DNA of 64,000 bases from Acidimicrobiaceae bacterium. Its GTDB lineage: Bacteria; Actinomycetota; Acidimicrobiia; Acidimicrobiales; RAAP-2. The DNA lies in the NCBI GenBank assembly GCA_003169675.1, contig PNAT01000179.1, positions 3,759 to 67,758 of the forward strand, given 5' to 3'. Of the stretch, positions 1-64,000 are shown piece by piece. How positions within the stretch are numbered: position 1 is the stretch's first letter; each line of letters starts with the position of its first letter. A model generated the notes under the pieces. The model made no database searches and was not told where the DNA came from. It worked only from the letters and a program-made list of their open reading frames with translations. The position numbers and the translations under genes were made by a program.

Positions 1-67
1 TGACGTCCGTCCGGACCATGGGTGATGTCCGGGACACACGGTCCCGGATCGGAACCTTGGAGGTCCA

Positions 68-388
68 GTGATCCCTCAACTGCTAGGCGCGAGACCCGTC
101 GTTGTAGCCGGCGGACCCAACTTCAACATCTCGCCGAACAGCTCACTGCCGGGCTCGTCCCAGGTGTCGTCGTTTCTCGGTGGCATCGAGCAGTGGGCCA
201 TCTACGCCTGCTTGCTCGGGCTGATCATCGGTGGGGCGAGCCTGTGGTGGGGGGTGCAGAACGGGTCGATCAACCGCACGTCGGTTTCCCAGCACAAGAT
301 CCTCGCCGCGTTGGCCGGGGCGGTCATCATCGGCGCGGCCGTCTTCCTCATCACATGGGCGTTCAACTTCGGCTCGACGGTGAGCTGA
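68..388 (+). CDS. Small integral membrane protein with two predicted TM helices, first gene of the T4SS-like block (pilin/VirB2-like position)
   Basis: 106-aa ORF with GTG start and two long hydrophobic stretches (WAIYACLLGLIIGGASLWW; LAALAGAVIIGAAVFLITWAF). Its stop lies 1 nt before the next ATG. Function is inferred from position only. Confidence 0.45.
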   Translation: MIPQLLGARPVVVAGGPNFNISPNSSLPGSSQVSSFLGGIEQWAIYACLLGLIIGGASLWWGVQNGSINRTSVSQHKILAALAGAVIIGAAVFLITWAFNFGSTVS

Positions 389-389
389 G

Positions 390-1736
390 ATGATCGTCGG
401 ACTCTCACTGTTCAACCCCCTGGGGGGTCTGGGCCAGGACGTGGTCAACTGGTTCGGGCACGCGATCTCAGAGGGGATCGGGGGCTTCGCCTCCTGGGCC
501 ATCGGTGGCGTCATCCACGCCATGCAGTCGACCACGACGCCTGATTTCACGTCGTGGTTCGTCGGTCCCTGGCGAGCGATGCTGAGCGTGGTCGCCTGGC
601 TGTCAATCCCGATCCTGTTCGTGGGCGTCGGGTCGGCAGCCCTCCGCGGCGACCTGACGTCGGTCTTGAAGCGGGGACTGGGCGCTCCGGTGCTCATGGC
701 GGTGGGCACCGCGGTGGCGGTGCCCGTGACGGCCGGGGTCCTGACCTTGGTCAACGGCTGCTGCGGGCTGCTCGTCGACGTGGCGATCGGCGGCAACCAG
801 GGATTCGGCCAGGGACTCTCCCATCTCTCGGACTTCGCCCTGTCGGCAACAGTGGCCTCGGGTGGCAGCGGACTCCCCGGTCTGGCCGCGGCGCTGATCG
901 TGGCGTTGGCCGGATTGGCGGCACTTGTCATCTGGTTCGTCCTCGCGCTGCGGGGGGCGCTCCTCTACCTCGAGGTGCTGGCCATCCCCTTGGCGCTCTG
1001 CGGCCTGTACTGGGGTGGGACGGCTCACTGGATCAAGAAGTTGGTGGACCTGATCGTGGCCACGATCCTGTCCCAGTTGGTGATCACCATGCTGATGGTC
1101 CTCGCCGCCGCCGACCTGAACAAGAACCAGCTCTCTGTGACGGGCTCGATCGGTGTGGACATGACGACACTGTTCCTGGCGGTGGCGTTCCTCCTGCTCG
1201 GATCATTGGCCCTGCCGATGGCACTCCGACACGTGCCGGCTGCCACCGAGCACGCGGCGGCCGCGGCTTCCCAGATCAGTGGTCCCGGTCGGATGACCTA
1301 CATGGGGAGCCGGATTGCGGGCACGGCCAAGATGATGGGCGGATCGGGTGGCGGCCAGCAAGCGATCGTCCGCCAAGCGGGGGCAGCAGCGGGGCCGCTC
1401 GGTGTGGCGGCGTCCGTCGGTGTTGGTGCAGCCACCGCCGCCGCTCGGACCGGTGTCGACGCTGCTAGTGGTGCCGCACATGCCGGGCCCGGCGGTGACG
1501 GAGAGCGCGGTCATGGGACAGGGAGTGCGGGGCCATCGGGATCGGGCCCAGGGGCCGTTGGATCTCAGGGATCGGGCGGGGGTACCGGGAGTCCTGCGAC
1601 CAGGCGGGCCGCCAGCGGCTCCCAGGCGGGAACCAACGGATCTTCGACACGGCCGCCATCGCCTGGCCAAGGGGTTCGAGGCGGAGCAGGCCAGGGATCG
1701 GCGGTGCGAGGTGCGCGAGGTCTCTCTCATGGCTGA
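390..1736 (+). CDS. TrbL/VirB6-like polytopic membrane protein with Gly/Ser/Ala-rich C-terminal tail
   Basis: 448-aa ORF with several hydrophobic segments followed by a low-complexity G/A/S tail. It lies upstream of a VirB4-like ATPase, as in actinobacterial conjugative elements. Confidence 0.65.
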   Translation: MIVGLSLFNPLGGLGQDVVNWFGHAISEGIGGFASWAIGGVIHAMQSTTTPDFTSWFVGPWRAMLSVVAWLSIPILFVGVGSAALRGDLTSVLKRGLGAPVLMAVGTAVAVPVTAGVLTLVNGCCGLLVDVAIGGNQGFGQGLSHLSDFALSATVASGGSGLPGLAAALIVALAGLAALVIWFVLALRGALLYLEVLAIPLALCGLYWGGTAHWIKKLVDLIVATILSQLVITMLMVLAAADLNKNQLSVTGSIGVDMTTLFLAVAFLLLGSLALPMALRHVPAATEHAAAAASQISGPGRMTYMGSRIAGTAKMMGGSGGGQQAIVRQAGAAAGPLGVAASVGVGAATAAARTGVDAASGAAHAGPGGDGERGHGTGSAGPSGSGPGAVGSQGSGGGTGSPATRRAASGSQAGTNGSSTRPPSPGQGVRGGAGQGSAVRGARGLSHG

Positions 1737-3324
1737 ACCCGAGGTGCTCTACAACTTCGGCGTCCTGACCAAGCGGTACGAATTGGTCAGCCGTACCGCG
1801 AGCCAGCTCGCTCCGGGGATCGCCGGCCTGTCCATCGGGTTCGTGATGATCCTGGCGGGTGCGCCGCTTCCACTGCCGCTCGGCCCGGTGTTGGTGGGCT
1901 TCTGGTTCGCCCTCGGGAAGATCCCGTTCGGTCGACTCCGGGGCGCTCGTGTCCGGAAAGTGGTAGGACCGCTGGCCCACTACGGGATCCTGCGACTCGG
2001 TGGGAAGACCCGGTGGGTGATGCCCGCCATGTGGTTGAGCGTTGCGGTCGACCCGGCGGCCACCAGGAAAGTTGACCGCTATCAGCCAGCTGGTGGCGCG
2101 CCGGTCGTCGAACCCGAGATTGACGAGGGAAAGCGGCGAGACCGGGGAAACAAAACACGGGCTCGCCGTGGGCGCCCGGAGGTGCCCGAGCAGCTGCCCC
2201 CCGAGTTGGGCCGGCTGCGCTTCATGTCGGTGACCTGTGACGGTGCCGAAGCCGGCCTCTTGGTTGAGCGGGCCGGCCGCCAGAACCTTCTCACGGCGGT
2301 GATCTCGGTGTCGGGAGGCGACCGGTTCGTGTTCTCGGGACCCGATGAGCAGGCGGCGCAGATCTTTTCGTGGGGAGAGGTCTTGAAGGCCATGGCCTCA
2401 GAGGGCTCGGGGCTTCGGCGGCTCCAATGGGTCGAGCGGGCCACCCCGCAACCCTCGACGGTCCAGGAGGACTGGGCCAAATGCGCTATGGGCGATGTCT
2501 CTCCTTTGGAGTGGGCGGACTACCAGTCGTTGCAAGCGGCGATCGGTACCGCGGCCATCCACCACGACGTGTATCTGGGCGCCCAGGTGGAGACCGGTGT
2601 GGGGGCGGAGTCCGATGTGCTGGCCGAGGCAACGGTCGAACTGGCCCAGCTCTGCGAGCAACTGACCTCCATCGGGCTGCGACCCACCCCGCTGTCACGG
2701 AGGGGGATCGCCGGTGTCATGCGCCAGTGGGCGGACCCGACGGCTCTCGAGCGTTTGGCGCTGTGGGGAGACGAGTCGATCCCGGCGTCGGGGGCCGGGC
2801 CGGCCGCCCGCTTCGTCGGCTACGACACGGTGCGGACCGACGGCTATGTCCACCGGGTCGGGCAGATCGCCGCCTGGCCCCGGATCGACGTGGCCAGCGA
2901 GTGGATGTACCCACTGCTGGCGACCGCACTGCCGGGGTCGGTGCGCACGGTGTCCATGCATCTCGAAGCGGTCTCGACCGAAGAGGCCTTCGCCGAGGTC
3001 CGCGATGCCCGCACGACCGGCGGGATGGCGCAACGCAAGCGGGACGAGAAGGGGATCATCACCACCGAGGAGGAAGAGCGGCGGGTCGACGAGGCCCGGT
3101 CCCGGGAGCGGGAGCTCACCCGAGGGTTCCGCCAGCACAAGATCGCCGGTCTCGTCATGGTGTCCAGTCCCGACGCGGAGACCGCCGGGCGGGCGTGGCG
3201 CCAGGCGGAGCGCAAGGCGGTCGAGTGCCACCTTGACCTGCGGGAGCTGCACGCCCGGGGCCATGAGGCGTGGGCGGCGACGTTGCCGCTGTGCCGGCTG
3301 CGCTTCGCCCGGGGGCTGCTCTGA
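1729..3324 (+). CDS. Conjugation-associated membrane protein (resembles the SCO6880-type family of actinobacterial T4SS loci)
   Basis: The track ORF 1348-3324 is trimmed to the ATG at 1729 (MAEPEVLYNFGVL...), which overlaps the previous stop at 1734-1736. It has two TM segments near the N-terminus. The family assignment is from memory only. Confidence 0.55.
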   Translation: MAEPEVLYNFGVLTKRYELVSRTASQLAPGIAGLSIGFVMILAGAPLPLPLGPVLVGFWFALGKIPFGRLRGARVRKVVGPLAHYGILRLGGKTRWVMPAMWLSVAVDPAATRKVDRYQPAGGAPVVEPEIDEGKRRDRGNKTRARRGRPEVPEQLPPELGRLRFMSVTCDGAEAGLLVERAGRQNLLTAVISVSGGDRFVFSGPDEQAAQIFSWGEVLKAMASEGSGLRRLQWVERATPQPSTVQEDWAKCAMGDVSPLEWADYQSLQAAIGTAAIHHDVYLGAQVETGVGAESDVLAEATVELAQLCEQLTSIGLRPTPLSRRGIAGVMRQWADPTALERLALWGDESIPASGAGPAARFVGYDTVRTDGYVHRVGQIAAWPRIDVASEWMYPLLATALPGSVRTVSMHLEAVSTEEAFAEVRDARTTGGMAQRKRDEKGIITTEEEERRVDEARSRERELTRGFRQHKIAGLVMVSSPDAETAGRAWRQAERKAVECHLDLRELHARGHEAWAATLPLCRLRFARGLL

Positions 3325-4577
3325 TGCTGCGCCTCCCTCCCATGTCGGTCACGACCCGTCACTCGGCGTCCGCCTACCCATTCCAATGCCAGGCCGGGCT
3401 GCCCCTGGTGGGACCGATCATCGGCCAGGAGGTGCTCGGCCAGGGCATGTTCTGTTACGACCCGTTCTGCCTCTACGACTCCGAGACGTTGCTCTCTCCG
3501 TGCATGTTGGTCTCGGGCAATAAGGGGTACGGCAAGTCCGCCTTCGTGAAGGCCTACCTACACCGCCAGTCGATGGCCGGGAAGTGGCTGGCCATCTTGG
3601 ATCCCAAGGGCGAGTACCTCGACCTGGCCGCCCGAGATGGGCTCTCGGTGCTGGGCCTGCGGCCGGGCGGCCCGGTGCGGCTCAATCCCCTCGACGCCGG
3701 TCCGTCCATTGCGGGGACGGGGACCGAGGACGTCAGGGGCCGCCGGATCGGGGTGGTGGTGGCCCTGGCCGAGTCGGCGGTGGGGCGAGCGGTGTCGAGC
3801 GATGAACGCTCGGTGGTGACCGCCGCGCTCATGGAGCTCGAGCGACGCCGTGGCCGAGCGGTGCCGACGCTACGCCACGTGATGGACCTGTTGATGGGCC
3901 CGACCGAGGCCATGGCGGCCGAGTTGAACACGAACACCGAAGAGCTGGCCAAAGACGCGAAGTCGGTGGCCCGGGGACTCCATCGCCTGGTCGAGGGCGA
4001 CCTAGCCGGCATGTTCGACGGAGCGTCCACGACCAAGGTCGAGTGGTCCGGCCCGGGCATCGTTATCGATCTGTCCGCGGTGCTCCAGTCGCCCGCGTTC
4101 TCGGCCATCCTGGTCTGCGCCGGGGCGTGGTTGGCCCAGGTGGTCGCAGCCAAGGACCGCCAGCGCATCATCGTGGTCGACGAGTGCTGGAAGGCCATCC
4201 GCGACGCCGGGTTCGTGGCCTGGGGTGAGGAGACCCAGAAGCTGTCCCGGGCCTACGGCGTGCAATTCGTCACCATCGTCCAGCGGATCTCGGACCTGGC
4301 ATCCCAGGCTGACGACGGTACGACCACGTCCAAGCGAGCCCAAGGGTTCGTCAACGAAGCCGAGACGAAGGTGACGTTCAACCTGGGTGGCGGTGAGGCC
4401 CGGGCGTCTCTCGACGTCATGGACTGGACCGAGTCAGAAGCTCTCCTCGTACCGAAACTCCCCCGGGGCCGCGCCCTGTGGCGGGTCGGGGAGCACGGAG
4501 CGATCGTCCAGACGATCCTCTCTCCCCGCGACGTCGCCATGTGCGACTCCAATCAGGCGATGCGGAGCCGGCCATGA
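3324..4577 (+). CDS. VirB4/TraC-like T4SS ATPase
   Basis: The ATG at 3324 overlaps the upstream TGA. Walker A is GNKGYGKS and Walker B-like is RIIVVDECWKA. Confidence 0.8.
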   Translation: MLRLPPMSVTTRHSASAYPFQCQAGLPLVGPIIGQEVLGQGMFCYDPFCLYDSETLLSPCMLVSGNKGYGKSAFVKAYLHRQSMAGKWLAILDPKGEYLDLAARDGLSVLGLRPGGPVRLNPLDAGPSIAGTGTEDVRGRRIGVVVALAESAVGRAVSSDERSVVTAALMELERRRGRAVPTLRHVMDLLMGPTEAMAAELNTNTEELAKDAKSVARGLHRLVEGDLAGMFDGASTTKVEWSGPGIVIDLSAVLQSPAFSAILVCAGAWLAQVVAAKDRQRIIVVDECWKAIRDAGFVAWGEETQKLSRAYGVQFVTIVQRISDLASQADDGTTTSKRAQGFVNEAETKVTFNLGGGEARASLDVMDWTESEALLVPKLPRGRALWRVGEHGAIVQTILSPRDVAMCDSNQAMRSRP

Positions 4578-5125
4578 ACTCCGCCTGGGTACGTCATCTC
4601 ACGTGGTCCCGGGTCGGTGTGGCGGTTTGCGTCGGGTTGATCGGCTTCGGGGCACTCGTGGCGCTCCTCCCCCACCACCAAGCCGCAGCGGGTCCGACAC
4701 TGATGCCGGCCCCCGGTGGGAGAGAGGGCGGCCAGCTCTCCAACGTGCGTGCCCAGGAGCTGGCTGCTCAGCAGGTGGCAGAGCGGTTCGTCACCGCGTG
4801 CGACACGACCGATCCCGCGCAGCCCGCGGGCGACGTCGCCACCGAGACCGCCCTCGCTCCCGGGCTGGTGGTGCCCCGGGCCGTGGTGGGGCCGGCCGCC
4901 TGGCGGACCGAGAGTCGCCGCACGACGGTGGTGCTCGACCCGCCCGGGCAGCCGGTGGCTCAACCCGGCGGGAGGGTGGCGGTGATCGTCACCGGCATCA
5001 TGACCGTGACTTCGGATTCGGGCCTGCCCGAGGCGGTGCCGGTCGCCGAGAGGATCGCCCTCCATCTCTCACCCGGCGGCGAGGCCTCCGGCTGGCGGGT
5101 CGTCGACGTCGGGGTCGGGGAATGA
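4574..5125 (+). CDS. Membrane-anchored hypothetical protein of the T4SS block
   Basis: ATGA overlap with the VirB4-like gene. N-terminal TM segment VGVAVCVGLIGFGALVALL. ATGA overlap with the next gene. Confidence 0.55.
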   Translation: MNSAWVRHLTWSRVGVAVCVGLIGFGALVALLPHHQAAAGPTLMPAPGGREGGQLSNVRAQELAAQQVAERFVTACDTTDPAQPAGDVATETALAPGLVVPRAVVGPAAWRTESRRTTVVLDPPGQPVAQPGGRVAVIVTGIMTVTSDSGLPEAVPVAERIALHLSPGGEASGWRVVDVGVGE

Positions 5126-6084
5126 CGCGCACAGCGGGCAAGGTGCTCGCCCTCCTCGTCGCAGCATCTGCGTTCACCCTGTGTGCCCTGGCGGGCGGGG
5201 CATCGGCTGTGGCCACTAACAATCCGTCGCCGCTCGCCACGGGCAGCATCCCCGCCAACCTGTTGGTCCTGTTTCAACAAGCGGCAGCAGCCAGTCCGTG
5301 CGGGGTCCCATGGACCCTGCTCGCCGCAGTGGCGAAGACCGAATCGTCCCTCGATCCGACTGCGGTCTCGGGTGCGGGGGCCGAGGGCATGTTCCAGTTC
5401 GAGCCGGCGACCTTCGCCGAGTACGCCAAGCCGGCCCCGTCCGGTGGTGCGATCCCGCCCACCGCGTTCGACCCGACGGACGCCGCCTATGCCGCCGGCC
5501 GCTACCTGTGCTCACTCGGGGTCGCCCAGAACCCAACCTTGGCGCTGGTGGCCTACAACTGCGGCAACGCCGGAGCGGCGTGCCAGGCCGCGTCGGCCGG
5601 CTACGCCGAGCAGGTACTGGCCACCGCAGCCCGCTACACCGCTGCGGGTGCGGGAGTGCCCAGCGGTGTGCAAGCGGCCGTCGTTTCCTACGCCGAGTCG
5701 CAGATCGGAACCCCTTACGTCTACGGCGGCGATACCCCCGGGACCGGGTTCGACTGCTCCGGACTGGTCGTGTGGACCTATGGGCTGGCCGGGGTGGTTG
5801 TACCCCGGGTGGCCAACGACCAGTGGCACGACGAGCCCCATGTGGCGCTCGATGAACTGGTCCCGGGCGATCTCGTGTTCTTCGGCACCGGCAGCGCTTC
5901 TGGTGACACGGCTTCTGGTGACAGCGTCGCGGATCACGTCGGTATCTACATCGGGGACAGCGCCATGGTCGATGCCCCCCACACCGGTGCCGATGTCCGT
6001 GTCGACACCTTTACCACTGTGGCCGGGGCCCCATGGGGCAGCGGCGAAGTGCTGCTGGGCGGTGCTGATCCGGTGGCCTCGTGA
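5122..6084 (+). CDS. Secreted bifunctional cell-wall hydrolase: lytic transglycosylase (SLT-like) plus NlpC/P60 (C40) peptidase
   Basis: Signal peptide MTRTAGKVLALLVAASAFTLCALAGGASA. SLT-like AVAKTESSLDP...GAEGMFQF. NlpC/P60 motif YVYGGDTPGTGFDCSGLVVWTY with a later HVGIY. Confidence 0.85.
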   Translation: MTRTAGKVLALLVAASAFTLCALAGGASAVATNNPSPLATGSIPANLLVLFQQAAAASPCGVPWTLLAAVAKTESSLDPTAVSGAGAEGMFQFEPATFAEYAKPAPSGGAIPPTAFDPTDAAYAAGRYLCSLGVAQNPTLALVAYNCGNAGAACQAASAGYAEQVLATAARYTAAGAGVPSGVQAAVVSYAESQIGTPYVYGGDTPGTGFDCSGLVVWTYGLAGVVVPRVANDQWHDEPHVALDELVPGDLVFFGTGSASGDTASGDSVADHVGIYIGDSAMVDAPHTGADVRVDTFTTVAGAPWGSGEVLLGGADPVAS

Positions 6085-6259
6085 TGTCGTCACCATGGAC
6101 GTGCGACTGCTCGCGTGGGGTGATCGTCCCCCTCCGCCGCCACCCGGGTGTCGCGAAGGACCCACGGCCGAAGAGAAACCCTGGCATAGCGGGCGAAAAG
6201 ACAAAAGAGGACCGTAGAGTGCCCAAGCAGCTCAGCTTGTTCGGAAAGGATCCCGAGCG

Positions 6260-8038
6260 ATGAGGCCACAACAGCAGACCCCATTCGAGGGACCGTTCAT
6301 GTTGCTGCTCTGCGCGCTGACCCTCGTGGTCGCCGAGGGACTGGCAGTTCAAGCTGGGGGTCAGGTGGCTTCCCTCCTCTTCGGCGGGCATCACTTCATC
6401 CCAGGAGGCGTGGGTGCGGGGACCGGGATCTTCCTGCGGCTCTGGCGTCATCCGGCCGACCCGGCTTTGGCGTGGAGTCCGGTCGACCGGCCATCGCTGC
6501 CGGGACCCCTGGCCATGTGGGCCTCGCTGCTCGTCACGCAGCTGGTTCTTGTCGGGCTGGTCGTCCTGGCCTTCCACCTGGTCCGCCATGTCCAGGGTGC
6601 GGCCGGGAACCAGCACGGTGGTCCGGCCAAAGCCAGTCGGGCCCACGTCGAGCGCACCATGGGTCGGAGAGCAGTCGAGCGCCACACCACCGCCCTCTAC
6701 GGGAAGGATGCCGCGGCCACGCGGGAGCCACTGGGACTCGGGATCGACGTCGCCACCGGCGCCCGCCTGTTCGCCAAGTCCGAGGATTACATATTGGCCG
6801 TCGGCGTGCCCCGGGTCGGCAAGGGCGAGGGCTTCGTGATCCCTGCGGTGCTGCGCCACAAGGGTCCGGCGGTGGTGACCGCCACCCGCCATGACACGTA
6901 CATGGACACGGCCTACGTCCGGGCCAAGGTTGGACCGGTCTACGTGTTCGACCCGCAGGGCCTGGTCCCCGAGGCGAAGAAGTTGCGGTGGAACCCGGTC
7001 AAGGGCTGCGAGATACCCCAGACAGCCATCCTGCGTGCTCGAGGGTTCGCCGGCTTCGCCGGGGTCGGACCGGCCGTCGACGGCGGTGGGGCCTACTGGG
7101 AACAGGTGGCGGCATCCATCATCCGCTCCTACCTGCACGCGGCCGCCCTGCAGGGCTTGGGTGTCGAGCAGCTCCTCGCCTGGTCGCGCCGGCCTGCGGC
7201 TCGGCAACCGGTCCGCATCCTGTCGCGCCACTCGGGCGCTGCTCGGGGATGGGACCAGGACCTGGCCGCATCCGCTGAGGTCGAACCCAGGCATCGGGAC
7301 TCGATCTGGGCCACGGTCCGACGGGCGTTCGACTGCTTCGCCGACCCGATGGTCCTCGAAGCCACCCGGGTCGATCACGACACGTTCGACCCTGGCGAGT
7401 TTCTGAAGGAAAACGGGACTATCTACCTGATGGGCTCACCAGGTGCGCAACACTCGGTCGCCCCGATCGTCGCCGCACTCATCGAAGACGTCGTCGACAC
7501 AGCACGGCACCAAGCGGCCCGCTCCCCGACGCGCCGGCTCGAGTCGGGCTTGGTGCTCATGCTCGACGAATGCGCCAACATCGCCCCACTCGGCGACCTC
7601 CCGAAATTGGTCGCCGAACTCGGCGGCCTGGGGATCACCACCGCGGTGATCCTCCAGTCGGTGGCCTCGGCCCGCAACATCTGGGGTGAGGCAGGGGAAC
7701 GGGCACTGCGTGACCTGGCCAACATCACGCTGGTGTGGGGCGGCCAGAAGGATGTCGCTTTCCTGGAAGAGATCAGCCGGCTGGCCGGCGAACACGACGA
7801 GCTGGTCGAGACCGTCACCCAGAACGAGATGGGGAAGTCGAGCTCGTGGACGCCACGTCGCATGCCAGTGCTGCCCATCGGGGACATCGCCAACCTGGTG
7901 CCCAACCACGCAGTCGTCGTGTCCCCTCATCTCCGGCCACGAGTCACGTATCTGCCGTCCTGGCGAGATGACCGGATCCTGGCCGCGCTGGTCGGATCGG
8001 ACAGGCCGGTCTCGTCGGTCGTCGGTGGTCATGCCTGA
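6260..8038 (+). CDS. VirD4/TraG-type type IV coupling protein
   Basis: N-terminal TM helices. P-loop-like GVPRVGKGEGFVIP. Walker B-like LVLMLDECANIAPL. Sits next to the relaxase/T4SS genes. Confidence 0.8.
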   Translation: MRPQQQTPFEGPFMLLLCALTLVVAEGLAVQAGGQVASLLFGGHHFIPGGVGAGTGIFLRLWRHPADPALAWSPVDRPSLPGPLAMWASLLVTQLVLVGLVVLAFHLVRHVQGAAGNQHGGPAKASRAHVERTMGRRAVERHTTALYGKDAAATREPLGLGIDVATGARLFAKSEDYILAVGVPRVGKGEGFVIPAVLRHKGPAVVTATRHDTYMDTAYVRAKVGPVYVFDPQGLVPEAKKLRWNPVKGCEIPQTAILRARGFAGFAGVGPAVDGGGAYWEQVAASIIRSYLHAAALQGLGVEQLLAWSRRPAARQPVRILSRHSGAARGWDQDLAASAEVEPRHRDSIWATVRRAFDCFADPMVLEATRVDHDTFDPGEFLKENGTIYLMGSPGAQHSVAPIVAALIEDVVDTARHQAARSPTRRLESGLVLMLDECANIAPLGDLPKLVAELGGLGITTAVILQSVASARNIWGEAGERALRDLANITLVWGGQKDVAFLEEISRLAGEHDELVETVTQNEMGKSSSWTPRRMPVLPIGDIANLVPNHAVVVSPHLRPRVTYLPSWRDDRILAALVGSDRPVSSVVGGHA

Positions 8039-8591
8039 GGACGGCGACAGTGCGCCCAGCGGTCTTCCCGAGCTCGTGGAGGACCTTCTTGTCGAGGTGG
8101 AGGCGCTTCGAGCCGATGTGGACAGGCTGAAGTCGCAACAGGGTGCGTGGGCGACCGCCGGCAAGCAGGTTCCGGCCACGAAGCGGACCCTTCCAACCGA
8201 AGGCGAACCGATCGAACTCGCAGTGCTGGCCAAGTGGGTCGAAAGCCTCCAGGTCCGGTACGCGGCGGCAGGGGACTGGCTCAGGCCGTGCTGGTGGCGC
8301 CACGGCTTTGTCGTCGAGGAGCTGGCCGCACTGCGCGTGGCATGGCTGGCCGTCTACGACACGACCGAGCCGGTCGATGCGACAGCAGGAGTCACGTGGC
8401 ACGAAGAGGCCGAGAAATGCCGCGAGCGCATTCGCCAGACAATCGGCGTCGGTCAGGGCTGCTCTGCGGTGTCGCACACGCCGGATGAACCGGTCACCGA
8501 AGACTCCAGGTGGGTTGAAGAGCTGGCCGCCCTCGAGAATCAGTCTGCAGGTGATCTCGAGGCGGAAGCGCGACCAGGCGCAAGTGAGTGA
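8031..8591 (+). CDS. Hypothetical protein downstream of the coupling protein (DUF4913-like by position and W-rich motif)
   Basis: The ATG at 8031 overlaps the VirD4 stop. Coiled N-terminus, then WVESLQVRY...WLRPCWWRHGFVVEELAALRVAW. The family call is from memory only. Confidence 0.5.
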   Translation: MPEDGDSAPSGLPELVEDLLVEVEALRADVDRLKSQQGAWATAGKQVPATKRTLPTEGEPIELAVLAKWVESLQVRYAAAGDWLRPCWWRHGFVVEELAALRVAWLAVYDTTEPVDATAGVTWHEEAEKCRERIRQTIGVGQGCSAVSHTPDEPVTEDSRWVEELAALENQSAGDLEAEARPGASE

Positions 8592-8637
8592 GCGCCTTCG
8601 GCCTGCTCAGTGCAATCAGGGCACGTCGGAAACTCAC

Positions 8638-8666
8638 TTGATTAGGTACTTAGCTACTAGTATCCT
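8638..8666 (+). promoter_or_regulatory. Candidate sigma70-type promoter (TTGATT-17 nt-TATCCT) with three CTAG tetramers, upstream of the RHH gene
   Basis: A locally AT-rich patch in otherwise GC-rich DNA. The AGGAGG Shine-Dalgarno follows at about 8666-8671. Confidence 0.3.
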
Positions 8667-8680
8667 CTAGGTATCAGGAG

Positions 8681-8965
8681 GTGAGTGCGATGGCTCAGGC
8701 ACCGATCAAGGTCAACGAGGAGACAAAGGAGCGCATCCGCTATCTCGCGGCCCTGATCGACACGACCCAGGCCGAGGTGGTGGACAAGGCGGTCCAGGAG
8801 TACGCCGTGCGCCATGCTGACCTCATCGAGAAGGGCATCGATCGGGCCCGGTCGGTCCTCACCGCCGGTGACGCCGCCATCGCCGCCCACCTGCTTGGCC
8901 AGCCGTTCGACGCCGTCCAGCGTGTCTCAGGCGGAAACCGCCGGGCTAGCGGAGCCCGAGCCTGA
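8681..8965 (+). CDS. Ribbon-helix-helix (CopG/Arc-like) DNA-binding protein
   Basis: PIKVNEETKERIRYLAALIDTTQAEVVDKAVQEY fits a beta-alpha-alpha RHH pattern. A good SD lies upstream of the GTG at 8681; an alternative ATG is at 8690. Confidence 0.65.
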   Translation: MSAMAQAPIKVNEETKERIRYLAALIDTTQAEVVDKAVQEYAVRHADLIEKGIDRARSVLTAGDAAIAAHLLGQPFDAVQRVSGGNRRASGARA

Positions 8966-9644
8966 CCGATTCGTACCAGGCAATCGCGCCCGTGGGCCAG
9001 TCATCGCGTGCCTCGAACACCGCCGGGGAGACGTGCGCTTCAAGCGACGCAAACAGCACGTCGCGCAGCTCAGGACGAATGAAGACTCCGTCGCTCGCCC
9101 GGATGCAGATCCCGCACCAGATCTCTTCGACTCCACCACTGTCGATCACGAGCACTCTGGTCGGCAGCCAGCCGTCAAGGTCCGCGACGCATTCGGTCCC
9201 GCTGTTGGCCAGTGCACGGTCAGTCAACTCGAACAGTTCCGAGGTCAAGCGTCGGTGAAGGCGGAGGACCTCCTCTGCCTGGTCCCGAAGATGGTCGTCT
9301 TCGCTCGGGAGAAGCCGGTCGGCAGCGTGAAGCTGCGCGAACCATTCGAACGCGTCATCGTCTGATCCGTCTTCTCTCCGACGAACGGCGCAAAGCCACA
9401 GCACCTCGTCTTCGTCGAGCCAGGTGGCTCCTCGTTCCGTCGACACCCGGAGCCGGTAGACGACCGGGTGGGCAATGGAGAGAATCCGCTTCTGGCCCGT
9501 CGGTGATGTCGGAGCGATCCGTCGGAGCTCATCGAGCCATGGGTGTTCGATCTCTCCCAGATCGACGGACATCTCGGGAAGTTCCAAACCGAGGTCTTCA
9601 ACCAGGCAGCGGATCGTTGGACGCGAACGTCGGGCGTATGTCAT
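8946..9644 (-). CDS. Hypothetical protein
   Basis: The track ORF 8946-9725 is trimmed to the ATG at 9644 so it does not overlap the relaxase 3' end. I recognise no motif. Confidence 0.45.
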   Translation of the reverse strand: MTYARRSRPTIRCLVEDLGLELPEMSVDLGEIEHPWLDELRRIAPTSPTGQKRILSIAHPVVYRLRVSTERGATWLDEDEVLWLCAVRRREDGSDDDAFEWFAQLHAADRLLPSEDDHLRDQAEEVLRLHRRLTSELFELTDRALANSGTECVADLDGWLPTRVLVIDSGGVEEIWCGICIRASDGVFIRPELRDVLFASLEAHVSPAVFEARDDWPTGAIAWYESVRLGLR

Positions 9645-9696
9645 CGCGTGGCCGGATCGTATCGGCTGCCCGTCGAGTCTCTGAGAGACAGTCGCA

Positions 9697-12600
9697 TCAC
9701 AACCCGAAGCCGCCACCGAGGTCACGTCCGGAGTCGACGTCGCGTCTCCAGGCGAATTGCGGCGCGTCTGGCATCGATGTCACGTCGCGCGCCGCATCAG
9801 ACCGTGCGGCACCGAGGGCATGGACCCGATCCCAGAGGGACGAGAGCCATGCTTCGTCGGATGCCCTACCCGGACCGCCCGGCGCAGCGAAACCTGCCGA
9901 CCCGATGGCGTCGACAGCTCTCTTCCAGTGGGCACCCTGCTCGGGGTCGAGGGGTTCAGGGCCGAGCGCGTCGACAGTGGTGATGTTCCAGCGGGACCGA
10001 TAGGCCTCGATGGCACCGGCAGCTGACTGCCACCGTTCAACTCCGCTGATGCGCTCGGGAAGAGGTCCGAGCACGCCCGTGTGCTCCGGTTGGCTGTAGG
10101 CCGCAGCCTGGCCGAGCCGGTACTCGTGACGACTGAGGTCTCTGTCCAGCTGGGACCACCTCTCAATCTCAGCCTGATGAGCATCCACCCAGGCATCGCG
10201 CCGCTGCGCGGTGATGAGATTCGTCACGTCGTCTTCAGCTCCGGCCCTGGCCCGTTCGGCACCCGACCCCTCCAGGTGCCCGGAGAAGGAGTCGACCGGT
10301 GCGTGATCGGCGATCCACTGCCCGAGGCTGGCGTGCTCGCGGTAGGCGGAGGCGAAGTCGTCGGGGGACACTGTGGGCCAGGTCGGGAGTCGGTCCCGAG
10401 CCATGGTCTGCTCCTTGTTCTGGGAGAGGGCGTCGACGAGTGACTCGAGGGCGTCGCGCTGGGCGAGATCATCGGCGTGGTGGCCGATCTCCCATCTCGG
10501 GTTCTCGGGGGAGGCAACATAGAGATTGTTCGACAGCCGGCCCCGCGAGAGCTGGGTGTAGCCGGCTTCTTGGAAGAGGCTGTCGCCTCCGAGCCCGAAG
10601 GTGTGATCGACGGTGATCCCCTGGGAGCGGAACACGGTGAGCGCGTAACCCAGGCTCGTGGAGGCCTCGGCGTAGCTGCGGGGAAGGACGGCGCGGCGCC
10701 CGTCGTCGAGCTGGACGACCAGTGACCCTGTCGGTTCGCTGCGGGCCTCTTCCTCTATGCCCGCAACGACACCCTGAGTTCGCCGAACGTCACCCTCCCT
10801 GGTCACAGCGTCGTTAGTGTCGGTGAGAGCCACCACGGTGCCGAACGTGCCGTTGCGGAGCCTGACCAGCTCGGGACGGTGCCTGTCATTAGCGAGGTCT
10901 ACGCTCTGCACCCGCTGGTTCTTCTCGAAGATGACCCGGTCGCCGACGCTGAATGCCTTGGCGCCGATCCTGATCTCGGTCCCCAACTCCCCGGCTACTT
11001 GGCGGCGGGCCCGGACCATGTCGTTCAGCGCGGCGACGTCGGATCGCCGCACGGCCAAGATGGCGGTGGTGTGGGTCCGATGGACGCTCCACCAATCCTC
11101 CACGATGCGTTGGCGGGCCTGGTCGATGGTGCTCGTGATCGTCACCCTCCCGTGTTCGACGTAGGCGTGGACGGCCGGGGTGACGTTGCCATGGCGCAGG
11201 GCGACCAGGGCGTCACGTTCCCACTGCTGGTCCGCGCCGGCCTGGCGGCGGTTGGTGGTCAAGGTGACGACATGAGTTCCCAGCTCCATCGAGAGGGACC
11301 GCAGGGCCCCACCGGCGTCAATGGAGGAGAGTTGCCGGTTGTCGCCGAGAAGGACGAGCTTGGCTCCGGCGGCGTCCACGTAGGAACGGAGCTGATCGAG
11401 GGGGCGACTGCCCACCATCGACGCCTCGTCGAGGACGATGACGTGGCGATTGGTGAGGCCACCGGATTCCCGCAGATCGGCCAGGAGCTGGGTCAGCGAC
11501 GAGCTGGGGATCCCGGTGCCGGCCTCGAGGTCGGCGGCTGTCCGGGCCGCCACCGCCGTCCCGATGACCTGGAAACCGGCCTCCTCCCAGCCGATCCGGG
11601 CGGCACCGAGGAGCGTCGTCTTGCCCGTTCCCGCCTGGCCGATCACCAGGTCGTAGCCATTGCCCGAGGTGAGCAGCGCCCGCACACCGTCGGCCTGCTC
11701 GCCGTCGAGATGGGTGTGCAGCCCGAGGACGTGTTCGACCGTGGTGGGGGCGACCCGGCCGGTTCCCTCGCCCTTACGTGCGATGGCGGAACCGATGATG
11801 CGCTGCTCGGCGGCCAGCAGCTCGGTGGTTGTGTAGCGCCGGTCGCCGCTGGTGGCCGGGACGACGTGGCCGCTTCGGGTGCGGATGTGCTCGGTGCCGG
11901 CACCGGGGTCGGCGATAACCCGGACCACCCCCTCCCTTTCGAGGAACCTGGCCGTAAGCGCCCCTGCCTCGTCGGGGGTGACATCGAATGCCCTGGCCAC
12001 GGCACTGATGGCGTCACGCCGGGAGAAGCTCGATCCGAGCAGGGTGACGGGCAGTGCCCTGGTGCCGGGGGCGCCGGTATCCGAGAGGCGCTGTTCGTCG
12101 ATCTCCCAGTCATCGAGCGACACGCCGTTCTCGCCTGCCAGGACCCTGAAGACCGCCTCGACCTCTTCGGGTCCATGTGGCGCGACCGCTTCGAGACCGA
12201 GGGCAGCGTTGAGGTCGTCGACGGTGACCGGGCGCGTACCACCCGAGCCGTCGGGGAGCTCAATGGCGGAGAGCTGCTCGGCCCAACCATCGCGCAGCAC
12301 ATCGCCCGCGATGCCGCCAGCAGGCTTGCGTTCCCGTGTGGCGAGGGCGGCGGTCTCGGCCGCCCTCGACGATGTTGCACCTCGGGAATTCATCGCCGAT
12401 TCGATGTCGACACGGCGCTTCGAGAACGCCCTGAGCACCGTCTTCGGGATATCTCGCAGCTCGCTCAGACCGTTGCGCCGGATGTCCCAGGTAAGGCCGA
12501 GAGGTGCGAGCTCAGCCCGAAGCGCCGATTGGTAGAGGGTGCCGGCGGCCTTCTGCCACAGGTAGAGGTGGCGGCCGTCGGGGGCGGACCACTGGCCGTC

Positions 12601-13125
12601 AACACCGCGGACCAGATTGGGGACGACGACATGGGTATGAAGCTGGGGGTCGCCGGCCCGGCTGGTGCGGTGCCGGAACGCCGCGCCAACGAAGCCCTCG
12701 GCCTCGATGAGCTGCTTCCCGTCACGTCCTCTGCGGGCGAAACAGGCTTCGGAAGATAGGCGGTCAAGCACGGCTCCGACTGCCTGGTCGTGGGCGGCGG
12801 AGAACGTGCCCCGTACATCTTCCGATCCCAACGCCCAGAGCAGGGAGACACCCTTCGGAGCGGAGAACGTCAGGTCGAAACCGGGACGTCGTTCTGGCCG
12901 GAGTTGCACGCCGAGGCTGGCACCATCGGCCGCTGTGCCCGCGAGCAGGTTCCTGAGGGCATCGGCGTCGATCTGACCGACGAGGCCAAAGCGTTCGGCA
13001 GTGGCGCCGATCCACTGGCCTGGTGCCTCGCCCCGGCCGAGGTAGTAGTCGTCGACGTTGTTGGCAACCTTGTCGAGGTAGTAGTTGGCGCCACCGGTGG
13101 TGCCAAGCCGTCCTATGGACAGCAT
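9697..13125 (-). CDS. MOBF-family conjugative relaxase-helicase (TrwC/TraA-like)
   Basis: N-terminus MLSIGRL...ANYYLDKV...YY, followed by a His triad RHRTSRAGDPQLHTHVVVPN. The central helicase has P-loop GQAGTGKTT and VIVLDEASMV. Total length 1142 aa. Confidence 0.9.
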   Translation of the reverse strand: MLSIGRLGTTGGANYYLDKVANNVDDYYLGRGEAPGQWIGATAERFGLVGQIDADALRNLLAGTAADGASLGVQLRPERRPGFDLTFSAPKGVSLLWALGSEDVRGTFSAAHDQAVGAVLDRLSSEACFARRGRDGKQLIEAEGFVGAAFRHRTSRAGDPQLHTHVVVPNLVRGVDGQWSAPDGRHLYLWQKAAGTLYQSALRAELAPLGLTWDIRRNGLSELRDIPKTVLRAFSKRRVDIESAMNSRGATSSRAAETAALATRERKPAGGIAGDVLRDGWAEQLSAIELPDGSGGTRPVTVDDLNAALGLEAVAPHGPEEVEAVFRVLAGENGVSLDDWEIDEQRLSDTGAPGTRALPVTLLGSSFSRRDAISAVARAFDVTPDEAGALTARFLEREGVVRVIADPGAGTEHIRTRSGHVVPATSGDRRYTTTELLAAEQRIIGSAIARKGEGTGRVAPTTVEHVLGLHTHLDGEQADGVRALLTSGNGYDLVIGQAGTGKTTLLGAARIGWEEAGFQVIGTAVAARTAADLEAGTGIPSSSLTQLLADLRESGGLTNRHVIVLDEASMVGSRPLDQLRSYVDAAGAKLVLLGDNRQLSSIDAGGALRSLSMELGTHVVTLTTNRRQAGADQQWERDALVALRHGNVTPAVHAYVEHGRVTITSTIDQARQRIVEDWWSVHRTHTTAILAVRRSDVAALNDMVRARRQVAGELGTEIRIGAKAFSVGDRVIFEKNQRVQSVDLANDRHRPELVRLRNGTFGTVVALTDTNDAVTREGDVRRTQGVVAGIEEEARSEPTGSLVVQLDDGRRAVLPRSYAEASTSLGYALTVFRSQGITVDHTFGLGGDSLFQEAGYTQLSRGRLSNNLYVASPENPRWEIGHHADDLAQRDALESLVDALSQNKEQTMARDRLPTWPTVSPDDFASAYREHASLGQWIADHAPVDSFSGHLEGSGAERARAGAEDDVTNLITAQRRDAWVDAHQAEIERWSQLDRDLSRHEYRLGQAAAYSQPEHTGVLGPLPERISGVERWQSAAGAIEAYRSRWNITTVDALGPEPLDPEQGAHWKRAVDAIGSAGFAAPGGPGRASDEAWLSSLWDRVHALGAARSDAARDVTSMPDAPQFAWRRDVDSGRDLGGGFGL

Positions 13126-13180
13126 CAGGACGCCAGCAAAACGGCGCTCGGTGACCGATCCATGGTCGTATCGTCCGGAT

Positions 13181-13204
13181 GAACGTCACCCTGAACGTCA
13201 CCCT
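13181..13204. repeat. Two perfect tandem copies of GAACGTCACCCT (reverse complement AGGGTGACGTTC), 55 nt upstream of the relaxase start
   Basis: Read directly from the sequence. The same 12-mer family recurs at 49638-49661, 49781-49808, 49894-49905 and 50343-50430. Confidence 0.9.
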
Positions 13205-13343
13205 GGCCCGGATAGGGCTATCCACCAGGGACAATGGCGACACGAACGTGGCGGGGAGGTCCGCCCGAAGGGCGGCGGCATCCGATGATGCAGGTGTGTG
13301 GAATGCTCTGTACAGGTCCGGCGGAGCTGATGGGTGGGTATGA

Positions 13344-13376
13344 CGAAGCCCCCTTCCTCGATGGAAGGGGGCTTCG
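13344..13376. other. Perfect 14-bp stem / 5-nt loop hairpin (CGAAGCCCCCTTCC-TCGAT-GGAAGGGGGCTTCG)
   Basis: Read directly. It lies between the relaxase start and the 3' end of gene 13468-13917. It could be a terminator or an oriT inverted repeat, and no clear T-tract follows on either strand. Confidence 0.5.
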
Positions 13377-13467
13377 TGTGGGGCCGGCAGAGCGGATGAT
13401 CTATGCCGCGTCGCTCGTCCCGGGTTCTGTGTCCGCACGGGCAGCCCCGTGGGGCTCGGTCGTCGGG

Positions 13468-13917
13468 TCAGTACTCGGAGGGGAGCAGGAGGGTCGTGGC
13501 GTGGCGTGGGCGCACTCCGGACGGGCCGACGGGGGCTGTCAGCTCGGCGTCGGTGATGATCCACAGGCGGGTGTCTCCCAGCTCGTAGGAGCTCAGGAAT
13601 CGCTCCCCGCTGCGGACGGCCTCGTCGTTGGCGTGTTGGTCGTCGGCGGACAAAGCACCCCAGTCGCCTTCGGCGTGGCGGGAGAGCAGGCGAGCGGGGT
13701 CAGCTCCTTCACCTGCCAGGGCACGGAGGGCGCCGGGGGTGGCGACCAGAGGTCCGAAGGCGAACAGCCGCCGCCGGTTCACCACTTCGGTGGAGACGAG
13801 GACGGTCCCCTGGTCTGTGGTCAGCCGGAGAATGCCGGCGGTGCCCTCGGTCGGGCTGCCCGTCTTGTAGTCGGGGTGGATGGCATTCCACCGACTAGCC
13901 GTGATAACTGCGGTCAT
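13468..13917 (-). CDS. Small plasmid/ICE-associated protein with GDWG...WIIT...TTLLLPSEY motifs
   Basis: Trimmed to the ATG at 13917 (MTAVITASRW...). The motifs HAEGDWGALSADD, RLWIITDAE and C-terminal TTLLLPSEY match a family I recall next to ardC/ssb on plasmids and ICEs. Confidence 0.6.
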   Translation of the reverse strand: MTAVITASRWNAIHPDYKTGSPTEGTAGILRLTTDQGTVLVSTEVVNRRRLFAFGPLVATPGALRALAGEGADPARLLSRHAEGDWGALSADDQHANDEAVRSGERFLSSYELGDTRLWIITDAELTAPVGPSGVRPRHATTLLLPSEY

Positions 13918-14283
13918 GGCGTCCTCCTGATCGTCTCGGCCGGCTCCCGGAGCGGAGCAAGGCCCGGCATTGCTCCGCTGTGAGCCGAAGGGACCGGGCA
14001 GGACGGTCGGGGTCAAGCGGCGGGCGTGCCCGAGCGAGGAAGCGAAGCCCGGTGGTGGAGCCGAGCTGGCAAGACGACGGCGGAGCCGGCCGCCACCGTG
14101 GCGGCGCCCCACAGCGCCCGCTTGACGCCGAACGGCGTCCGGTCCAGTCCCTCTGGGCCAGGCACCACTTCGCTCCCGATCACGCCGTCATGGTCAACGA
14201 TGAGGAGTGAGGTGGGTCATGGGTCGCCCCGGTACCGCGGCGAAGGGGCCGGGGGATCGCTCCCCCGGCCCCGCTCGCTCGGG

Positions 14284-14679
14284 TCAGAAGGTCCCGACCT
14301 CCTGGGTCTCGGCCTCACCCGACTGCCGCTGGGTCCGCTGGACGTCGGCGGTGGCGAAGCGGAGGCTGGGACCGATCTCGTCGGCCGTGATCTCGACCTT
14401 GGATCGGTGCTCACCCTCCTCGTTCTCCCAGCTGCGCTGCTCGATGCGGCCGGTGACCACGACCCGCATGCCCTTGGAGAGGCTGAGGGCCACGTTCTCC
14501 GCCAGTTCCCGCCAGCAGATGACGTCGAAGAAGGACGTCGCCTCCTGCCATTCCTGGGTCGAGCGGTCCTGCCAGCGCCGGTTGACGGCGACACCGAGCT
14601 GGGCCGTAGCCTGGCCCTCCTTGGTGTAGCGGATCTCCGGCTCCCGGGTCAGGTTGCCTGTGATGGTGACAGTGTTCAT
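14284..14679 (-). CDS. ssb: Single-stranded DNA-binding protein
   Basis: MNTVTITGNLTREPEIRYTKEGQATAQLGVAVNRRW...FFDVICWRELAENV...GRIEQRSWE is a typical OB-fold SSB. It has an acidic tail ending in F. Confidence 0.9.
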   Translation of the reverse strand: MNTVTITGNLTREPEIRYTKEGQATAQLGVAVNRRWQDRSTQEWQEATSFFDVICWRELAENVALSLSKGMRVVVTGRIEQRSWENEEGEHRSKVEITADEIGPSLRFATADVQRTQRQSGEAETQEVGTF

Positions 14680-15491
14680 GTTGTGGTTCCTTTCGTTTGT
14701 GGTGCTTACGGGCACGACACGCGAACCGGGAAGACGAGGGGGCAACGGTTGCCCGGAGGGTCGGCCGGAAAGTTGCGGCGGGACCGAAGGTCAGTGAGTG
14801 CAGCGAACGCCGCCGGCCAGTTTCCGAGACGCCGTTGCGGCCGAGGCGACGGGGCGCAAGATGGGACCGAGAGCACCGCCACACACGTCAGGAGGACCAC
14901 GACGCACCGCTCACCACCCATCTGGTGCCACCGAGGGGACCTTCTCGCTATATCGGGGCTCAGGTCGGCCGTGCCGGACCTACGCAACTGCCGGCCGGAC
15001 GACCAGGACAAGGATTGAGCCTCGCGGTATCCCGGGATGGTCGAACATCGCCGGGCAGGAGACCACAGTGTGTTCGGGTGCGGTGGATCTCAGACAGTGG
15101 CTGCCACAGGCGCTCAAATGCGCACCTGGAGGCCGGTGTAGCCGGACCGGCGATTCGAGACACGACTATCGTGGAGGCTGTCGCAGGGCACGGATCCGCC
15201 TCCGTCGCCCGCGATTGCCCACCCTCGCGGTGGACGGCCTTCGGGCCCCGGCTGCCCTTTCCCGCCGAGGGCGGAGCCAGATCACCTTGCCCTAGCGCGA
15301 CCGGAATCTACCGGCACGAAAGACCAAGCGGATGACACTCATGTGAGGGACTCCGGGTGGTGGATCCGAGTACCTGAGCGACTCCGTGCCACAGCTTCGC
15401 CCGAACAAAAGACCGCAGCTCGTGGTTGATCCGTGGATGGATGACCCGCGGCCCGGACTGACGTGCTGCGCATCCCTTAGCCTTGACTGCA

Positions 15492-16265
15492 ATGTCTAAA
15501 GCGGAAACTTTCCTCGACCGCTCAATGATCGCCCTCGTGAGCCGGATCTCCGGTCGGACAGCGGTGGCACTGGCACTGATCCTGTACGTAGGGGGCGGCC
15601 TCATTTTGCCGCTCACGCTCGGCTGGCCGACCTTGTTCCTGGTCGAGGCGAATCTCGTAGGCGCCGTTCTCGCCGCGGCTGTGTGCATCGGTTGGCTCAT
15701 GGTTCGAGTCGAGGCGGGCAACCGACGCCATCTGGTTGAGTGGACGACGGACCTCCGTCTCCTCGACCCAGAGGAATTCGAATGGCTTGTTGGCGAGGTA
15801 CTTCGGCGAGAGGGATGGACGGTGCGAGAAACCGGGAGCCAAGACAGTCCTGACGGGAACATCGACCTCGATCTGACGCGTCACGGCCAGAGATCGATCG
15901 TTCAGTGCAAGCGGTGGACTGCCATGGTCGTTGGCGTCGATGAGATCCGACGATTTCTCGGCACCCTGATGCGCGAGCACCTCCCGGCAAATGCGGGTAT
16001 TTTCGTCACCCTTTCAAGCTTCACGGAGCAAGCCCGAAAGGAGGCACAGGAGGCCGGCATCACCCTTGTTGACAGCAGCAGCCTGTACTCCCACATCGAG
16101 AAGGTCCGTCACGCAGAGCCGTGCCCGGAGTGCGGGAAGCCGATGATCCTGGATCGCTCGAAGCACGGTTGGTGGCTTCGATGTGCAGCGGGCCGCTGCT
16201 CGGGAAAACGTGATCTCAGCCGCGAACCTGGCCGCGCCATCGAATTGTTGATGCAGTCAGATTGA
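15492..16265 (+). CDS. Membrane-anchored Mrr-like restriction endonuclease with C-terminal C4 zinc finger
   Basis: N-terminal TM helices. Mrr_cat-like FEWLVGEVLRREGW...DGNIDLDL...IVQCKRW. C-terminal CPECGKPM...WLRCAAGRCSGK resembles a topoisomerase-type zinc ribbon. Confidence 0.7.
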   Translation: MSKAETFLDRSMIALVSRISGRTAVALALILYVGGGLILPLTLGWPTLFLVEANLVGAVLAAAVCIGWLMVRVEAGNRRHLVEWTTDLRLLDPEEFEWLVGEVLRREGWTVRETGSQDSPDGNIDLDLTRHGQRSIVQCKRWTAMVVGVDEIRRFLGTLMREHLPANAGIFVTLSSFTEQARKEAQEAGITLVDSSSLYSHIEKVRHAEPCPECGKPMILDRSKHGWWLRCAAGRCSGKRDLSREPGRAIELLMQSD

Positions 16266-16366
16266 CTCCTCCCTTCCTGGGACGGAGTCATTGACCTTAT
16301 CGGTTCGCAGAGTTATTGGAAATGACCGACGCGTAGTCAATCATCCAGGAACTGGTGTGACGAGAC

Positions 16367-18829
16367 TCACAGAGCAGCCCTGACGTTCTCGAGTGCTGAC
16401 TTCATTTCCATGGCCGTCTGGAATCGAGTAGTGCGCTCGGGAGCGCAGGCCCGAAGAAGGAACTCGGCGAGTGGTGCGCTCAAGTGCTTGCGGAACTGCC
16501 TCGGGTCACGAGGCTCCACATCCGGCATGGGTCTGGCCTGGGTGTAGGGGTGCTGACCGTCGCACAACATCTCGTACAGGGTCACACCTACCGCGAAAAG
16601 ATCGGTGGAAACATCCCAACGGGTGAGGTCTGCATCCGGAGGCTGGTAAGGGGGCGTGCCCGAGTTCGTGCGCACGGGGTCTCCGACCCGAGACGCGATG
16701 TTGAAGTCCAGCAACTTGGCCCCTGACCTCGTCAGCACGATGTTTTGAGGCTTGATGTCACGGTGGACAAGTGCGTCCTCGCTCATCGCCATCAGTTCGT
16801 CGTACTCATCTGGCGAGATCTCGCCCTGACGTCGCTTCTGATCCAGGGCATCGAGTCGTTCGCTGTCCGGGTGGATTGCGGTCAACGCGCTCAACACGTC
16901 GAGGGCGACGTCGATTGCCTCACGATCCCGTAGCTTCTTCTTCCCCGCGGTGTAGTCCGAAACGAGCTCACCGTCGATGTACTCGAGAATGAGATACCAC
17001 TCGCCGAGGTCGGTTTGGTCAGCCCAGATTACTTTCACGACGTTGGGGTGATGGACCTTCCTGAGGGCACCGATCTCCCGGCGCACAGCGTCGTAGCCGG
17101 CGGCGTTGTCAAACAGTTTCAGGGCTCGTTCTTCACCTTCGACCGTGTCCCGCACCCGGTACACCTTCGAGAATCCACCTGATCCGAGCAGCTCCTTGAC
17201 CTCGAAACGCCCACCGATCGTGTCACCCGCGACATAGTCACGAGCCGGCGTCTTCGAAATGACGTCTGAGGGATCTGGGGCTGGAAGGACGTCACGCTCC
17301 GAAAGAGGCCCATCCGGCTGTGGCGATTGAACTTCGTTCCGTATCCGCATCTTGTGCTTCACGGACTCTTCGCAGTAGACGACAGTCTCTGGACCGTCGC
17401 CGATTCGATACGAAAGGTCGACCTTCCCGAACTCTGCGGCACCAATGAAGGCCTGGGCCTCTTTCACCCGCCGGCGCATCTCGAGCGAGAGCGACGCAGC
17501 CCAAGCGAGGAATTCGTCCGGCACATCCATGCTGGAGTCGGGAAAGAGCAGTTTGAGGAGGCCATCCATCGTGTTATTGACCGCTTTTCGGTCGCGACCG
17601 CTCAACGCACTCCCCCACTCGAGGCGGCCCTGCAGGACGTCGAGTCGAGACGTTCGACGCAGCTGGGTCCAGACCTCTGCCAGGTAGTCGCTGACGAAGC
17701 CGAAATGCTCAGTAAAGTAAGACGGGTCAAGCTTGGGGACGTCCCAGCCTGGAAAATACGCGTGAATGCGGTCCATGAAAGCAGTGTCGTCCTGCATCTC
17801 TTTGGGGAGAGGTGATAGCAGGTGCCCGACCCGGAGCTGTTGCTCCACATCGACGTCGAAGTTTCCAACCATGACGATTCCACCTTCAGCTCGGATCGAC
17901 TCGCGTCCCCGGCTGAACTCACCTGACTCCATGTAGCCCTTGAGGATGTTGACGCCCTCCTTCTGATCGAACGAGACACCAGAGACCTCGTCGAAGCAGA
18001 TGACGTCGTACTGCGCTACCAGGCCACGCCGACCACTGTTCATGTTGACGAACATGTTGGCGATTGTCGCCTTGCCGCCAGAAACTAGGTGGGCATAGGG
18101 AGAGACTTGCTGAAAAAGGTGCGACTTGCCCGTGCCGCGAGGACCCAGTTCGACGGCGTTGTAATTCCTCACGACGAACGGGATCATTCGCGCGATCAAG
18201 ATGTCCTGTTGGCGGCTGGTCAGCTTGGCCGGCTCGAAGCCGACGCTACGAAGAAGCAATTCCCGCCACTGATCAAGGTTGAACCGCGAGCGGCCCGACA
18301 TGAAGGTGCTAAGCGCATCCCGGGTGGACATCTGAATGGGGCGAATGGCCTCTACCCGGAATGGCTGCCCGCCTTGCTCACTGGCCAACGCGGCGATGTA
18401 CTCCAAGGTGACTTCGGCGTAGAACCCCCCAGTGAGCATCCGCTGATGCTCGTCTACCAGCTCAGAGGAGATGTGAATGTCATTGAGCTGCAGACTGGGT
18501 AACTCCGCCTTGTAGGCGTCACTCTTGGAGTCGAGGCGCGCTTTGAGTAGGTCGATGATCTTGACCCGACCCTTCTCACGGGCCCGGTGTTTGAACAGCT
18601 CCTCCTCCCCGGCCCGAACGGTGCGGTCTTGCATGGATTGCTTGACCATTTCCAAGCCCGCGGCAATTTCATCGGGGTCTGTTGTTGCGCAGTAACGACC
18701 CAGCATGAACTCGCCTACATAGGTAGGCACTGGGTATTGACCACGGAACTGCTGCGCCAGGTCCTTCTTGACCAGGTAGCCGTCGAATGCGGTTGATGCC
18801 AGCGTGTCCAGGGTGTCCAGCTCAGTCAT
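16367..18829 (-). CDS. BrxL-type AAA+ ATPase fused to a Hanks-type Ser/Thr protein kinase domain (no Lon-like domain)
   Basis: Residues 1-~490 are collinear with BrxL as I recall it (FDGYLVKKDLAQQF..VPTYVGEFMLGRYC; Walker A GPRGTGKS at 18122-18145; Walker B VICFDEV; FMDRIHAYFPGWDVPK; SGRDRKAV). Residues ~541-815 carry GSGGFSKVY, ALKLF, HRDIKPQN (16742-16765), DFN and TPPYQPPD. ATGA overlap with pglZ. Confidence 0.8.
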   Translation of the reverse strand: MTELDTLDTLASTAFDGYLVKKDLAQQFRGQYPVPTYVGEFMLGRYCATTDPDEIAAGLEMVKQSMQDRTVRAGEEELFKHRAREKGRVKIIDLLKARLDSKSDAYKAELPSLQLNDIHISSELVDEHQRMLTGGFYAEVTLEYIAALASEQGGQPFRVEAIRPIQMSTRDALSTFMSGRSRFNLDQWRELLLRSVGFEPAKLTSRQQDILIARMIPFVVRNYNAVELGPRGTGKSHLFQQVSPYAHLVSGGKATIANMFVNMNSGRRGLVAQYDVICFDEVSGVSFDQKEGVNILKGYMESGEFSRGRESIRAEGGIVMVGNFDVDVEQQLRVGHLLSPLPKEMQDDTAFMDRIHAYFPGWDVPKLDPSYFTEHFGFVSDYLAEVWTQLRRTSRLDVLQGRLEWGSALSGRDRKAVNNTMDGLLKLLFPDSSMDVPDEFLAWAASLSLEMRRRVKEAQAFIGAAEFGKVDLSYRIGDGPETVVYCEESVKHKMRIRNEVQSPQPDGPLSERDVLPAPDPSDVISKTPARDYVAGDTIGGRFEVKELLGSGGFSKVYRVRDTVEGEERALKLFDNAAGYDAVRREIGALRKVHHPNVVKVIWADQTDLGEWYLILEYIDGELVSDYTAGKKKLRDREAIDVALDVLSALTAIHPDSERLDALDQKRRQGEISPDEYDELMAMSEDALVHRDIKPQNIVLTRSGAKLLDFNIASRVGDPVRTNSGTPPYQPPDADLTRWDVSTDLFAVGVTLYEMLCDGQHPYTQARPMPDVEPRDPRQFRKHLSAPLAEFLLRACAPERTTRFQTAMEMKSALENVRAAL

Positions 18830-21144
18830 CGATTCTGCCCAATGATCGTCTCGCGCTGCAAGAGAAGCGAGCCGTCACTCCCGACCACGACGAGCTGCGC
18901 CGGCTCACCTTCGAGGTCATCGTCCGCCACGAGGAGGATCACCTTCCCGTGGCCACTCGTGACACGTCCCATCTCGGCGATGCTGGATCCCGCCTCCCCG
19001 GCGGTGGTGCGAAGGTCGACTGTCGCCCCCATGGGAAGACCCTCGAACTCGACCACCAGGGTGAGACCCCGCCACCTCACCTTGGTGATGACCGCTCCCT
19101 CGGTTGGACTGGCCCCCCGGCTGACAGAGATTCGAGGGACAACGCACTCCTGTGGGCTGACGCCCCCGTGCTCGTACTCCTGATTGGCCTTGAAGCACGA
19201 GATTCCGGGGGCGATGGCGATGCGCACGTCAGGATCCCAGTGCCATGGGACGGTGGGCACCTTGAGGTCGGCTACGCCAGGCTTGATCCTCGCACAGCGC
19301 CCTTTCACGACCTCCGCAACAGAAGAGGGCAGATCCTCGTTCTTTGGCAAGCCCCCAGGGAGCAGGAGCCACCCGTGGTCAGTAACGATGGTGACCTTGG
19401 CCCAACCTGCCTCGAGCAACTCGCCGATTCGGGTGGCGATCCTGCCCACTTCGTCATCGATCTCATAGGCGATGCGGATCCCGAGATCATGCGCCCGGTG
19501 ATCAATTTCCCCAGTCTCCGTCCAGGCAGTTCCATCCGGATCACCATCATTATTCGAGTCGAGCACCTGGATGCCGGCGGTACCCATGAGCGCTCTCAAG
19601 ACCTGGACCTGGGCAGAAGGGCCTTGCGGGGCCCGCCGAGCGTCGAGTTCTTCCCCCGCGGCCAGCTGATTCTGATCGATTGGCACCAGAGCCGGCTTCG
19701 ACGTCTGTGTCACCGTAGGCAGTGCCGCCAACCCGGCATCCAAGTTGACATCCAGCCCGGCCCCATTGAGGCGCTCCATCAGAATGTTGGCCACATCGAA
19801 TCGCAGGCCATCAATAAAGACGACGACTTCGCCAACTGTCGTCTTCGGTGCCGGCGTAGCGGCATACGTGCCGGCGTTCGCAGCAGGCCCGACCGCCTCC
19901 TGCAGGACCTTTGCTGCCTGTTCCATCCACGGTCGGTACACGGCATTGACGGCAGCTCCTACGGCCAGCAGGTCCGCTTTGCTTGTCACCTCGTTCAGCG
20001 TGGCCAGCACCGCCCGATCGGCCCGCCATCCAGACCCGACATACCAATCCTTGATTGCCTCCACCGAAGTGCCTGCCGGCCCCACCGAAGTGGTCCGGGC
20101 GGTCTCCGTCAGGTGTTCCAGGGCAAGGGCCAGTGGCGTCCTGCCGAGGGTCGCCCAGACGTAACTTCGACGCTCTCTGTGTGTCTCCTCGAACTTCAGT
20201 ATCTGTTCGCGCGCCTGCTGTGCCGCACTACCCGAGAGGGCCAAGAGATCAGCTCGAAGGCGATCTTCAGCCGTTGCGGCAAGGCCAGGCCACCCTCCGG
20301 GCCTGCTCGGGATGAGCTCGGCAGGTTGCGCCTGGTTCAGGCGATCAGGAATACCCGGATAGTCCGCAGGATTCTCACAAAACCGTCGCCAGACCTGCGT
20401 CCAGGTGCCCATTGCCTCACCAAGAAGGCGAGCTCCGGCGATCTCACCATCGCTGGCGGGGTTGAATCCGAAATCTTGCTGGCAAAGGCTGACGAAAGCG
20501 GTCCATGCGGCGCTGTCCAGCCCGTTGCGTGTGGCGACAGGATCGTCAAGCCAGTTCAAAAGCGATCGGACCGGGTCGGGGCTCAACATCCCGTTGAGGA
20601 AAGCCGCATCAATGTATTTGGATTCGAGCTGAGCGATGGGCCTCTCAATCAGCAACCTCAAGCTGGCAGCCAGGGCGTCGGTGGTCATCTCATCACCTGC
20701 CACGTCGAGTCCAAACCCGACTTCCTTGTTGGAGAGCAATCCCCGAATTGTCCAGTCCTTGCCGTTTGGATGATTGAACCACTGGCATCGGTACTGCAGC
20801 GCGCCTAGGGGCGCGAGATCTGCAGACGCCACGTCGAGGGCGCTGAGCGCACCTCTTGAGATGCCCGGTAAGTAAACGATGGTGCTGCCGCTCGTGGCAC
20901 CTTCGAGTTCCACAGTCCCGGCCATAACGCAACGCAGCCAGTACGATGGTCCCTGGCGTGCTTTGAGATCGAAAACTCCATAGCGCACAATGCGTCGAAT
21001 CCGCTGCAACTCGGAGATTGCTCCTTCCCACTGTCTATCCTCGTCAGGCCAGAGCATTGCGATCGGAGCTTCAAACACATTGGAGTCGAACGTACGAGCC
21101 GAATCCAGTGCTTGGACAATCCGGTCAATCAGCCTATCGCTCAC
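18826..21144 (-). CDS. pglZ: BREX alkaline-phosphatase-superfamily protein PglZ
   Basis: VVFIDGLRFDVANILMERL is the PglZ-type metal-site motif. Size and position fit PglZ. The GTG start at 21144 overlaps the pglX stop as GTGA; the track ORF start at 21246 is rejected. Confidence 0.85.
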   Translation of the reverse strand: MSDRLIDRIVQALDSARTFDSNVFEAPIAMLWPDEDRQWEGAISELQRIRRIVRYGVFDLKARQGPSYWLRCVMAGTVELEGATSGSTIVYLPGISRGALSALDVASADLAPLGALQYRCQWFNHPNGKDWTIRGLLSNKEVGFGLDVAGDEMTTDALAASLRLLIERPIAQLESKYIDAAFLNGMLSPDPVRSLLNWLDDPVATRNGLDSAAWTAFVSLCQQDFGFNPASDGEIAGARLLGEAMGTWTQVWRRFCENPADYPGIPDRLNQAQPAELIPSRPGGWPGLAATAEDRLRADLLALSGSAAQQAREQILKFEETHRERRSYVWATLGRTPLALALEHLTETARTTSVGPAGTSVEAIKDWYVGSGWRADRAVLATLNEVTSKADLLAVGAAVNAVYRPWMEQAAKVLQEAVGPAANAGTYAATPAPKTTVGEVVVFIDGLRFDVANILMERLNGAGLDVNLDAGLAALPTVTQTSKPALVPIDQNQLAAGEELDARRAPQGPSAQVQVLRALMGTAGIQVLDSNNDGDPDGTAWTETGEIDHRAHDLGIRIAYEIDDEVGRIATRIGELLEAGWAKVTIVTDHGWLLLPGGLPKNEDLPSSVAEVVKGRCARIKPGVADLKVPTVPWHWDPDVRIAIAPGISCFKANQEYEHGGVSPQECVVPRISVSRGASPTEGAVITKVRWRGLTLVVEFEGLPMGATVDLRTTAGEAGSSIAEMGRVTSGHGKVILLVADDDLEGEPAQLVVVGSDGSLLLQRETIIGQNR

Positions 21145-24100
21145 GTCGTCTGCCTCTTCCGGGCAGCAATCTTTTCGGCCAGCGAATAGTGGAGATGGTT
21201 GTGCCGTTCGGTGCCGTCCAGGTTCTTGCCACGGTCCTTGTCCCACTTGACGTTGAATTTGGTTCGCAACACGCCGGCTTCGACGAAAGGGCGCACATTC
21301 AGGCGGACTCCATCATTGAGGTCCGGCTCCCAACCAATCGGTTGTTGTTCCAACGACTTCCAGCGCGCGTAGATGTCGTAGGGAGATTCACCCTCGATGA
21401 CTAGTTCCAATCGACGTTGCAGATCTTGGGCGGCGGCCAGACGTTCCTCAGCGCCGGTGACGTCGTCGCGCGCACCAGCCGACTGCCGCTCAATCCAGTC
21501 GCCGAGGTATGTGTAAGTCAGTCGTTCGAGATTGGCTCGATTAAGTCGGTGATAATTCACGAGGGCCGAGAAGCCGTCTTTGCGACCATCCCAGATCTGC
21601 CAGACAAATGGCCGGTTCTTAAAAAGTTGGCAGTGTGCCTTGAAGAAGTCATCCCGAAGCCAAGACTCACAGTCGCTCTTCGTGGTGCCCGACGACGCAA
21701 GGAGTTCGACCAATCGGGACGCCGCCCAAGAGTCACCGAAAGTTCGTGCCAGCATCTCTTGCAGACGATCAGAGGCGGGTGGCTCACCGAGTACGGATGG
21801 CAAGCAGACGATGCCATCTTCGTCTGCCATGGCGTCGAGATCGGCGGAGCCTTTCTGCTCGGGCCAGCAGTAACCGAGCAGCCGTCCGATCGCAACCTGC
21901 AATGGCTCGGTGGCCATCTCGGGACATCCATCGAACAGCCACTGGGTTGGATCATCCGACTTGGGCTGGGGTAATCCATCTGGGAACTGGTCGGCGGCCA
22001 CTTGGCGCCAGTGTCCGACATCGAATGGAACCTTCAGGAGAGTCTTCGGCGTCAATTTGATCGATTGGTCGATCTGTCGTACCAGTTTTGAATGCTCTCC
22101 AGACGCCATGAACTGCCACATCGCAGGAAGAAGACTCTGATCATTCGGGACTACTGCGCAGCAGTTCATGTCATAGCGGTCGCCAAGGTAAACGGTTGGC
22201 AACAAATCGCCCATGAGACTCACAGCAATACCTGGCTTTCCCCAGGAGGGCTTTCCGCTTCGCCAGTTCTGAGCCGCATGGTTCAAGTGACTAACGCTTT
22301 CGGCGAATGCAGCCAACTCACCTTGCTCGCGTTCCCACCGGATAACTTTTGACCTGCCACCGTAAAGAACTACAGCCTCAACTGAGCTTTGCTGTCTCTC
22401 CCAGACGTCTCCCACATTTGATATTTCCCAAAACTGTCGATCAAATCTCGGGGAGTCTCCAGTGCGGATTCCCTCCAGTGCCTCAGCAAAGGAACTCAGC
22501 ATCAACAGGCCCTGCGTCTCGTATCCAAGCAGTATTCGGGCGTCTGGGTTCAAGAGCTGTCGGGCCTGGTCCCATTGAATCAAATAGGCAGTACGGCATT
22601 CCAACGCTTTAAGTTCAGGCGATGACGCATCCTCCACATCAAGGCCGAATGACAACTCGCCATTGGGGGCGTCGTCAGCCGTCGCAATTACCAATGCTGG
22701 GTTCGCCCGAAGCGTCGTAGTGAACGCGCCCAAGCCGAGTCTGACTAGAAATCGCCAACCGCATCTCTCTAGTGTCCGCTTCCGCATTGGTTGATATCGA
22801 ACCAAGAACAACCATTCGGCTGGGCCGACGATGGCCACAGAGGTCGAGCTTTTGCCAGATATCCACCACCTGTCGAGGAATACCGTGGCTAGGTCGTGGC
22901 GAGCTTGGAAGTGTGACTGTTCGATGTAGGTCTTGAGCTTGTCCACGTGTCGATTGAAACTAAGAAAAGGGACATTTGTCACTACCAACGAATAGTGGCG
23001 GCTCAAGTAGTCGGCGGCTCGTGCGATGCCTGCTGCATCTGCTCCAAGAACGGCCGTTGCTGGGTCATCACTTTCAGCGGTGAGAGCTTTGTTCAACAGT
23101 GGTGCGACATCATCCCAATCGACGTCATCGAAGGACTTTTGAAGGCCAGTGGCATCGGTGAGTTCGGTCACTTTCTTGGGATCAATAAGGCTTCCGAGAG
23201 TGTCCGCATCTCGGAACAGAATGTGCAGCCGGACAAGTGCTTTTTCGAGTTGGGGGTCACCCCCGGCTAGCGCCGTCCACTCCCCTACTGGCGCCTTGAC
23301 CGGGATGCCCGAGCAGGCCACGTTCGGGACTGGAAGCTCTCGCCATCCACCCCCGGCCTTCCAGGCCGTCAATGCTACGGCAAACATTGCGATCTGCACA
23401 CACCGAGGATCGAGTTCAAGCCCAAACAGATTGTCCCGAAGCACAGCGTCTTGGGAGGACACCGCGGCCAGATCTTCCTCCTCCGAGCGCATGCGCCAAA
23501 GCATCCCAAATGCCTCAACCAAGAAGTGGCCTGACCCACAACAAGGATCCATCACCTTGACGTCCGCTACTCGATCAGGCCAGCCATCGAAGCTACCCGC
23601 CGCGGGTGCGCCAGCGTCGTCGAATCGTAGGAACTCCCACTCCTTCAAAAGAGGACTGTCCGGATGGCGACAAGCCCACCAGGCACCTAGTGAGTTCTCC
23701 AGTAGGAAGCGAACCATGTAGTTCTCGGTAAACAGTTGGGTCACCGGTCCGAGGTCTGCACCACCGATCTTGCGCTCAGAGGCGTTGACCTCGTCCTTCT
23801 TCTCCTTCTGCCAGAACTGGTAGACCCAGCCGAGGGCATCGTCGGCCAAGAACATCTGAGCTGGCAGCCCACTGACAATCTTCTCCAGCTCGAGCCGTCC
23901 CTCTGATGCAAGTCGGAGCCGCACGCAAGGATCGTCGAGTCGGAAGATCCCGGGCAGGATCTCCGCGGCGAATCGACCCGCCACGGCCCATCCATCGGGC
24001 TCTTTGAGACCACCCGCCAGCTCCTCACACTCGGCAAGTGTGACGGGAGCGCGATACTCCGGGTGAATCAGGAGACCATTCTCCGCCAGGAAGCGGGCGA

Positions 24101-24359
24101 ACAAGAGTCGGTGCCATTGCTCGTAGGCGCATTCTGATACGAGGAGAGCAATCGAATCTCCTTCGTCGCCGAGTTGCCGGCTCTTGGCCCGCAACCCCCG
24201 GCGGATGGTCCGCTCGGATTCGCTCAGATGGGACGGGGCGGTCTTCGACGCAACGCTGAATGCACCTATTGCAGCACGGCAGGCTTGCTCAGCGGCGCGA
24301 CGACCCCGTACGCAGGCCTCCTCCAGTTCCTTCCGCAATCCTGATGCCAGAACGCTCAC
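21141..24359 (-). CDS. pglX: BREX N6-adenine DNA methyltransferase PglX
   Basis: SAM motif I is VMDPCCGSGHFLVEAF (23520-23555). Motif IV is variant: VVTNVPFLS (NVPF at 22965-22976). Length 1072 aa, with a GAAGGAG SD before the GTG start. Confidence 0.85.
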   Translation of the reverse strand: MSVLASGLRKELEEACVRGRRAAEQACRAAIGAFSVASKTAPSHLSESERTIRRGLRAKSRQLGDEGDSIALLVSECAYEQWHRLLFARFLAENGLLIHPEYRAPVTLAECEELAGGLKEPDGWAVAGRFAAEILPGIFRLDDPCVRLRLASEGRLELEKIVSGLPAQMFLADDALGWVYQFWQKEKKDEVNASERKIGGADLGPVTQLFTENYMVRFLLENSLGAWWACRHPDSPLLKEWEFLRFDDAGAPAAGSFDGWPDRVADVKVMDPCCGSGHFLVEAFGMLWRMRSEEEDLAAVSSQDAVLRDNLFGLELDPRCVQIAMFAVALTAWKAGGGWRELPVPNVACSGIPVKAPVGEWTALAGGDPQLEKALVRLHILFRDADTLGSLIDPKKVTELTDATGLQKSFDDVDWDDVAPLLNKALTAESDDPATAVLGADAAGIARAADYLSRHYSLVVTNVPFLSFNRHVDKLKTYIEQSHFQARHDLATVFLDRWWISGKSSTSVAIVGPAEWLFLVRYQPMRKRTLERCGWRFLVRLGLGAFTTTLRANPALVIATADDAPNGELSFGLDVEDASSPELKALECRTAYLIQWDQARQLLNPDARILLGYETQGLLMLSSFAEALEGIRTGDSPRFDRQFWEISNVGDVWERQQSSVEAVVLYGGRSKVIRWEREQGELAAFAESVSHLNHAAQNWRSGKPSWGKPGIAVSLMGDLLPTVYLGDRYDMNCCAVVPNDQSLLPAMWQFMASGEHSKLVRQIDQSIKLTPKTLLKVPFDVGHWRQVAADQFPDGLPQPKSDDPTQWLFDGCPEMATEPLQVAIGRLLGYCWPEQKGSADLDAMADEDGIVCLPSVLGEPPASDRLQEMLARTFGDSWAASRLVELLASSGTTKSDCESWLRDDFFKAHCQLFKNRPFVWQIWDGRKDGFSALVNYHRLNRANLERLTYTYLGDWIERQSAGARDDVTGAEERLAAAQDLQRRLELVIEGESPYDIYARWKSLEQQPIGWEPDLNDGVRLNVRPFVEAGVLRTKFNVKWDKDRGKNLDGTERHNHLHYSLAEKIAARKRQTT

Positions 24360-24374
24360 GCTGATTGCTCCTTC

Positions 24375-27300
24375 TCAGATGATGATGGTTTCGCCAGCAT
24401 TGACATGCTGAATGAGCTGATCGCGGAACGCGGAGACGTAGACATCCACCTCTTCCTCCGTCTTGATTGTGGCACTCGCTGGTTTCACGGTCACACTCTT
24501 CGGTTCGAGTTTCAAAGATGCGGCGGCCCGTGCGGCGGATACTTTTGCCGGCAGAGCCTGCCCGCGCTCCTTCAAACTTGCGAGTGGAGTCGAGTCAAGC
24601 GCCCTCAGGAGTTCCTCATCCGTATTGACCAGAAGGCCTTCGATCGGGATCAGTGCCACGTCTTTCAGCAGTTCGCCACGGTCGTCCGCGTCAAGCTGCT
24701 TCCACTCTGCGGATTCCTCCAGGCTGGCCAATTCTCCTTTGTATGCAGCCCCCAGAGCTGTCACCTCCGAATTCACTGCCGCCCGCAAAATGGAACATAG
24801 CGATGTAACGAGAGGCGCGACCGGATCAGGTTCGCTCAGCAGGAGGCGATTTGCCAGAATGGCGTCGCGTTGGACAATGACGGGTCCAGATCCTTCGAGA
24901 TTCTCCGCATGTTTGATGAGCCGATTGACCCGATCCCATTCGGTCTCCCGCTCCGCGCGTTGGTCTACTTCAACCGTCCACACACTTATGTCCTGTCGAA
25001 GTTGTTCTGCGGCCTTCGCAACTTCGCGGAACTGCTGGTTTCCCGCCAGGCCCATCAGGGATAGGAGGCGTTCAGTATCGGGGGGTGGTGGGAGTGGAGC
25101 AGGGCCGCCGGCGCGGTTGGCTAGACCGACAAGATGTTGCAAAAGTCCGCTGATGGCGGCACCTTCCTGGCCTGACACGTACTGGACACTTGCGTCTCCC
25201 AGGAGGCCCCTTACCGCGAGGCGTTCAGGAGTAGAAGGAGGAGCATCCTCCTTATAGAAAGTGCTTTTGCCGATTTGGGTGGGCGGCAATTCCTTTGCGC
25301 CGGCCACTGGCAGTCCTTCTCGGTCGGCTCGGACGTTGCCATTGGACAGGAGTGCAATCAGGGCTGCATCGACGGCATCCTTTGGCCATCCATATGGGGC
25401 AGCCATCAGCTGACCTTGGAGCTCGCTACCTTTCGTCCCCGCACCCGACGTCCGGGCAAGTACCTCCTTGCACACCGGGTTTTCCGGCACTTCGCTATTC
25501 CAGCCGACCGAGGCGAGCGCATCAGGAGCGCCATCTCGGGCCTTGTCGATTACCTTGCTCCAATTGACGTTGTCGCCTGGTCCGAACTTGGGAAACAAGC
25601 GTGCGAGCGAACTACGTCCCGCCGACTCCACTCCGTCTCGCAATGAGAACGTTGTCGGCTCGTTGCCCCCTCCTTGAAACACCCGAGCCTTCATAACTAC
25701 CGTCCCAAACAGTGAACCGAGTTTTGTTTGGCCTTCCGAAGCGCGCGACTGCATCCCCTGCTTGGCCTGACGACCTTCATCGGTCTGAGGCTCGGGCCGC
25801 TGGTTGATGGTGTCGGTTGCTGCGGCGTAGTTGGCCAAGGCATCGCGAATTCCTTCGGCGTCCACCCTCGGCAGAAGTACAAAAACTATTGGACTGTCGA
25901 CACCAGCCTGCGATGCAGCTTCCTTAGCCTTCGCCTCGGTCACGTTCCACTCATCACGAATCCACACCGGGATTGACGAGCCATCGACAGTCGGTTCAAC
26001 GTCACCCCAAATGCGATCAAGCTTTCTCGGCGTCTTACTCTCGCCGTGCAGAAGCTTGATGCCCGAGAGCTCATCATCAACGGTCTTGAGGAGCCATTCA
26101 TTGCGCAACTGGGACATCCGCGTCGCATCATCACGGATCGATGCTCGTCGCTGATTGAACTCCTTGGTCCACTCGGCACCTTCTTCTGTCTGAAGGCGGT
26201 ACTCATCACCAAGCTTCATGACTCGACCCTGCTCCACGAGTTCCTCGAGGACTCTCGGGACGTCCTTGCGGAGCAAGGACCCATCAGCCGAGAGATCCTC
26301 CACGAGGAGGTCAGCGATGTTGGCCGCTGTTGCACGGACGCCGGTATCTCCCACTCCTTCGTGCGGGAGCTGAGAAATGAGGAACACGAGCGCGCATGCC
26401 CGAGATTTGAGCTCCCCATCAGACGTTCCGTCCTGAAGTCCCCTAATCAGTTCGTCGATCTCCTTGAGGAGGACGCCGCTCTGCATCATGCTGGCCGACT
26501 CGGACCGGAATACGAAGTCGCCCCCGATGACTGTTCCCAGCGGCTTGTTGGCCACACTGCGAGCAGCTTCGTGAACGATTTTCAACTGTGTCCGCAGGGC
26601 GCCAGCCTTGCCGCCGGCATTGTCGATCGCCCGCAATGCTCGCTCCCAAAAGCGGCGACGTGTAGGCAGTAGCGGGTAGTCAGCCACCTGTGTCGCCTTG
26701 TCGGCCGCCCGGGCCTCGAGCTTGGTACCCGCGAGCTCTCGGTCGATCTCACCACTGACCTTGTTCAGTGCTTCAGTGATCTCAGGGATCGAATCCGGCT
26801 TCTTGCGCAAAACGACCTTGCGGACCACCGTCTCGACATCAGTGTCGGACAGTGCGACCGTCACCGAGAACCGATCGATGAGTTTTTGCAGGGTCGGATT
26901 GGCCATCAGGGCCGCTTGGCCGGTAGCTACGATCAGCACCTGACTACCGAACTTCGATGAACATGCCTCGGCGAGTCCCTGAACTTCCAACGCCTTCGCA
27001 TTGTCGTCGTTGATGTACTGCTGCATCTCATCGAGAACAACTAGGACCAGCGGGAGCTTGCCATTAGTCGAGCTCTCCAGCTTCAGGACTTCTTCAAATG
27101 TGTCGAGCATGTCTCTCTCGCTGATGTCATCGGCCATCGGGAACTGTGCTTGCAGTGCGGTACTCACCGCGGCCGCGGTATCGCCGTAGGTGACCCCAGC
27201 TTCGATCAATGCTTGAGCCAGTGCACTCGATACGTAGAGGTTGCGAAGCTCGAAGGCAAAGTCACGACCCGCTCCTTCGACGGCTGCCTTCACCTGGTCG

Positions 27301-27842
27301 AACTTGTTCTCGCTCTTCAGACGGATGGCGAGCTTGGCAGGCGCGTACTGCTGCGGCAGGCCGGCCGCCTCGAAGATGATCGTCAGGAAGGCGAGGCGCA
27401 CCGATCCCGATACACCTGCCCCGAGGGTCCCCGCTGCTGACCAGAGTCCCCCGACCCGCTTGGCTGCGTTTGACAGCTCGACGAGTTCGGCCTTGATGGC
27501 GTCAGGTAGATCGGCGAGACCACGTGCCGACACCCCCGAGGGCAGTTGGTCGTCACGCCACAGATACTCAAGTACCCGCATCAGGTGGGATTTGCCGCTG
27601 CCGAAGAACCCGCTGACCCAGACTGCCGGCTGCTGGGCTTGACTCAGGTGGCTCAGGAACTGGTCGAGGATCCTTTGGAGACCACGCTCGTACTCCCCCT
27701 CGCACACAAAGCTCCGCAGCTCCCACTCCAGAGTTGCCCATTCCGAGGCGCTCTCGGGTGTCTCAACCTTGGCCACACCAAGGTTGGGGATGTCCACCTC
27801 TGTTGGATCAAACGCAAATACGTCACGATTCGTGATGGTCAC
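24375..27842 (-). CDS. brxC: BREX P-loop ATPase BrxC/PglY
   Basis: VSGFFGSGKSHLMRVL Walker A near the N-terminus and LVVLDEMQQY Walker B. Length 1155 aa, positioned between brxB and pglX. Confidence 0.85.
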   Translation of the reverse strand: MTITNRDVFAFDPTEVDIPNLGVAKVETPESASEWATLEWELRSFVCEGEYERGLQRILDQFLSHLSQAQQPAVWVSGFFGSGKSHLMRVLEYLWRDDQLPSGVSARGLADLPDAIKAELVELSNAAKRVGGLWSAAGTLGAGVSGSVRLAFLTIIFEAAGLPQQYAPAKLAIRLKSENKFDQVKAAVEGAGRDFAFELRNLYVSSALAQALIEAGVTYGDTAAAVSTALQAQFPMADDISERDMLDTFEEVLKLESSTNGKLPLVLVVLDEMQQYINDDNAKALEVQGLAEACSSKFGSQVLIVATGQAALMANPTLQKLIDRFSVTVALSDTDVETVVRKVVLRKKPDSIPEITEALNKVSGEIDRELAGTKLEARAADKATQVADYPLLPTRRRFWERALRAIDNAGGKAGALRTQLKIVHEAARSVANKPLGTVIGGDFVFRSESASMMQSGVLLKEIDELIRGLQDGTSDGELKSRACALVFLISQLPHEGVGDTGVRATAANIADLLVEDLSADGSLLRKDVPRVLEELVEQGRVMKLGDEYRLQTEEGAEWTKEFNQRRASIRDDATRMSQLRNEWLLKTVDDELSGIKLLHGESKTPRKLDRIWGDVEPTVDGSSIPVWIRDEWNVTEAKAKEAASQAGVDSPIVFVLLPRVDAEGIRDALANYAAATDTINQRPEPQTDEGRQAKQGMQSRASEGQTKLGSLFGTVVMKARVFQGGGNEPTTFSLRDGVESAGRSSLARLFPKFGPGDNVNWSKVIDKARDGAPDALASVGWNSEVPENPVCKEVLARTSGAGTKGSELQGQLMAAPYGWPKDAVDAALIALLSNGNVRADREGLPVAGAKELPPTQIGKSTFYKEDAPPSTPERLAVRGLLGDASVQYVSGQEGAAISGLLQHLVGLANRAGGPAPLPPPPDTERLLSLMGLAGNQQFREVAKAAEQLRQDISVWTVEVDQRAERETEWDRVNRLIKHAENLEGSGPVIVQRDAILANRLLLSEPDPVAPLVTSLCSILRAAVNSEVTALGAAYKGELASLEESAEWKQLDADDRGELLKDVALIPIEGLLVNTDEELLRALDSTPLASLKERGQALPAKVSAARAAASLKLEPKSVTVKPASATIKTEEEVDVYVSAFRDQLIQHVNAGETIII

Positions 27843-27847
27843 GAGTT

Positions 27848-28402
27848 CTAGCCCCTCTCCGCGGTGATAGGTGTTGCGAGGTAGTTCCAGCCGTCTTTGG
27901 CTCCTAGAAGGCGATAGTTGTTGCCTTCGATTTCGCCGGGAAAGAACACCAGCAATCGTCCGGCCACACGATCCTGTACGCGTTCGATGAGAGCCGACAC
28001 CCGCACGTGGTCGCCGAGTCCATAGAGGCTGGCGGCCCCGACGATTCCGATGATGGTCTTCTCGGATGTCCTCGCCTCGATCTCACTTCCAACATCTTTT
28101 GCCAGCTGGTCAAAGAACCCGAGAAGCTCGGGCTGCATCAGTTTCGGATTAGCGAAATACGCGTCGCGGTACTCGTGTGAGGCCATCCACATCTCGAACT
28201 CGCTGCTGATGTCGATCTTGCTCCACTCGTAACCGGCGGCTTTGGTTGCGTTCTCGAATTCGGGCAGGTGGAGGCGCAGCCGGCGCTCATCTTCCGGCGC
28301 ATACACGGCCATCCAGACTCGTTGTGCCGGCGCCAGCATGTTGGGCCACGGGAGCTTCACGAATCTCCCATAGTTAGCGATCAAGTCATCAATGCGACTC
28401 AC
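27848..28402 (-). CDS. brxB: BREX protein BrxB (DUF1788-like)
   Basis: RVWMAVYAPEDERRLRLHL...YRDAYFANP...GRLLVFFPGEIEGNNYRLLGAKDGWNYLATPI matches the DUF1788 pattern I recall. Confidence 0.8.
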   Translation of the reverse strand: MSRIDDLIANYGRFVKLPWPNMLAPAQRVWMAVYAPEDERRLRLHLPEFENATKAAGYEWSKIDISSEFEMWMASHEYRDAYFANPKLMQPELLGFFDQLAKDVGSEIEARTSEKTIIGIVGAASLYGLGDHVRVSALIERVQDRVAGRLLVFFPGEIEGNNYRLLGAKDGWNYLATPITAERG

Positions 28403-29193
28403 AGCAGTTGACCTTCCATCGGACGAAGTAGTTCAGTGAAATTGACTTCTGTTACGCCTCCGCTGTTCTTGAATTCGATCAAGGAACGCTGCGAGGCAAC
28501 TGAAGCCAGATCAATCAGGTGCGACTTCGGCTGATCGAGGACCCGCGCCCAAAAGGTGTCGAAAAGGGCGGCGCCCCGGATCCCTTCGAGATGGCCAAGG
28601 AGAAGCGCATACGCCGTCGCCGATGCAGTGCAGGTCGGGCGACGTCGGGACTTCATGCCGTTGGACATTCCTTCGAGATGGCCGGTCTGCTCCCAGGACG
28701 AGAAAGTGTTCCGGCCGATCTTGGCAACTGTCGACGCGCTGTACGCCGTCGGGAAGAACTTCTCTACTGCCCCCGCCAGATCAGCACTGATGATCTCATC
28801 CCCCGGGCTGCTCTCAAAGATCACCGTCGCCGAAGCCCGAAACACAGCATCTCGAGCAAGCGCGCACAATCCCGCCAGGAGCGGCTGCCCCGCGACGTCA
28901 TCGGTCCACAGGTCTCGGATACTCCGGAAGAGGATGGAATCAGGCCGCAGAAGGTAGAGCTCACGAAGGTAGCGGAACGTTCGAGACCTCGATCCAGCGG
29001 TCTCCTTGCCGAGCACGTTGTCACCGACCACGGCCCGTTCGTATTCGACTGTGGTGGCGCTCGAGTCCACCACATTGAAGAGGTGGGTCAGCGCGGGAAT
29101 GATGATCGTGTGACTGGTGTTGGTCCCCCCACTGCGATCGAACGGGACGATCTCTTGATCAATCAAGACCGAGCCTCCCGGAGCTGAAACCAC
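28399..29193 (-). CDS. brxA: BREX protein BrxA-like (DUF1819-like)
   Basis: Its position is 5' of brxB. The segments NVLGKETAGSRSRTFRYLRELYLL, LLAGLCALARDAVFRASATVIF and STVAKIGRNTFSSWEQTGHL parallel BrxA helices as I recall them. The GTG start is uncertain and overlaps the upstream HTH gene. Confidence 0.6.
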   Translation of the reverse strand: MVSAPGGSVLIDQEIVPFDRSGGTNTSHTIIIPALTHLFNVVDSSATTVEYERAVVGDNVLGKETAGSRSRTFRYLRELYLLRPDSILFRSIRDLWTDDVAGQPLLAGLCALARDAVFRASATVIFESSPGDEIISADLAGAVEKFFPTAYSASTVAKIGRNTFSSWEQTGHLEGMSNGMKSRRRPTCTASATAYALLLGHLEGIRGAALFDTFWARVLDQPKSHLIDLASVASQRSLIEFKNSGGVTEVNFTELLRPMEGQLL

Positions 29194-29402
29194 TGCTCGA
29201 TGTCTTGGCGCTTCCAGAGCCGTACTCGGCTACTGCTGCGGTCAACTACGGGTGCCGGGAAATCCGAATACCTTTTCAGATACGTCGTAACGCTGCTCGG
29301 ATGGGACAGCCTCAAGATGGCCTGCACCTCAGCAGCACCTATCAAGTCATCAGGATCGATTTTCTCTCCCACGGAAGACAGTCTAGGGAAATCGACAGTC
29401 AC
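29163..29402 (-). CDS. Small helix-turn-helix (AlpA/excisionase-type) DNA-binding protein heading the BREX operon
   Basis: AAEVQAILRLSHPSSVTTYLKRYSDFPAPV...RLWKRQDIEQW is a typical short MerR-superfamily/AlpA-like HTH. Confidence 0.6.
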   Translation of the reverse strand: MTVDFPRLSSVGEKIDPDDLIGAAEVQAILRLSHPSSVTTYLKRYSDFPAPVVDRSSSRVRLWKRQDIEQWFQLREARS

Positions 29403-29504
29403 CTGCTCGGACGACGCAGTGTGAGCGATCTCTTATCTGCACCAGTGGGAGGCACGATCCCGGCCCGCGTCGCCCGAGCCTGAGCACACGCTGAGTCGGG
29501 CCAC

Positions 29505-30407
29505 CTAACTCTCAGCTTCGGAGAGGGTCGAGCTGCAGCTGCTCAGCCCAAAGGGGCCGTCTTCCAACCCAGCGAGGAGCTCCGCGGCGCAGCGCTGGAC
29601 GGTGCGGGCCGTCGCCAGCACAACGTCAACGTCGGCCCCAGACCAGCCCGTCACGTACCCGAGCGAGTAGTCCATTGAGTCAAGGCCGAGCGAATGGCAC
29701 ACCAGATAGGCGACGGACTCCGCCTCGATCTCGTTCAGCTCCCGCCGGTCTGCTCCGAGGACGTTCCCGTGGAGCTTGACGTGGGCCGCCTCGTGGCACA
29801 ACGTCCGGGCCTGGGAAGCTGCCGATCGTCCAGAAATGGCCACCCGGACAACTTGGGTCGAGAAATCGGTCACCCCGTTGGCGCCGCGTCTGTCGGGGAT
29901 GTCGTCGACGAGCAGCACCTGGAAGCCGGCGTCCTCGACCAGCGACGCGAGGTGGGCCCACATGCCCTCGGGGGCGTCTCCTTCCAAGAGCGTGGCCCGG
30001 GCGGGTGACTCGGGCAGCGGTTCACCGGTCGTGTCTGCGATATCGAAGGTGTGCACCAAACGGAACCCAGAGAGCCGGCGCGTACCTGTTGTGTCGCCCG
30101 TTTCCTCGTCCTCCAGCTCGACCCGGCGTGAGCACGGCGCCCAAATGGCGATGCCTCGTGCGCCCTTTACCACCTGGCGTCCGAGCGACTGCCACGTGCG
30201 ATAACCGGCCACATGCGTGGCGTCCCCCCGCTGATGGATGATCATTGCGACATTTGCGGGCGAGTAGGCGTGGAAGCGTCCCATCGCGTTGAGGTAGCGG
30301 AGCCAGCCCTCGGAGCTGGCGACCGACGCCACGGCGTCGATGAGCTGGCGATGGGCGGCATCGAGCTTGGCGCTGCGCTGCTCGGGAGTGGTGCGGGTAC
30401 GTGGCAT
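29505..30407 (-). CDS. ardC: ArdC-like antirestriction protein (ssDNA-binding N-domain plus HExxH metallopeptidase)
   Basis: Trimmed to the ATG at 30407, which has an AGGAGGAA SD. N-domain WLRYLNAMGRFHAYSPANVAMIIHQ...GYRTWQSLGRQVVKGARGIAIWAP. Metallopeptidase motif LCHEAAHVKLHG. Confidence 0.8.
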   Translation of the reverse strand: MPRTRTTPEQRSAKLDAAHRQLIDAVASVASSEGWLRYLNAMGRFHAYSPANVAMIIHQRGDATHVAGYRTWQSLGRQVVKGARGIAIWAPCSRRVELEDEETGDTTGTRRLSGFRLVHTFDIADTTGEPLPESPARATLLEGDAPEGMWAHLASLVEDAGFQVLLVDDIPDRRGANGVTDFSTQVVRVAISGRSAASQARTLCHEAAHVKLHGNVLGADRRELNEIEAESVAYLVCHSLGLDSMDYSLGYVTGWSGADVDVVLATARTVQRCAAELLAGLEDGPFGLSSCSSTLSEAES

Positions 30408-30690
30408 GGTGGTTCCTCCTGTCAAGCGGCGGGCGTTTCCCGCCGATGGAGCAGAAGGGTCTGCCGGGGACCCCGCGACGGTCGAGGGTTTGCCGGCGCA
30501 GCCGGTGGCGAGAACCGGAGCGACCATCGGGAGCGGCGGCTCGCAAGCCCCCTCGACGGCCGACGGGGTGGCAGCACACTGCGAGAACCAGGCGGAAAAC
30601 GATCCTGTGGGAACGTCTGGCTGGAGTCGTTTGGCCTCGTGTCTCTGGCGGGCGTACAAGCCCGCGATCAGGATGAAGACGAGCGAAGCG

Positions 30691-31072
30691 TTACTTCTTC
30701 GGTGGCGGCCCGAATCGAGGCGGTCCGAGTTCGACTTCCGTAGCCACCGGATCGCTGCTGCGGCGCATCGCTGCGAGCTTCTGGCGAGCCCCGGCAAGGC
30801 TGGCTTCGAGTCCCTCAACCTCACCGAGCCAGCCCCGATCGAGCGCCTCGGCCAGTCGGGCCTCGAGGTTCTTCGTGATCTCGGTCAGCCGGCCGAGCTG
30901 TGCGGGGTCGGGGCGCAGCATCGGGCAGCGGATGCAGGCGCGCTCGTGCTGGCAGGGCGTGCCGTTGGCGCGTCCACAGGTGCCGAGCTCAACTTTACGC
31001 CGCTCGAATTGGCCGAGGAAGTCGTTCCACCCGGTGTCGGTGGGTTCGCGGTATTCGACGCTGGGTCAAGTG
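30691..31072 (-). pseudogene. 3' fragment of a tyrosine recombinase gene (C-terminal Cys-rich tail), separated from its 5' part by a 2-kb insertion
   Basis: Translation PSVEYREPTDTGWNDFLGQFERRKVELGTCGRANGTPCQHERACIRCPMLRPDPAQLGRLTEI...GWLGEVEGL is the characteristic tail of a family of actinobacterial integrases. An in-frame stop lies immediately upstream at 31066-31068. Confidence 0.7.
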
Positions 31073-31240
31073 GGCCTTGCACCATTAAAACCCCAGGTCG
31101 GCGACCTGTGATGCAGAGCCGACTTCTGCATCAAAAGCCCGAGCAGAGCGGTGCCACCGTCCACGGCGACAGCCGCTCGTACACGGCCTATCCACGGGTT
31201 CCCGCACCAAAACCCCAGTTCGGGCCTACGGTGACACACG

Positions 31241-31891
31241 GTGTTCGGACAGTCCCCATTTCTGGCCCAAGCTGCTCCCTCCGACACCTGGCTCAACGTC
31301 GTGTTAGGGCTAGCGACCATCGCGACCACTGTTGGCTTCACTGCGGGCGCCATATTCACGGCTCGGTATGGGCGAAGGGCCAGCGTCTCCATCACAGCCA
31401 ACGTCGAGCCGGTCCCTGGGGGCTACTTGATCACCGCCCGTCCATCGGTGAAGGCAGTCGGAGTCTTTCGGGTCAAGTTCACAAGAGGTGACGAGGGTTC
31501 TCAGCTACAGGTGGACCAGGTGTACATCGACGCCCAGTGGCAATCCGTTAGGGTCCCGTCCGAACGCCGCAGCAATCTCTTTGGGGATTCGTTTGTGGAG
31601 GGTGGCGAAGAGCTGCTGACGACCACAGTGATCCCCGTTCCGACCCCGCCTGGTTCGGTGATCGGGTGGTTCCTGTGGGTACAGGTTTGTGCTCCCAACA
31701 GATTCCTGCGTTTGGGTTGGCTTCGCTGGGTCCTCCATCGGAACCCCTTCAAATGGGTGCTTGCACGATCATCGGTTCGATGGCTACGGACCAAGACTCC
31801 AGCATCGATTCGCAGGCGAGTACGCAGAGCCTTCAACGGTTGGCAGTGGACAGATCAGATCTTTGTTTCCATCCCGACAAAGGAAAGTTAG
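31241..31891 (+). CDS. Hypothetical membrane-anchored protein (cargo of the 2-kb element)
   Basis: 216-aa ORF with GTG start and one TM segment (WLNVVLGLATIATTVGFTAGAIF). It appears lower in GC than the surroundings by eye. No motif recognised. Confidence 0.4.
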   Translation: MFGQSPFLAQAAPSDTWLNVVLGLATIATTVGFTAGAIFTARYGRRASVSITANVEPVPGGYLITARPSVKAVGVFRVKFTRGDEGSQLQVDQVYIDAQWQSVRVPSERRSNLFGDSFVEGGEELLTTTVIPVPTPPGSVIGWFLWVQVCAPNRFLRLGWLRWVLHRNPFKWVLARSSVRWLRTKTPASIRRRVRRAFNGWQWTDQIFVSIPTKES

Positions 31892-31914
31892 GCTGATGTC
31901 TGAAGGGAGGCACC

Positions 31915-32187
31915 ATGACGGACCCGGATCAGAATCAATCGGCACCAGAGTCGCCAGCACAGTCTCCAGCTCCGACAGAGGCCCCGCGTACCACCACGGA
32001 GCAGCACATCACGGAATCACGAAAGGCTGCCCAAGGGGACGTTCCGGCGTTCTTCGGTTCTGGAACGGTGGAAGCACCCGTTGGCCAGGCGGCTCCCGAT
32101 GTGCCCCCCACGGCACCAGCAGTGGAACCTGCTGCACAGCAAGCGGCACCCGCCAATGCGCCGGATTCGCCGGGAGACAGCTCCTAA
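31915..32187 (+). CDS. Hypothetical Pro/Ala/Gln-rich low-complexity protein
   Basis: 90-aa ORF with an ATG preceded by GGGAGG. The composition is low-complexity, so coding status is uncertain. Confidence 0.3.
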   Translation: MTDPDQNQSAPESPAQSPAPTEAPRTTTEQHITESRKAAQGDVPAFFGSGTVEAPVGQAAPDVPPTAPAVEPAAQQAAPANAPDSPGDSS

Positions 32188-32341
32188 CCAACCAGCTCGG
32201 TTGGGGTTGTCGAGGCGAACTCGGGCACGTCCAACCCGCACGGTCTGCCCGAAGTGCAAGTCTCCGTACTGGGACATGGCACGGCAGATGCCAAAGGGGT
32301 CCAGTAGGCCCCCAACGGGTACGATTTTGAAGTAACAAGCG

Positions 32342-32413
32342 TGCAGGTGACCAGGGTCGAACTGGCGCTACCGGAGTCAAGGTCCGGGGTGCTAACCGCT
32401 ACACCACACCTGC
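32342..32413 (-). tRNA. tRNA-like gene, anticodon UUG (Gln) if the loop is read canonically; position 33 is C
   Basis: A hand-folded 72-nt cloverleaf. Acceptor stem GCAGGTG/CACCTGC (7 perfect bp), D stem GTGT/GCAC, anticodon stem CCGGA/TCCGG with loop CCTTGAC, T arm GCCAG-TTCGACC-CTGGT, discriminator A. No encoded CCA. Confidence 0.6.
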
Positions 32414-32468
32414 GCTGGACGGGTCTTGGGGGGTTGGGCCGCAAACTTGGCCCCCCTTGACCTGGTCC

Positions 32469-32999
32469 TCATTGACCAGGGGCGGCTCCCGGGAACGCTT
32501 CGCGGAGACGCCTTTCGGCCTCGTCCGACACCAGAACGGCCTCTGTGTAGGGCTTGTCGCTCACGACCCACTGGCCGTAGCCAAGGGACCGGATGCGGCC
32601 CTGAGTGGCCAGGTGTCCGAGTGTGGCGCCTACTGCACCGGGACGGTCATTTCGTCCATGAGCACCCAACCATTTCGTCAGATAGCTGGGTCCGACGGGT
32701 TTGCCGATTTGCCCAAGCGCGAACACGATTGCGTCCGTACGCGCCATGGATTTCAGCACCTTGGCCGTGGCGTCGGCTGGGGTCACCATCGTGGGCTCGG
32801 CGTCCCCGTACCTTTCGGCTGCCGCCCTCAGGGACTCAACCAGCGTTGTCTGCTTCCGGACTTCTTCGTCTGCTTCGTCCAGCCTGACTTGAGCCTGGTC
32901 CCGTGCGGAGCGATGTCCGTTAGCGGCCTCGACCAGCTCGTTCAGGTCTGTAATGGCCCTGTTCAGGGCCTCGTTCAGTGATGGATCTGCCATGAACAT
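32469..32999 (-). CDS. Hypothetical protein, coiled-coil N-terminus plus possible winged-helix C-terminus (cargo of the 2-kb element)
   Basis: 176-aa ORF counted from the first ATG. The segment IVFALGQIGKPVGPSYLTKWL...GHLATQGRIRSLGYGQWVV looks wHTH-like. Weak evidence. Confidence 0.45.
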   Translation of the reverse strand: MFMADPSLNEALNRAITDLNELVEAANGHRSARDQAQVRLDEADEEVRKQTTLVESLRAAAERYGDAEPTMVTPADATAKVLKSMARTDAIVFALGQIGKPVGPSYLTKWLGAHGRNDRPGAVGATLGHLATQGRIRSLGYGQWVVSDKPYTEAVLVSDEAERRLREAFPGAAPGQ

Positions 33000-33092
33000 C
33001 AATCATAGCAAAGAGTTTCAATCATCCGTGCAGGTTCACATGCACCATAAATCAAAACCCATTGATGCAGATGGGGTTTATGGTGCAAGGCC

Positions 33093-33365
33093 GGTCGAAT
33101 GGCACGTCGGTGAGCGATAAAGACTCGGTGGTGGTCGATGACGTCCTGGTCCCCGAGAGTTGATGTAGCCCTGGGTGGTGGCCAGGTTCTCGTGGCCAAG
33201 CAGCTTGGTTGCGATGAGGACCGGGAGTCCAGAGGGGAGGCGACCGCATCGGTGGCGAAGATGCGCCGGAAGTCGTGCGGGGGTCAATCGCAGCGGGCGT
33301 CCGTCGGCTCCTGCCAGTTCGGCGAGACTAGACAGGGCTGCGGTCCGGTCAAGTAGATCCTTCAC
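33093..33365 (-). pseudogene. 5'-truncated, frameshifted fragment of the same tyrosine recombinase (catalytic C-terminal region)
   Basis: Frame A gives ...GLPVLIATKLLGHENLATTQGYI. The expected HDFRRIFATDAV box is present only in another frame (about 33240-33285). DVIDHHRVFIAHRRAIRP continues in a third frame up to the right IR. There is no N-terminal half upstream. Confidence 0.7.
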
Positions 33366-33398
33366 CCAGTTCGGAGCTCTCTGCGACAGCCTGTCGGA

Positions 33399-34196
33399 CT
33401 ACGGAAGCTTTGCCAGAAGTCGCTCGCCGATCCCCAATACGTCCCTCATGACCTCTGCAACGATTTCACGCTCGGAATCAGTCAAGGCGAGAGCCTGGTG
33501 CTTGAGGCGATTCCGATGAAGAGTGTTGAACGTACCGAGAGTGGCGCTGTCTGCCGCTGCCAACAGCCCGGCGGCTTCAGCATCTGTCAGGAGAGTGGGC
33601 CAATTTGGCCCTTTTCCAACTCCGAGCAGAACACGGAGCAAGCCTTCCATTGATGTGTGAAGCTCCTCAATGGCGACTTCCTCCGAGAGGTCTCCGACAA
33701 TCCAACGAGCTACGAGGCTGTCCGAAATTGCGAGGCGTGCGGCGAGCGGACTAGGTGGTTCAGGAATGTCCATGACAGGCCAGAGCCACCGAACCTGGTC
33801 ACGGCCACTTGCTGAGATCGTCGTGCGCTCCTCGTCGCCAACACACCAGGCAATCCAGCGGGCGACAAAAGATACGGCGACATTTCGAGCCTGTCGGCCT
33901 GCCCCAGGACCGACGTACCCTTCAGCAACCAGCGGGAGATCACGCTCCAGTTGCTGGCTCCACGCTGCAATCAGGTAACCGTTGCCGTCAACAGACAAAT
34001 CCCACTCCGTGGAGTCACCGCCGGGGTGGAATCGATACTTCATTCTGAGGCCAAGCGAGCGAGCCCGGCGCTGGGCTGCGAGCATCAAGGCCCGAATCAG
34101 GGGATCGAGCCGAGGAGGTGCTTCAAGGGTTGTTCCGTATCCGGCCATGCACCGATGATACGGAAGAGTCGCCCGTCGTTGCCTGGCTTGACCCAC
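33399..34196 (-). CDS. Hypothetical protein with C-terminal Rx4H motif (possible HEPN-like domain), partner of the TIR-like gene
   Basis: The GTG at 34196 lies 7 nt after the TIR gene stop; an alternative ATG is at 34148. The helical C-terminal part carries LHRNRLKHQ (RNRLKH at 33498-33515). Confidence 0.5.
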   Translation of the reverse strand: MGQARQRRATLPYHRCMAGYGTTLEAPPRLDPLIRALMLAAQRRARSLGLRMKYRFHPGGDSTEWDLSVDGNGYLIAAWSQQLERDLPLVAEGYVGPGAGRQARNVAVSFVARWIAWCVGDEERTTISASGRDQVRWLWPVMDIPEPPSPLAARLAISDSLVARWIVGDLSEEVAIEELHTSMEGLLRVLLGVGKGPNWPTLLTDAEAAGLLAAADSATLGTFNTLHRNRLKHQALALTDSEREIVAEVMRDVLGIGERLLAKLP

Positions 34197-34203
34197 AATT
34201 CAG

Positions 34204-35160
34204 CTACGAGACAGTGAACTCCGTCCACTCAATGCTCTGATTAGGCACACCGTCAGCGGGACGGACGTTGAAGGCTGCAGTAATGAGCTGAGCAGCATAT
34301 CCTTTGGCGGTAACCTGCAGTTCCAACCGCCATGCTCCGTTGGATAGTGACCACGGATACTCGTTGTCGGGCGAATCAATCACCGCTCCAGTAACCTCTG
34401 GTGCCATCCGTGCGAGATTGATAAGAGCAGTGGCTCCTTGAGCGATGGACTTGGAAATCTCACGGCTCGGATGCCACAACAGACGAGCAGGCGCTTGGAT
34501 TGATGGCGCACCCGGTGGGGCAGTAACCGAGGTCATTAGCACCTCGACCTGGTTGAGTTCGCTTTGCGCTCTCACCTCTATTGCCAGCAGCGTCCCTGTA
34601 TGGAGCCCGTCGTGGAGAGGAACGGTTCGTTCACTAAGATCTGCAGCGATACCAGGAAGTTTCGACGGAACAGCCGTCCGAGTCGCTGCTGCAGCCACGG
34701 ACTCTGTCAATTTGCCCCACTCCTCGTCAGTCAGCTCCTGATCCTCAGCTCTGCCTATCCTTTTCGCGATCTCGGTCAGAGCTTGATTGACCTTCTTGCG
34801 GTCGCCAATCCGTGCACCCTCTACCTTGATCGGCAGTGGGCCGGGGATATCTCCTGGCTCCACGTCAACGAACAGCGGGACAACCAGCCGATCCTTCGCC
34901 CATACCGTGGCCGTCTCCCACACGACCCAAGGCCGACCTGCTGACTCCTTCGTCAAGACTGCAACCAACGCCTTGGCATTGAGCAACCCTTCGTCGAACA
35001 TCCTCTTCAAGGGGTCCGAGCCAACCTCGGTGCTGTCGGGTGAGAAGAACACCTCGGCTTCTGGGAAGTGGGCTTGCAAAATCGGTTGCAGCACAGCTGC
35101 AACACCTTCGCTGGCCACTCCACCCCAAGAGAGGAAGATCACGTCTTTGTCTGCGCTCAT
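34204..35160 (-). CDS. TIR-like domain protein with unknown beta-rich C-terminal domain
   Basis: The N-terminal ~130 aa are DVIFLSWGG...AEVFFSPDS...AKALVAVLTKESAGRPWVVWETATVW. This fits the TIR pattern: an (F/I)-(L/I)-S strand, then S..W...E with a conserved Glu (E82 by my count). Confidence 0.55.
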   Translation of the reverse strand: MSADKDVIFLSWGGVASEGVAAVLQPILQAHFPEAEVFFSPDSTEVGSDPLKRMFDEGLLNAKALVAVLTKESAGRPWVVWETATVWAKDRLVVPLFVDVEPGDIPGPLPIKVEGARIGDRKKVNQALTEIAKRIGRAEDQELTDEEWGKLTESVAAAATRTAVPSKLPGIAADLSERTVPLHDGLHTGTLLAIEVRAQSELNQVEVLMTSVTAPPGAPSIQAPARLLWHPSREISKSIAQGATALINLARMAPEVTGAVIDSPDNEYPWSLSNGAWRLELQVTAKGYAAQLITAAFNVRPADGVPNQSIEWTEFTVS

Positions 35161-35571
35161 GCTCAGCTGTCCTTCGGTGCTCGTGGAGAATCGACGTTTG
35201 TCTGTTTCAGACGAAGATAGTGGTAGGCGGTCTCCCGACTGATCCCGTGCACTTCGAGTCAGCGGCTACGTCCTCACGGCGCTGGGGATACACGTAGGGG
35301 GGAGGACCTCCGAATCGGCCGGAGCTAGAAGCCGGAGCTCTGCCAGAGTCGCATCTGCGCAGAGACCTTACGGAGGGTCAATAGAACGCACCAGCACCCC
35401 GGATATCTGGAGGCTGTTAGGCGGGATCACTGGTGTGACCCGACGCTTCACAACCCTACGGCTCTCCCCTGTGATAGCGCCGCGCTTCTCGATCTGCTCA
35501 AAGCCACCACCAAGGGAGTCGGAGGCGAGGCCAACCAGGTGGGCGTCCGGATGCGGCCGGACCCCTGCTGA

Positions 35572-38364
35572 TCACACCGCCTGTCGAGTTGGGAGAACCG
35601 TATCGTCATCGTCCTGAAGGACGATGACTTCGCCGTTTGGTGGTCTCGGCGCGCTAAGGAGGCAGTAGAGGTCCACCGTGTCGGCGTCAAGGTCGGCAGC
35701 TACGTCACCATCAGTGCCGAGCAGCGCATGAAGCTCCTGCCAGATGCTCTGGAGTTCGGAATTGCCTCTGGCTGCTCGGAGGAGGATGCGCCAGAGACCC
35801 ATGTCGTAGCGGTTGGCGAGCTGGCCTTGGCGGGCAGCCCAGGTGGCGAGTTGGGGGTCGCCAGCGGACAAGGCCTGTTCGGCGAGAGTCACGGCAGCGT
35901 CGGTGATGTCGTCGATGACCACGTAGGAGATTCCGCTGGCCGAGGTCCACGGCTCGGGGTTGTTACCGAAGGGGATACCCCGGACAAGCGAGAGCGCTTT
36001 CCGTAGCCTTTCGGTCTCCCCGCTCGAGGCAAAGGATCGGAATGTGGTCCAGTCGGTGCGGATTCCCTCGGAGAGGGTAAGTCGCTGGGTGTTGCGGTCG
36101 TAGGCGAGGAGATCTGGAAGCCCGGTCACCGCTTCGAGGGAACGGCGGGTGAGAAGGACGAGATTACGTATGTACCCATCGCTCAGGACCTTGTCGGGGG
36201 AGACGTCGGTCAGCCATTGACCCCGGGTTGCGGTCCCGTCGTGAGCGGCGAGGTAGACGAGCAGCTCGACCACGCGCCGGGCTTTCGTCCCAGCAGTCGG
36301 ATAGACAGCGTCGACGAGGTCTCGGGCTTCGCCGTCTCCAACGGCGATAGTGGGTTCTCCGAAGAACCCGAGAGTGACCTGACCGATAGGAGCGACGTCG
36401 AGTGGTGTGGTCGGCATGTTGAACGACTGGTACGGCACGGCACCTGGGTGGATTTCGGAGAGATCGAGGAGGTCCTTGACTTGGCTGAGGTTCTCGTCGG
36501 CGACGTGTGTCGGCTCGACGGGGTAGAAGTGGTGAGCTTCGAGGACCGGCTCGTTCGGATCGACAATGAGGTCGACGCCAGCCGGCGGGATGGGCCCGGC
36601 AGTGACCAGCCGCAGGGCCGCCGCACCGCGGGCCAGATCGGCGAGCTGGCCGCTGACCATGTCGGCGTCGACCAGGACGACGCTCTTCACCCCTGGCCTG
36701 ATGTGGGTGAGAGCAGTGTCGAGATCGTCGGTGACGACGGCATTGTCGAACCGGTCGATCACGCCGTGGCCGAAACCGACCGCCAGGACCGTCGGCGCTT
36801 GGGATCCGGTCGAGGCGGCGAGTTCGGTGCCGATGGCAGCGAGGGTTCCGGACACCTCGGCTGCGTCGACGTTGATGTGGACATTGCGGTAGTGGTCGAG
36901 GTTCACGAGGAGGGTGCCATCTGTGCCCCGACCAACGCTGAACAGCGTGAGGGGAACCGGATCTGCCACTACCGTGTCGTCGAGGACACCGGGGTCGGCA
37001 GGCGCCGGCAGGTGCCAGACGGCTGGCTCCCCGGACTGGCTCTCGAATGGAGCGGGTGGAGCGCCGGCGTCATCTGTGACGAAGATGTCAAGACCATGGG
37101 GACGGACGTGGACCCCGAGGACCTCAGGCCGAGGTGCGCCGGCCCGGTCAGCGGCGTGGACCAGGAGGTCACCAAGGCGATCGAGCCAGAACAGGCTGTC
37201 GGCCCGGGCGTAGTGGCGAAGCTGGAGCTCGAGGTCGGCCAGCGGGGTGTGCGGCACGGGCAGGGGAATGCGTCTGCCGGGGGTGCGCCGCATGGTCTGG
37301 CGCCGTCGTCGGCGATCAAGAGCACCGACCAGTCCGATGGCGGCCAGACCGAAGATACCGGTGCCGATTGCCAGTGCGGCGACGTCATCGCCTTGCCCAG
37401 CTGACCTACCACGGTGAGTCCCTTCAGGCATGTGGGTATTACCCGGGCCGCGCAGGGTCGCTCTGACGTGCTGAGCCGCGGGCGGAGCGTGCTGAGCCGG
37501 CACCGTGGCGGGGGTGCCGTTCTGGTGGGGGCGCTGCCCGGTGTCCAGGTGGGTGTGGGACCGAGGGCTACCCGTGTTGTTCAATTCGTGGGTGCTGACG
37601 TCGTGCTCCGGCTGGACGGCGCTGTGTTGGTTGCCGCCGGACATGGCATGGACGGCCGGCACCGGTTTGGGCAGGTCCGGGTGTGCGGCGGGTGCGGCCG
37701 GTACGGTCCGGACGACGTTAGGGATGACGAGGGTCCAGCCGGGGTAGATCCAGTGGGCGTCGGTGAGCGCACCGCCACCGGGTTGGGGTACCCCGACGTT
37801 GGCCTGGTAGATGGCCACCCATTGCTCGCCCCCGCCGTAGTAGGTGACGGCGATGCCCCATAAGGTGTCTCCGGCCACCACGGTGTGGGTCACCGTGCTC
37901 GGCTGCGCACTGGCCGGTGCCACGGTGTCGGCCACGAGCTGCACGACGGGGGCGACAGCGACAACGCGGGCCGTCGGCACGCGGAGTTGGCCCAGGACGA
38001 CGATCGCGGTGATGAGGGCGGCCACGACACTGTGGCTCCCGAGACGTGGACCCCGGTTGGCTCCCCGACCGCGAAGGTGGGCCACCAGATTGACCGCTAT
38101 GGAGAAAGCGAGGTAGGCCCAGGCCAGCCAACCGAGCGTTGCGAATAGGTGGGGCCAGAACGAGTCCGGGATCGGGGCCCGCAAGGCATTCGCGAGCTGG
38201 CCACCTGTGGGGAGATGGTGCGGGAGGGGCCAGCCGACCGTCTTGGTCAGGATGGCCGGGATGCCGACCAATCCGGCGGCCAGCACGGCGAGTGCGCCGA
38301 GTCCTTCTGCGAGCTGGCGGGTTGTGGGCCGGGTAGTGGCCCCGTTGGTTGTGTGCATGGTCAT
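35572..38364 (-). CDS. Membrane protein with LysM domain and C-terminal BTAD/SARP-like domain (last gene of the Tad locus)
   Basis: Trimmed to the ATG at 38364, an ATGA overlap with the upstream gene. TM helices, then LysM HTVVAGDTLWGIAVTYYGGGEQWVAIYQAN...IYPGWTLVIP. The C-terminus LRKALSLVRGIPF...WRILLRA is BTAD-like. Confidence 0.7.
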   Translation of the reverse strand: MTMHTTNGATTRPTTRQLAEGLGALAVLAAGLVGIPAILTKTVGWPLPHHLPTGGQLANALRAPIPDSFWPHLFATLGWLAWAYLAFSIAVNLVAHLRGRGANRGPRLGSHSVVAALITAIVVLGQLRVPTARVVAVAPVVQLVADTVAPASAQPSTVTHTVVAGDTLWGIAVTYYGGGEQWVAIYQANVGVPQPGGGALTDAHWIYPGWTLVIPNVVRTVPAAPAAHPDLPKPVPAVHAMSGGNQHSAVQPEHDVSTHELNNTGSPRSHTHLDTGQRPHQNGTPATVPAQHAPPAAQHVRATLRGPGNTHMPEGTHRGRSAGQGDDVAALAIGTGIFGLAAIGLVGALDRRRRRQTMRRTPGRRIPLPVPHTPLADLELQLRHYARADSLFWLDRLGDLLVHAADRAGAPRPEVLGVHVRPHGLDIFVTDDAGAPPAPFESQSGEPAVWHLPAPADPGVLDDTVVADPVPLTLFSVGRGTDGTLLVNLDHYRNVHINVDAAEVSGTLAAIGTELAASTGSQAPTVLAVGFGHGVIDRFDNAVVTDDLDTALTHIRPGVKSVVLVDADMVSGQLADLARGAAALRLVTAGPIPPAGVDLIVDPNEPVLEAHHFYPVEPTHVADENLSQVKDLLDLSEIHPGAVPYQSFNMPTTPLDVAPIGQVTLGFFGEPTIAVGDGEARDLVDAVYPTAGTKARRVVELLVYLAAHDGTATRGQWLTDVSPDKVLSDGYIRNLVLLTRRSLEAVTGLPDLLAYDRNTQRLTLSEGIRTDWTTFRSFASSGETERLRKALSLVRGIPFGNNPEPWTSASGISYVVIDDITDAAVTLAEQALSAGDPQLATWAARQGQLANRYDMGLWRILLRAARGNSELQSIWQELHALLGTDGDVAADLDADTVDLYCLLSAPRPPNGEVIVLQDDDDTVLPTRQAV

Positions 38365-38828
38365 CCTCCCGAGGTGACGCCACTCACGACGGTGGCAGAT
38401 TGAGTCACGTTGATCTGGAGGCTCCCGACCCCGATGATGCCGAGCAGCTGGGTCGGCAGCCGGTAGCTGATCTGGGCGTAGACGGTGTTGCCGTCGACCC
38501 AGGCGGAGCCGGGTTGGCCGGCGAACGCCATGTAGCTCTCTGCCGCGCTGACCGCCGTGTTGGGGTCGAGGGAAACCGTGCTGGCGTGGAGCTGGCCGAC
38601 GTCGAGAGAGCCCGCACCGGCCCGGGCGGCCTGTTCGGCTTCGGAGGCGGCGGCCTGTTCGGCGTCGAAGTAGTGGCCGCCGTCGGCCACGAGGCCGGCG
38701 AGCGCGAGGAACATGGTCATGAACACGCACGTCATGGCCAGCAGCTGGCCTTCCTCGGAGCGGTGGCAGCGAGCGTGCCAGCGGGCGCGCAAACGACAGA
38801 GGCGGGCGGTCATGACTGCGCCCGTCAT
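38361..38828 (-). CDS. TadE/TadG-like pilus assembly (pseudopilin-like) protein
   Basis: N-terminal hydrophobic segment MTCVFMTMFLALAGLVADGG. ATGA overlaps on both sides. Located within the Tad locus. Confidence 0.55.
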   Translation of the reverse strand: MTGAVMTARLCRLRARWHARCHRSEEGQLLAMTCVFMTMFLALAGLVADGGHYFDAEQAAASEAEQAARAGAGSLDVGQLHASTVSLDPNTAVSAAESYMAFAGQPGSAWVDGNTVYAQISYRLPTQLLGIIGVGSLQINVTQSATVVSGVTSGG

Positions 38829-39283
38829 GAGACTGCCCGGTACGGGTCAATGTGAGCCGACGACGTGGCGGTCAGGGTCTTTGTACCCGGGACCCCAGGG
38901 ACGGACACGTCAGCCAGGCTGGTGACGCAGGTGACCGTGACCGACACCCATCCTCCGGCCACGAAGTTGGCCGTGTCGACGCTTATCCCCGGCGCGGTGC
39001 AGGTGAGCCCCGCTCCGGCCAGGGTGCCCTCCGCCGCCGTGGTGGCCTCACTCTGGGCCCGGGCCGGGTCGGCTTGGACGACGGCGGCCTGGACGCCGGC
39101 CCGGGCGGCGGATTCGACGTCTCCCTGAGCCGAGTCGATCCGCCCAAGGGCCACCATGAGGACGATGACGATCAAGAGAACCGGGGCGACGATCACCAGC
39201 TCGGCGATGGCCGATCCCTCCTCACTTCTGGGCCGCCGGGGTCGCTCAGCCACTTGGGGCAAATGCCTTGAGTTCTCAGGCAA
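38825..39283 (-). CDS. TadE-like protein
   Basis: EEGSAIAELVIVAPVLLIVIVLMVALGR is a typical TadE N-terminus. The start is uncertain: TTG at 39283 or GTG at 39253. Confidence 0.6.
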   Translation of the reverse strand: MPENSRHLPQVAERPRRPRSEEGSAIAELVIVAPVLLIVIVLMVALGRIDSAQGDVESAARAGVQAAVVQADPARAQSEATTAAEGTLAGAGLTCTAPGISVDTANFVAGGWVSVTVTCVTSLADVSVPGVPGTKTLTATSSAHIDPYRAVS

Positions 39284-39422
39284 GGTGTTCCTCCAGTTGA
39301 GACGTTGTTCCTGGCCGCGGCCGGCGCGAAGGGAGATTCGGAGGATCTGACCGTTTCTCGGATTTGCGCGTTAGTCTTCGAGAATCATGATGATCTGTCG
39401 ACCCTGGTGAACTGAGCAAACC

Positions 39423-40508
39423 ATGGGTTTGGCGGTCGTGCGATCGATTGGCACGGCGCGCAGCATGCGCACGGTCACCGATCTCGAGGATCTCGAGCAG
39501 GAGCTCGTCGACCAGTACTGCCTCGCCATGGCCGGAGCGGGCACCACGGATCGCCACATCGCTGGTGAGCGAGGCATGTTGTTCGAGTTCGTGAGATTCC
39601 TGGGACGGCCCTTGTGGACCGCTACTCCCGAAGATGCTGACGCGTTCATGGTGTCGCTGCGACGGAACAAGCAGGCCAAGGCCACCGTGCAATCGAAGGC
39701 TGGTGCGCTGACCCGGTTCTTCGAGTTCGTCATCACTCGCTATCAAGGCGATGTGCAAGCGATCGCCGGTGTGGTTGTCGTTCAACCGATCGACGAGTTC
39801 AATCGGCCAGCCAAGGCATCGGGATTCGGGGCGCCTCGGGTGCCTCCGTCCAACGACGAGATCGACGTGCTGTTCAACGCGTGGCGAGCCGCGCTTCCCG
39901 GGATGCGCAAGTACCTGCCCGCTGCTCGGGACTACATGGCCGCGTCGCTGTGGCGACGCATCGGGCTTCGGATCAACGAGACGGCGATGCTGGATCTGCG
40001 CGACTGGCGCCCGGACCTCGGCGGGCACGGCAAGCTGCACGTCCGTTATGGAAAGGGCAGCCGAGGCCGAGGCCCCAAGACCAGGCTGGTGCCCGGTATT
40101 AACTCGGTCGACACCCTCATGGAATGGTGGCTGTGCGATGTCCGTCACCAGTTCGGCGACGACTGGGAGGACCTCGACGCACCACTGCTGCCCTCCGAGC
40201 GCCGCGACCCCGACACGGGGCGGTGCGGCCGTGTCGGCACCAATGCGCTTCGTGTGGGAATGGCCAACTCCGTGAACCGGTGGCTCCCCACCTGGTCGGG
40301 ACGACTGACCCCGCACGGCATGCGTCACTTCTGCGCGTCGTCGATGTACGCGCACGGGGTTGGACTCAAGGCCATCCAAGAGCTGCTCGGTCACGAGTGG
40401 CTGTCCACCACGACCGGCTACATCCACGTGCACGCCGATCACATTGAGCACGCCTGGGTGCAAGCGAGTGACCGTATCGCCAACCGACTCGACGGCAAAG
40501 GAGATTGA
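39423..40508 (+). CDS. Tyrosine recombinase/integrase
   Basis: Catalytic signature LRINETAMLDL (Arg), HGMRHFCASS (HxxR) and LLGHEWLSTTTGYIHV (His...Tyr). An alternative start is the ATG at 39465. Confidence 0.8.
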   Translation: MGLAVVRSIGTARSMRTVTDLEDLEQELVDQYCLAMAGAGTTDRHIAGERGMLFEFVRFLGRPLWTATPEDADAFMVSLRRNKQAKATVQSKAGALTRFFEFVITRYQGDVQAIAGVVVVQPIDEFNRPAKASGFGAPRVPPSNDEIDVLFNAWRAALPGMRKYLPAARDYMAASLWRRIGLRINETAMLDLRDWRPDLGGHGKLHVRYGKGSRGRGPKTRLVPGINSVDTLMEWWLCDVRHQFGDDWEDLDAPLLPSERRDPDTGRCGRVGTNALRVGMANSVNRWLPTWSGRLTPHGMRHFCASSMYAHGVGLKAIQELLGHEWLSTTTGYIHVHADHIEHAWVQASDRIANRLDGKGD

Positions 40509-40512
40509 ATCG

Positions 40513-40833
40513 ATGCAGTGGAACTTGCGCATGAAGGCTGCCGAAGCTGGTATCTGGAAGTCAACGGAACTTCGTCGCCAACTCGCCGATGCTGGCCTGG
40601 TGATCTCGGCGGGGAAGATGTCGGCTTTGTGGACCGGCACCCCCACCAGCATCCGCCTGGACGACCTCGACGTGATCTGCGTGGTGTTGGAGTGCGCGCC
40701 ATCAGACCTGCTGTTGCCCGAGCCAGACAAGATCGCCGTCGCCACGCCAGCCAAGGAGGCAACGAGCGGCACGGTGGGGCCAAGGCGGGCGGCACCCCGG
40801 TTGGGTCGCCAACGCTCGACCCCGCCGATGTGA
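40513..40833 (+). CDS. XRE/Cro-type helix-turn-helix protein
   Basis: STELRRQLADAGLVISAGKMSALWTG.PTSIRLDDLDVICVVLECAPSDLL is a classic HTH_3-like pattern. It starts 5 nt after the upstream stop. Confidence 0.7.
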   Translation: MQWNLRMKAAEAGIWKSTELRRQLADAGLVISAGKMSALWTGTPTSIRLDDLDVICVVLECAPSDLLLPEPDKIAVATPAKEATSGTVGPRRAAPRLGRQRSTPPM

Positions 40834-42518
40834 GCACACCCCGCAACTGTGATGGTTGTGGCACCAAGGCTGTCGCCACCAAGATGCACCGCTTCTGCTT
40901 CAGCTGCGAGCCTGGCGGACCCTATGAACCGCCGCCATGCCAACGTTGCGGTTCCACCGACGACTACTACTCCGCCGGGCTGTGCGTCCGTTGCCACCAA
41001 TGGGCCCCACAGCCGGTCACCTCGTGTCGAGACTGCCTTGCATGGGGTGTTCGCCGCATCCACGGCGGACTGTGCTTGGCCTGTGTCGCGTGGCGGAAGA
41101 AGAACCCGAGGATGAGCTGTTGCCGTGTCTGCAAACGGAGGCGCCATGTCAATGTCGATATGGCCTGTCGGCTCTGCTGGCGCCAGGCCATGGCGTCGAA
41201 GAGGCCACGAGAACCGCTCGAACTGCTCCGTCGGAACCGGCACGGTCAACAGCTGTTCATTGCCGACATCGGTCGCATCTCGATGGTGCCGCCTAGGCAG
41301 CACGAACCTCGTCCACCAGCACGATCCAGGCGGGTTCACCAGCTGAGCTTGTTCGACCCGCCCAAGCAGACATGGCTGTCTGTCCACGGGTTCGGCGAAC
41401 CACCCAACCCAATGCTGGCCAAGCTGATCGACACCACCTGTCTCGACCACGCCATCCATCACGGCTGGAGCAAGGGCACCACCCAACGGACTCGGTGGTC
41501 GCTGCGGGCACTGCTCGGCATGCTCCAACACCGTGACGGTCCATTGGCGGCGAGCACAGTGATCGCTCGGATGGACGGAACGGGCTGGCCGGTCCGGCCG
41601 GTGCTCGCCATTCTTGACGAGGTCGGGATGCTCGACGACGATCGCATTCCCGCCGTCGACCTCTGGTTCCGACGAGCAATCGCCGGATTGCCTCCCCAGA
41701 TCACCGCTGAATTGCAGGCCTGGTCCGACGTGCTGCGCCACGGCAGCACCACCACACCACGAAGTGCGCCGCGCCAGCCCATCTTGATCCGAACCCGCTG
41801 CTATTGGGCCCTCCCCACCATCCGATCCTGGGCCGAGGGTGGCCGGCAATCGCTGCGCGAGATCTCTCGGGACGACGTGCTCGCAGCGCTGCCGAGCAGC
41901 GGCAACGCCCGAGCCACGACGGCGATCGGCCTGCGCTCCATCTTCAGGGTTCTCAAGGCTCGCAAGATCATCTTCGTCAACCCCACTACCCGACTCAACG
42001 CCGGCACCGTCGCCAGTCGTGAGCCTCTTCCCATCGATGTCGATCGACTCCGTGAGATCCTCCAGAGAGACGATCCCGCCCGGGCAGCGCTTGGAGGGCT
42101 CATCATCTTCCACGGGTTGAGCGCACTTGACCTCTGCGCTCTCACGCTCACCGACATACGCGGCTCGCGGCTCGCCATCGGTAATCGGACGATCCCACTC
42201 GCTCCAGCTGTCAGCCAACGCATCGCCGCCTGGCTCAACCATCGCAACTCCCGCTGGCCCAACACAGCCAACCCCCACCTGTTCGTCCATTTCCGGAGCG
42301 CGATCACCCTCGGCCCCGTCGGTACACAATGGCTTCGCCTCACCCTCGGCGTACCCGTTCGGGCCCTTCGCGAGGACCGCATCCTCAACGAAGCTCATGC
42401 CACCCACGGAGACGTCCGTCGCATCGTCGACCTGTTCGGCCTGAGTGCCAATGCCGCCGCCCGCTACACGAGGACCGTCGATCATCCCGATCTCCTCCAT
42501 TTCGACGAAATCCTGTAG
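40830..42518 (+). CDS. Zinc-ribbon-rich protein with C-terminal tyrosine-recombinase-like domain (catalytic residues apparently degenerate)
   Basis: GTGA overlap with the HTH gene. Eight CxxC pairs lie in the first ~120 aa (CDGC, CFSC, CQRC, CVRC, CRDC, CLAC, CRVC, CRLC). The C-terminal integrase-like fold signature is GLRSIFRVL..., LREDRILNEA..., AARYTR. Confidence 0.6.
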   Translation: MSTPRNCDGCGTKAVATKMHRFCFSCEPGGPYEPPPCQRCGSTDDYYSAGLCVRCHQWAPQPVTSCRDCLAWGVRRIHGGLCLACVAWRKKNPRMSCCRVCKRRRHVNVDMACRLCWRQAMASKRPREPLELLRRNRHGQQLFIADIGRISMVPPRQHEPRPPARSRRVHQLSLFDPPKQTWLSVHGFGEPPNPMLAKLIDTTCLDHAIHHGWSKGTTQRTRWSLRALLGMLQHRDGPLAASTVIARMDGTGWPVRPVLAILDEVGMLDDDRIPAVDLWFRRAIAGLPPQITAELQAWSDVLRHGSTTTPRSAPRQPILIRTRCYWALPTIRSWAEGGRQSLREISRDDVLAALPSSGNARATTAIGLRSIFRVLKARKIIFVNPTTRLNAGTVASREPLPIDVDRLREILQRDDPARAALGGLIIFHGLSALDLCALTLTDIRGSRLAIGNRTIPLAPAVSQRIAAWLNHRNSRWPNTANPHLFVHFRSAITLGPVGTQWLRLTLGVPVRALREDRILNEAHATHGDVRRIVDLFGLSANAAARYTRTVDHPDLLHFDEIL

Positions 42519-42643
42519 TCCGATGACCGCGCACTCACCCGACACCCCTCGGGTCGCGGAACCCGAGCGTTCCGGTGCGCTCCAAATCGGACACCCACGC
42601 TCGGGTTTGAGCCCCGCAGGGCTTCGGAAATCCTGAACTCGAG

Positions 42644-43021
42644 TCAATTGGTGCGGTACTTCTGGATGGGGGCGTCGCTCGTGGCCGACACGGTGAGGTC
42701 GAACCAGGGGATGAGCGCCTGGGTCCGTCCGCTGACCGTGACCTGAGCCACGTCACCCGAGAGTGTCGTGGTCGAGACCGACGCGTTGGTGAGGGTGCCC
42801 GGACCAGTGGTGGCGATGAACTGGTAGGCGGCCTGGGTGCCCGCTGTCTCAGTTGAGCCGTAGCCCGACGCCACCTGGCTGCCCTGCTCGGCCGCGGCGC
42901 GGGCCAAGTGGGCGGCGTGGGACCACAGGGCGAACTGAATGCCGGCCACGACCAGGAGGAAGAAAACGGGGAGGCAGATGACAAAGTCCGCGAATCCCTC
43001 CTCTCCTCGACCTCTGTGCAT
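42644..43021 (-). CDS. TadE-like protein
   Basis: Trimmed to the ATG at 43021. EEGFADFVICLPVFFLLVVAGIQFALW is a TadE-type N-terminus. Confidence 0.65.
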   Translation of the reverse strand: MHRGRGEEGFADFVICLPVFFLLVVAGIQFALWSHAAHLARAAAEQGSQVASGYGSTETAGTQAAYQFIATTGPGTLTNASVSTTTLSGDVAQVTVSGRTQALIPWFDLTVSATSDAPIQKYRTN

Positions 43022-43056
43022 CCAGGCCGGCTTCCGGCCCTGCGGGACAGCTCGGG

Positions 43057-43320
43057 TCACGGGGTCTGGATGTTGTTGGCGGTGTTGGTGAGCTTGGCGG
43101 TGACGATGCCGACGATGACGATGGCAGCGGCCACGACGAGGGCGGTGACCACCACCCACGAGGCGATCTCGCCACGTTCGTCGGCGGCGATGAGGGAGGA
43201 CCGGGCGGACAGATAGGCGCGTAGGAAGCTGAGAGTGGTCCTGACCGACTCGAAGGCCGAGCGCGCCAAGGTCTTGATCTTCTCTGTGTGGTCCTGGATG
43301 GTGACGTTGGGGGATGCCAT
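43057..43320 (-). CDS. Flp/Fap-type pilin-like protein with long leader
   Basis: 87 aa. DERGEIASWVVVTALVVAAAIVIVGIV resembles the G/xxxxE(Y/W) Flp processing region followed by a hydrophobic helix. It sits immediately 3' of tadC. Confidence 0.55.
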   Translation of the reverse strand: MASPNVTIQDHTEKIKTLARSAFESVRTTLSFLRAYLSARSSLIAADERGEIASWVVVTALVVAAAIVIVGIVTAKLTNTANNIQTP

Positions 43321-43382
43321 GGGATTCCTTTCGCTGTTGGGTGGTTGGGTTCAGATGTGGCTGGGTTCAGATATGGCGGCAA

Positions 43383-44285
43383 TCAGAGGTGGCTGCCGGT
43401 GAAGGCGGCAAGGGCGGGATAGAAGACGAGGACGCCGTAGCCGGCCATGAGGAACACGCCGGGCAGCAGCATCTTCTGAGTGACGGCCTGGGCGGCGTCT
43501 TCGAGGGCGGAGGTCTCCTTGAGGCGCATCGACTGGGCTTTGGCGTCGAGCGAGTCGCGGATGCGGGCCCCGTCGCCGGCCCCCGACATGGCCCGGGCCA
43601 GATCGGTGAGGTCCGGCAGATTGAAGCGAACGGCGAGACGCTCCAAGCCTTCCCAGGGCTGTCTGCGATAGGCCTGCGCCCACAGCAGGGACTGGGCGAT
43701 CTCATCCATGGCCCAGTCGGTCGACGACACGGTGGAGGCGACCTCCAGAGCGCTGGACCATCCCATGGCGCCGGCCATGGCCATGGACACCAACGACGCG
43801 TAAGTGGACAGCGAATGGCAGAAGTGCCGTCGGCGGCGCTCGGCTGCCTTGTGAAGATCGACGAACGGGCTGATCGCCCCCGCGGTGCCGAGGACCAGGA
43901 CGCCGAGGGTCGGAACTTCGAAGCTGAGGTGGAGGCCGATGGCACCCATGGCGGCCCAGAGCACCGGGCCGAGCAGGGCGAGCCCGATGGCGTAGCCGAC
44001 GACTTTGACGGCGAAGGCCTCGATGGGGGTGCCGGTGATGGCCAGGTCGGGCAGGACGATCTCGGCCAGGCGGGGGATCTTCTTGACGTTGGTATCGACG
44101 AGGTGCCCGGCCAGGTGCCGGGTGCCACCGACCCGGTGGTTCAGGACGTCGACGGGGGCGGGGGTGTGGTCACCGCTGAGTCGGGCCAGGGCGGCTCGCA
44201 GCGTCAGTGGCGGCGGGAACAAGCCCCAGAGCACGGTGGCCAGTCCGACACCCAAACCAAGTCCAATGACGACGATAAAGGCCAC
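43383..44285 (-). CDS. tadC: Type II secretion system F-family protein TadC
   Basis: Polytopic membrane protein in the tadB-tadC pair position. The GTG start abuts the tadB stop. Confidence 0.7.
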   Translation of the reverse strand: MAFIVVIGLGLGVGLATVLWGLFPPPLTLRAALARLSGDHTPAPVDVLNHRVGGTRHLAGHLVDTNVKKIPRLAEIVLPDLAITGTPIEAFAVKVVGYAIGLALLGPVLWAAMGAIGLHLSFEVPTLGVLVLGTAGAISPFVDLHKAAERRRRHFCHSLSTYASLVSMAMAGAMGWSSALEVASTVSSTDWAMDEIAQSLLWAQAYRRQPWEGLERLAVRFNLPDLTDLARAMSGAGDGARIRDSLDAKAQSMRLKETSALEDAAQAVTQKMLLPGVFLMAGYGVLVFYPALAAFTGSHL

Positions 44286-45116
44286 CTATTTGCCTTTCTC
44301 GAAGAGCCGGGGCATGGGCTGGGGGCGCGACAGGCGGTTCATGGCGGCGAACCCGCAGGCGAACAGGGAGGCGACACAGAGCAGGGCGACCTGACCGGCC
44401 GGAGTGCCGAAGGGTCTGAAGTAGCCGTGGCCGATGACCAGGATGCCGAGCGTGAAGACGAGAGTGACGGCGATCACGAGGCGCATGTCACGCCGTGGTT
44501 TGGATCGGGCGACCTCGGTCCGTTGCCACAGCGCAATCTGGTCGCGTGTGCTCCTCGCCGCGCTGGCCAGCAGGCTCTGGAGGTCCGAACCACCGAAGCG
44601 CGCCGCCAGGATGAGCGGGGCGATCGCTTCGTCAACGGCGGCATCGCCCAGTTCGGCGGCAAAGGTGTATAGGGCCCCGTCGAGCGGGGTGCCGCTCTTG
44701 ATGCGCGCGACCAGGCGGGCGACGTTGCCCTTGATGCTCGGCGGGGCGCTCCGTTCGGTGGACTCGATGGCCGCCAGCAGTCCCCGATGGGCGGCCACGC
44801 TGTCGCGGAGCGCCTCGATCCAGGTGGCGAGAGCCTCGAGGCGGCCGACGACACGCCGCGAGGTGTTCGGCTGCACGGCGGATCGGAGCGTCCAGCCCAC
44901 GGCCCCGCCGATGGCGGCGCCGACCGGCCAGTGGGTCACCAGCCCGACCATGACGGCGAGGAACACGGCGCAGGCGGCGGCCTGGCGGTTGGCGGGGTCG
45001 ACCCGCCTGATCAAGGACAACCGGGCGGCCGGGCGGGCCGTGGACCAGATGCCCCCGATGGCGAGGGCCAGGCCCACGCCGATGCCGGCGCCGAAGAGGA
45101 CGACGACCGGGGTCAC
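44286..45116 (-). CDS. tadB: Type II secretion system F-family protein TadB
   Basis: Trimmed to the GTG at 45116, a GTGA overlap with the cpaF stop. Polytopic membrane protein. Confidence 0.7.
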   Translation of the reverse strand: MTPVVVLFGAGIGVGLALAIGGIWSTARPAARLSLIRRVDPANRQAAACAVFLAVMVGLVTHWPVGAAIGGAVGWTLRSAVQPNTSRRVVGRLEALATWIEALRDSVAAHRGLLAAIESTERSAPPSIKGNVARLVARIKSGTPLDGALYTFAAELGDAAVDEAIAPLILAARFGGSDLQSLLASAARSTRDQIALWQRTEVARSKPRRDMRLVIAVTLVFTLGILVIGHGYFRPFGTPAGQVALLCVASLFACGFAAMNRLSRPQPMPRLFEKGK

Positions 45117-46411
45117 CGGCCGTACACCTGGAGGGGGGTCTCGTAGCCGAAGTCGGACAACCGGTCGCGCAGTCCCGGGGGCATGGAGAGGTGGTGCACG
45201 GCCGGACCACCCCCCTCGGGTTCGGCGAAGATCTCGGTCGAGATGACATGGGGGCCGTCGGAGTCCTCGACCACGCGCACCGAGGACACGTAGCGCCGCG
45301 CCAGACCCGAGGCGTCGGGCCGTTTGCGGACGAAGATCACCAGGTCCAGTGCCTGGGCGGTGAGCTGGGCTGCCGCGTTGTCGCTCAGGTGCTTGGGGGA
45401 CTGGGAAGCGTAGGTCTTGATCTTCCCGAACGTGCCTTCGGTCGAATCGGCGTGGATGGTGCACATGGAGCCGGCCTTGCCCGCCGTCATGGCGTTGAGC
45501 ATCGGGACGACCTCATCGCCCAGGACCTCGCCCACGATCACCCGGTCGGCGTCATGGCGGTTGGCCCGTTGCACCAGGTAGTCCATTAAGACCGCTCCTT
45601 GGCCTTCGGTGTTCGCCTCCCGGGTCTCCCAGGCCACGCAGTCGGGATGGCGATGGGGCAGCTCGTGGAGACCGAGCTCGTAAGACAGCTCAATGGTGAC
45701 GATCCGATCCGCAGGGTCCGCTTCGGCGGCCAGGGCACGCAACAAGGTGGTCTTGCCGGCATCGGTGCCGCCCGAGACGATCATGTTCAGCCGGGTCCGC
45801 ACGGCGGCGCGCAAGAAGCAGGCCAACTCGTCGGTCAGAGAATCGGCCAGGTCGTCGAGGGTGGGGTCGACGAGGCGGTGCCGTCGGATCGAGACGCACG
45901 GGCGGTTCGACACCTCGATCATGGCTGAGAGCCGGTGACCACCTGAGAGGTGGAGGTCGACGATGGGCTTGGCGCTGTCGATACGGCGCTCGCCGCCGGT
46001 GTGGTGCGCCCGGGCGGCCCGCTGGACCAGCTCGATCAGGTCCTCGTCGGTGTCCGCGATCGCCTCGACCCGCTCTTTGGTGCCGTCGGCGCGCTTGACC
46101 CACACGTGGTCGCAGCCGTTGATGTTGATGTTCTCGATGTCGTCCTCGTCCAGGAGAAGTTGGAGGCGGCCGAGTCCGAGCTGCGTGGCGACCAATCGGC
46201 GGACGATCTGCTCCTCCTCCTCGGCACTCGGCGTGGTCACACCCCCGTGGACCATGGAGCGGGCGGCTTCGTCGATGGCCTCGCGGGCGAGCTTCTCGAC
46301 AAAGGAGCGGCGCTCGCCTTCGCTCATGCCGGCAGTGCCGTAGTGGACGATCCCGTCAGCGACGTGCTCCGTCGCGTAACGCTCCAGCTCCCGGCGTTCG
46401 GCGTCGTTCAC
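45113..46411 (-). CDS. cpaF: CpaF/TadA secretion ATPase
   Basis: Walker A VSGGTDAGKTTLLRAL. RIVTIE, VIVGEVLGDE and MTAGKAGSMCTIHA are typical of CpaF/VirB11-type ATPases. GTGA overlap start at 46411. Confidence 0.9.
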   Translation of the reverse strand: MNDAERRELERYATEHVADGIVHYGTAGMSEGERRSFVEKLAREAIDEAARSMVHGGVTTPSAEEEEQIVRRLVATQLGLGRLQLLLDEDDIENININGCDHVWVKRADGTKERVEAIADTDEDLIELVQRAARAHHTGGERRIDSAKPIVDLHLSGGHRLSAMIEVSNRPCVSIRRHRLVDPTLDDLADSLTDELACFLRAAVRTRLNMIVSGGTDAGKTTLLRALAAEADPADRIVTIELSYELGLHELPHRHPDCVAWETREANTEGQGAVLMDYLVQRANRHDADRVIVGEVLGDEVVPMLNAMTAGKAGSMCTIHADSTEGTFGKIKTYASQSPKHLSDNAAAQLTAQALDLVIFVRKRPDASGLARRYVSSVRVVEDSDGPHVISTEIFAEPEGGGPAVHHLSMPPGLRDRLSDFGYETPLQVYGR

Positions 46412-47274
46412 CTTCGTGCCTCCCACTTCGATCCGGCTCCTACGGGCTCCGCCTCGTCTCGGGCCGGGTCCCACGACTGCGTCGGGGCTTCGACATTCGC
46501 TTGGAACAGCTCGACTTCCGGCTCCTCGGGGACCACAGTGGCGGTGGGGTCGACCGGAGCCATTTCCTCGATGCCCAGTGCCCCGACGAGTGCGCTGGCC
46601 CACCGCAGGAGCCGAGTGCGTTCGAGCCTCTTGACGCTGCGCTTGTTGGCCAGCGCGTCAGCAGCCTTGCGATCGTCGGGAATGGGCGGGCCGACGGCGA
46701 CCCCGAGGGTCTTGCCGATCTCCGCGCTCGAGTAGCCGACCGTTCCGGTGGGGATGACGAGGAGCTGGCGGCTACGCATCTCGGCCACCAGGCCGGGGAG
46801 GGCGGCTCGGAGGTGGACGATCGCTTCGAGCGTCGGTTCGCACAGGACGACCAGGGCGTCGGTGTGGTCGAGAACGTCGCGGATGCCACCTGCGAAGCCG
46901 GGAAGGAGCCGGCCGGCGTCGACGACCACGTCGGCGTCGAGGGCGCCGAGCGCCTCCGCGATGGTGGGCCAGGCCTTCTCGTTGGCCACGGCCCCCTGCA
47001 CGTTGGAGAGGCCGAACAGGACGGGAAGGCCACCAGGGAGTTGATCGACGTGGTCCCAGACGGCGTCAGGGTTCAGCGTGCGTCGGGCCGCGGCAAACAG
47101 GGAGACGAGACCGTTGGTGATGGTCGAGCCGTAACGGGGGGCCAGGTCGCCACCGAACGGGTCGGCTTCGACCAGGAGGACCCTGCGTCCCCTGGGCCAA
47201 CTCGCCGCGAGCGCGAGGGCCGCGGTCGTGACGCCCGGCGAACCCTTGATGGAGGCGAGAGCGATGACGGTCAC
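46408..47274 (-). CDS. ParA/MinD-like ATPase (TadZ/CpaE-like)
   Basis: VIALASIKGSPGVTTAALALA...VLLVEADPFGGDL is a deviant Walker A fold. Positioned between cpaB and cpaF. Confidence 0.7.
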   Translation of the reverse strand: MTVIALASIKGSPGVTTAALALAASWPRGRRVLLVEADPFGGDLAPRYGSTITNGLVSLFAAARRTLNPDAVWDHVDQLPGGLPVLFGLSNVQGAVANEKAWPTIAEALGALDADVVVDAGRLLPGFAGGIRDVLDHTDALVVLCEPTLEAIVHLRAALPGLVAEMRSRQLLVIPTGTVGYSSAEIGKTLGVAVGPPIPDDRKAADALANKRSVKRLERTRLLRWASALVGALGIEEMAPVDPTATVVPEEPEVELFQANVEAPTQSWDPARDEAEPVGAGSKWEARR

Positions 47275-47975
47275 TTTTGTCCTTCGCTCACGAGCGACAG
47301 ACCGATCTGGTCTGCCGCGGCATAAGAGGTCACGGTGGCTGCGTCGGCACTGGGGACTTCGAGCGAGACGGATGCCTCGTACTGGGTCTGGTTCGCCGGT
47401 GCGGGTCTCACCGCGAACACGGTGGCCGAGGCCACCAGGGTCGAGCCGATCGTTCCCCCGACCGTGGAGCCCTGGCCGGGCTGGGGAACCGCTATGACCT
47501 GGACCGTGTCACCGGCCACCAGCGGCACGGAAGGCATCTGGTCGCCCTTCATCAGCATGCCGACCACCTGTTCACCAGTGGCGAGCTGGGGCGTGGTCGA
47601 GAGCATCTGGCGGACCATCACCTGGCCGGCGTAGACCGGGGTGTCGAGCTGCTGGCCGACCAGGGCGCCCGACCCGGTGGCCGACATGGCCGTGATGTCC
47701 CCTGAGGCGGGGATGGTGGCAGTCGCCAGGTCACCGGGAACAAGGACGGTGCTGGCCGCCAGGTTCTTCGCCGCCACGACGATCGCCACCCGTTTCGCCG
47801 AGGACTGGAACACCGCTCCGGCCACCGCCGCACAGACGAGCACCAGCGCGATTCCGAGGCCGATCTGCCACGGTCGGCGTTGGTAGGTGCCGGTGGACAG
47901 GCGGAGTCCGCTCCGGTTCTCGACGACCGGCGGGGACGTGAAGACGGGCCGGGTGGGGGCGGTGGTTGTGGCCAT
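47271..47975 (-). CDS. cpaB: Flp pilus assembly protein CpaB/RcpC-like
   Basis: N-terminal TM segment WQIGLGIALVLVCAAVAGAVF, then a SAF-like segment. Position fits CpaB. Confidence 0.7.
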   Translation of the reverse strand: MATTTAPTRPVFTSPPVVENRSGLRLSTGTYQRRPWQIGLGIALVLVCAAVAGAVFQSSAKRVAIVVAAKNLAASTVLVPGDLATATIPASGDITAMSATGSGALVGQQLDTPVYAGQVMVRQMLSTTPQLATGEQVVGMLMKGDQMPSVPLVAGDTVQVIAVPQPGQGSTVGGTIGSTLVASATVFAVRPAPANQTQYEASVSLEVPSADAATVTSYAAADQIGLSLVSEGQK

Positions 47976-47990
47976 CGGATCTCCAGTTCT

Positions 47991-48917
47991 TTAGTTGTTC
48001 ACGGATTGGATCTGGGCGACTTTCAGCGAGGTCGTCCCCCGGGTGGTGAGGCTGGGTAGAGAGCCGGCCGACCCGGCCGGGCCAGACCAGGCGACCGTCC
48101 ACGTCACCGTGGCGATGATCGGAAAGGCCGCGTCGTTGGGGTTGCCGTCGGGAGTGGGCTGCCCTGCCGACGTCTTGGTGTAGGTGTGCGAGCAGTAGGT
48201 CGACTGCGCGTCAGCCGGAATCGCCGTGTTGTAGGCGGTGCCGGGACCGTTGCAGGTGACGGTCGTCCCGTCACCGGTGTTCCACGTCACGTACGCCGGG
48301 GAGGCGGTGGCCGATGCGGTCGTGCACCCGCCCGAGGTACAGGCCTGGGCGGTGGTGGTGAAGGGGTGCCAGATCGACGGATCGATCCACAGCCATTCGG
48401 CGAGGTTCACGTACCCGCTTTTCGACGGGCTCAGGACCAGCGATGGGCTGGAGAGTCGAAGTTCACTGGCCGCCTGCACGCCCACGACTGCCGGATCGGG
48501 CGGCGGAGTGCCAGGCACCTGGCCGGTGGCGAACCACTCGATCCCCGTCGCCATCCCTTGGGCACTCCCCTGGGCGCAGAGGTTCACGTACCAGGCTCCG
48601 GGCTGGGTTGCCCCGGCCGGGGGCCCACCCCCGTCTCCCCCCGGAAAGGCAACCGAAAAGGACACGAAATCGGGGCACTGAGGCTGCGTGATCCCACCAC
48701 CGCCGCTGGTCGAACCCCCGCCTCCAGCGTCCCCGCCGCCAGAGCCCGGCTGGCCGCCGGCACCGGCGCCGCATGTCACGGTTTGGCCCGAGTCGGTGCA
48801 GCCACCGGATCCGCCGCCAGTGCCTGTACCTGCGAAGGCAAACCCAGGTGTGGCTCCAATGGCCACTGACGTAAACGCCACTCCGCTCGCGATCTGGAAC
48901 AGAACCCTCCTCAGCAT
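47991..48917 (-). CDS. Secreted Gly-rich protein of the Tad locus
   Basis: Signal peptide MLRRVLFQIASGVAFTSVAIGATPGFAFA, then G-rich linkers and a T/S-rich domain. Confidence 0.55.
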   Translation of the reverse strand: MLRRVLFQIASGVAFTSVAIGATPGFAFAGTGTGGGSGGCTDSGQTVTCGAGAGGQPGSGGGDAGGGGSTSGGGGITQPQCPDFVSFSVAFPGGDGGGPPAGATQPGAWYVNLCAQGSAQGMATGIEWFATGQVPGTPPPDPAVVGVQAASELRLSSPSLVLSPSKSGYVNLAEWLWIDPSIWHPFTTTAQACTSGGCTTASATASPAYVTWNTGDGTTVTCNGPGTAYNTAIPADAQSTYCSHTYTKTSAGQPTPDGNPNDAAFPIIATVTWTVAWSGPAGSAGSLPSLTTRGTTSLKVAQIQSVNN

Positions 48918-49510
48918 TTCGGAACCGACGATGTCTTGAAGGTGCCGATCTTCCACGAACCATTTGCGAGCTGAAGATCCCAGGTGCCGCTGTAGGCACC
49001 AGCCCCTCCGCCATCGAGAGTGACCGGGCCGGGCTTACCGGAAGCGGTAGTTGTGCCCGTGTCATAAACGCAGCCCGTGACCGTCGCAGAAGAGGCACCC
49101 AGGACGGTGACCGTCGGATGGCCGAGGTTGTAGGTCGTCGGTCCAGTCAGCTGACCCATCTTCACCCCGACGAGGAACTCGTCCTCCGATTGGAGTGCCG
49201 GGTTGGTGAAGTAGTCGGCGAGCTTCGGCCAGAGGTTGGCACTGGTCTCACCGCCGACGAGGTCAGCTCGATCCTGCTGCCAAGACCCTTGCAGGTAGCC
49301 GTAGAGGGTTTGCTCGGCGGACTCCCAGGCGTTCAGGACGGCTGTTCGTGTTGCACTTGCTGGGCTCGATGTGGAGGTTGTGCCCGCCGATCCTGTGGTC
49401 CTGGTTACCGAGGTCGATGTGCTCGCGTTGGTAGCGGGGCCGGACGAGCACCCGGCCATGACGACGGCTATAGCCCCGGCAGCCAAGGCGACTGTTGATC
49501 TCTGCAACAT
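48911..49510 (-). CDS. Lipoprotein (first gene of the Tad operon)
   Basis: Trimmed to the ATG at 49510. The lipobox is in MLQRSTVALAAGAIAVVMAGCSS. Confidence 0.6.
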   Translation of the reverse strand: MLQRSTVALAAGAIAVVMAGCSSGPATNASTSTSVTRTTGSAGTTSTSSPASATRTAVLNAWESAEQTLYGYLQGSWQQDRADLVGGETSANLWPKLADYFTNPALQSEDEFLVGVKMGQLTGPTTYNLGHPTVTVLGASSATVTGCVYDTGTTTASGKPGPVTLDGGGAGAYSGTWDLQLANGSWKIGTFKTSSVPKC

Positions 49511-49637
49511 CGTCTTGGCCGGTGTCACCGTTGATGTCACCCTTCCTCTCCTCTCGTCGGCCGGCTCAGCCGATGGGTGCCCGATTGCGCGCTGGTCTGC
49601 CAAAGAAAGGTCGACCCAGAAGGGGATGATGCGCGAC

Positions 49638-49661
49638 GAATGTCACCCTGAACGTCACCCT
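49638..49661. repeat. Tandem iterons GAATGTCACCCT and GAACGTCACCCT upstream of the Tad operon
   Basis: Read directly. Same family as 13181-13204, in the same orientation relative to the downstream minus-strand gene. Confidence 0.9.
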
Positions 49662-49780
49662 CCGATGCCAGAGGGAGGATTCCTTGAAGATTTCTGCGGC
49701 CCGATGCGCCGTTGGGAACCACATCAGCACGCCGACGGCAGACCCGGTCCCGCACCGTTCTCGTGGAGAATCCGGGTTGG

Positions 49781-49808
49781 AGGGTGACGTCGCGCTGAAC
49801 GTCACCCT
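49781..49808. repeat. Inverted iteron pair AGGGTGACGT-CGCGCTGA-ACGTCACCCT
   Basis: Read directly; 10-bp arms. Confidence 0.85.
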
Positions 49809-49893
49809 CCCAGTTCAGTGGCACATTGTGATGACCCGGCGGTCGATTGTTCGCAACGAACGTGACCCGGTGCGAGGTTCTACAACTCGGCTC

Positions 49894-49905
49894 AGGGTGA
49901 CGTTC
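49894..49905. repeat. Single iteron AGGGTGACGTTC
   Basis: Read directly. Confidence 0.8.
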
Positions 49906-49961
49906 CTGGGAAGAATTCCACCTGCGGAACCGATACAAGGTGGTCGATTGCGGTAACGGCA

Positions 49962-50183
49962 CTACCCGGAGTCGTCGACGGCGCGCCGAAGAGCCTGTGC
50001 GATGAACTGGGTGATGCTCAACGCCCGGGCCTTGGCTGCCTCCCGAACGTCCTCGCGCAGAGTCCGTTCGAGCCAGAAGGTCACTCGAATGTGACGCTGG
50101 TCCCAGGATTCTTCCTCGGCGTCCGGACCGCGCCCACCCTCGGATCCACGACCGCTGGGCGGATGCCCTGTCGTGTTGGCCAT
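49962..50183 (-). CDS. Ribbon-helix-helix regulator flanked on both sides by the iteron clusters
   Basis: RHIRVTFWLERTLREDVREAAKARALSITQFIAQALRRAV fits a beta-alpha-alpha RHH layout. Confidence 0.65.
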   Translation of the reverse strand: MANTTGHPPSGRGSEGGRGPDAEEESWDQRHIRVTFWLERTLREDVREAAKARALSITQFIAQALRRAVDDSG

Positions 50184-50342
50184 AACCCCTCCCCGTTGTG
50201 TGACGTGCTGGTAGGTAGCTGGCTCCCCGCCTCGTCAGCCTCATGGTCGGCACCATAGCGCAATTGCATACGGTGTGCTGCTTACCGTGTGCAGTATTTC
50301 CAAACTGGCCCCTTGAGCTGCTGGTTCGACGTTCCCGGATCG

Positions 50343-50430
50343 AGGGTGACGATCCGGCGGCGAGGGTGACATCGACGTCCCGGAAAAGATTCAGGGGTGA
50401 CGTGCCGGGGTGACGTTCAGGGTGATGTCC
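50343..50430. repeat. Cluster of five same-orientation iterons (AGGGTGACGATC, AGGGTGACATCG, AGGGGTGACGTG, GGGGTGACGTTC, AGGGTGATGTCC)
   Basis: Read directly. It lies in the divergent region between the RHH gene and the small-ORF/xis operon, and the last unit ends 59 nt before the ATG at 50490. Confidence 0.85.
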
Positions 50431-50489
50431 ATCTGGACCATGGGAAGGGACCAGGACGCGTTGTCCTGGCGCCGAAGCAGGGAGGTCCG

Positions 50490-50645
50490 ATGCTCACGAA
50501 GCACAAGAGCGTTATGTCGTGGCTGTCACCTATCGACGAGGAGGTGACGGAGTTGTTCAGTAGGGCACCCTCAGCCGGTCGCCCGCGGGAGGCGGCTACC
50601 TACTTCTCTCCCGGCGATCCCGACTCGTCCGGGGGTGCAGCATGA
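50490..50645 (+). CDS. Small hypothetical protein translationally coupled to the excisionase-like gene
   Basis: A GGGAGG SD lies 5 nt before the ATG. ATGA overlap with the next gene. 51 aa, no motif recognised. Confidence 0.4.
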   Translation: MLTKHKSVMSWLSPIDEEVTELFSRAPSAGRPREAATYFSPGDPDSSGGAA

Positions 50646-50857
50646 CCATCGTCGCCAGCGCCGAACACGACCGGCTCGCCGCAGCAGATCTGATCTCGAT
50701 ACCCGATGCCGCCGGCCGGGTCGGCCTGCACGTCGACACGCTCTACCGGCTCTGCCGGACCGGCCAGTTCCCGCCGGCCATCCAGATCGGATCACGGTGG
50801 AGGGTGTCGGTACCGCGGCTGGAGCGCTACCTTCACGGTGACATCGCGGAGTTGTGA
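50642..50857 (+). CDS. xis: Excisionase-family helix-turn-helix DNA-binding protein
   Basis: LISIPDAAGRVGLHVDTLYRLCRTGQFPPAIQIGSRWRVSVPRLERYL is a typical MerR-like excisionase HTH. Confidence 0.75.
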   Translation: MTIVASAEHDRLAAADLISIPDAAGRVGLHVDTLYRLCRTGQFPPAIQIGSRWRVSVPRLERYLHGDIAEL

Positions 50858-51083
50858 CGTTCGTTTGCAGTGGCACGGATTCTGGCGATATCGGAAGGCA
50901 GCGGGCGACTGAGTCTCGTAGCTTCTGAGACACATCCCACCGCACTGTGGGACGTGCTCCAGGACTTGGGTCAATCGCGCGAACCCAGATCGCCCGTTTG
51001 ACCCGACGCGAACGTCGTTGACAGTTCCACCACGGCGTCCGACGATGCGTTAAGGGTGAGCAGTGGTGCTCTCAGCTCAGATC

Positions 51084-52277
51084 TCAGTCAATCGGAGGTG
51101 GAGAGGGAACGTCTTCTGGGTAGCTGAGAGCGAAATTCTTGATGCAGTCTGGCCCTTCGTGTTCACTTTCGATATTTGAGGGCTGGTAGCCCAGCTTGAA
51201 GAGGACTTCCTTGACCGGCTCGGTCTCAAGGTTGACGATGCAGAATCTTGCCGCTCCTAGGCCTTCGAGGTCGGGGGGCAAATTCTCCCGAAGAATGGAA
51301 GTGAAAACGAGGTCAGTTAGAGGTAGCGAATAGCCCATCAGAACTATCCGCCGAGGACGCTGTAGCGCTGAGGCCGCACGTTGCCATAGCTCTTTCGTAA
51401 CGGGGTTTCGGTAGTAGGCGGACTTTGTCGCCGTTGGAGGCACTATGAAGGGGACTCTCCCAGGCAATCGCCTCCGACGCTCATCTTCGTCCTGCTGCTC
51501 CCAGGAGCCGAATCCACCGGCGAGATTCCAAGTGTTGAGCGTTGCCCCCGTTAAATCGCCAGGACTCCAGTACCAGTTGAGGGAACCGTGAAGTTTCAGA
51601 AGCCTGAACGACTCAGTCAATGGACCGGCAAGGCGGCTCGGGTGTGGTGGAGGAGGAGGCAGGTCGCCGAGGATGTCATGGGGTCTCACCCTCTCTCCCT
51701 TCGGCGGGTGGTGGTCCATTAGCTCCGAACCGAGCACTGCGTATTCGATCAGATTGTCGTAGTTGAATGTAATGACCGTGTTTTTGCGGCGGTGAAACTC
51801 GGCCACCAACGTCGTGAGCCAAGGTGGGCACGGTCCTGAGCCCAGAGTCTCCTTCTGGCAACGGCTCAACGAGATGTGGATAACCGAACTGATGGTCTCG
51901 AACAGACCTCGGTTTGAGGCGTTCGTCGCATCGTCGTAGTCAGGCTGGTCCTCGGCCAGCCGCGAGAGCCACTGCTCGAAGTACCCACCCGCGAACCGCG
52001 ACTTCGGGAGCCAGTGTTCCCAGCCGCCTCCGACGAGCGCGAGCCTCAATGATTCTCCCAGGGGATCGGTCAAGGGCATCAGTTCGGAAACGGCGTGAGA
52101 GAACCCGGCTCCAAGTACGAACACGTCTGTGGCGACACGTACTTCAATAGTCGTGCTGCCTGGAGCGCCCGGAGGAGGCCGTCTCATCGAGGTTCGTCCA
52201 TTGTGAGGGCAACCTTCTTTGTTCAACTTGCAGAGGGCACGAACGAGATTTCGGAAATCCACCCCGCTCCGGAGCAT
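51084..52277 (-). CDS. SIR2-like (SIR2_2-type) NAD-binding/NADase-like protein
   Basis: VFVLGAGFS (Rossmann GAG), VITFNYDNLIEY (catalytic Asn box), LLKLHGSLNW (His box) and IVLMGYSLPLTDL. An alternative start is the ATG at 52187. Confidence 0.7.
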   Translation of the reverse strand: MLRSGVDFRNLVRALCKLNKEGCPHNGRTSMRRPPPGAPGSTTIEVRVATDVFVLGAGFSHAVSELMPLTDPLGESLRLALVGGGWEHWLPKSRFAGGYFEQWLSRLAEDQPDYDDATNASNRGLFETISSVIHISLSRCQKETLGSGPCPPWLTTLVAEFHRRKNTVITFNYDNLIEYAVLGSELMDHHPPKGERVRPHDILGDLPPPPPHPSRLAGPLTESFRLLKLHGSLNWYWSPGDLTGATLNTWNLAGGFGSWEQQDEDERRRRLPGRVPFIVPPTATKSAYYRNPVTKELWQRAASALQRPRRIVLMGYSLPLTDLVFTSILRENLPPDLEGLGAARFCIVNLETEPVKEVLFKLGYQPSNIESEHEGPDCIKNFALSYPEDVPSPPPID

Positions 52278-52292
52278 CGTAGAACGGTCGGG

Positions 52293-52502
52293 TCAGGTCC
52301 CAATCGTCCGAATGCCAATAATGGCGTAGGGCGGCAAGATTCCGAATTCGAGCGGCTTGGAAACCACGGCGAACTCAATCAGGAGACCGGCCGGCCCTTC
52401 GGCAACGGTGAATCCTTCTTCCGAGAAGCCGACGACCGATGGAGGTCCAGTGATTTCAAGGCTGACTCGGCGCTTCTCGAGCTTCGGCTTCTCGTCACTC
52501 AC
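52293..52502 (-). CDS. Small hypothetical protein (69 aa) between the PIN and SIR2 genes
   Basis: GTGA overlap with the PIN gene stop. It ends 15 nt before the SIR2 ATG. No motif recognised. Confidence 0.4.
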   Translation of the reverse strand: MSDEKPKLEKRRVSLEITGPPSVVGFSEEGFTVAEGPAGLLIEFAVVSKPLEFGILPPYAIIGIRTIGT

Positions 52503-52987
52503 GGTTTGGACTGCTCGGCCAATGCATCGTCGAAGCTCACGACATGGGGAAGATTCGGCCTGCCTATCGCCAGCGGTGGATTACCCATCTCCCCGCTTCG
52601 CTTGATCAGCTCCTTGTCGAACGTATCCATGCGATCAATACCCTCAATCAAGGCCGTGGCAACGTGGACAGAATCTTTTGGGGCGAACCCGTACTTCCAA
52701 ATCAGGAGTCTTGCTTGCTCTGCAATCCGCCGATCCAATTGACGCACGACAATCCACTCGTGCTTGAAGAAATCCACGACCATTTGCTGGCTGGATTCGG
52801 GGATCTCGCGACCAGGCCCAAGCTTGATTACTTCGACCAACGTTATCGAGGAAGTCACCAGCTTGACCCGACCGCCTTCGGCTCCCTTGATGACAGTCCG
52901 GCACTCCTCGAATTTGTCCGGTTCCTTCTTGAGCCACCCAAGGAACACATCCGAATCCACGTAGCGGTTCGGAGGGGTATTCGCCAC
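52499..52987 (-). CDS. PIN-domain nuclease-like protein
   Basis: YVDSDVFLGWL (first Asp), SSITLVEV (Glu), PKDSVHVATAL (Asp) and a C-terminal DTFD. The GTG start abuts the upstream stop. Confidence 0.65.
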   Translation of the reverse strand: MANTPPNRYVDSDVFLGWLKKEPDKFEECRTVIKGAEGGRVKLVTSSITLVEVIKLGPGREIPESSQQMVVDFFKHEWIVVRQLDRRIAEQARLLIWKYGFAPKDSVHVATALIEGIDRMDTFDKELIKRSGEMGNPPLAIGRPNLPHVVSFDDALAEQSKP

Positions 52988-53743
52988 CTATCCCTCCAAG
53001 ATCCCAAGCACGTCGTCCGCACTCGGCAGATCGGCTTCTTCGGGGAAGGCGTCGATACTGCGAGCAAGAACATTAACAATCGAACCGTCGTCGCGATATC
53101 GGATCTCACCGTGAACGACGACGCGCTTTTTGGCAAGTCTGCCAACTTCCCCAGGGGGGATTCGATTGCCGAACTCGCATCGGATCTGTCCCCCGGTGAT
53201 TGGATCGTAGATGTTGAAGATCCGATTGGTTCCGTGTACGTTCAGACGCTCTAGAAACCCCTCCACGGAACCAATCGCCGAAAAGGTGCTGCCGAGTACC
53301 TCATTGACGTTCGCCACGACATGTTCGTCCAGCCGCGTCAGGTCCACGGAAAGCACGCCTTCAAGCTTTCGAACGCGCGCCACTATGTCACGTGCCCTTT
53401 CCAGCGCAGTGTCCGTAAAGTATGGGGGGCGCACGGCCTGGTTCTGTATGAGCTTGAGGCCACTAGAAGCCACGCCCGACAGATCCTCAAGATTGGGAAC
53501 AGAGATGCTTTCGGATCGGGAGATTGGCCGGGACATTAGCTGGAGTGGGCTCGACATTGAAATGCTCTCCACCCGCCACTGGACGCGCGCCTCAGGGAGA
53601 AAGTCCTGCTGTATCTCCTTCAAGAGGGCAGCAATATCTCTGGCAAGCTCCCCCAGCCTGTTGAGCGTTATTTCGGGGATATCCAGAGTGAAGTGAACAT
53701 CGTTGCCGACAACTTCCTCCGTCAGCTCCAAATCCTCACTCAT
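52988..53743 (-). CDS. Hypothetical protein (251 aa), partner gene upstream of PIN
   Basis: Starts at the ATG at 53743 (MSEDLELTEE...); an alternative TTG is at 53830. No motif recognised. The C-terminal part looks beta-rich. Confidence 0.5.
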   Translation of the reverse strand: MSEDLELTEEVVGNDVHFTLDIPEITLNRLGELARDIAALLKEIQQDFLPEARVQWRVESISMSSPLQLMSRPISRSESISVPNLEDLSGVASSGLKLIQNQAVRPPYFTDTALERARDIVARVRKLEGVLSVDLTRLDEHVVANVNEVLGSTFSAIGSVEGFLERLNVHGTNRIFNIYDPITGGQIRCEFGNRIPPGEVGRLAKKRVVVHGEIRYRDDGSIVNVLARSIDAFPEEADLPSADDVLGILEG

Positions 53744-53813
53744 GCTGGTTACACCCCCTGTCGTGAGTCCGAGTACATCAAGCGCCTTTCGGCAAATTGT
53801 CCCACAAGGGTGT

Positions 53814-54191
53814 TCATGCGCGCCCCTCAAGCCTGCGTCGAGCTGCCTGCGTCAGACCGTAGCGACCCTGGCCGAAGCTCCGCACCCAACCCCGAAGGCG
53901 ATGCGGGCACTCCGGACTGTTGGTGGCGAGCACGCGTACCTGGCGGTATGTCGTCCCGGGGTGGTCGCCGGTGCGCTTGATGATTTCGGCTCCGGACAGG
54001 CTGAGGTCGGGGAGGTTGTCGATCAATGCTCGCACGATGTGGTCGGTGACGACGTCGCGGGTCGGACCCTCGCCCACGCCATGATCCGGCTCCGTCTTTT
54101 GATTCTCGATGTGCTCGGTATCGGCTATGAGGAGGGTCACCTTGGTCAGGCCGGGACCGACTTCTTCGCTTCGGGTTTCCAGTACTTGCAT
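53814..54191 (-). CDS. Small putative winged-helix DNA-binding protein, first gene of the SIR2/PIN operon
   Basis: AAGGAG SD before the ATG. LSGAEIIKRTGDHPGTTYRQVRVLAT looks wHTH-like. Weak evidence. Confidence 0.45.
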   Translation of the reverse strand: MQVLETRSEEVGPGLTKVTLLIADTEHIENQKTEPDHGVGEGPTRDVVTDHIVRALIDNLPDLSLSGAEIIKRTGDHPGTTYRQVRVLATNSPECPHRLRGWVRSFGQGRYGLTQAARRRLEGRA

Positions 54192-54568
54192 TCTTCCCTC
54201 TCCTTCGGGTCAGATCTACCTAGAAGATTCTACCGGAAGTTTTAGTGAAGATCAAGCGATGGCACACCCGGCCCCGCCACGTCGGAAGATCCACCCGATC
54301 AGCCACGACCGCTCGAAGAAGTTCGGCGCCCTCTCGACGCCGGCAGGCCCCGCATCCGCAAAGTCAACCTGGACAGGGTGAGCGCTGAGTCCGTCTTGCC
54401 GTCTACAACTTGCCCCACACATCGCGCCGTCTGCTGTCGCCCAGTGTCTTCGCCTATCCACCACGTCCCTGGTCAGGCCGTAGCGTTCCGTCTGATCCGG
54501 CCCCATCTTGCTCTTCGGATCGGATTATCGGATCCCAGTTCCGACTGGCAGGATCGCTGCAGCAGCAT

Positions 54569-55747
54569 CTATCGCGCGAACACACGGCCAAGCACACTTG
54601 CCGCTGCCCGGTCGCGCTCGGGGAGGGCATGGGCGTAGCGGTTGAGCGTCATCGTGGCCTGAGCGTGTCCGTGGCGTTCCGCGACCGTGCGGATATCGAC
54701 GCCATCGGCAATAAGAGTGGTGACCGAGAAGTGGCGGAGGTCGTGCAGGTGGAACGGGTACCGTTCGGCGTCGGAGAGGGTTCGGCTGTCTTTTCCGGCA
54801 GACTTCTCGGCCTCCGTTTCGAGCTTGACGCAGAGCGACTTGAACCGGTGCGTCAGGGTGTCCGGTCCTACTGGTCGACCTCCATGGGCGTCGAACGAGA
54901 GAATGTACGGATTGGCTGCAAGCGGTGATCCCGCGCGTTCGGACAGTTCCTGCATGTAGTCCCACCTCCGCCGCAGCACGCTGACGCCGACATCGTCGAG
55001 CGAAACGTCCCTACCCTGGTGGGTCTTGGTCGGACCCTCGTGACCCTTCCCCTCGACGATCGTGAGCGATCGGGAGAACCGGATGCGGCCTTGGACCAAA
55101 TCTACGTCAGACCACCGGAGCGCGCAGAGCTCGCCCCGTCGGCATCCGGTAAGTGCTGCCAGTGCCAGAGCGGTCGCGAGGACGGGGTCGTCGGCCTCGG
55201 CGGAGCGCACGAGCTTGGCGACCTGCTCGGGCGTCGGGACCTTCATCTCCGGGGACCTGGGTTTCGGAGCGGTGGCCTGGTCCGTCGGGGCGCGGTCGAC
55301 CCACCCCCACTTGACCGCCTGACGGCACGCCGCGTGGAGAATCGAGTGGTAGACGGCGACGCTCGAAGAGGAAAGGCCCTCGGCGAGCCAGCGTTGGTAC
55401 GCGGCGTCGATGGCGTCGGCTCGGAGCTTGTCGAGACGGATGTCGCCGAGCACGGGACGAATCCGCCCTTCGATCTTCCGCTTGTACTCGTAGACCGTCT
55501 TCGGCCGGGCCTTGCCGATTGCCTCGACATGTGCAACCCACCGGTCGAGCAGTTCCCCAACTGTCGCTCGGTTCGGATCGACGACACGACTCTCGACCGC
55601 GGTCACCAGCTTCGCCAGCTCCTTGCGGGCGGCCGGCTCGGTGCCCCGGACCGTCCGGCTCTCTTGGATCGGCGTGTCGGTGTCGGGGTCCCGGCCCGCG
55701 TACACTCTCAGGCGCCATGTTCCTGACCCCTTCGGCCTCTCCGTCAT
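54569..55747 (-). CDS. int: Tyrosine integrase (phage-integrase family)
   Basis: GSGTWRLRVYAG N-terminal arm-binding type, LALAALTGCRRGELCALRWSDVD (Arg), HDLRHFSVT (HxxR) and HGHAQATMTLNRYAH (His...Tyr). An alternative start is at 55768. Its 5' end faces tRNA-Ile. Confidence 0.9.
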   Translation of the reverse strand: MTERPKGSGTWRLRVYAGRDPDTDTPIQESRTVRGTEPAARKELAKLVTAVESRVVDPNRATVGELLDRWVAHVEAIGKARPKTVYEYKRKIEGRIRPVLGDIRLDKLRADAIDAAYQRWLAEGLSSSSVAVYHSILHAACRQAVKWGWVDRAPTDQATAPKPRSPEMKVPTPEQVAKLVRSAEADDPVLATALALAALTGCRRGELCALRWSDVDLVQGRIRFSRSLTIVEGKGHEGPTKTHQGRDVSLDDVGVSVLRRRWDYMQELSERAGSPLAANPYILSFDAHGGRPVGPDTLTHRFKSLCVKLETEAEKSAGKDSRTLSDAERYPFHLHDLRHFSVTTLIADGVDIRTVAERHGHAQATMTLNRYAHALPERDRAAASVLGRVFAR

Positions 55748-55841
55748 CGTCCCTGCTCCACGTGCCATGTGGAGCAACGATAGCCGGAGTTGTAGTCCAG
55801 AAGTAGTCCAAAAGGGTCGGGGCAGACACATAACACCAGTA

Positions 55842-55915
55842 GGGGCTATAGCTCAGTCGGTTAGAGCGCAGCACTGATAATGCTGAGGTCGCAAGTTCGA
55901 TTCTTGCTAGCCCCA
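55842..55915 (+). tRNA. tRNA-Ile (anticodon GAT)
   Basis: GGGGCTATAGCTCAGTCGGTTAGAGCGCAGCACTGATAATGCTGAGGTCGCAAGTTCGATTCTTGCTAGCCCCA forms a canonical cloverleaf with anticodon loop CTGATAA. No encoded CCA. Confidence 0.9.
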
Positions 55916-55985
55916 CGCCGCGGATGTCGCCAAACATCTCGTGCGTCCGCCACGGCTCGCCGCCACGCACCCAAGGAGGTTCCAT

Positions 55986-56846
55986 ATGCTCCAGCGCCAG
56001 ATCGGTGAACGCAAAGTGAGTGCCATCGGGTTAGGGGAGATGCCCCTCTCCATTGAAGGGCGCCCCAGCCGGACGCAGTCCATCTCCACCATCCACGCCT
56101 CACTCGATGCAGGTGTCACCATCATCGACACCGCCGACGCCTACGCCCTCAGCGTGGAGGAGCACGGCCATGGGGAACGCATCGTGGCCAAGGCGCTTGC
56201 CACCTACGGTGGCCCCACCGATCACGTACTGGTCGCCACCAAGGGTGGGCACCGCCGGCCCGGCGACGGCAGCTGGACCGTGCACGGGGACCCCGCGTAC
56301 ATCAAGGCGGCCTGCGAGGCGTCACTCACGGCGCTCGGCGTCGAGGCCATCGGCCTGTACCAGTACCACCGGCCGGATCCCGAGGTCCCTTGGGCGGAGT
56401 CGGTCGGCGCCCTGGCCGAGTTGCTCGATGCCGGCAAGATCGAGATGGCCGGCGTCTCCAACGCCACGGTGGATCAGATCGACGAGGCCCAGCGCGTCCT
56501 TGGCGGGCGCCTGGTCAGCGTGCAGAACGAGTTCTCCCCCCGTTTCCGCTCGTCGGCCGGTGAGCTGGCCCACTGCGAGAAGATCGGGGTGGCCTTCATT
56601 CCATGGAGCCCCCTGGGCGGCATCAGGCGGTCGGGGAGCATCCAGACGGACTACCCCGCCTTCTCCGAGGTGGCCGAGGAGGTGGGGGCGACCGCCCAAC
56701 AGGTCACCCTGGCCTGGATGCTGGCCCAGGGATCCCGGGTCATCCCCATCCCCGGGAGCAGCCGGCCCGAGACAGCCGTCGCCTCAGCTGCGGCGGCCGA
56801 CATTACGCTCAATGCCGAGCAGGTGGCGCGCCTCGACGCCGCGTGA
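55986..56846 (+). CDS. Aldo/keto reductase
   Basis: AAGGAGG SD precedes the ATG. IDTADAYA...GERIVAKAL and the overall AKR pattern (LYQYHRPD, GVSN). Confidence 0.8.
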   Translation: MLQRQIGERKVSAIGLGEMPLSIEGRPSRTQSISTIHASLDAGVTIIDTADAYALSVEEHGHGERIVAKALATYGGPTDHVLVATKGGHRRPGDGSWTVHGDPAYIKAACEASLTALGVEAIGLYQYHRPDPEVPWAESVGALAELLDAGKIEMAGVSNATVDQIDEAQRVLGGRLVSVQNEFSPRFRSSAGELAHCEKIGVAFIPWSPLGGIRRSGSIQTDYPAFSEVAEEVGATAQQVTLAWMLAQGSRVIPIPGSSRPETAVASAAAADITLNAEQVARLDAA

Positions 56847-56940
56847 CCGCGGCACCTCCTGGAACAGAAACGGCTGCGGCGGCGTTGCACGCAATGCCGA
56901 CCCCGTGCCGGCCTGAGGAGAGAAAGAGAAGGAGTGCACC

Positions 56941-57906
56941 ATGCCTGCCGTGACCGTCCCCGACAATCTCGCCCTGCCCCGCATCGCCGGGACCACTCCC
57001 GACACCGTGATCCGACCGGTGCGGAGCATCACCGACGCCCCCTCAGGCTTCGAAGGTGAGGGTTTCCCCGTCCGGCGGGCCTTTGCCGGCGTGGCGCTGG
57101 CCGATCTCGACCCCTTCATCCATATGGACCAGATGGGCGAGGTGGAGTACGCGCCCGGTGAACCCAAGGGGACGGCCTGGCACCCGCACCGGGGCTTCGA
57201 GACCGTCACCTACATGATCGACGGGACGTTCCAGCATCAGGACTCCATCGGTGGTGGCGGGCTGATCACCAACGGCTCGACCCAGTGGATGACCGCCGGC
57301 TCAGGCATCCTGCACATCGAACGGCCGCCCGAGCAGCTCATCGCCAGCGGCGGGCTCTTCCACGGGATCCAGCTGTGGGTGAACCTGCCGGCGGCGCAGA
57401 AGTTGGTCGATCCCCGGTACCAGGACCTCGATGCGGGGGACAGTGTGCTCGTCACCTCCCCCGACGGCGGCGCGCTGGTGCGGGTGATCGCCGGTGACGT
57501 GGGCGGGCACCGGGGCCCCGGGTCGACGCACACACCCATTTCGCTGGCCCACGCCACGGTGGAACCCGGCGCCGAACTGGTGCTGCCGTGGCCGGGCGAA
57601 TTCAACGCGCTGGTCTACGTGCTGGCCGGCCGGGGCACGGTGGGCGCGGCCGCCCAGCCTCTGCACACGGGGCAGCTGGTGGTGCACGGGAGCGGCGATG
57701 CGCTCACCCTGTGGGCCGCGGAAGAACAGGAGGCGCGCCACCCCGCGCTGGACGTGCTGGTCCTGGGTGGTCGCCCGATCCGGGAACCCGTGGCCGCCCA
57801 CGGGCCGTTCGTCATGAACACCCGGGCGGAATTGGTGCAGGCGTTCGAGCACTACGAGGCCGGCCGCCTGGGTAGGGTTCCGGCCGACCACATCGGTCAC
57901 TCGTAG
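56941..57906 (+). CDS. Pirin-family protein
   Basis: The GTAWHPHRGFETVTYMIDG cupin metal-site motif is typical of pirins. Confidence 0.85.
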   Translation: MPAVTVPDNLALPRIAGTTPDTVIRPVRSITDAPSGFEGEGFPVRRAFAGVALADLDPFIHMDQMGEVEYAPGEPKGTAWHPHRGFETVTYMIDGTFQHQDSIGGGGLITNGSTQWMTAGSGILHIERPPEQLIASGGLFHGIQLWVNLPAAQKLVDPRYQDLDAGDSVLVTSPDGGALVRVIAGDVGGHRGPGSTHTPISLAHATVEPGAELVLPWPGEFNALVYVLAGRGTVGAAAQPLHTGQLVVHGSGDALTLWAAEEQEARHPALDVLVLGGRPIREPVAAHGPFVMNTRAELVQAFEHYEAGRLGRVPADHIGHS

Positions 57907-57930
57907 GCATACGGCACGGGAAGCAGGAGC

Positions 57931-58878
57931 GTGGTGGCCAAGGCGACGTGGTGTGCCGATGACATCGGTGACCTGACCGGGAAGGTGGCGCTGGTCACCG
58001 GGGCGAACAGCGGCATCGGGTACGAAACGGCCAGTGCCCTGGCCGACCATGGCGCCCACGTGGTGCTGGCCTGCCGCAACCCTGAGAAGGCTCGGCGCGC
58101 CTTCGACGACTTGGAGAACGATCTCGAGCGCTCGTCCCTTGAGATCCTGGACCTCGACCTGTCCGACCTGTCCTCGGTGCGGCGGGCCGCGGCCCGGTTC
58201 GTGTCCGAGCATGCCCGCCTCGATCTCCTCGTCAACAACGCCGGCGTGATGGGTACCCCATACCGCCAGACCTCCGACGGGTTCGAGCTGCAGATGGCCA
58301 CCAACCATCTGGGACATTTCGCCCTCACCGGTCTCCTGCTGGATCGTCTGCTCACGTCCGAGCGCAGCCGCGTGGTCACCGTGAGCTCGCTCATGCACCG
58401 GGCCGGGCACCTCCGGCTCGACGATGTGGCGGGGAACACGCCGCACAACAGGTGGCGGACCTACGGCACGTCCAAGCTGGCCAACCTGCTCTTCGTGGCC
58501 GAGCTCAGCCGTCGCCTGGAAGCCTCCGGCGCGCCGACAATGGCCGTGACGGCCCACCCGGGCTGGACGCGGAGCAACCTGGCCGGGACCGGTGCTGGCA
58601 TGGGCGAGCAGAGGCTACGGGCCACCTTGGGACGCCTGGCCGGCCGGGCGTTCGGGCAGGCCACGGCCACCGGCGCCCTGCCGTCCCTGTACGCCGCCAC
58701 CGCGCCGGGGGTGAAGGCGGGCCAGTTCATCGGGCCGCGCCGGTACTTCGCTCTGTTCGGCCCACCGGGGCTGGTCGAGCCGAACAGGCGGGCCAGGAAC
58801 ACGGAGACGGCCGGCCGCCTGTGGGAGATCTCCGAGGAACTGACCGGGGTGCGCTACCCGGTCGGCGCAGCTGTCTGA
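57931..58878 (+). CDS. Short-chain dehydrogenase/reductase
   Basis: VTGANSGIGYETA (TGxxxGxG), NNAG, and a YGTSKLAN Tyr-x3-Lys box. Confidence 0.85.
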   Translation: MVAKATWCADDIGDLTGKVALVTGANSGIGYETASALADHGAHVVLACRNPEKARRAFDDLENDLERSSLEILDLDLSDLSSVRRAAARFVSEHARLDLLVNNAGVMGTPYRQTSDGFELQMATNHLGHFALTGLLLDRLLTSERSRVVTVSSLMHRAGHLRLDDVAGNTPHNRWRTYGTSKLANLLFVAELSRRLEASGAPTMAVTAHPGWTRSNLAGTGAGMGEQRLRATLGRLAGRAFGQATATGALPSLYAATAPGVKAGQFIGPRRYFALFGPPGLVEPNRRARNTETAGRLWEISEELTGVRYPVGAAV

Positions 58879-59495
58879 ACGCAGCGACAGCATCGGATGC
58901 CACCGGTGCTCCCTCCGCGGACCGGTGATCCACTCCGCTGGAGGAACGCCGCGTGAAGAGATGAGCGGTCGGGCCGCAGCAGCCGACCGAGCGGCATGAT
59001 GACGGTGGCCCGCGCCCCGGCCAGGCGGAGTGCGGCAGCGGCACTCTGGGCGCGGGCACCGCTGACATAGGTGTCATCGAGCAGGAGGATCCGTGCACCG
59101 GCGACTGACGGGCGGGCTCCCACCGGCACCTCGAAGGCGGTGGTGTTGGGCCGCATGTGCCCGATCGGCTCCCGCGTGCGGTGCAGGAGAAAGGGGGACC
59201 AGCGGGCAGCGGGCATGAGCGCCTCTTCGACGTGGTCGGGCAGACCCTCCACCCGGTCCAGCGGCGATCGACCCGGACGCGAGGTCGAGGGCACCGGGAG
59301 GACGAGGTCAACCGGTCCCTGACATGCCACGGCCACACACCCGGCGTGGTGACGCAGGAACGAGGTGCACATCGCGTCGACCAGGCTGGCGTAACGCTGC
59401 CGTTCCTCGGCGAGCGGCGACTCCTTGTAGCCCATGAGCACCGAGTACAGCGGTCCCGGCAGAGGGCAGAGGCAGGCCGGGATGACGGGGGACAA
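58854..59495 (-). CDS. ComF-like phosphoribosyltransferase-family protein
   Basis: ARILLLDDTYVSGARAQSAAAAL is a PRTase-type nucleotide-binding loop as in ComF family proteins. The start is uncertain. Confidence 0.55.
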   Translation of the reverse strand: MSPVIPACLCPLPGPLYSVLMGYKESPLAEERQRYASLVDAMCTSFLRHHAGCVAVACQGPVDLVLPVPSTSRPGRSPLDRVEGLPDHVEEALMPAARWSPFLLHRTREPIGHMRPNTTAFEVPVGARPSVAGARILLLDDTYVSGARAQSAAAALRLAGARATVIMPLGRLLRPDRSSLHAAFLQRSGSPVRGGSTGGIRCCRCVQTAAPTG

Positions 59496-59613
59496 TGGGA
59501 GGCCCAGACGGCGGGTGACCGTCCGGCAGGCGAAGCAGTGGGCGAACGTCCCGCCGGCGGGGCCGCAACAGATCAGGCAGACCCCGTCACCCGGACTCGG
59601 GACACGGTGGCGC

Positions 59614-60069
59614 TCAGGAAGCGGCGGAGGAGGGGTCGGGATCGGGGCGATACAGGAGAAAGGTCCCGGTGGCGCGACTCACGAGCGTCCCTTGCGCGTC
59701 GCGCATTGACGCCTCGCCAAAGGCCACCTGCTTGGCCATGCGAACGACCTCGCCTCGCAGCACGTAGGCGTCGCCTTTCATGGCCGGCCGCATGGTCTCC
59801 GTCTTCATCTCGAGGGTGCCCCGGGTGCGCTCCCGTCCGGACATGGCGGCATTGATGGCGAAGTTCATGCAGGCATCGAGGAGGAGGGAGTGGATGCCGG
59901 CCTGGGTGACGCCGTGGGGGTTGCAGGCCAGGTCTGTGGGCGTGAAGGTCCCGGCCACCCACCCGAGGTCCTCGCCGTCCACGCCGTACTCGGTGAAGGC
60001 GCCACCCATCACATCGATGATCGGCATGCCGCCGTCGCCCAGCCACCGATCCATGTCCTTCGCGCCCAT
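59614..60069 (-). CDS. Hotdog-fold (PaaI-type) thioesterase
   Basis: NPHGVTQAGIHSLLLDACMNFAI plus a size of ~150 aa. Confidence 0.6.
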   Translation of the reverse strand: MGAKDMDRWLGDGGMPIIDVMGGAFTEYGVDGEDLGWVAGTFTPTDLACNPHGVTQAGIHSLLLDACMNFAINAAMSGRERTRGTLEMKTETMRPAMKGDAYVLRGEVVRMAKQVAFGEASMRDAQGTLVSRATGTFLLYRPDPDPSSAAS

Positions 60070-60209
60070 CGGCCAGACCCTATCCGCCGATGCTGCGGTG
60101 CCCGGGAGGGCCCCGCTGGGCCCGGTGGTGGTAGACGCGACGACCGCTAGGATGTCGCCCGTTCTACAACCGGCAGGGAAAGCCCACCGGAACTGGGAGG
60201 AGACCCACC

Positions 60210-61391
60210 ATGACCACCGCCGTCATCGTCGACGCCGTCCGGACCGCCGGGGGGAAGCGCAACGGGAAGCTCCGCAACTGGCACGCGGTCGACCTGGCCT
60301 CCGAGGCCCTCAAGGCGCTGGTGGAGCGGAACAAGCTCGACCCGGCCGTGGTCGACGACGTGATCATGGGCTGTGTCATGCAGGTGGGCGAGCAGTCCCT
60401 CAACGTCGGCCGCAACGCGGTGCTGGCGGCCGGGTGGCCCGAATCCGTGCCCGCCACCACCATCGACCGCCAGTGCGGGTCGTCCCAGCAGGCCGTGCAC
60501 TTCGCCGCCCAGGGCGTCATGGCGGGGGCCTACGACATCGTGGTAGCGGCCGGCGTGGAGAGCATGACCCGCACCCCCATGGGCTCCTCGGTCGTCCGCG
60601 AGCTCGGGTTCCCCTTCGGTCCCCGCATGATGGCCCGCTACGCCGAACAGGGCGGGCTGGTCGGGCAGGGCATCGGCGCCGAGATGATCGCCGACCAGTG
60701 GGGCATCTCCCGCGAGGACCTCGACACCTTCTCGGCCCAGAGCCACCAGCGGGCCGCCCGGGCCACCGCCGAAGGCCGGTTCGAGAACGAGATCATCCCC
60801 GTCGCCATCCGCGACGACGAGGGCAAGGATACCGACGAGCTGATCACCAGCGACGAGGGCATACGGCCCGACAGCACGGTGGAGACCCTGGGCAACCTCA
60901 AGCCCGCCTTCAAGCCCGAAGGAGGGAAGGTCACGGCCGGGAACTCGTCCCAGATCACCGATGGCGCGTCGGCCGTGCTCATCATGAGCGAGGAGAAGGC
61001 CAATGCGCTGGGGTTGCGCCCACGGGCCCGCTTCCACGCCTTCGCGCTGGCCGGAGTGGACCCGGTCACCATGCTCACCGGTCCAATCCCGGCCACCACC
61101 AGTGTGCTGGAGCGGGCCAAGCTCACCATGGACGACATCGACGCGGTGGAGATCAACGAAGCCTTCGCCTCCGTCGTGCTGGCCTGGGAAAAAGAGCACC
61201 ATCCCAACATGGACACCGTGAACCCCAACGGTGGGGCCATCGCGCTGGGCCACCCGCTCGGTGCATCGGGCGGCAAGCTCATGGCCACCCTGCTCAATGA
61301 GCTGGAGCGTACCAACGGCCGTTACGGCCTCCTCACCATGTGCGAGGGCGGCGGGCTGGCCAACGCCACCATCATTGAGCGCCTGGGCTGA
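60210..61391 (+). CDS. Acetyl-CoA C-acyltransferase (thiolase)
   Basis: TIDRQCGSSQQA (active Cys), NEAFASVVL, NPNGGAIALGHPLGASG and LTMCEGGGLANA. Confidence 0.9.
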   Translation: MTTAVIVDAVRTAGGKRNGKLRNWHAVDLASEALKALVERNKLDPAVVDDVIMGCVMQVGEQSLNVGRNAVLAAGWPESVPATTIDRQCGSSQQAVHFAAQGVMAGAYDIVVAAGVESMTRTPMGSSVVRELGFPFGPRMMARYAEQGGLVGQGIGAEMIADQWGISREDLDTFSAQSHQRAARATAEGRFENEIIPVAIRDDEGKDTDELITSDEGIRPDSTVETLGNLKPAFKPEGGKVTAGNSSQITDGASAVLIMSEEKANALGLRPRARFHAFALAGVDPVTMLTGPIPATTSVLERAKLTMDDIDAVEINEAFASVVLAWEKEHHPNMDTVNPNGGAIALGHPLGASGGKLMATLLNELERTNGRYGLLTMCEGGGLANATIIERLG

Positions 61392-61399
61392 CCCGCGGG

Positions 61400-61720
61400 C
61401 TACCGGTACTTGGTGGCCATGAGGAACCCGGCAAAGATAAAGGTCAATCCGGCCACCAGGCCCCACGGCGACCCATGCGCCACGAAGGGCAGGTGGGACA
61501 GGTAGTTGACCACGATCAGCGCCACCCCACCGATCAGGAGGACCAGCACCATCACCCCGAACCAGGCCGGGCTCTTGCGCACACTCTTGGGGATGGGCGG
61601 GGTGTAGCGGCCCGACTCCTCGGCCGTCTTGTAGCGACCGACCTTGGGGCCCGTCCTCCCCGCCGCCGACTTCCCCTTGCGAGAGGCTCCGCCTGGACCT
61701 GACTTGGTGTTGGTCGCCAC
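61400..61720 (-). CDS. crgA: Cell division membrane protein CrgA
   Basis: Basic N-terminus, [36 protein letters not shown], a second TM helix and C-terminal ATKYR. Conserved synteny with pknB. Confidence 0.8.
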
Positions 61721-61783
61721 GGCAGCCGAGGTTACTCAGCCCGAGCAGGTGCCTCCGTCCAGCGCGGGTACGCTCGTCCGTCC

Positions 61784-62380
61784 ATGGGCGCCCGGGTCCT
61801 CGTCATCGACAACTACGACTCGTTCGTCTACAACCTGGTCCAGGAGCTGGGCGAGCTGGGGGCCGACCCGGTCGTCTTCCGCAACGACACCATCGACGTG
61901 GACGCCATCCGGTCGGCGCGACCCGATGCCGTCCTGATCTCGCCGGGTCCGGGACGCCCTGAGGACGGCGGGGTCAGCCTGGAGGCCATCGGGGCGCTGG
62001 CCGGAGAGATCCCGCTGCTCGGCGTCTGCCTGGGCCACCAGTGCATCGGCCAGGTCTTCGGAGGCGTCGTCGTCTCGGCGCCCCACCTCATGCACGGCAA
62101 GACGTCGGAGATCCACCACGACGGCCAGGGCATCTTCTCCGGGTTACCCAACCCGTTCGTGGCCACCCGCTACCACTCCCTCATCGTGCGCGCCGACTCG
62201 GTGCCCGACGAATTGATGGTGACGGCCACCACGACCGACGGGGTGATCATGGGGCTGCGCCACCGGGAGCTCCCGGTCGAGGGCGTGCAGTTCCATCCCG
62301 AATCGGTGCTGACGGCGTCGGGTCCTGCGCTGCTGGAAAACTTCCTGAACCAATTGGCCGGTACGCCCGCCGACCGCTGA
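61784..62380 (+). CDS. Glutamine amidotransferase component II (anthranilate / aminodeoxychorismate synthase, TrpG/PabA-type)
   Basis: [25 protein letters not shown] (Cys nucleophile) and GVQFHPES. Confidence 0.9.
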
Positions 62381-62401
62381 CGCCGGGCCGAACTTTCTGC
62401 C

Positions 62402-64000
62402 CTACGGGTGGATAAAGGCCGTGGTGGAACTCGAGGTGGTCGTGGACGAGGACGGGGACGACGACGTCGTCGTGGAGGGCGACGTCGTCGTAGCGTCGGA
62501 CTGGCTGCACACCGTTACATTCACCGTGCTGCCACTGGACACCTGCGTGCCGGCGCTTGGGGTCTGACCGTCGACATTCCCCGGGCCCACTGTGCCGCCG
62601 GCGCAGCTGATGTCCTGGGTGAAGACCGGCACGAGATTGGCCGCCATGATCTGTGAATTGGCCTGGTTCTGGGACTCCCCGAGCACCATGGGAACCGACA
62701 CGCACGGACCGGTTGATATCACCAGGCTGACCGCCGTTTTCGGCGGCTCCGCTGTACCGGCGGCCGGACTCTGTGATGCCACCAGACCGTTCCCGAAATT
62801 CGATGAACACACCGAGGTCTGGGTGCCCACTGTCAGGTTGGCCGCCGTCAAGAGGCCGCCTGCACTAGCGGGCGAATTGCCCAACACGTTCGGCACCGTC
62901 ACCGAAGTCTGGTGGCCCGACACGGTCAGCTGAATCATCGCGGTCGACTTCACCTTCGTATTGCCGGCGGGGTTCTGGGACAGCACGGTCCCGGTGGGCT
63001 TGTCGCTGGTCACGTAATTCGTCTTGAAGGCCAGGCCCTGATTGGTCAATATCTGCGTGGCTTGGGTGAAATCATCCCCCACGACCGATTGGACGGTCAC
63101 GAACGTCACATGGGGGCCGTTGCTGACGATCAGGGTGACACTGGTGTTCTTGGGCACACTGGCGCCGGCCGCCGGATCAGTGGAGATGACCTGGCCCTTG
63201 GAGGCGGTGCTGGTCCGCTGGATGGTGCTGCCCACCGTCAAGTGGTCGTTGCGCAATGCCTGGGTGGCCGCCTGTGCCGTCTCCCCCGCCACGTTGGGCA
63301 CGGTCACTGATCCGCTGAAGACACCCAGGGACTGCAGGAGGAAATAGGCGATGACGGCGAGCGCCACGAGAAGCGCCACGAGGATGAAGATCAGGCGGCG
63401 CGTCCGCTCCTGGCGCTGCACCTCGGACATGGTGGCGCTGAGCGGCACCCCTCCCACCGGGACAGCCCGGGTCTGGCCGGTCACCAGGACGGTGCTGGTG
63501 GCACCCACCGCCGACACCACTTGGGTGACGCCGTGGTCACCGGCCTCGACCGGACGGCCTTCGGCAAAACGGAGGAGGTCGGCCCGGAACTCCTCTGCCG
63601 AGCTGTAACGGTCGTCAGGGTTCTTGGCCATAGCCTTCATGACGACTGCTTCGAGGGCAACCGGTATGGCCGGATTGACCTCTCGAGGCAGCACGGGATG
63701 CTCCCGCACGTGCTTGGAGGCCACCGCTACCGGCGAGTCTCCGGTGAAGGGTGGCTTGCCGGTCGACATTTCGTAGAGCACGACGCCGAGGGAGTAGATG
63801 TCGCTGCGGGCATCGACACCGTGGCCTTCGGCTTGCTCGGGTGAGAAGTAGGCCGCCGTGCCCATGACGGCGCCCGTCTGCGTGAGGCTCTCCTCGGTGT
63901 TCATGGCCCGGGCGATGCCGAAATCGGTGACCATCACCTGCCCGTCCGACGTGATCAGCACGTTTCCGGGCTTCACGTCACGGTGCACGACCCCGTGGCG
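62402..64000 (-). CDS. pknB: Ser/Thr protein kinase PknB with four PASTA repeats (N-terminus beyond window edge)
   Basis: HRDVKPGNVLI, DFGIA and YFSPEQA kinase motifs. A TM segment follows, then four repeats of about 65 aa of the PASTA type (VPNV.G....A...L). Ser/Thr-rich tail. Confidence 0.9.
   Translation of the reverse strand, partial: RHGVVHRDVKPGNVLITSDGQVMVTDFGIARAMNTEESLTQTGAVMGTAAYFSPEQAEGHGVDARSDIYSLGVVLYEMSTGKPPFTGDSPVAVASKHVREHPVLPREVNPAIPVALEAVVMKAMAKNPDDRYSSAEEFRADLLRFAEGRPVEAGDHGVTQVVSAVGATSTVLVTGQTRAVPVGGVPLSATMSEVQRQERTRRLIFILVALLVALAVIAYFLLQSLGVFSGSVTVPNVAGETAQAATQALRNDHLTVGSTIQRTSTASKGQVISTDPAAGASVPKNTSVTLIVSNGPHVTFVTVQSVVGDDFTQATQILTNQGLAFKTNYVTSDKPTGTVLSQNPAGNTKVKSTAMIQLTVSGHQTSVTVPNVLGNSPASAGGLLTAANLTVGTQTSVCSSNFGNGLVASQSPAAGTAEPPKTAVSLVISTGPCVSVPMVLGESQNQANSQIMAANLVPVFTQDISCAGGTVGPGNVDGQTPSAGTQVSSGSTVNVTVCSQSDATTTSPSTTTSSSPSSSTTTSSSTTAFIHP

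Follow-up and report, generated by a model that had tools for sequence, protein, structure and literature searches.

What does a type 1 BREX system do with a protein kinase at the end of its BrxL protein? A locus in the 64,000-nucleotide stretch of an Acidimicrobiaceae contig analysed here (the window) raises this question, and it bears on how type 1 BREX arrests phages and what role BrxL has in this. Restriction in E. coli and in Acinetobacter depends on BrxL, yet its Lon-like domain is catalytically dead. In the protein described here, a fusion architecture conserved throughout a large family carries intact catalytic residues in both its ATPase and its kinase.

The brxL-kinase gene occupies positions 16367 to 18829 of the minus strand, the strand being a detail that an earlier sequence-only reading of this DNA had left unstated. 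As that reading had it, the gene is a single uninterrupted open reading frame, with 820 amino acids plus a stop codon, an ATG start and zero internal stops. The open reading frame list, translation, Pfam, PADLOC and NCBIfam identify it as the last gene of a BREX operon whose other members lie on the same strand: pglZ of BREX-1 type B (18826 to 21144; 772 aa from a GTG at 21144, a length that agrees with the gene call on an identical contig; NF033450, 767.8 bits), pglX or brxX for an N6-adenine DNA methyltransferase (21141 to 24359; 1072 aa; PADLOC PglX, 1288.6 bits; MmeI_Mtase), brxC or pglY for a P-loop ATPase (24375 to 27842; 1155 aa; PADLOC BrxC, 1282 bits; NF033441, 705.9 bits), brxB (27848 to 28402; 184 aa) and brxA (28399 to 29193; 264 aa as listed, with the profile match beginning at residue 20). 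The ATGA overlap said to join the fusion gene to pglZ is present, the start of the one overlapping the stop of the other (...cgATGActgag...), and the pglZ start overlaps the pglX stop by GTGA. All six type 1 BREX core genes were found as PADLOC best models, namely BrxA, BrxB, BrxC, PglX, PglZ and BrxL (E-values in this order 2e-71, 4e-64, 0, 0, 8e-243 and 2e-212), the operon runs brxA-brxB-brxC-pglX-pglZ with brxL-kinase directly after pglZ, and PglZ reaches the NCBIfam cutoff for BREX-1 type B. Among the operon and flanking proteins scanned, zero PADLOC or NCBIfam matches to BrxD or BrxHI appeared, and the convergent brxL-mrr gap, when scanned for promoters and terminators, showed none. By its gene content, the operon is a full type 1 BREX system against phages that ends in a kinase-bearing BrxL.

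The N-terminal part of the protein, about 490 residues long, had been read as BrxL-like, and domain profiles and structures bear this out. A BrxL_N domain (18398 to 18790, minus strand; aa 14-144; PF20442, E = 5e-44), which superposes on the BrxL structure 8EMC, is followed by the BrxL AAA+ ATPase domain (17414 to 18361, minus strand; aa 157-472; PF13337, BrxL_ATPase, E = 2e-121). The sequence of 8EMC aligns to residues 6-479 (E = 5e-126; about 43% identity over about 480 aa), and the N-terminal ~483 residues of an AlphaFold2 monomer model of the 820-aa protein superpose on 8EMC/8EMH (Foldseek E of about 1e-48). Every motif quoted in the sequence-only reading, K571 and D691 included, lies where it had been placed; in this half they are FDGYLVKKDL (15-24), VPTYVGEFMLGRYC (34-47), Walker A GPRGTGKS (229-236), Walker B VICFDEV (276-282), FMDRIHAYFPGWDVPK (351-366) and SGRDRKAV (410-417). 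The Walker residues G229, P230, T233, G234, K235, D280 and E281 are invariant in an alignment of 20 sequences (A1). The protein shares with BrxL of type 1 BREX (Acinetobacter BrxL, 8EMC/8EMH; NCBIfam models TIGR02653 and TIGR02688) the N-terminal DNA-binding region and an MCM-like AAA+ ATPase with intact Walker motifs, and its gene likewise closes a six-gene brxABC-pglX-pglZ-brxL operon, directly behind pglZ.

The likeness ends at the C-terminus. TIGR02688, a model limited to the N-terminal and ATPase regions, scores above its cutoff (435.4 versus 329.3), whereas the full-length, Lon-related TIGR02653 scores below (500.7 versus 628.25). In a Pfam scan at E<=0.01, which does pick up Lon_C in the nearest Lon-type BrxL proteins, albeit weakly, the 820-aa protein has zero Lon_C matches, and its residues 541-820 adopt a predicted kinase fold; the claim that a Lon region is missing therefore stands. 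In 8EMC, the Lon-like domain (residues ~498-679) mediates tail-to-tail ring dimerisation, whereas here it is absent and a flexible linker and a kinase are found instead. Canonical BrxL forms hexamer or heptamer rings on dsDNA in an ATP-dependent manner, and restriction, but not methylation, requires it. Its C-terminal domain is a dead enzyme fold that lies at the ring-ring interface and serves ring-ring dimerisation, and restriction depends on the ATPase (PMC10164562). Without the Lon-like domain, the tail-to-tail dimer interface known from BrxL is lost, so that the window protein may assemble differently from BrxL of Acinetobacter.

The junction and linker (17210 to 17362, minus strand; aa ~490-540) were delimited by BLASTP, HMMER match ranges, alignment and model pLDDT. 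BrxL homology stops at about residues 488-490 in BLASTP comparisons with Lon-type and Schlafen-type BrxL, and the lead-in of the kinase module starts at about 502-514, with an LPAPD motif of the LPxPD type at 515-519. Residues 497-526 have a model pLDDT below 50, and the linker is rich in Ser and Thr. This linker, flexible and about 30-50 residues long, tethers the kinase to the BrxL part.

From about residue 541, a complete kinase catalytic domain had been proposed, and profile, alignment and predicted structure agree. The domain (16370 to 17209, minus strand; aa 541-820) has a Pkinase (PF00069) match that begins at residue 542 and scores 106.9 bits (E = 1.6e-30; gathering cutoff 31.7), and its G549-V556, K571, E585, D691, N696 and D708 align with the catalytic positions of PknB/Stk1. 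Its modelled region is bilobal and retrieves PknB, Stk1 and PknA in Foldseek at E-values of 1e-13 to 6e-16 (target-normalised TM 0.70-0.82). The Gly loop reads GSGGFSKVY (549-557), K571 lies in ALKLF, H689-R690-D691 open HRDIKPQN, D708-F709-N710 form a DFN motif in place of DFG, and TPPYQPPD (725-732; T725 to D732) stands at the APE position. Across 20 sequences that include three divergent fusion lineages, K571, E585, H689, R690, D691, K693, N696, D708, F709 and T725 are invariant. The kinase is of the RD type, and T721 and S723 of the activation loop are kept in most members. A predicted two-helix insert of about 30 aa (16772 to 16873, minus strand; aa 653-686; model helices 656-667 and 673-685) separates helix E from the HRD loop and breaks every generic kinase profile match into two stretches. 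Sequence, profile and predicted fold all make residues 541-820 a Ser/Thr kinase of the Hanks type in place of the Lon-like domain. Compared with the PknB/Stk1 kinases, it has the same fold and catalytic residues, but it lacks a transmembrane region or PASTA sensor and has instead the two-helix insert, DFN, PPD and a tether to an AAA+ ring. The changes of DFG Gly to Asn and APE Glu to Asp are found throughout this kinase subfamily, including the MAD6-like protein P0235. Judged by its residues, the kinase looks catalytically active; since DFG reads DFN and APE reads PPD, activity is not to be assumed.

How widespread the fusion is, and whether it always follows pglZ, were questions raised by the sequence-only reading. 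The fusion is neither rare nor specific to the window but has a large family in existing sequence data: clustering at 90% identity gives more than 120 clusters of this architecture, a lower bound, with full-length identities of 78-100%, and the best 120 homologues listed are all 779-826 aa long with 95-100% query coverage and the same Pfam set. A search with a 211-aa junction fragment (aa 430-640) returned 38 short fragments and zero full-length proteins and was unfit for counting. Among 15 related loci in species-representative genomes, 13 have either the fusion itself or else its close N-terminal part, and these 13 come from Mycobacterium, Gordonia, Acidimicrobiales, Microthrixaceae and Solirubrobacterales. 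The kinase-bearing brxL always follows pglZ, and the six-gene order is the same in all related loci that have upstream DNA. The same open reading frame is present in the cultured strain Mycobacterium triplex DSM 44626 (WP_051641339.1), and 5 contigs of independent origin encode exactly the 820-aa protein of the window. We conclude that kinase-bearing BrxL is widespread in Actinobacteria. In a tblastn search of 72,556 plasmids, many BrxL genes were found and no record covered >=80% of the fusion, so that no copy on a plasmid came to light. RefSeq names the kinase-bearing proteins "BrxL" or "Lon protease-like", proteins that are without a Lon-like domain.

Kinases occur in related defence systems, and PglW of type 2 BREX/Pgl is, like the protein described here, a Hanks-type kinase in a BREX-family system with PglZ. 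However, the window protein has no NERD nuclease, pseudokinase or PglW C-terminal sensor domains, and brxD and brxHI are unmatched in the operon. The PglW model NF033442 gives 96.5 bits against a cutoff of 990, aligning in a single stretch over the kinase region alone (residues 531-815), and Pfam found no NERD domain. The sequence-only reading had regarded the locus as a hybrid built on a type 1 gene set; the type 1 gene set holds, with all six genes present, whereas its gene content does not make the locus a hybrid of types 1 and 2. MAD6 of the MADS system, in which defence needs the mad6 kinase gene (bioRxiv 10.1101/2023.03.30.534895), is closer: the second kinase of MAD6-like NERD-kinase-kinase proteins is 46-49% identical over about 290 aa, and in P0235 (49% over 290 aa) the same 30-aa insert and a DFNIASR motif recur. 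P0235, P0245 and others score above the MAD6 cutoff, whereas the window protein reaches 180.9 bits against a cutoff of 460 with NF047741, with the lead-in and N-lobe alone aligned. Only the kinase module is common to the two, and the surrounding system here is BREX and not MADS.

The closest kinase relatives (57-73% identity) are actinobacterial and sit on unrelated N-termini. The neighbourhoods of the closest of these, P0133 and P0140, are without obvious defence genes, so that the module is not defence-specific. The kinase is a portable module with LPxPD in its lead-in, the two-helix insert of 30 aa and DFN for DFG. Direct derivation from PglW was rejected, since PglW scores low compared with the unrelated actinobacterial kinases and with the MAD6-like proteins. 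A single origin of all BrxL-kinase fusions was likewise rejected: P0123 has a BrxL part 55% identical to that of the window protein but a kinase only 30% identical, and P0147 and P0170 carry BrxL with a canonical DFG/APE kinase without the insert, all three within BREX loci. By these comparisons, a kinase was joined to BrxL at least three times independently.

Kinases are one of several domain types in this position. Among BrxL relatives that are 58-64% identical over the first ~490 aa, Lon_C, PLD-like MIT_C or Schlafen AlbA_2 follow at this very junction; in more remote relatives (about 41-44% identical), Lon_C is joined by HEPN or by PIN and TRAM, and two further BrxL tails are other kinases, unrelated to that of the window. 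On these alignments, the C-terminus of BrxL is a swap site for domains. The nearest published parallel is BrxL-HKD, in which a PLD-type endonuclease replaces the Lon-like domain at about residue 490-500 in standard type 1 loci, and which has been interpreted as an added effector (NAR 2026, PMC12839542); an HKD-type relative seen here, P0127, has the MIT_C/PLD-like domain and an N-terminal part 58% identical. Whereas the HKD output is DNA cleavage, the output here would be protein phosphorylation. The January 2026 BREX survey lists Lon-like, HKD and tail-less BrxL C-terminal variants (PMC12839542). No description of a BrxL-kinase fusion was found in the literature, including that survey, in a search that covered a minority of subscription journals, which agrees with the earlier view that a BREX subtype of this architecture is not known to have been described.

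What would such a kinase do? We give an even chance to the reading that this type 1 BREX has exchanged the dead, ring-dimerising Lon-like domain of BrxL for an active-looking kinase that would serve as an effector cassette through clustering on a DNA ring. The BrxC/PglX/PglZ machinery would flag unmethylated DNA, on which the BrxL N-terminal and AAA+ parts would then, as in canonical BrxL, form a hexameric or heptameric ring in an ATP-dependent manner. Ring assembly would cluster six or seven kinase domains and allow mutual phosphorylation of their activation loops, and the activated kinases may then phosphorylate phage or host proteins of replication or bound to DNA. Phage replication would thereby be blocked or growth arrested, in line with proposals for PglW of type 2 BREX/Pgl and for MAD6 of MADS, and the kinase would be one of a set of effector cassettes that can replace one another at the C-terminal end of BrxL. 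In favour of this reading stand the conserved architecture, the invariant active-site residues, the exchange of tails at one junction and the precedents of BrxL-HKD and mad6; the DFN and PPD motifs, the lost dimer interface and the closest kinase relatives outside obvious defence contexts speak against it.

The sequence cannot tell an effector from a regulator, and we regard it as rather unlikely, though worth weighing, that the kinase is a switch that phosphorylates PglX, BrxC, PglZ or the BrxL linker and toggles methylation and restriction, with PglZ, of the alkaline-phosphatase superfamily, reversing the mark. The invariable position after pglZ with its ATGA overlap, the Ser/Thr-rich linker and the motifs FIDGLRFD, TQTSKP, TDHGW and EHGG, read by eye as alkaline-phosphatase-type motifs that PglZ keeps, all suit such a switch, as does the coexistence of the kinase PglW with PglZ in type 2 Pgl (PMC12839542). 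However, type 1 PglZ has recently been assigned metal-dependent nuclease, not protein-phosphatase, activity (PMC12205998), and the other occupants of the BrxL slot (PLD/HKD, Schlafen, HEPN, PIN) are effector-type domains and not regulators.

It is much less probable that the kinase fold is a structural replacement, a dimerisation or scaffold module that, for example through PknB-like back-to-back dimers, restores the ring-ring interface without any need for catalysis, as might be thought from the non-canonical DFN and PPD motifs and from the canonical C-terminal domain being itself a dead fold for ring-ring dimerisation (PMC10164562). Every catalytic residue is invariant in the family and in the independently fused kinases, which argues against this idea. 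Pseudokinases normally lose some catalytic residues, and the first kinase domain of MAD6-like P0235 aligns only weakly to the window kinase (23% identity over 96 aa). That the fusion is an artefact, a short BrxL and a separate kinase gene joined by a frameshift or misassembly of a metagenomic contig, might be suspected because the window comes from metagenome assemblies and BrxL proteins as short as about 450-480 aa are known (TIGR02688, PDLC02505). This is refuted by the identical protein on independently sourced contigs, the more than 120 clusters with the same length and domain set, and the copy in the genome of cultured M. triplex, so that the assembly error considered in the sequence-only reading is ruled out.

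These results reveal a gap in the published lists of variants at the BrxL C-terminus (Lon-like, HKD, none), and they tie to BREX a kinase module that is common to MADS MAD6-like proteins. A natural BrxL carrying an enzyme with a traceable output also provides an experimental route to when BrxL activates and what it targets. More tentatively, the BrxL C-terminus may be a general effector socket, whose kinase forms, with at least three origins, would define subtypes of type 1 BREX, and possibly of type-4-like BREX, in which restriction is executed or gated by phosphorylation from a DNA-loaded AAA+ ring. If true, this would connect the mechanism of type 1 BREX with those of Pgl/type 2 (PglW) and of MADS (MAD6), and the kinase substrates would be the first direct biochemical readout of BrxL action at restriction.

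The brxL-kinase gene of the window (16367..18829, minus strand) encodes 820 aa from an ATG start with no internal stop. A sequence-only reading had proposed an uninterrupted ORF here, in which a Hanks-type Ser/Thr kinase replaces the Lon-like domain of a BrxL-type ATPase; the ORF list and translation confirmed the ORF and added its strand, and every motif quoted was found at its assigned residues. The BrxL-like N-terminal half is recognized alike by Pfam (BrxL_N, residues 14-144, E 5e-44; BrxL_ATPase, residues 157-472, E 2e-121), by a sequence search of solved structures (residues 6-479 with Acinetobacter BrxL 8EMC, E 5e-126), and by Foldseek, which superposes the first ~483 residues of an AlphaFold2 model on 8EMC/8EMH (E ~1e-48). 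The C-terminal half is a kinase by the same three approaches: Pkinase from residue 542 (106.9 bits; cutoff 31.7) with no Lon_C in the Pfam scan, a match of the C-terminal 315 aa to Stk1 and PknB, and superposition of the modeled C-terminus on PknB, Stk1, and PknA (TM 0.70-0.82, normalised to target). The Stk1/PknB alignments place K571 at the VAIK, E585 at the helix-C, and the HRD (D691) at the HRD positions, with DFN (D708) at the DFG position and GTPPYQPPD at the APE position. Generic kinase profiles always match this domain in two stretches because an insert of ~30 aa (653-686) lies just before the HRD loop. The model (input alignment of 20 sequences; mean pLDDT 77) predicts two helices for the insert, and a disordered link (residues 497-526) between two folded bodies.

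The window locus forms a full type 1 BREX operon, with five other BREX genes upstream on the minus strand: brxA (28399..29193), brxB (27848..28402), brxC (24375..27842), pglX (21141..24359), and pglZ (18826..21144). Each is a very strong match to its own PADLOC model, and PglZ and BrxC score above the NCBIfam BREX cutoffs. The start of pglZ was taken as the GTG overlapping the pglX stop (GTGA), and the gene call on an identical contig is 772 aa; its stop codon in turn shares bases with the brxL-kinase ATG in the expected ATGA overlap. The order brxA-brxB-brxC-pglX-pglZ-brxL(kinase) is kept in every related locus with upstream DNA, and in all of them the fusion begins at the pglZ end.

The fusion family comprises at least 120 clusters at 90% identity; the best 120 homologue clusters are 779-826 aa long and 78-100% identical, with 95-100% query coverage and an identical Pfam set. 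When one genome per GTDB species was scanned by pattern, the fusion turned up in the cultured strain Mycobacterium triplex DSM 44626, in Mycobacterium sp., Gordonia, Actinomycetales, and Solirubrobacterales, and in several Acidimicrobiales, Microthrixaceae, and Poriferisodalis genomes. Since five contigs of independent origin encode this very protein and the homologue clusters share its architecture, a frameshift or assembly artefact is ruled out. The ATPase Walker residues and K571, E585, H689, R690, D691, K693, N696, D708, F709, and T725 are invariant in 20 of 20 aligned fusion proteins. Identity to the window is mostly 83-90% for the BrxL N-terminal/ATPase part in loci L001-L009, 71-83% for the kinase part in related loci, 66-71% for BrxC in L001-L009, and only 55-65% for PglZ and PglX; no other part of the six BREX proteins is as well conserved across L001-L009 as the BrxL N-terminal/ATPase part. 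In one Solirubrobacterales MAG (L010), BrxB, BrxC, PglX, and PglZ match in many pieces, which could reflect long-read assembly frameshifts or a decaying operon. A contig labelled Acidobacteriaceae (L011) encodes a BrxL part that shares 86% identity with the actinobacterial family, suggesting misbinning or recent transfer.

The nearest BrxL proteins with other tails (Lon-like in L012 and L014, Schlafen AlbA_2 in P0122, PLD-like MIT_C in P0127) are 58-64% identical up to about residue 488-490, where homology ends abruptly. The equivalent point of Acinetobacter BrxL, near residue 500, is protease sensitive, and the domain beyond it mediates tail-to-tail ring dimerisation and lacks the protease catalytic motif (PMC10164562). 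We searched 1.84 billion cluster representatives exhaustively, followed by Pfam/NCBIfam scans, BLASTP, and alignment. Residues ~502-820 (LPxPD lead-in, kinase, insert, and DFN) prove to be a portable module, found without gaps at 57-73% identity on unrelated N-termini: YxeC-like (P0133), Sll1717-type P-loop ATPase (P0140), response-regulator receiver (P0142), and tandem kinases (P0135, P0139). It recurs at 46-53% identity on a DEAD-helicase+MZB protein (P0267) and as the second of the two kinases in NERD-kinase-kinase proteins. Over P0133, P0135, P0139, P0140, P0142, and P0267 together, identities span 47-73%; no obvious defence neighbours accompanied the module in the two contexts examined from this set (L022, L023). 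Among the NERD-kinase-kinase proteins, P0235 shares 49% identity over 290 aa, along with the insert and DFNIASR motif. These proteins exceed the MAD6 cutoff of NCBIfam; MAD6 is the MADS defence kinase, and MADS defence requires the mad6 gene (bioRxiv 10.1101/2023.03.30.534895). With the model of PglW, the type 2 BREX kinase, the brxL-kinase protein reaches only 96.5 bits (cutoff 990). PADLOC and NCBIfam also gave no BrxD or BrxHI match among the scanned proteins of the operon and its flanks, and in gene content the locus is not the proposed type 1/type 2 hybrid. With the MAD6-like similarity, the low PglW score indicates a relative of the PglW/MAD6 class of defence kinases rather than one simply lifted from type 2 BREX.

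More broadly, the BrxL C-terminus is a swap site where kinases arrived more than once. Relatives carry Lon_C, MIT_C/PLD-like (the published HKD variant), Schlafen AlbA_2 (P0122, BrxL part 62% identical), Lon_C+HEPN_Swt1 (P0138), or Lon_C+PIN+TRAM (P0146). A January 2026 BREX survey lists as C-terminal variants an inactive Lon-like domain, the HKD nuclease (1030/2913 taxa), and none in type 4 (PMC12839542); the Schlafen, HEPN_Swt1, and PIN+TRAM tails are absent from its BrxL section. There are three further BrxL-kinase lineages. P0123 (789 aa) has a BrxL part 55% identical and a kinase only 30% identical, without the insert, while P0170 (764 aa) and P0147 (773 aa; 6830-9151 of contig L019) have BrxL parts 34-38% identical and canonical DFG/APE kinases with a short C-lobe. 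The P0123 and P0170 loci have the standard type 1 layout. The P0147 locus encodes BrxC, a 1090-aa PglZ, BrxL-kinase, a NucS_C-like protein, and an AAA_23 ATPase, without PglX between BrxC and PglZ; it looks type-4-like on an incomplete contig beginning at brxC, and type 4 BrxL has been described as lacking a C-terminal extension (PMC12839542).

The operon is cargo of an integrative conjugative element (window 1-55916) encoding an SLT/NlpC-P60 hydrolase (4387-6084), T4SS coupling protein (6260-8038), TrwC relaxase (9697-13125), SSB (14284-14745), T2SSE-type secretion ATPase (45113-46603), and a tyrosine integrase (54569-55831) directly abutting tRNA-Ile (55842-55916). G+C is 57-61% in the BREX region versus 65-70% in the flanks. 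Past tRNA-Ile lie chromosomal-looking genes: Pirin and a PknB-like PASTA kinase (62402-63988), whose kinase domain is covered by the listed ORF only in its C-terminal portion. Immediately upstream of brxA, a gene with an ArdC N-terminal (anti-restriction) and an M78 peptidase-like domain (29505-30824, minus strand) places anti-restriction beside restriction-like defence on one mobile element. A TIR_2 domain opens a 318-aa protein (34204-35160, minus), which together with the following 265-aa protein without Pfam match (33399-34196, minus) may form a second, two-gene defence module on this element. Convergent with brxL-kinase, a 260-aa protein (15483-16265, plus) combines an Mrr_cat restriction-endonuclease domain with a zinc ribbon at the C-terminus and, judged by eye, a hydrophobic stretch at the N-terminus; it resembles a type IV-like nuclease adjoining BREX, and tblastn found no match in the related loci from the species-representative scan. 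Inside the element, close to an edge of the lower-GC region at about 16-36 kb, a tRNA-Gln gene (32341-32413, minus) might indicate a nested island or be a tRNA that the element carries.

The analysis establishes the architecture, intact catalytic residues in both halves, strict operon position, recurrent enzymatic-domain swapping at this site, and, from the predicted structure, a flexible tether. On dsDNA, BrxL assembles ATP-dependently into hexameric or heptameric rings, and restriction requires the Walker B residue (PMC10164562); the HKD variant has been interpreted as carrying an added effector (PMC12839542). Assembly of the ring on flagged DNA would concentrate six or seven RD-type kinase domains, favoring trans-autophosphorylation (most members conserve T721 and S723), and the activated kinases could then act on targets in phage or host, or on BREX partners, by phosphorylating them. 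We consider the effector version about an even bet. A regulatory switch, possibly opposed by PglZ, is less likely, and a purely structural kinase domain seems improbable, as its catalytic residues are fully conserved.

The sequence-only reading named no BREX subtype with this architecture, and the literature searches, which took in the 2026 survey, found no description of a BrxL-kinase fusion. In the survey text and the supplements available, kinases occur only with PglW and Schlafen-histidine-kinase proteins (PMC12839542). BrxL-kinase proteins are already in public databases under a "Lon protease-like" name that misdescribes them: the M. triplex protein WP_051641339.1 is "BREX system Lon protease-like protein BrxL" in RefSeq and "non-specific serine/threonine protein kinase" in UniRef. 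Defence systems commonly swap effector domains, so the fusion is not categorically new; its clear interest for BREX specialists lies in the experimental handle it offers on BrxL.

Follow-up and report, generated by a model that had tools for sequence, protein, structure and literature searches.

A conserved 12-bp repeat at the relaxase, excisionase and Tad-like pilus promoter regions of an integrative conjugative element of Acidimicrobiia: a putative operator set with an RHH protein as candidate binder

Results

Genes and features of the element

The window, which is the whole stretch of 64,000 nucleotides that was analysed, represents an integrative conjugative element (ICE) of the T4SS type from Acidimicrobiia and adjoins a tRNA-Ile. 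Its T4SS-type set comprises a VirB4-like protein, a VirD4 coupling protein and a TrwC relaxase, the last of which shares less than 40% identity with plasmid MOBF relaxases. The Tad-side operon starts with a lipoprotein gene, continues with a gene for a secreted Gly-rich protein and then carries CpaB-, TadZ-, CpaF-, TadB/C- and TadE-like genes, to ~38825. A small ORF and an HTH_17 excisionase-type gene form the operon downstream of a repeat array, and the first gene of this operon varies among relatives. The features are collected in Table 1. The initial annotation had taken the relaxase, excision and Tad modules for parts of one functional element, and this agrees with what was found: all three lie in one ICE, and in compact relatives the int, xis and ssb genes, the array and the relaxase gene adjoin one another. 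An Rfam search of the window returned two tRNAs and nothing else. A search of the window for att-type direct repeats of the tRNA-Ile/tRNA-Gln regions gave no seed of 14 nt or longer.

Table 1. Genes, repeat units and other features of the window
Feature	Position	Strand	Description
MOBF relaxase gene	9697–13125	−	TrwC domain (8.6e-77) and AAA_30 helicase
In-frame unit, degenerate	10764–10775	−	in relaxase gene
In-frame unit, exact	10785–10796	−	AGGGTGACGTTC; in relaxase gene
Helicase-region unit	11137–11148	−	18 bits; in relaxase gene
Helicase-region unit	11177–11188	+	16 bits; in relaxase gene
Relaxase-proximal tandem pair, exact	13181–13192, 13193–13204	−	AGGGTGACGTTC twice
oriT candidate	13261–13303	+	hairpin CCGCCC-GAA-GGGCGG, hairpin GCATC-CGAT-GATGC, then invariant GGTGTGTGG
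ParA/MinD-type gene	46408–47274		between CpaB-like and CpaF-like genes
Lipoprotein gene	48911–49540	−	209 aa; first gene of Tad-side operon; independent gene call
Degenerate units	49532–49543, 49520–49531	−	AGGGTGACATCA, ACGGTGACACCG; over Shine-Dalgarno GGAGAGGAAGG and probable lipoprotein GTG start (49540)
Tandem pair, degenerate then exact	49638–49649, 49650–49661	−	AGGGTGACGTTC AGGGTGACATTC; lipoprotein/Tad-like promoter region
Convergent inverted pair, first unit (degenerate)	49781–49792	+	AGGGTGACGTCG
Convergent inverted pair, second unit (exact)	49797–49808	−	AGGGTGACGTTC
Single copy, weak, degenerate	49858–49869	−	CGGGTCACGTTC; 14 bits
Single copy, exact	49894–49905	+	56 nt past RHH stop codon, oriented to RHH 3′ end
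Predicted RHH protein gene	49962–50183	−	73 aa, disordered N-terminal tail; candidate repeat binder
TATGGT −10-like box of RHH gene	50252–50257	−	
Double palindrome	50265–50293		GCATACGGTGTGC / GCTTACCGTGTGC; just 5′ of the TATGGT box
Array of five same-orientation copies	50343–50354, 50363–50374, 50394–50405, 50407–50418, 50419–50430	+	5′ of small-ORF/Xis operon
Small ORF	50490–50645	+	51 aa; first gene of operon 50490–50857
HTH_17 excisionase-type gene	50642–50857	+	second gene of the same operon

Copies and distribution of the 12-bp motif

The repeat unit has the consensus A-GGGTGACGT-T-C, with GGGTGACGT as its core. The exact 12-mer AGGGTGACGTTC is present six times in the window, while 0.00 copies were expected from 100 dinucleotide shuffles. 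When up to two mismatches were allowed, 27 copies were found and 7.3 were expected, the highest count in any shuffle being 16. A weight matrix derived from 13 intergenic copies and used at a threshold of at least 11 bits had 32 matches in the window (mean of 4.95 in mononucleotide shuffles), and 13 matrix matches fall in three intergenic regions, those 5′ of the relaxase gene, of the lipoprotein/Tad-like operon and of the small-ORF/excisionase operon. Operons of the element that differ in function thus share one short motif at their promoter regions.

All repeat coordinates listed in the initial annotation held, with the exact and the degenerate copies recovered, and so did its distances: the relaxase ATG (13125) is 55 nt away from 13181, and the small-ORF ATG (50490) is 59 nt away from 50430. 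In the three promoter-proximal tandem cases the units are oriented along the downstream gene, as had been described, and the statement that the repeats mark the upstream regions of the relaxase, small-ORF/Xis and lipoprotein/Tad-like modules corresponds to a real, element-specific motif. The sixth exact copy (10785–10796) was absent from the list. The name iteron, in its replication sense, is not supported: replication iterons are ~17–22-bp repeats located by a rep gene and an AT-rich/DnaA-box region, whereas the unit described here is 12 bp long, its sites are dispersed over promoter regions and the interior of a gene, the repeat region has 60–65% G+C, and no gene for a Rep initiator was found in the window.

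The spacing of neighbouring units in the same orientation peaks at 12, 20–21, 31–33 and 45 nt, a pattern that suits cooperative binding sites set in arrays. To the right of tRNA-Ile, the 8 kb of chromosome that the window includes had no match of 12 bits or more and a single marginal one of 11.5 bits, at 63132. In 21 related RHH loci (~20 kb each) the matches of at least 14 bits are confined to the interval from −305 to +548 of the RHH start, the sole exception being one 14-bit match at −984 in locus L017. As far as the 21 RHH loci and the window's 8 kb of chromosome show, the motif is confined to the element, and selection acts on it. The tandem motif had no match among the IMG/VR viral contigs. 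One frame of the motif reads R-V-T-F, a tetrapeptide of the RHH β-strand, but this overlap was treated as a coincidence because synonymous changes in the RHH codons depart from the motif.

Conservation across related loci

The motif is strongly conserved over ~85 related loci; the loci compared were the 21 genomic RHH loci and 66 metagenomic relaxase loci. The hosts are uncultured MAG lineages. Footprints from three independent alignments showed repeat-core columns conserved at 0.90–0.95 as compared to 0.65–0.73 for the other intergenic columns (Mann-Whitney p from 1e-8 to 5e-14). The positions of the repeats relative to the RHH gene are held in the 21 RHH loci, where the identity of the RHH protein is 46–89%. 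The RHH gene lies between the two largest repeat clusters in every locus, and the lipoprotein gene lies downstream of it in 20 of the 21, i.e., in all those that extend far enough. These comparisons show that the repeat cores at fixed positions are under strong purifying selection, which is what a shared operator predicts. A scan of 49300–50700 and 12900–13500 for sigma-70 promoters and terminators found nothing. The −35 and −10 boxes assigned by hand had no consistent spacing over the three promoters, and a promoter is not claimed.

At the relaxase, the tandem pair sits between the oriT-like hairpins and the gene, and most of the 66 metagenomic relaxase loci keep it at −79/−67 relative to the start of the gene. 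In the alignment of the relaxase upstream regions (A4), GGTGACGTTnAGGGTGA is invariant and the spacer is 61% identical. The oriT candidate, separated from the tandem pair by 57 nt, includes an invariant segment after its two hairpins and resembles the F nic context. Pairing in the second hairpin is kept by compensated changes (GCACC/GGTGC, GCACTC/GAGTGC), which were read by eye because indels break the alignment; RNAalifold recovered the invariant hairpin of the segment and nothing more. It is likely that an oriT lies beside the relaxase-proximal repeat pair. A 12-codon upstream ORF across the relaxase ATG (ATGGATCGG...TGATG) was considered and rejected, since other loci preserve neither its stop nor its frame.

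On the Tad side, the tandem pair lies 97 nt 5′ of the lipoprotein GTG and includes GGGTGACG.T....GTGAC, invariant in 14 loci (alignment A3). The first unit of the convergent inverted pair is invariant in A3, and the second is a direct tandem copy in L015, L017, L018 and L019. The perfect single copy near the RHH 3′ end, in which GAACGTCACCC is invariant or nearly so in 14 of 14 A3 loci, has the same offset, ~+280, in every RHH locus; the weak single copy is kept among the closer relatives in A3 only. The two degenerate units at the beginning of the lipoprotein gene, the first of which is invariant in 14 loci and the second not, may be an operator or may be conserved for translation initiation alone, an ambiguity due to their overlap with the Shine-Dalgarno sequence and the probable GTG start. 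Two ORFs in the repeat-rich spacer, at 49684–49956 (+) and 49566–49805 (−), had no Pfam match and were rejected as coding sequences because A3 contains numerous indels of lengths that would break a reading frame, being no multiple of three.

The five units of the array, spaced by 20, 31, 13 and 12 nt, occupy the divergent region common to the RHH gene and the small-ORF/Xis operon. Their GTCACCC cores are invariant islands in alignment A2, with conserved offsets of −245/−233/−187/−167, and relatives carry up to 11 copies at this array.

The RHH protein and the palindrome at its promoter

Ribbon-helix-helix (RHH/MetJ-Arc) proteins have a β-strand of alternating polar and hydrophobic residues and then two helices, the second with a G/A-x-S/T N-cap, and they bind DNA as dimers or higher oligomers by way of the paired strands. 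The 49962–50183 product has 40 homologues, whose source names include DUF1778 and HicB-like. Its predicted DNA-reading β-strand RHIRVT(F/Y)W is essentially invariant in 22 aligned homologues (52–96% identity to the window protein). The best PDB profile match of the window protein was the RHH antitoxin VapB26 (E=0.12), whose strand and two helices can be matched position by position with the RVTFWLERTLREDVREAAKARALSITQFIAQALRRAV pattern. The window protein had no Pfam match at E≤0.01, and no RHH family scored above its gathering threshold. At E≤10, where all matches were sub-threshold, RHH families predominated: CopG_antitoxin matched 17 of the 22 homologues (best 0.007), followed by TetR_C_9, which is not an RHH family (12 of 22); CcdA, NikA-like, RHH_5, RHH_1, TacA1, RHH_4 and HicB were also represented. 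The AlphaFold2 monomer model, however, was one continuous helix over residues 27–72, with a pLDDT of 96 over residues 30–70, and lends the RHH fold no support; it is uninformative because this fold forms only as a dimer. The matches, weak but consistent, make the RHH identity that had been assigned to this product plausible. No homologue was found among the PLSDB plasmids.

A double palindrome just upstream of the −10-like box of the RHH gene is conserved in 13 of 13 A2 loci and has no other copy in the window. This putative operator is distinct from the 12-mer and would be the second of the element, and the 12-mers begin ~60 nt further upstream than it does at the RHH promoter.

Repeat units inside the relaxase gene

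The in-gene array, as well as the oriT-like structure beside the relaxase-proximal pair, goes beyond the initial annotation. The in-frame copies of the window encode REGDVRRTQGVV, located in a loop after the SH3-like domain. At the same site of the relaxase, relatives have from one to seven copies at 12- or 21-nt spacing, encoding QGDV/LRTQGDV. The GDV tripeptides of the array are written GGT GAC GTT in 54 of 62 instances, while 1.2% was expected from the codon usage elsewhere in the relaxases. This codon use points to a constraint at the DNA level.

Discussion

With modest confidence, we read the 12-mer as the probable operator of an element-encoded regulator that would control three promoters, with the RHH protein as its most likely binder. 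The chance that the RHH protein itself binds the 12-mer we put at even or slightly above. Through these sites, the relaxase (DNA processing), small-ORF/Xis (excision) and lipoprotein/Tad-like pilus promoters would be controlled together. One RHH dimer would occupy each repeat, and adjacent dimers would bind cooperatively to units located 12 or ~21 bp apart in direct or inverted orientation, in the manner of the omega repressor on heptads. In the integrated state of the element, repression of the genes for transfer, excision and pilus would be the default; this is assumed from the usual role of RHH regulators as repressors and from the position of the last unit, next to the presumed core promoter. 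The pair beside the oriT-like hairpins could double as a relaxosome accessory site, like those of TrwA or TraY. The co-regulation proposed in the initial annotation stands insofar as the selection on the cores at fixed positions matches a shared operator, but its choice of the RHH protein as the 12-mer binder goes beyond what is demonstrated. In favour of that choice, the essentially invariant β-strand of the protein matches an invariant motif.

A rather unlikely alternative keeps the shared operator and gives it a different element-encoded binder, either a polymerising HTH_17 excisionase-type protein or an unrecognised one. The RHH protein would bind the palindrome only, and RHH and the xis operon would be the two sides of a two-repressor switch in the divergent region. 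The palindrome, a more usual kind of RHH autoregulatory site, does overlap the RHH promoter, which the 12-mers do not. The arrays of 5–11 units always lie directly 5′ of an HTH_17 or small-ORF operon, and this includes relaxase loci with long xis-adjacent arrays in which no RHH homologue was present within the stretches fetched (up to 4 kb upstream and ~4.9 kb downstream of the relaxase start). Yet the HTH_17 proteins beside the arrays are of at least three sequence types with differing recognition helices, which makes them a poor fit to an invariant site, and the first gene of the operon in the window is a 51-aa non-HTH ORF. Direct non-palindromic repeats, here head to tail at 12 or 21 bp, are also typical of head-to-tail polymerising winged-helix proteins such as Xis, Cox and Apl. 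No other conserved DNA-binding gene was found: a second RHH-like ORF (8681–8965) was rejected as the binder, being present in just 3 of the 66 relaxase loci.

It is improbable that the arrays are mainly architectural, i.e., centromere-like or pairing sites (as in omega/parS, ParR/parC or StbA/stbDR) or oriT relaxosome sites with a secondary effect on transcription. Most sites are pairs or singles at fixed distances 5′ of start codons, which suits operators, although a variable number of copies inside the relaxase coding sequence is something that centromere-type sites tolerate and promoters do not need. The proximity of the relaxase pair to the oriT-like hairpin pair and the weak NikA-like matches of four RHH homologues are compatible with an architectural role. 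The parS site of pSM19035 requires at least four contiguous repeats (PMC9499535), and some arrays here have 5–11. The element also has a ParA/MinD-type gene, but it occupies the usual TadZ/CpaE position of a Tad locus and is for this reason better read as a pilus component.

It is very improbable that the repeats bind no regulatory protein and are either −35-like elements for a special sigma factor or selfish repeats, prone to slippage and propagated through gene conversion: the core TGAC resembles a −35 hexamer, the opposite-strand GAAC resembles ECF −35 boxes, and copy number differs by whole units between close relatives, as expected from slippage or unequal exchange, but the distance from the last unit to a shared downstream GAsCATGG block differs by 7–8 nt between the relaxase and xis promoters, which led us to reject a −35 box or ECF-type element, arrays of 2–11 units in both orientations are unsuited to such an element, the window showed no gene for a sigma factor, and fixed-position single copies are invariant where their flanks diverged to 61–67% identity, as neutral repeats would not be.

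The operator reading, with the RHH protein as candidate binder, has precedents in other mobile elements. The omega protein (ParB-pSM) of pSM19035/pIP501-type plasmids is likewise a small RHH protein that acts on non-palindromic repeat arrays of varying number at several operons and in this way coordinates distinct plasmid functions, and it binds 7-bp repeats in mixed orientation (PMC9499535). Its units are contiguous, whereas the 12-bp units described here are spaced at 12 or ~21 bp, and sequence similarity between the systems is not detectable. Omega targets copy number, partition and a toxin-antitoxin pair instead of relaxase, excision and Tad-like pilus genes, and its binding is demonstrated while that of the 73-aa protein is putative. 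The omega regulon reportedly comprises three promoters, and we know of no omega site within a coding sequence.

ArtA, from the Staphylococcus aureus plasmid pSK41, is an N-terminally extended RHH protein and the master regulator of the plasmid's conjugation and partition genes, several of whose promoters carry its short repeated operator ACATGACATG (PMC2777438). The sequence, operator and host phylum all differ from those of the present system. The N-terminal tail is basic in ArtA but acidic and Gly-rich in the RHH protein of the element, and ArtA has mostly single sites for one dimer in contrast to pairs and arrays of up to 11 units.

TrwA, the RHH accessory protein at the R388 oriT, represses the relaxase operon and assists nicking (PMC4853378). 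RHH relaxosome accessory proteins of this kind bind repeats next to the oriT nick region; a further source is PMC6514445. TrwA, TraY (F), NikA and PcfF act 5′ of the relaxase operon, and the tandem pair of the element is similarly placed, with the oriT-like hairpins on one side and a MOBF (TrwC-family) relaxase gene on the other. The RHH gene, however, is 37 kb from the relaxase gene instead of being first in the relaxase operon, the same sites are also found at the excision and pilus promoters, and the NikA-like match, weak and sub-threshold, was obtained for only 4 of the 22 homologues. The parC arrays of ParR/parC and the stbDR arrays of conjugative plasmids resemble the present arrays in having two groups of ~5 direct repeats with a period of about one helical turn that flank or precede a promoter. 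They are bound by one small protein, which connects plasmid maintenance to conjugation (bioRxiv 10.1101/2022.04.29.490116). StbA, however, belongs to the HTH proteins and these arrays act as centromeres, while no partition role is indicated for the repeats of the element.

The clt/TraB system of actinomycete AICEs, in which TraB, an FtsK-like translocase, recognises 8-bp TRS repeats, was rejected as a model: the set is of the T4SS type, no FtsK/TraB gene was detected in the element, and the motif differs from GACCCGGA. The two classes of ICE have been reviewed (PMC3429521).

By analogy with omega, ArtA and TrwA, the best reading is that a conserved operator set would join the genes for transfer, excision and pilus in a single regulon. 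A single site of 12 bp, together with a candidate protein of 73 aa, could account for the way in which DNA processing, excision and the element's Tad-like pilus would be controlled in concert. Acidimicrobiia are a common, largely uncultured lineage of soil and peat, and the motif offers a handle, concrete and cheap to test, on the control of excision and transfer in their T4SS-type conjugative elements. The motif can be used as a key to search metagenomes for members of this ICE family and their targets.

The in-frame array of the relaxase is an unusually clear instance of a regulatory-looking DNA motif constrained within a coding region. A tentative and doubtful possibility is that this array is a working cis-element of between one and seven operator units, on which selection would act at the DNA level while the protein puts up with them as QGDV/LRTQGDV repeats of a surface loop. 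Its units, if bound by the same regulator, could form a loop with the promoter pair 2.4 kb upstream, block elongation or mediate DNA pairing. Closely related elements could then differ in transfer frequency according to the units gained or lost, and the array together with the RHH/palindrome/xis layout would be a previously undescribed control circuit of T4SS-type ICEs with a Tad-like pilus, in an actinobacterial class that has been little studied. The two copies in the helicase region of the relaxase gene, in opposed orientation, are of uncertain status; their equivalents at +1977/+1937 recur in a subset of the relaxase loci only.

Conservation of the 12-nt Repeat

The 12-nt repeat with the core GGGTGAC was found as an exact match six times in the window, where none is expected, and 27 times when up to two mismatches were permitted, compared with 7.3 expected. 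A weight matrix built from 13 intergenic copies produced 32 matches of at least 11 bits versus about 5 in shuffled sequences, and 13 matches fall in three intergenic stretches totaling less than 1 kb. The clusters described in the initial annotation were located correctly, including their distances of 55 nt and 59 nt to the start codons of the relaxase gene and the xis operon, and could be extended with a pair at the lipoprotein start, copies inside a gene, and a refined consensus, A-GGGTGACGT-T-C (385 distinct copies; positions 2–10 at least 90%). The additional pair, 49520-49543, overlaps both the ribosome-binding site of the lipoprotein gene and its probable GTG start; it is ambiguous because independent gene calls place the start of a 209-aa product there. 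Other copies are within the relaxase coding sequence (10764-10796, 11137-11148, and 11177-11188). A near-perfect single copy, AAGGTGACGTTC (16 bits), is located at 4368-4379 (+), within the 3′-terminal part of the VirB4-like ORF; the NlpC/P60-SLT hydrolase gene begins with a GTG 8 nt downstream.

Forty homologues were identified of the 73-aa protein, a predicted ribbon-helix-helix (RHH) protein, and a scan of one genome per species yielded 21 loci encoding it. In nearly all of them GGGTGAY cores occupy fixed offsets from the RHH gene: toward xis these are about -245, -233, -187, and -167, and toward the Tad genes about +285, +379, +398, +526, +538, and +644. The cores are invariant islands within otherwise 64–67% identical sequence in these two intergenic alignments. 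A metagenome scan with the relaxase N-terminus as query added 66 relaxase loci with 48–87% amino acid identity (most 65–84%), and in most of them the tandem pair (13181-13204 in the window) is exactly at -79/-67 from the relaxase start codon. Column conservation in all three alignments, including that of the relaxase upstream region, was 0.90–0.95 for the cores versus 0.65–0.73 for the remaining columns. Scanning of about 20 kb at each of the 21 RHH loci gave matches of at least 14 bits only in the interval from -305 to +548 relative to the RHH start, except for a single 14-bit match elsewhere. Same-orientation neighboring units are spaced 12, 20–21, 31–33, or 45 nt apart. An inverted pair occupies 49781-49808 in the window, but in four loci that are more distant the units at this site form a direct pair; therefore, the orientation can flip while the site is kept. 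On these alignments, the 12-mers have the properties of protein-binding sites under selection. A genome-wide repeat or chance pattern does not match the conserved cores, their fixed offsets, and their confinement near the RHH gene. A replication iteron set and an AICE clt locus were also rejected as identities of the repeats.

The Element Carrying the Repeats

The window, with a G+C content of 60–70%, includes an integrative conjugative element (ICE) that spans from about position 1 to 55,840. T4SS-type ICEs of actinobacteria are a recognized but little studied class (PMC3429521). The main features are listed in the table.

Coordinates of features in and next to the element
Feature	Coordinates	Strand	Remarks
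TrwC/AAA_30 MOBF relaxase	9697-13125	-	far left of window
Candidate oriT	13261-13303	+	two adjacent hairpins, then invariant GGTGTGTGG; upstream of tandem pair, 57 nt away
Mrr	15483-16265		on element
tRNA-Gln	32341-32413	-	inside element, between ArdC and TIR genes
TIR protein	34204-35160		on element
Tad-like pilus locus	38825-49540	-	on ICE; CpaB/SAF, TadZ-like ParA, CpaF ATPase, TadB/C, two TadE-like genes
Gene for 73-aa protein	49962-50183	-
Small-ORF/HTH_17 excisionase operon	50490-50857	+
SIR2-like protein	51084-52277		on element
PIN toxin	52499-52987		on element
Tyrosine integrase	54569-55831	-	abuts tRNA-Ile
tRNA-Ile	55842-55916		adjoins integrase gene

Leftwards of the integrase gene, the PIN toxin and SIR2-like cargo is followed by the small-ORF/HTH_17 operon. 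The Tad-like locus has a lipoprotein gene, its first, and one for a Gly-rich secreted protein ahead of the pilus genes, and ends with two ~1100-aa proteins, one with a LysM domain. By analogy to plasmid-borne type IV pili, it may specify a mating-pair pilus. Beyond it the order is TIR protein, tRNA-Gln, ArdC, a BREX system of lower G+C, Mrr, and SSB, and genes for T4SS components (VirB4-like, NlpC/P60-SLT hydrolase, and VirD4 coupling protein) are convergent with the relaxase gene. The BREX-type defense cargo (16367-29193, -; G+C 0.57–0.61) consists of genes for BrxL, PglZ, a PglX-like methylase, a DUF6079/BrxC-like protein, and BrxB, the BrxL being a fusion with a Ser/Thr protein kinase domain. 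No att-like repeat of tRNA-Gln or tRNA-Ile that could mark the left end of the ICE was found within the window.

The sources of all relatives were MAGs of Acidimicrobiaceae/Acidimicrobiales and metagenomes of peat and soil. In compact ones (e.g., loci L040 and L063), the integrase gene, an HTH_17 gene, an array of 5–11 units, in some cases SSB, the tandem pair, and the relaxase gene are all within 4 kb. The xis-side array and the relaxase-side pair, separated in the window by the Tad module and cargo, therefore belong to one element type, which supports the original proposal of one functional element.

Candidate Binding Proteins

The 73-aa RHH protein is the best candidate for binding the 12-mers, with a chance that we judge even or slightly better. 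Its gene is flanked by the two largest 12-mer clusters in every locus. The segment RHIRVT(F/Y)WLE, which would be the predicted DNA-reading strand, is essentially invariant across 22 aligned homologues (52–96% identity to the window protein), and this matches the invariance of the 12-mer, as fits RHH as the binder. Several weak lines of evidence agree on the RHH fold: two source annotations of homologues name RHH-containing families, sub-threshold Pfam matches of the homologues were mostly to RHH families, and a profile search of the PDB gave the RHH antitoxin VapB26, covering the strand and both helices, at E=0.12. No Pfam match above threshold was obtained with the 73-aa protein, its monomer structure prediction was uninformative, and no homologue was found among PLSDB plasmids.

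A double 13-bp palindrome (GCATACGGTGTGC / GCTTACCGTGTGC) at 50265-50293, unique in the window and conserved in all 13 loci aligned, adjoins the TATGGT -10-like box of the RHH gene. Such palindromes are the more usual sites of RHH autoregulation. It constitutes another type of operator, possibly for the RHH protein itself or for a partner repressor. That this different sequence, not the 12-mers, overlaps the promoter region of the RHH gene favors another element-encoded protein as binder of the 12-mers, a possibility that we consider clearly less probable than the RHH protein. Some relaxase loci also have arrays beside xis-type genes and no RHH homologue in the stretches searched, which extended upstream of the relaxase start by up to 4 kb and downstream by about 4.9 kb, and the units are head-to-tail direct repeats, a hallmark of Xis/Cox-type proteins. 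However, the array-adjacent HTH_17 proteins are of at least three types with different recognition helices, and the first gene beside the array in the window is an ORF of 51 aa that is not of the HTH type. Another RHH-like ORF, 8681-8965, was discarded as the binder, being present in only 3 of the 66 relaxase loci. It has a weak Rv0623/PSK_trans_fac match and is convergent with a 259-aa ORF (8946-9725); because of that rarity, the pair (8681-9725) is regarded as accessory, and it is possibly toxin-antitoxin-like. In one reading frame the motif encodes R-V-T-F, exactly the core of the RHH β-strand (IRVTFW), and RHH codons (50060-50090 in the window; loci L001-L018) match it at 9–10 of 12 positions. 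This is apparently a coincidence, as the RHH codons vary synonymously.

Promoters and Similarity to Known Systems

The relaxase and xis promoters share GGGTGACGTTCAGGGTGAyGTyCATCyGGAC followed by CATGG and look like two copies of one regulated promoter. A consensus scan found no -35/-10 boxes in them, and placement by hand was inconsistent; the sign of control was for this reason deduced solely from the usual behavior of RHH proteins and the short distance between the start codon and the last unit, which would suggest repression. The initial annotation had one regulator controlling DNA processing, excision, and the Tad pilus. That reading holds in part: a shared, conserved operator set has good support, whereas the binding protein and the direction of control are inferred. 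The divergent region has the palindrome near the RHH gene and the 12-mers toward xis, an arrangement that could, speculatively, be a two-operator switch. The 5′ leader of the small-ORF/Xis operon contains a hairpin, CCAGGAC-GCGTT-GTCCTGG (50451-50469), with 97% pairing across 10 loci and two compensated pairs; it is probably an RNA structure because the xis-sense strand is the only one on which its G-U pairs are valid.

Three systems are most similar in their working. The omega regulon of pSM19035 also has short-repeat arrays in mixed orientation at several promoters, bound there by an RHH protein; in pSK41, the RHH protein ArtA is a master regulator of genes for conjugation and partition; and the third system is TrwA at the R388 oriT. 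The 73-aa protein, however, is not a sequence member of any of these families. The proposed control is of a known kind, in an unstudied ICE family.

The Array inside the Relaxase Gene

No feature of the locus was less expected than an unusual array embedded in coding sequence. In the relaxase gene of relatives (L022-L086) it lies between +2317 and +2413, within a loop that separates the SH3-like domain from the last helicase domain; its window counterpart, 10764-10796, has one perfect and one decayed unit (REGDVRRTQGVV). The number of units varies from one to seven among close relatives; they are spaced by 12 or 21 nt, are in frame in every case, and encode QGDV or (L/P)R(T/N)QGDV, the LRTQGDV form being among the repeats. 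GGT GAC GTT is used in 54 of the 62 Gly-Asp-Val tripeptides of the array zone versus 1.2% predicted from codon usage in the rest of these relaxase genes. This bias indicates that the DNA sequence is kept, not the peptide alone, which might reflect either selection for binding or concerted evolution of the units. Putative roles may be looping to the promoter pair, a roadblock, or pairing/centromere function; it is improbable that the 12-mers in general are mainly architectural.

Neighborhood of the Candidate oriT

In the usual layout of MOBF nick regions, an inverted repeat precedes a conserved G/T-rich stretch. The candidate oriT has an invariant first hairpin, CCGCCC-GAA-GGGCGG, a second one with compensated stem changes across loci (GCATC/GATGC, GCACC/GGTGC, and GCACTC/GAGTGC), and an invariant GGTGTG(T)GG, and resembles the F plasmid nick context. 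If it is the oriT, the tandem pair occupies the place of the TrwA (R388) or TraY (F) sites (PMC4853378), and the regulator could double as a relaxosome accessory factor. The SSB-relaxase spacer also includes a perfect 15-nt inverted repeat (ACGAAGCCCCCTTCC / GGAAGGGGGCTTCGT, 5-nt loop) at 13343-13377, covered by a doubtful ORF (13234-13983). In compact relatives its counterpart directly follows the SSB gene, and L026 and L040 have compensated variants; it is probably a terminator without a T-run.

What the first reader, a model, noticed from the sequence alone, without database searches (positions are those of the whole stretch)
51084..54191. Compact five-gene operon wHTH, unknown(251 aa), PIN, 69-aa ORF, SIR2-like: candidate undescribed defence system
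Five minus-strand genes are present. The last four are joined stop-to-start (TAG|GTG), by a GTGA overlap, and by a 15-nt gap; the wHTH gene precedes them by about 70 nt, or overlaps if the alternative start is used. The block appears lower in GC than its surroundings by eye. The last gene has the SIR2_2-type boxes GAGFS, FNYDNLIE and KLHGS that are catalytic in ThsA/DSR-type NADases, but it is only about 370-400 aa with no SLOG, HerA, Ago or helicase partner nearby. Its partners are a PIN-domain nuclease and two proteins with no motif I recognise. The operon sits directly next to the ICE integrase, a typical cargo hot spot. I cannot match the gene set to a named SIR2 system (Thoeris, DSR1/2, SIR2-HerA, SPARSA).
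Basis: partly seen in the sequence, partly recalled or inferred. Interest (0 to 1): 0.7.

Follow-up and report, generated by a model that had tools for sequence, protein, structure and literature searches.

The report
Mosaic island cargo: PIN pair plus SIR2
The five neighbouring genes are real, but they are not one new defence system: they are a patchwork of independent modules (a toxin-antitoxin-like PIN nuclease pair with a previously undescribed partner protein, and a stand-alone SIR2 enzyme) loaded into the cargo slot of a small integrating genomic island.

Summary
The ORFs, their junctions, the SIR2 and PIN motifs and the low GC content are all confirmed.

- **PIN pair.** The 251-aa gene and the PIN gene form a tightly coupled pair in 18 of 19 foreign loci (Actinomycetota, Dehalococcoidia, Acidobacteriota), never with SIR2.
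- **SIR2.** Relatives occur in 17 foreign loci, never with the pair.
- **Sister locus.** L041 has the same tRNA-Ile, then the integrase, then directly a 94%-identical SIR2. It lacks the 2.3-kb block holding the 125-aa gene, the 251-aa gene, PIN and the 69-aa ORF.
- **125-aa gene.** With its promoter it is an element backbone module. Elsewhere it heads other cargo, for example DISARM genes.
- **69-aa ORF.** It has no homologue outside this element.
- **SIR2 fold.** The AF2 model has pLDDT 91. Its best matches are the SIR2 subunits of SIR2-HerA, and the catalytic Asn and His are invariant. No HerA, SLOG, Ago or sensor domain is present.
- **251-aa protein.** It is acidic and has no Pfam match. 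It has a C-terminal OB fold and a conserved tail, and represents about 1,900 clusters (at 50% identity).

Most likely this is a defence and addiction cargo mosaic. The two modules are each uncharacterised variants of known kinds.

The parts
55842..55916 (+). tRNA-Ile (GAT), flanking the island on the integrase side
   Evidence: ARAGORN and Rfam tRNA at 78.8 bits. It is 100% identical in the sister locus L041. No att direct repeat was found.
54569..55831 (-). Tyrosine recombinase (integrase) of the island
   Evidence: Pfam Phage_integrase 7.6e-21 and Phage_int_SAM_3 8.7e-8. Database gene calls use a 392-aa start.
54227..54255 (-). Promoter-like site (TTGATC-17-TAGAAT) upstream of the 125-aa gene. 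It is the only such site positioned ahead of the five genes.
   Evidence: Consensus scan. It lies inside the DNA block 54256-53824, which is conserved at 83-87% with L025, L026 and L027. Function is inferred.
53814..54191 (-). 125-aa protein: element backbone gene that heads a variable cargo slot. The wHTH call is unverified.
   Evidence: 17 homologues, none with a Pfam domain. In L025, L026 and L027 it is followed by different cargo: DISARM DrmA/DrmE-like genes, NERD, and a PDC-M06B-like gene. GC3 is 0.75, like the integrase (0.77) and unlike the cargo (0.65-0.67). It is absent from sister locus L041.
52988..53743 (-). 251-aa acidic partner of the PIN gene (putative antitoxin or sensor). It has an N-terminal alpha/beta domain of unknown fold, a C-terminal OB fold (about residues 150-235) and a conserved tail LPSADDVLGILEG.
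   Evidence: - AF2 pLDDT is 80.9.
- Foldseek against PDB matches only OB folds: LysRS/AspRS anticodon-binding domains, SSB, RPA and STN1 (E about 1e-3, prob 1.0).
- Sub-threshold tRNA_anti-codon Pfam hits occur in 6 of 63 family members.
- The profile search finds 1,908 cluster representatives at E<=1e-3.
- pI is 4.8.
- The tail residues L239, P240, G247 and I248 are at least 90% conserved across 63 diverse members.
52499..52987 (-). PIN-domain (VapC-type) nuclease, 162 aa, with an intact acidic active site
   Evidence: Pfam PIN 1.8e-11. E52, D105 and D124 are invariant, and D11 is conserved (Glu in one sequence), in an alignment with 7 distant pair-associated PINs. It always lies immediately downstream of the 251-aa homologue.
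52293..52502 (-). 69-aa ORF, orphan. It marks the 3' end of the 2.3-kb block that is absent from the sister locus.
   Evidence: Its GTG start overlaps the PIN stop as GTGA. GC1/2/3 of 0.61/0.46/0.67 is coding-like. No family hit. No homologue in any foreign locus. The database cluster has one member.
51084..52187 (-). Stand-alone short-form SIR2_2-type protein (367 aa; a longer ORF runs to 52277), predicted NAD+-consuming effector
   Evidence: - PADLOC generic SIR2 1.1e-8 and Pfam SIR2_2 1.9e-4, below the Pfam cut-off.
- AF2 pLDDT 90.8, pTM 0.90.
- Foldseek top hits are the SIR2 of SIR2-HerA (8wld, 8yhx, 8w9l, 8sxx; best E 1.2e-7), then SPARSA SIR2, Sir2Tm, DSR2, Avs5, KomC and ThsA.
- N142, Y143, D144 and H200 are invariant.
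- DNA homology to L003 spans 52183-51093, essentially this ORF alone.
52288..54587 (-). 2.3-kb block (125-aa gene, 251-aa gene, PIN, orf69) present here but absent from the sister island L041
   Evidence: blastn of the window against L041: homology covers the tRNA, the integrase (to 54588), then resumes at 52287. The junction was read.
50642..50857 (+). Excisionase-like HTH_17/AlpA-type gene of the island
   Evidence: Pfam HTH_17 4.6e-10 and Phage_AlpA 2e-3.
49536..50430 (.). Cluster of RGGGTGACR / GTCACCCT repeats around a 73-aa RHH-like gene (49962-50183, minus strand). Probably protein-binding sites at the far end of the island.
   Evidence: The exact 8-mer occurs 16 times in the window against 3.1 expected, 8 of them here. 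Repeats D2, D5 and D6. Sequence read. The CopG_antitoxin hit is only E=0.033. Role is inferred.

Best explanation
The region is the cargo slot of a small integrative island of about 6 kb next to tRNA-Ile. The island has an integrase at one end and an excisionase-like gene at the other. The organism is probably an Acidimicrobiales-type actinobacterium.

The five genes are a recent mosaic of independent units.

1. **Backbone module.** The promoter plus the 125-aa gene heads whatever cargo the element carries.
2. **PIN pair.** This is a self-contained two-gene, toxin-antitoxin-like module. The 162-aa VapC-type PIN nuclease has a complete acidic active site. It is translationally coupled to an upstream 251-aa acidic protein with a C-terminal OB fold and a conserved, flexible C-terminal tail.
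   - Inferred mechanism: the partner binds PIN, probably through the tail, and keeps it inactive.
   - Loss or sequestration of the partner would free the nuclease to cut RNA and stop growth. Possible triggers are proteolysis, loss of the element, or a phage cue engaging the OB domain.
   - The outcome would be element addiction and/or abortive infection.
3. **orf69.** An orphan 69-aa ORF of doubtful significance.
4. **SIR2.** A stand-alone short SIR2_2-family enzyme that most likely consumes NAD+ when activated, as defence sirtuins do. Its trigger is unknown, because it lacks the C-terminal extension of its 450-480-aa relatives and any partner.

Shown: gene existence, domain and fold assignments, independence of the modules, and mobile context.
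Inferred: co-transcription from the 125-aa gene's promoter, toxin/antitoxin roles, NADase activity and any defence phenotype.
For: **Independence of the modules**
- Co-occurrence matrix over 40 fetched loci, plus L041.
- The 251-aa gene and PIN occur together in 18 of 19 foreign loci: L001, L002, L008-L011, L013-L019 and L028-L032.
- SIR2 relatives occur in 17 foreign loci (L003-L007, L022-L024, L033-L041) and never with the pair.
- The 125-aa gene occurs in 3 foreign loci, each with other cargo.
- Sister locus L041 has the identical tRNA-Ile, the integrase, then directly the 94%-identical SIR2. It lacks window 52288-54587.
- DNA homology breakpoints coincide with gene boundaries.

**Pair coupling**
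- In all pair loci the stop and start are adjacent or overlap by 1-11 nt.
- The pair sits among housekeeping genes in Dehalococcoidia (UvrA, Ffh, CobD) and beside a transposase and a methyltransferase in L001, L002 and L029. This is typical of autonomous toxin-antitoxin cassettes.
- PIN catalytic residues are conserved.
- The partner is acidic (pI 4.8) and has an OB fold and a conserved low-confidence tail.

**SIR2**
- The fold is confirmed and the catalytic Asn and His are invariant.
- Relatives sit in defence neighbourhoods: next to CBASS II, HsdR and AbiEi in L003; after a Multi_ubiq/E1/BubE operon in L004-L007; next to another SIR2_2 operon in L022.
- Elsewhere they stand alone (L023).

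**Backbone and cargo slot**
- The 125-aa gene and its promoter are 83-87% identical in DNA to three other elements, and the similarity then breaks off.
- DISARM genes follow it in L025.
- Its GC3 matches the integrase, not the cargo.
- Only one promoter-like site lies ahead of the five genes, and no terminator-like site was found on that strand.
Against: - No experiment or complex prediction supports PIN toxicity, neutralisation by the 251-aa protein, or NADase activity.
- The partner has no recognisable DNA-binding autoregulatory domain and is larger than its 'toxin', unlike classical VapB.
- Four Dehalococcoidia MAGs share synteny around the pair. This also fits a vertically inherited housekeeping function.
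- The genes are same-strand and tightly packed without a detected terminator. Co-expression, and some functional cooperation in this particular element, cannot be excluded.
- The locus sample is modest (about 40 loci). It was selected with peptide patterns and by database look-ups of homologues.
Confidence: 0.82

Rival explanations
1. One reading: all five genes form one undescribed SIR2-based defence system. The PIN nuclease and the two unknown proteins would act as obligatory partners (sensor/regulator) of the SIR2 effector.
For: - The genes are same-strand and tightly packed.
- There is one promoter-like site upstream and no terminator-like site on that strand.
- GC is uniformly low across the four cargo genes.
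- The short SIR2 lacks any sensor domain of its own, so it might need partners.
Against: - The gene set is found only in copies of this same element (L020, L021).
- The pair and SIR2 never co-occur in about 36 foreign loci.
- L041 carries the 94%-identical SIR2 in the same island without the other four genes.
- L003 has an 83%-identical SIR2 with no PIN or orf69 upstream.
- The 125-aa gene heads unrelated cargo elsewhere.
Confidence: 0.04
2. The 251-aa/PIN pair is not a toxin-antitoxin or defence module. It would be a two-subunit housekeeping RNA-processing enzyme, with a PIN RNase catalytic subunit and an OB-fold RNA/tRNA-binding subunit, that happens to be carried here.
For: - The OB fold resembles tRNA anticodon-binding domains.
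- The family is very large, and almost all members are about 250 aa.
- The pair is syntenic between UvrA and Ffh in four Dehalococcoidia MAGs.
- Fused PIN+TRAM/OB architectures exist in bacteria (own knowledge).
Against: - Here the pair lies on a low-GC mobile island and is absent from the sister genome L041.
- In L001/L002 it lies beside a transposase and a methyltransferase, and the PIN gene is frameshifted there, so it is dispensable.
- The OB domain is neutral (pI 6.9) and the whole protein is strongly acidic, which is not what is expected of an RNA-binding subunit.
- The partner-then-PIN order with stop/start overlap is the canonical antitoxin-toxin layout.
Confidence: 0.13
3. The SIR2 gene is a protein deacylase or ADP-ribosyltransferase with a regulatory or metabolic role, not an NAD+-depleting immune effector.
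For: - Foldseek also matches classical sirtuin deacetylases: Sir2Tm, SIRT5 and SIRT6.
- No sensor domain or partner is present.
Against: - The best structural matches are defence SIR2 proteins: SIR2-HerA, SPARSA, DSR2, Avs5 and ThsA.
- The sequence matches the SIR2_2 family and PADLOC defence SIR2 models.
- The gene lies on mobile islands and next to CBASS, R-M, Abi and ubiquitin-like systems.
Confidence: 0.1

Closest known systems
VapBC-type type II toxin-antitoxin modules (PIN toxin, PF01850)
   Same: - PIN domain with the four acidic active-site residues.
- The partner gene lies immediately upstream, with its stop adjacent to or overlapping the PIN start.
- The partner is acidic.
- The cassette is autonomous and found both in chromosomes and on mobile islands.
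   Different: - The partner is 251 aa, larger than the toxin.
- It has no RHH, AbrB, PHD or HTH DNA-binding domain and no Pfam, NCBIfam or PADLOC match.
- It carries an OB fold plus an unknown N-terminal domain.
- Neither toxicity nor neutralisation has been tested.
SIR2 subunit of the SIR2-HerA anti-phage system (PDB 8wld, 8yhx, 8w9l, 8sxx)
   Same: - Best structural match (Foldseek E 1e-7, prob 1.0, TM about 0.5).
- Similar size, with no extra domains beyond SIR2.
- Catalytic NYD and HGS boxes align.
   Different: - No HerA gene in the island or in any relative's locus.
- Sequence identity is only about 14-16%.
- The NCBIfam SIR2_antiphage equivalog scores 10 bits against a cut-off of 500.
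Defence-associated sirtuins DSR1/DSR2 and ThsA (Thoeris)
   Same: SIR2 fold and the presumed NAD+-hydrolysing chemistry. DSR proteins are also single-gene systems.
   Different: - DSR proteins carry roughly 600-700 aa sensor domains.
- ThsA carries a SLOG domain and needs the TIR protein ThsB.
- This protein is SIR2 only, and its long-form relatives add only about 110-130 aa.
Cargo hot spots of integrative elements and satellites (int-proximal variable defence loci, as in P2/P4-like elements and actinomycete integrative elements)
   Same: A conserved backbone (integrase, 125-aa gene with promoter, excisionase) brackets a slot whose content differs between related elements: PIN pair plus SIR2, SIR2 alone, DISARM, or a NERD protein.
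   Different: - No replication or conjugation genes in this copy. RepSA is seen only in relative L026.
- att sites were not identified.
- The integrase lies on the 5' side of the tRNA gene.

Membership tests
SIR2 superfamily / SIR2_2-like defence sirtuins | Rossmann-type SIR2 fold | tested here: met
   AF2 pLDDT 90.8 and pTM 0.90. The top 20 Foldseek PDB hits are all SIR2 proteins at prob 1.0.
SIR2 superfamily / SIR2_2-like defence sirtuins | Catalytic Asn (NYD box), His (HGS box) and Gly-rich NAD loop (GAGxS) | tested here: met
   N142, Y143, D144, H200, G201 and S202 are invariant in 37 homologues. LGAGFS is present in every homologue whose N-terminus is complete. The boxes align to PDB 8yhx SIR2.
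SIR2 superfamily / SIR2_2-like defence sirtuins | Pfam SIR2_2 (PF13289) above the gathering score | tested here: not met
   22.0 bits against a cut-off of 24.5 for the window protein. Several homologues do carry precomputed PF13289 hits.
SIR2 superfamily / SIR2_2-like defence sirtuins | NAD+ hydrolysis activity | not testable with these tools
   Needs a biochemical assay.
Thoeris (ThsA/ThsB) | SLOG domain fused to SIR2, and an adjacent TIR-domain ThsB gene | tested here: not met
   All 367 aa are accounted for by the SIR2 fold. No SLOG or TIR hit in the five proteins. The only TIR_2 gene in the window (34204-35160) lies 16 kb away in another island.
SIR2-HerA | Adjacent HerA-type ATPase gene | tested here: not met
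   No HerA or ATPase hit among the island genes or in the annotated SIR2 relatives' loci.
DSR1/DSR2 | Single large protein (about 1,000 aa) with SIR2 plus a C-terminal sensor domain | tested here: not met
   Protein length is 367 aa and long-form relatives are 450-480 aa. No DSR-named PADLOC model matched.
SPARSA (short pAgo + SIR2-APAZ) | APAZ domain and an adjacent short Argonaute | tested here: not met
   No Ago or APAZ hit. Relatives give only a weak Aga_SIR2 model hit at E 1.6e-4.
VapBC type II toxin-antitoxin | PIN toxin with conserved acidic active site | tested here: met
   Pfam PIN 1.8e-11. D11, E52, D105 and D124 are conserved.
VapBC type II toxin-antitoxin | Two-gene operon with the antitoxin upstream, tightly coupled, conserved as a pair | tested here: met
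   18 of 19 foreign loci keep the pair with an adjacent or overlapping stop and start.
VapBC type II toxin-antitoxin | Small antitoxin with an N-terminal DNA-binding domain (RHH/AbrB/PHD/HTH) | tested here: not met
   The partner is 251 aa with no such Pfam hit in it or in 63 relatives. The model shows an alpha/beta domain plus an OB fold.
VapBC type II toxin-antitoxin | Toxicity of PIN and neutralisation by direct binding of the partner | not testable with these tools
   Needs expression and rescue assays, or at least a complex prediction.
Integrative and conjugative element (ICE/AICE) | Conjugation (FtsK/Tra or T4SS) and replication (RepSA) genes within the integrated element | tested here: not met
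   The genes between tRNA-Ile and the Tad pilus locus are the integrase, the five genes, HTH_17 and small ORFs only. RepSA is seen only in the related element L026.
Named defence systems in PADLOC-DB v2 | Significant match of the components to a named system's models | tested here: not met
   Only generic 'SIR2' models match, at 32 bits for the window protein and up to 41 bits for relatives. The 125-aa, 251-aa, PIN and 69-aa proteins have no hit at E<=1.

The most novel reading that the evidence does not exclude
The 251-aa OB-fold protein plus PIN pair is a widespread, so far undescribed two-gene immune or addiction system. It represents about 1,900 clusters at 50% identity and spans at least Actinomycetota, Chloroflexota and Acidobacteriota. 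In this reading the OB-fold partner is both inhibitor and sensor. Binding of a phage nucleic acid or protein to the OB or N-terminal domain would release the conserved C-terminal tail from the PIN active site and unleash RNA cleavage. Separately, the short SIR2-only clade would be a self-sufficient single-gene NADase defence with no sensor domain.
Probability: 0.2. Interest if true: 0.6.

Novelty: new variant of a known kind. Interest (0 to 1): 0.35.

Why it matters
- **It prevents a false call.** Tight same-strand packing next to an integrase is not evidence of a single system. Here one sister genome and about 40 related loci were enough to split the 'operon' into modules.
- **The PIN partner is a lead.** It represents about 1,900 clusters, has no Pfam, NCBIfam, PADLOC or PDB counterpart, and is almost always coupled to a VapC-type nuclease. 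Characterising it would add a new antitoxin or sensor architecture (an OB fold plus a conserved tail) to the toxin-antitoxin and defence repertoire.
- **The SIR2 clade is a lead.** It has more than 600 detectable relatives, in short and long forms. It recurs in defence islands without any known partner. It therefore bears on how a minimal SIR2 is kept off and switched on.
- **The island is a natural model.** Together with its sister it shows how a defence cargo slot is built up step by step.

Tried and rejected
- **att sites.** I searched for direct repeats of tRNA-Ile or its flanks in 40000-54600. Nothing exceeded 11 nt, so the island ends remain undefined. A 17-nt imperfect repeat (50971-50987 and 54568-54584) brackets the cargo but is absent from L041. 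I treat it as probably chance.
- **wHTH claim for the 125-aa protein.** No hit in Pfam, NCBIfam, PHROGs or PADLOC. A PDB profile search from 18 homologues gave only marginal, irrelevant hits. The claim is neither confirmed nor refuted.
- **PDB sequence searches for SIR2, PIN and the 251-aa protein.** Only noise, except weak STN1 OB hits. A SIR2 profile gave a marginal hit (E 0.015) to a solved SIR2 at the catalytic boxes.
- **DUF6575 lead.** The BFVD fold search gave three long phage-protein matches (E 3e-8 to 1e-6, TM 0.36-0.38), one of them named DUF6575. DUF6575 is listed among new defence domains in PMC9519451. However, none of 63 family members matches Pfam DUF6575 even at E<=1, and no PADLOC PD-system model matches. 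I keep it only as a lead.
- **Other searches with no useful result.**
  - The 251-aa protein has no hit in the plasmid collection.
  - The pair has no relatives in viral contigs.
  - Rfam finds only the tRNA in 49000-56200.
  - Literature searches for a PIN plus OB-fold antitoxin, or for a single-gene short SIR2, found nothing matching.
  - The diverse alignment A3 was too divergent for the metagenome scan.
- **orf69 as a conserved small gene upstream of SIR2.** The small ORFs upstream of SIR2 in L007 and L022 are unrelated to it.

Full report
**1. Observation**

All five minus-strand ORFs exist as described:

| Gene | Coordinates | Length |
|---|---|---|
| 125-aa gene | 53814-54191 | 125 aa |
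| 251-aa gene | 52988-53743 | 251 aa (a TTG-extended form runs to 53830) |
| PIN | 52499-52987 | 162 aa |
| orf69 | 52293-52502 | 69 aa |
| SIR2-like gene | 51084-52277 | 397 aa as the longest ORF |

- The junctions read from the sequence are as stated. TAG is followed directly by GTG between the 251-aa gene and PIN. PIN and orf69 share a GTGA overlap. A 70-nt gap precedes the 251-aa ATG.
- GC is 0.55-0.59 across 50750-54250, against 0.68-0.72 in the flanks.
- PIN matches Pfam PF01850 at 1.8e-11.
- The last gene carries VLGAGFS, FNYDNLIE and KLHGS. It matches Pfam SIR2_2 only below the curated cut-off (22 bits against 24.5) and PADLOC generic SIR2 models at 1e-8.
- The 125-aa, 251-aa and 69-aa proteins have no significant match in Pfam, NCBIfam, PHROGs or PADLOC.

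Two details need correction.
- The ATG at 52277 is not conserved. It is ACG in the sister locus, and homology to other loci starts at the ATG at 52187. SIR2 is therefore probably 367 aa, and the gap after orf69 is about 105 nt rather than 15.
- The element is not demonstrably an ICE.

**2. Context**

- The genes lie between tRNA-Ile (55842-55916) with a tyrosine integrase (54569-55831) on one side and an HTH_17/AlpA-like excisionase gene (50642-50857) on the other.
- Beyond the excisionase gene come a 73-aa RHH-like gene, a cluster of GTCACCCT-type repeats and then a Tad pilus locus.
- No replication or conjugation gene is present in this stretch of about 6 kb.
- One promoter-like site (TTGATC-17-TAGAAT, 54255-54227) precedes the 125-aa gene. 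No terminator-like site was found on that strand. Co-transcription of the five genes is therefore plausible but inferred.
- A database relative of the 125-aa protein is labelled as from an Acidimicrobiales MAG.

**3. The genes do not travel together**

I collected 41 related loci through database look-ups and pattern scans. I then scored all five proteins against them with tblastn.

*The 251-aa/PIN pair*
- The two genes are together in 18 of 19 foreign loci.
- These comprise close actinobacterial-type relatives (L001, L002 and L028-L032; 42-62% identity for the partner and 55-78% for PIN) and distant ones in Dehalococcoidia and an Acidobacteriota MAG (L008-L019; 24-39% and 30-35%).
- The stop and start are always adjacent or overlap by 1-11 nt.
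- None of these loci has SIR2, orf69 or the 125-aa gene.
- In Dehalococcoidia the pair sits between housekeeping genes such as UvrA, an enolase-family gene, Ffh, CobD and acetyl-CoA synthetase.
- In L001, L002 and L029 it is followed by an N6_N4 methyltransferase. In L001 and L002 it also lies beside a transposase.

*SIR2*
- Relatives occur in 17 foreign loci and never with the pair.
- L003 (83% identity) sits beside a type II CBASS operon, an HsdR-like helicase and AbiEi. Its 586 nt upstream hold no PIN or orf69.
- L004-L007 (55%) lie downstream of a Multi_ubiq/E1/BubE operon.
- L022 (54%) lies beside another SIR2_2 operon.
- L023 (45%, long form) stands alone near an IS element.

*Sister locus L041, the most decisive comparison*
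- It has the identical tRNA-Ile and a decayed integrase.
- Immediately after the integrase stop codon comes the SIR2 cassette (92% DNA identity, 94% protein identity).
- The rest of the island follows at 81% DNA identity.
- The 2.3-kb block at window 52288-54587, holding the 125-aa gene, the 251-aa gene, PIN and orf69, is simply absent.

*The 125-aa gene*
- With its promoter it is 83-87% identical in DNA to three other elements, and the similarity stops at its stop codon.
- Downstream of it lie DISARM-like DrmA/DrmE genes (L025), a 162-aa gene plus a NERD protein with HTH_17 and RepSA further on (L026), or a PDC-M06B-like gene (L027).
- Its GC3 (0.75) matches the integrase (0.77), not the cargo (0.65-0.67).
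- It is therefore a backbone gene heading a variable cargo slot.

*orf69*
- It has no homologue outside copies of this element.

**4. The PIN pair**

- PIN keeps the four acidic residues. E52, D105 and D124 are invariant, and D11 is conserved with one Glu substitution, across distant pair-associated PINs.
- The partner is strongly acidic (pI 4.8, net charge -14).
- Its AF2 model (pLDDT 80.9) shows three parts:
  - an N-terminal alpha/beta domain (about residues 10-150) with no PDB match;
  - a C-terminal five-stranded barrel that Foldseek assigns to OB folds, namely LysRS/AspRS anticodon-binding domains, SSB, RPA, STN1 and CcmE (E about 1e-3, prob 1.0);
  - a low-confidence terminal helix.
- Six of 63 family members give sub-threshold Pfam tRNA_anti-codon hits, which fits the OB assignment.
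- The terminal motif LP.A.DV.GIL is at least 90% conserved across those 63 members. A conserved but poorly ordered tail is what is expected of a segment that folds on a partner. I infer that it docks on PIN, as VapB tails do. This step is not shown.
- An exhaustive profile search found 1,908 cluster representatives (at 50% identity) at E<=1e-3 and 752 at E<=1e-10, almost all about 250 aa. None of the members tested has a Pfam domain, and none has a PDB relative by sequence.
- A BFVD search gave three long matches to phage proteins, one annotated DUF6575. DUF6575 is mentioned as a new defence domain in PMC9519451. No sequence-level DUF6575 or PD-system match exists, so this stays a lead.

Best reading: a VapBC-like, autonomous toxin-antitoxin or abortive-infection cassette with a new kind of partner. 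The rival reading, a housekeeping two-subunit RNase, is kept at about 0.13. Arguments against it:
- the pair lies on a mobile island;
- it is absent from the sister genome;
- its PIN gene is frameshifted in L001 and L002;
- its OB domain is not basic.

**5. The SIR2 gene**

- The AF2 model is confident (pLDDT 90.8, pTM 0.90).
- The top Foldseek hits, in order, are the SIR2 subunits of SIR2-HerA complexes (8wld, 8yhx, 8w9l, 8sxx; best E 1.2e-7), SPARSA SIR2, Sir2Tm, SIRT5, DSR2, Avs5, KomC, ThsA and FAM118B.
- N142, Y143, D144 and H200 are invariant in 37 homologues. They align with the catalytic boxes of a solved SIR2.
- The family has at least 611 detectable relatives. Most are 450-480 aa, with a C-terminal extension of about 110-130 aa that this protein and its closest relatives lack.
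- Only generic PADLOC SIR2 models match, at 41 bits or less. The NCBIfam SIR2_antiphage equivalog scores 10 bits against a cut-off of 500.
- No HerA, SLOG, TIR, Ago/APAZ or large sensor domain is present.
- It is therefore a member of the defence-type SIR2 fold class, but not of Thoeris, DSR, SIR2-HerA or SPARSA.
- By analogy with those systems (established knowledge) I infer NAD+ consumption on activation. Its trigger is unknown.

**6. Verdict**

- The single-system interpretation is not supported.
- What is there is a mosaic cargo region of a small integrative island carrying two independent conflict modules, each an uncharacterised variant of a known kind, plus a backbone gene and an orphan ORF.
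- Interest is moderate-low for the finding as stated. The OB-partner/PIN family and the partner-less short SIR2 clade are reasonable follow-up targets.

Noticed in passing
window 49536-50430 (also 10789-16005): There is a dense cluster of RGGGTGACR / GTCACCCT motifs around the 73-aa RHH-like gene and upstream of the excisionase gene. The exact 8-mer occurs 16 times in the window against 3.1 expected. The cluster includes tandem copies 12 nt apart and an inverted pair. A second group of the same 8-mer, again with a 12-nt tandem pair at 13185/13197, lies at 10.8-16 kb. These are probably binding sites of an element-encoded protein.
   Followed up: partly
window ~15000-36000: This is a second, larger low-GC block (0.53-0.63) with tRNA-Gln at 32341-32413. 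It holds a BREX-like set: a BrxL_N/BrxL_ATPase protein fused to a protein kinase (16367-18829), a PglX-like MmeI_Mtase (21141-24359) and a DUF6079 BrxC-like protein (24375-27842). It also holds an ArdC-N protein and a TIR_2 protein (34204-35160). It is a separate defence island, divided from the finding by host genes.
   Followed up: partly
window 54569-55916: The integrase lies on the 5' side of tRNA-Ile and is divergently oriented, rather than downstream of the tRNA 3' end as is usual. No att-type direct repeat of the tRNA was found within 15 kb.
   Followed up: partly
L001 9242-10615, L002 2830-3555, L029 3297-4772: In three loci with close relatives of the pair, the PIN gene is followed by an N6_N4 DNA methyltransferase gene whose start overlaps it. 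In L001 and L002 the PIN gene itself is frameshifted. This may be a three-gene variant or a methyltransferase hitch-hiker.
   Followed up: no
L004-L007 5822-9080: A 55%-identical short SIR2 lies directly downstream of a Multi_ubiq / E1 (DUF6791+ThiF) / BubE operon, itself preceded by an SMC/Rad50-like ATPase. The SIR2 might act there as an effector of a ubiquitin-like conjugation defence system.
   Followed up: no
L022 2479-6403: The contig holding a 54%-identical SIR2 also has a separate four-gene operon (80 aa, 656 aa, 251 aa, and a 314-aa protein matching Pfam SIR2_2). That 251-aa protein is unrelated to the window's 251-aa protein by tblastn.
   Followed up: partly
L025 8821-14076: Downstream of the 125-aa homologue, a related element carries DISARM-like genes: a faint DrmE_C match and DrmA split into two ORFs (PADLOC DrmA 2e-32). 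This illustrates the variable cargo slot.
   Followed up: partly
window 50971-50987 and 54568-54584: A 17-nt imperfect direct repeat, TC(A/T)ATCGCGCGAAC(C/A)CA, brackets the whole cargo block from just after the integrase stop to just after SIR2. It is absent from sister locus L041, so it may be chance.
   Followed up: partly
L011 6001-7126: In the Acidobacteriota MAG locus the 251-aa query matches two successive stretches (6001-6273 and 6650-7126) ahead of the PIN gene. This suggests a tandem duplication or a fragmented partner gene.
   Followed up: no
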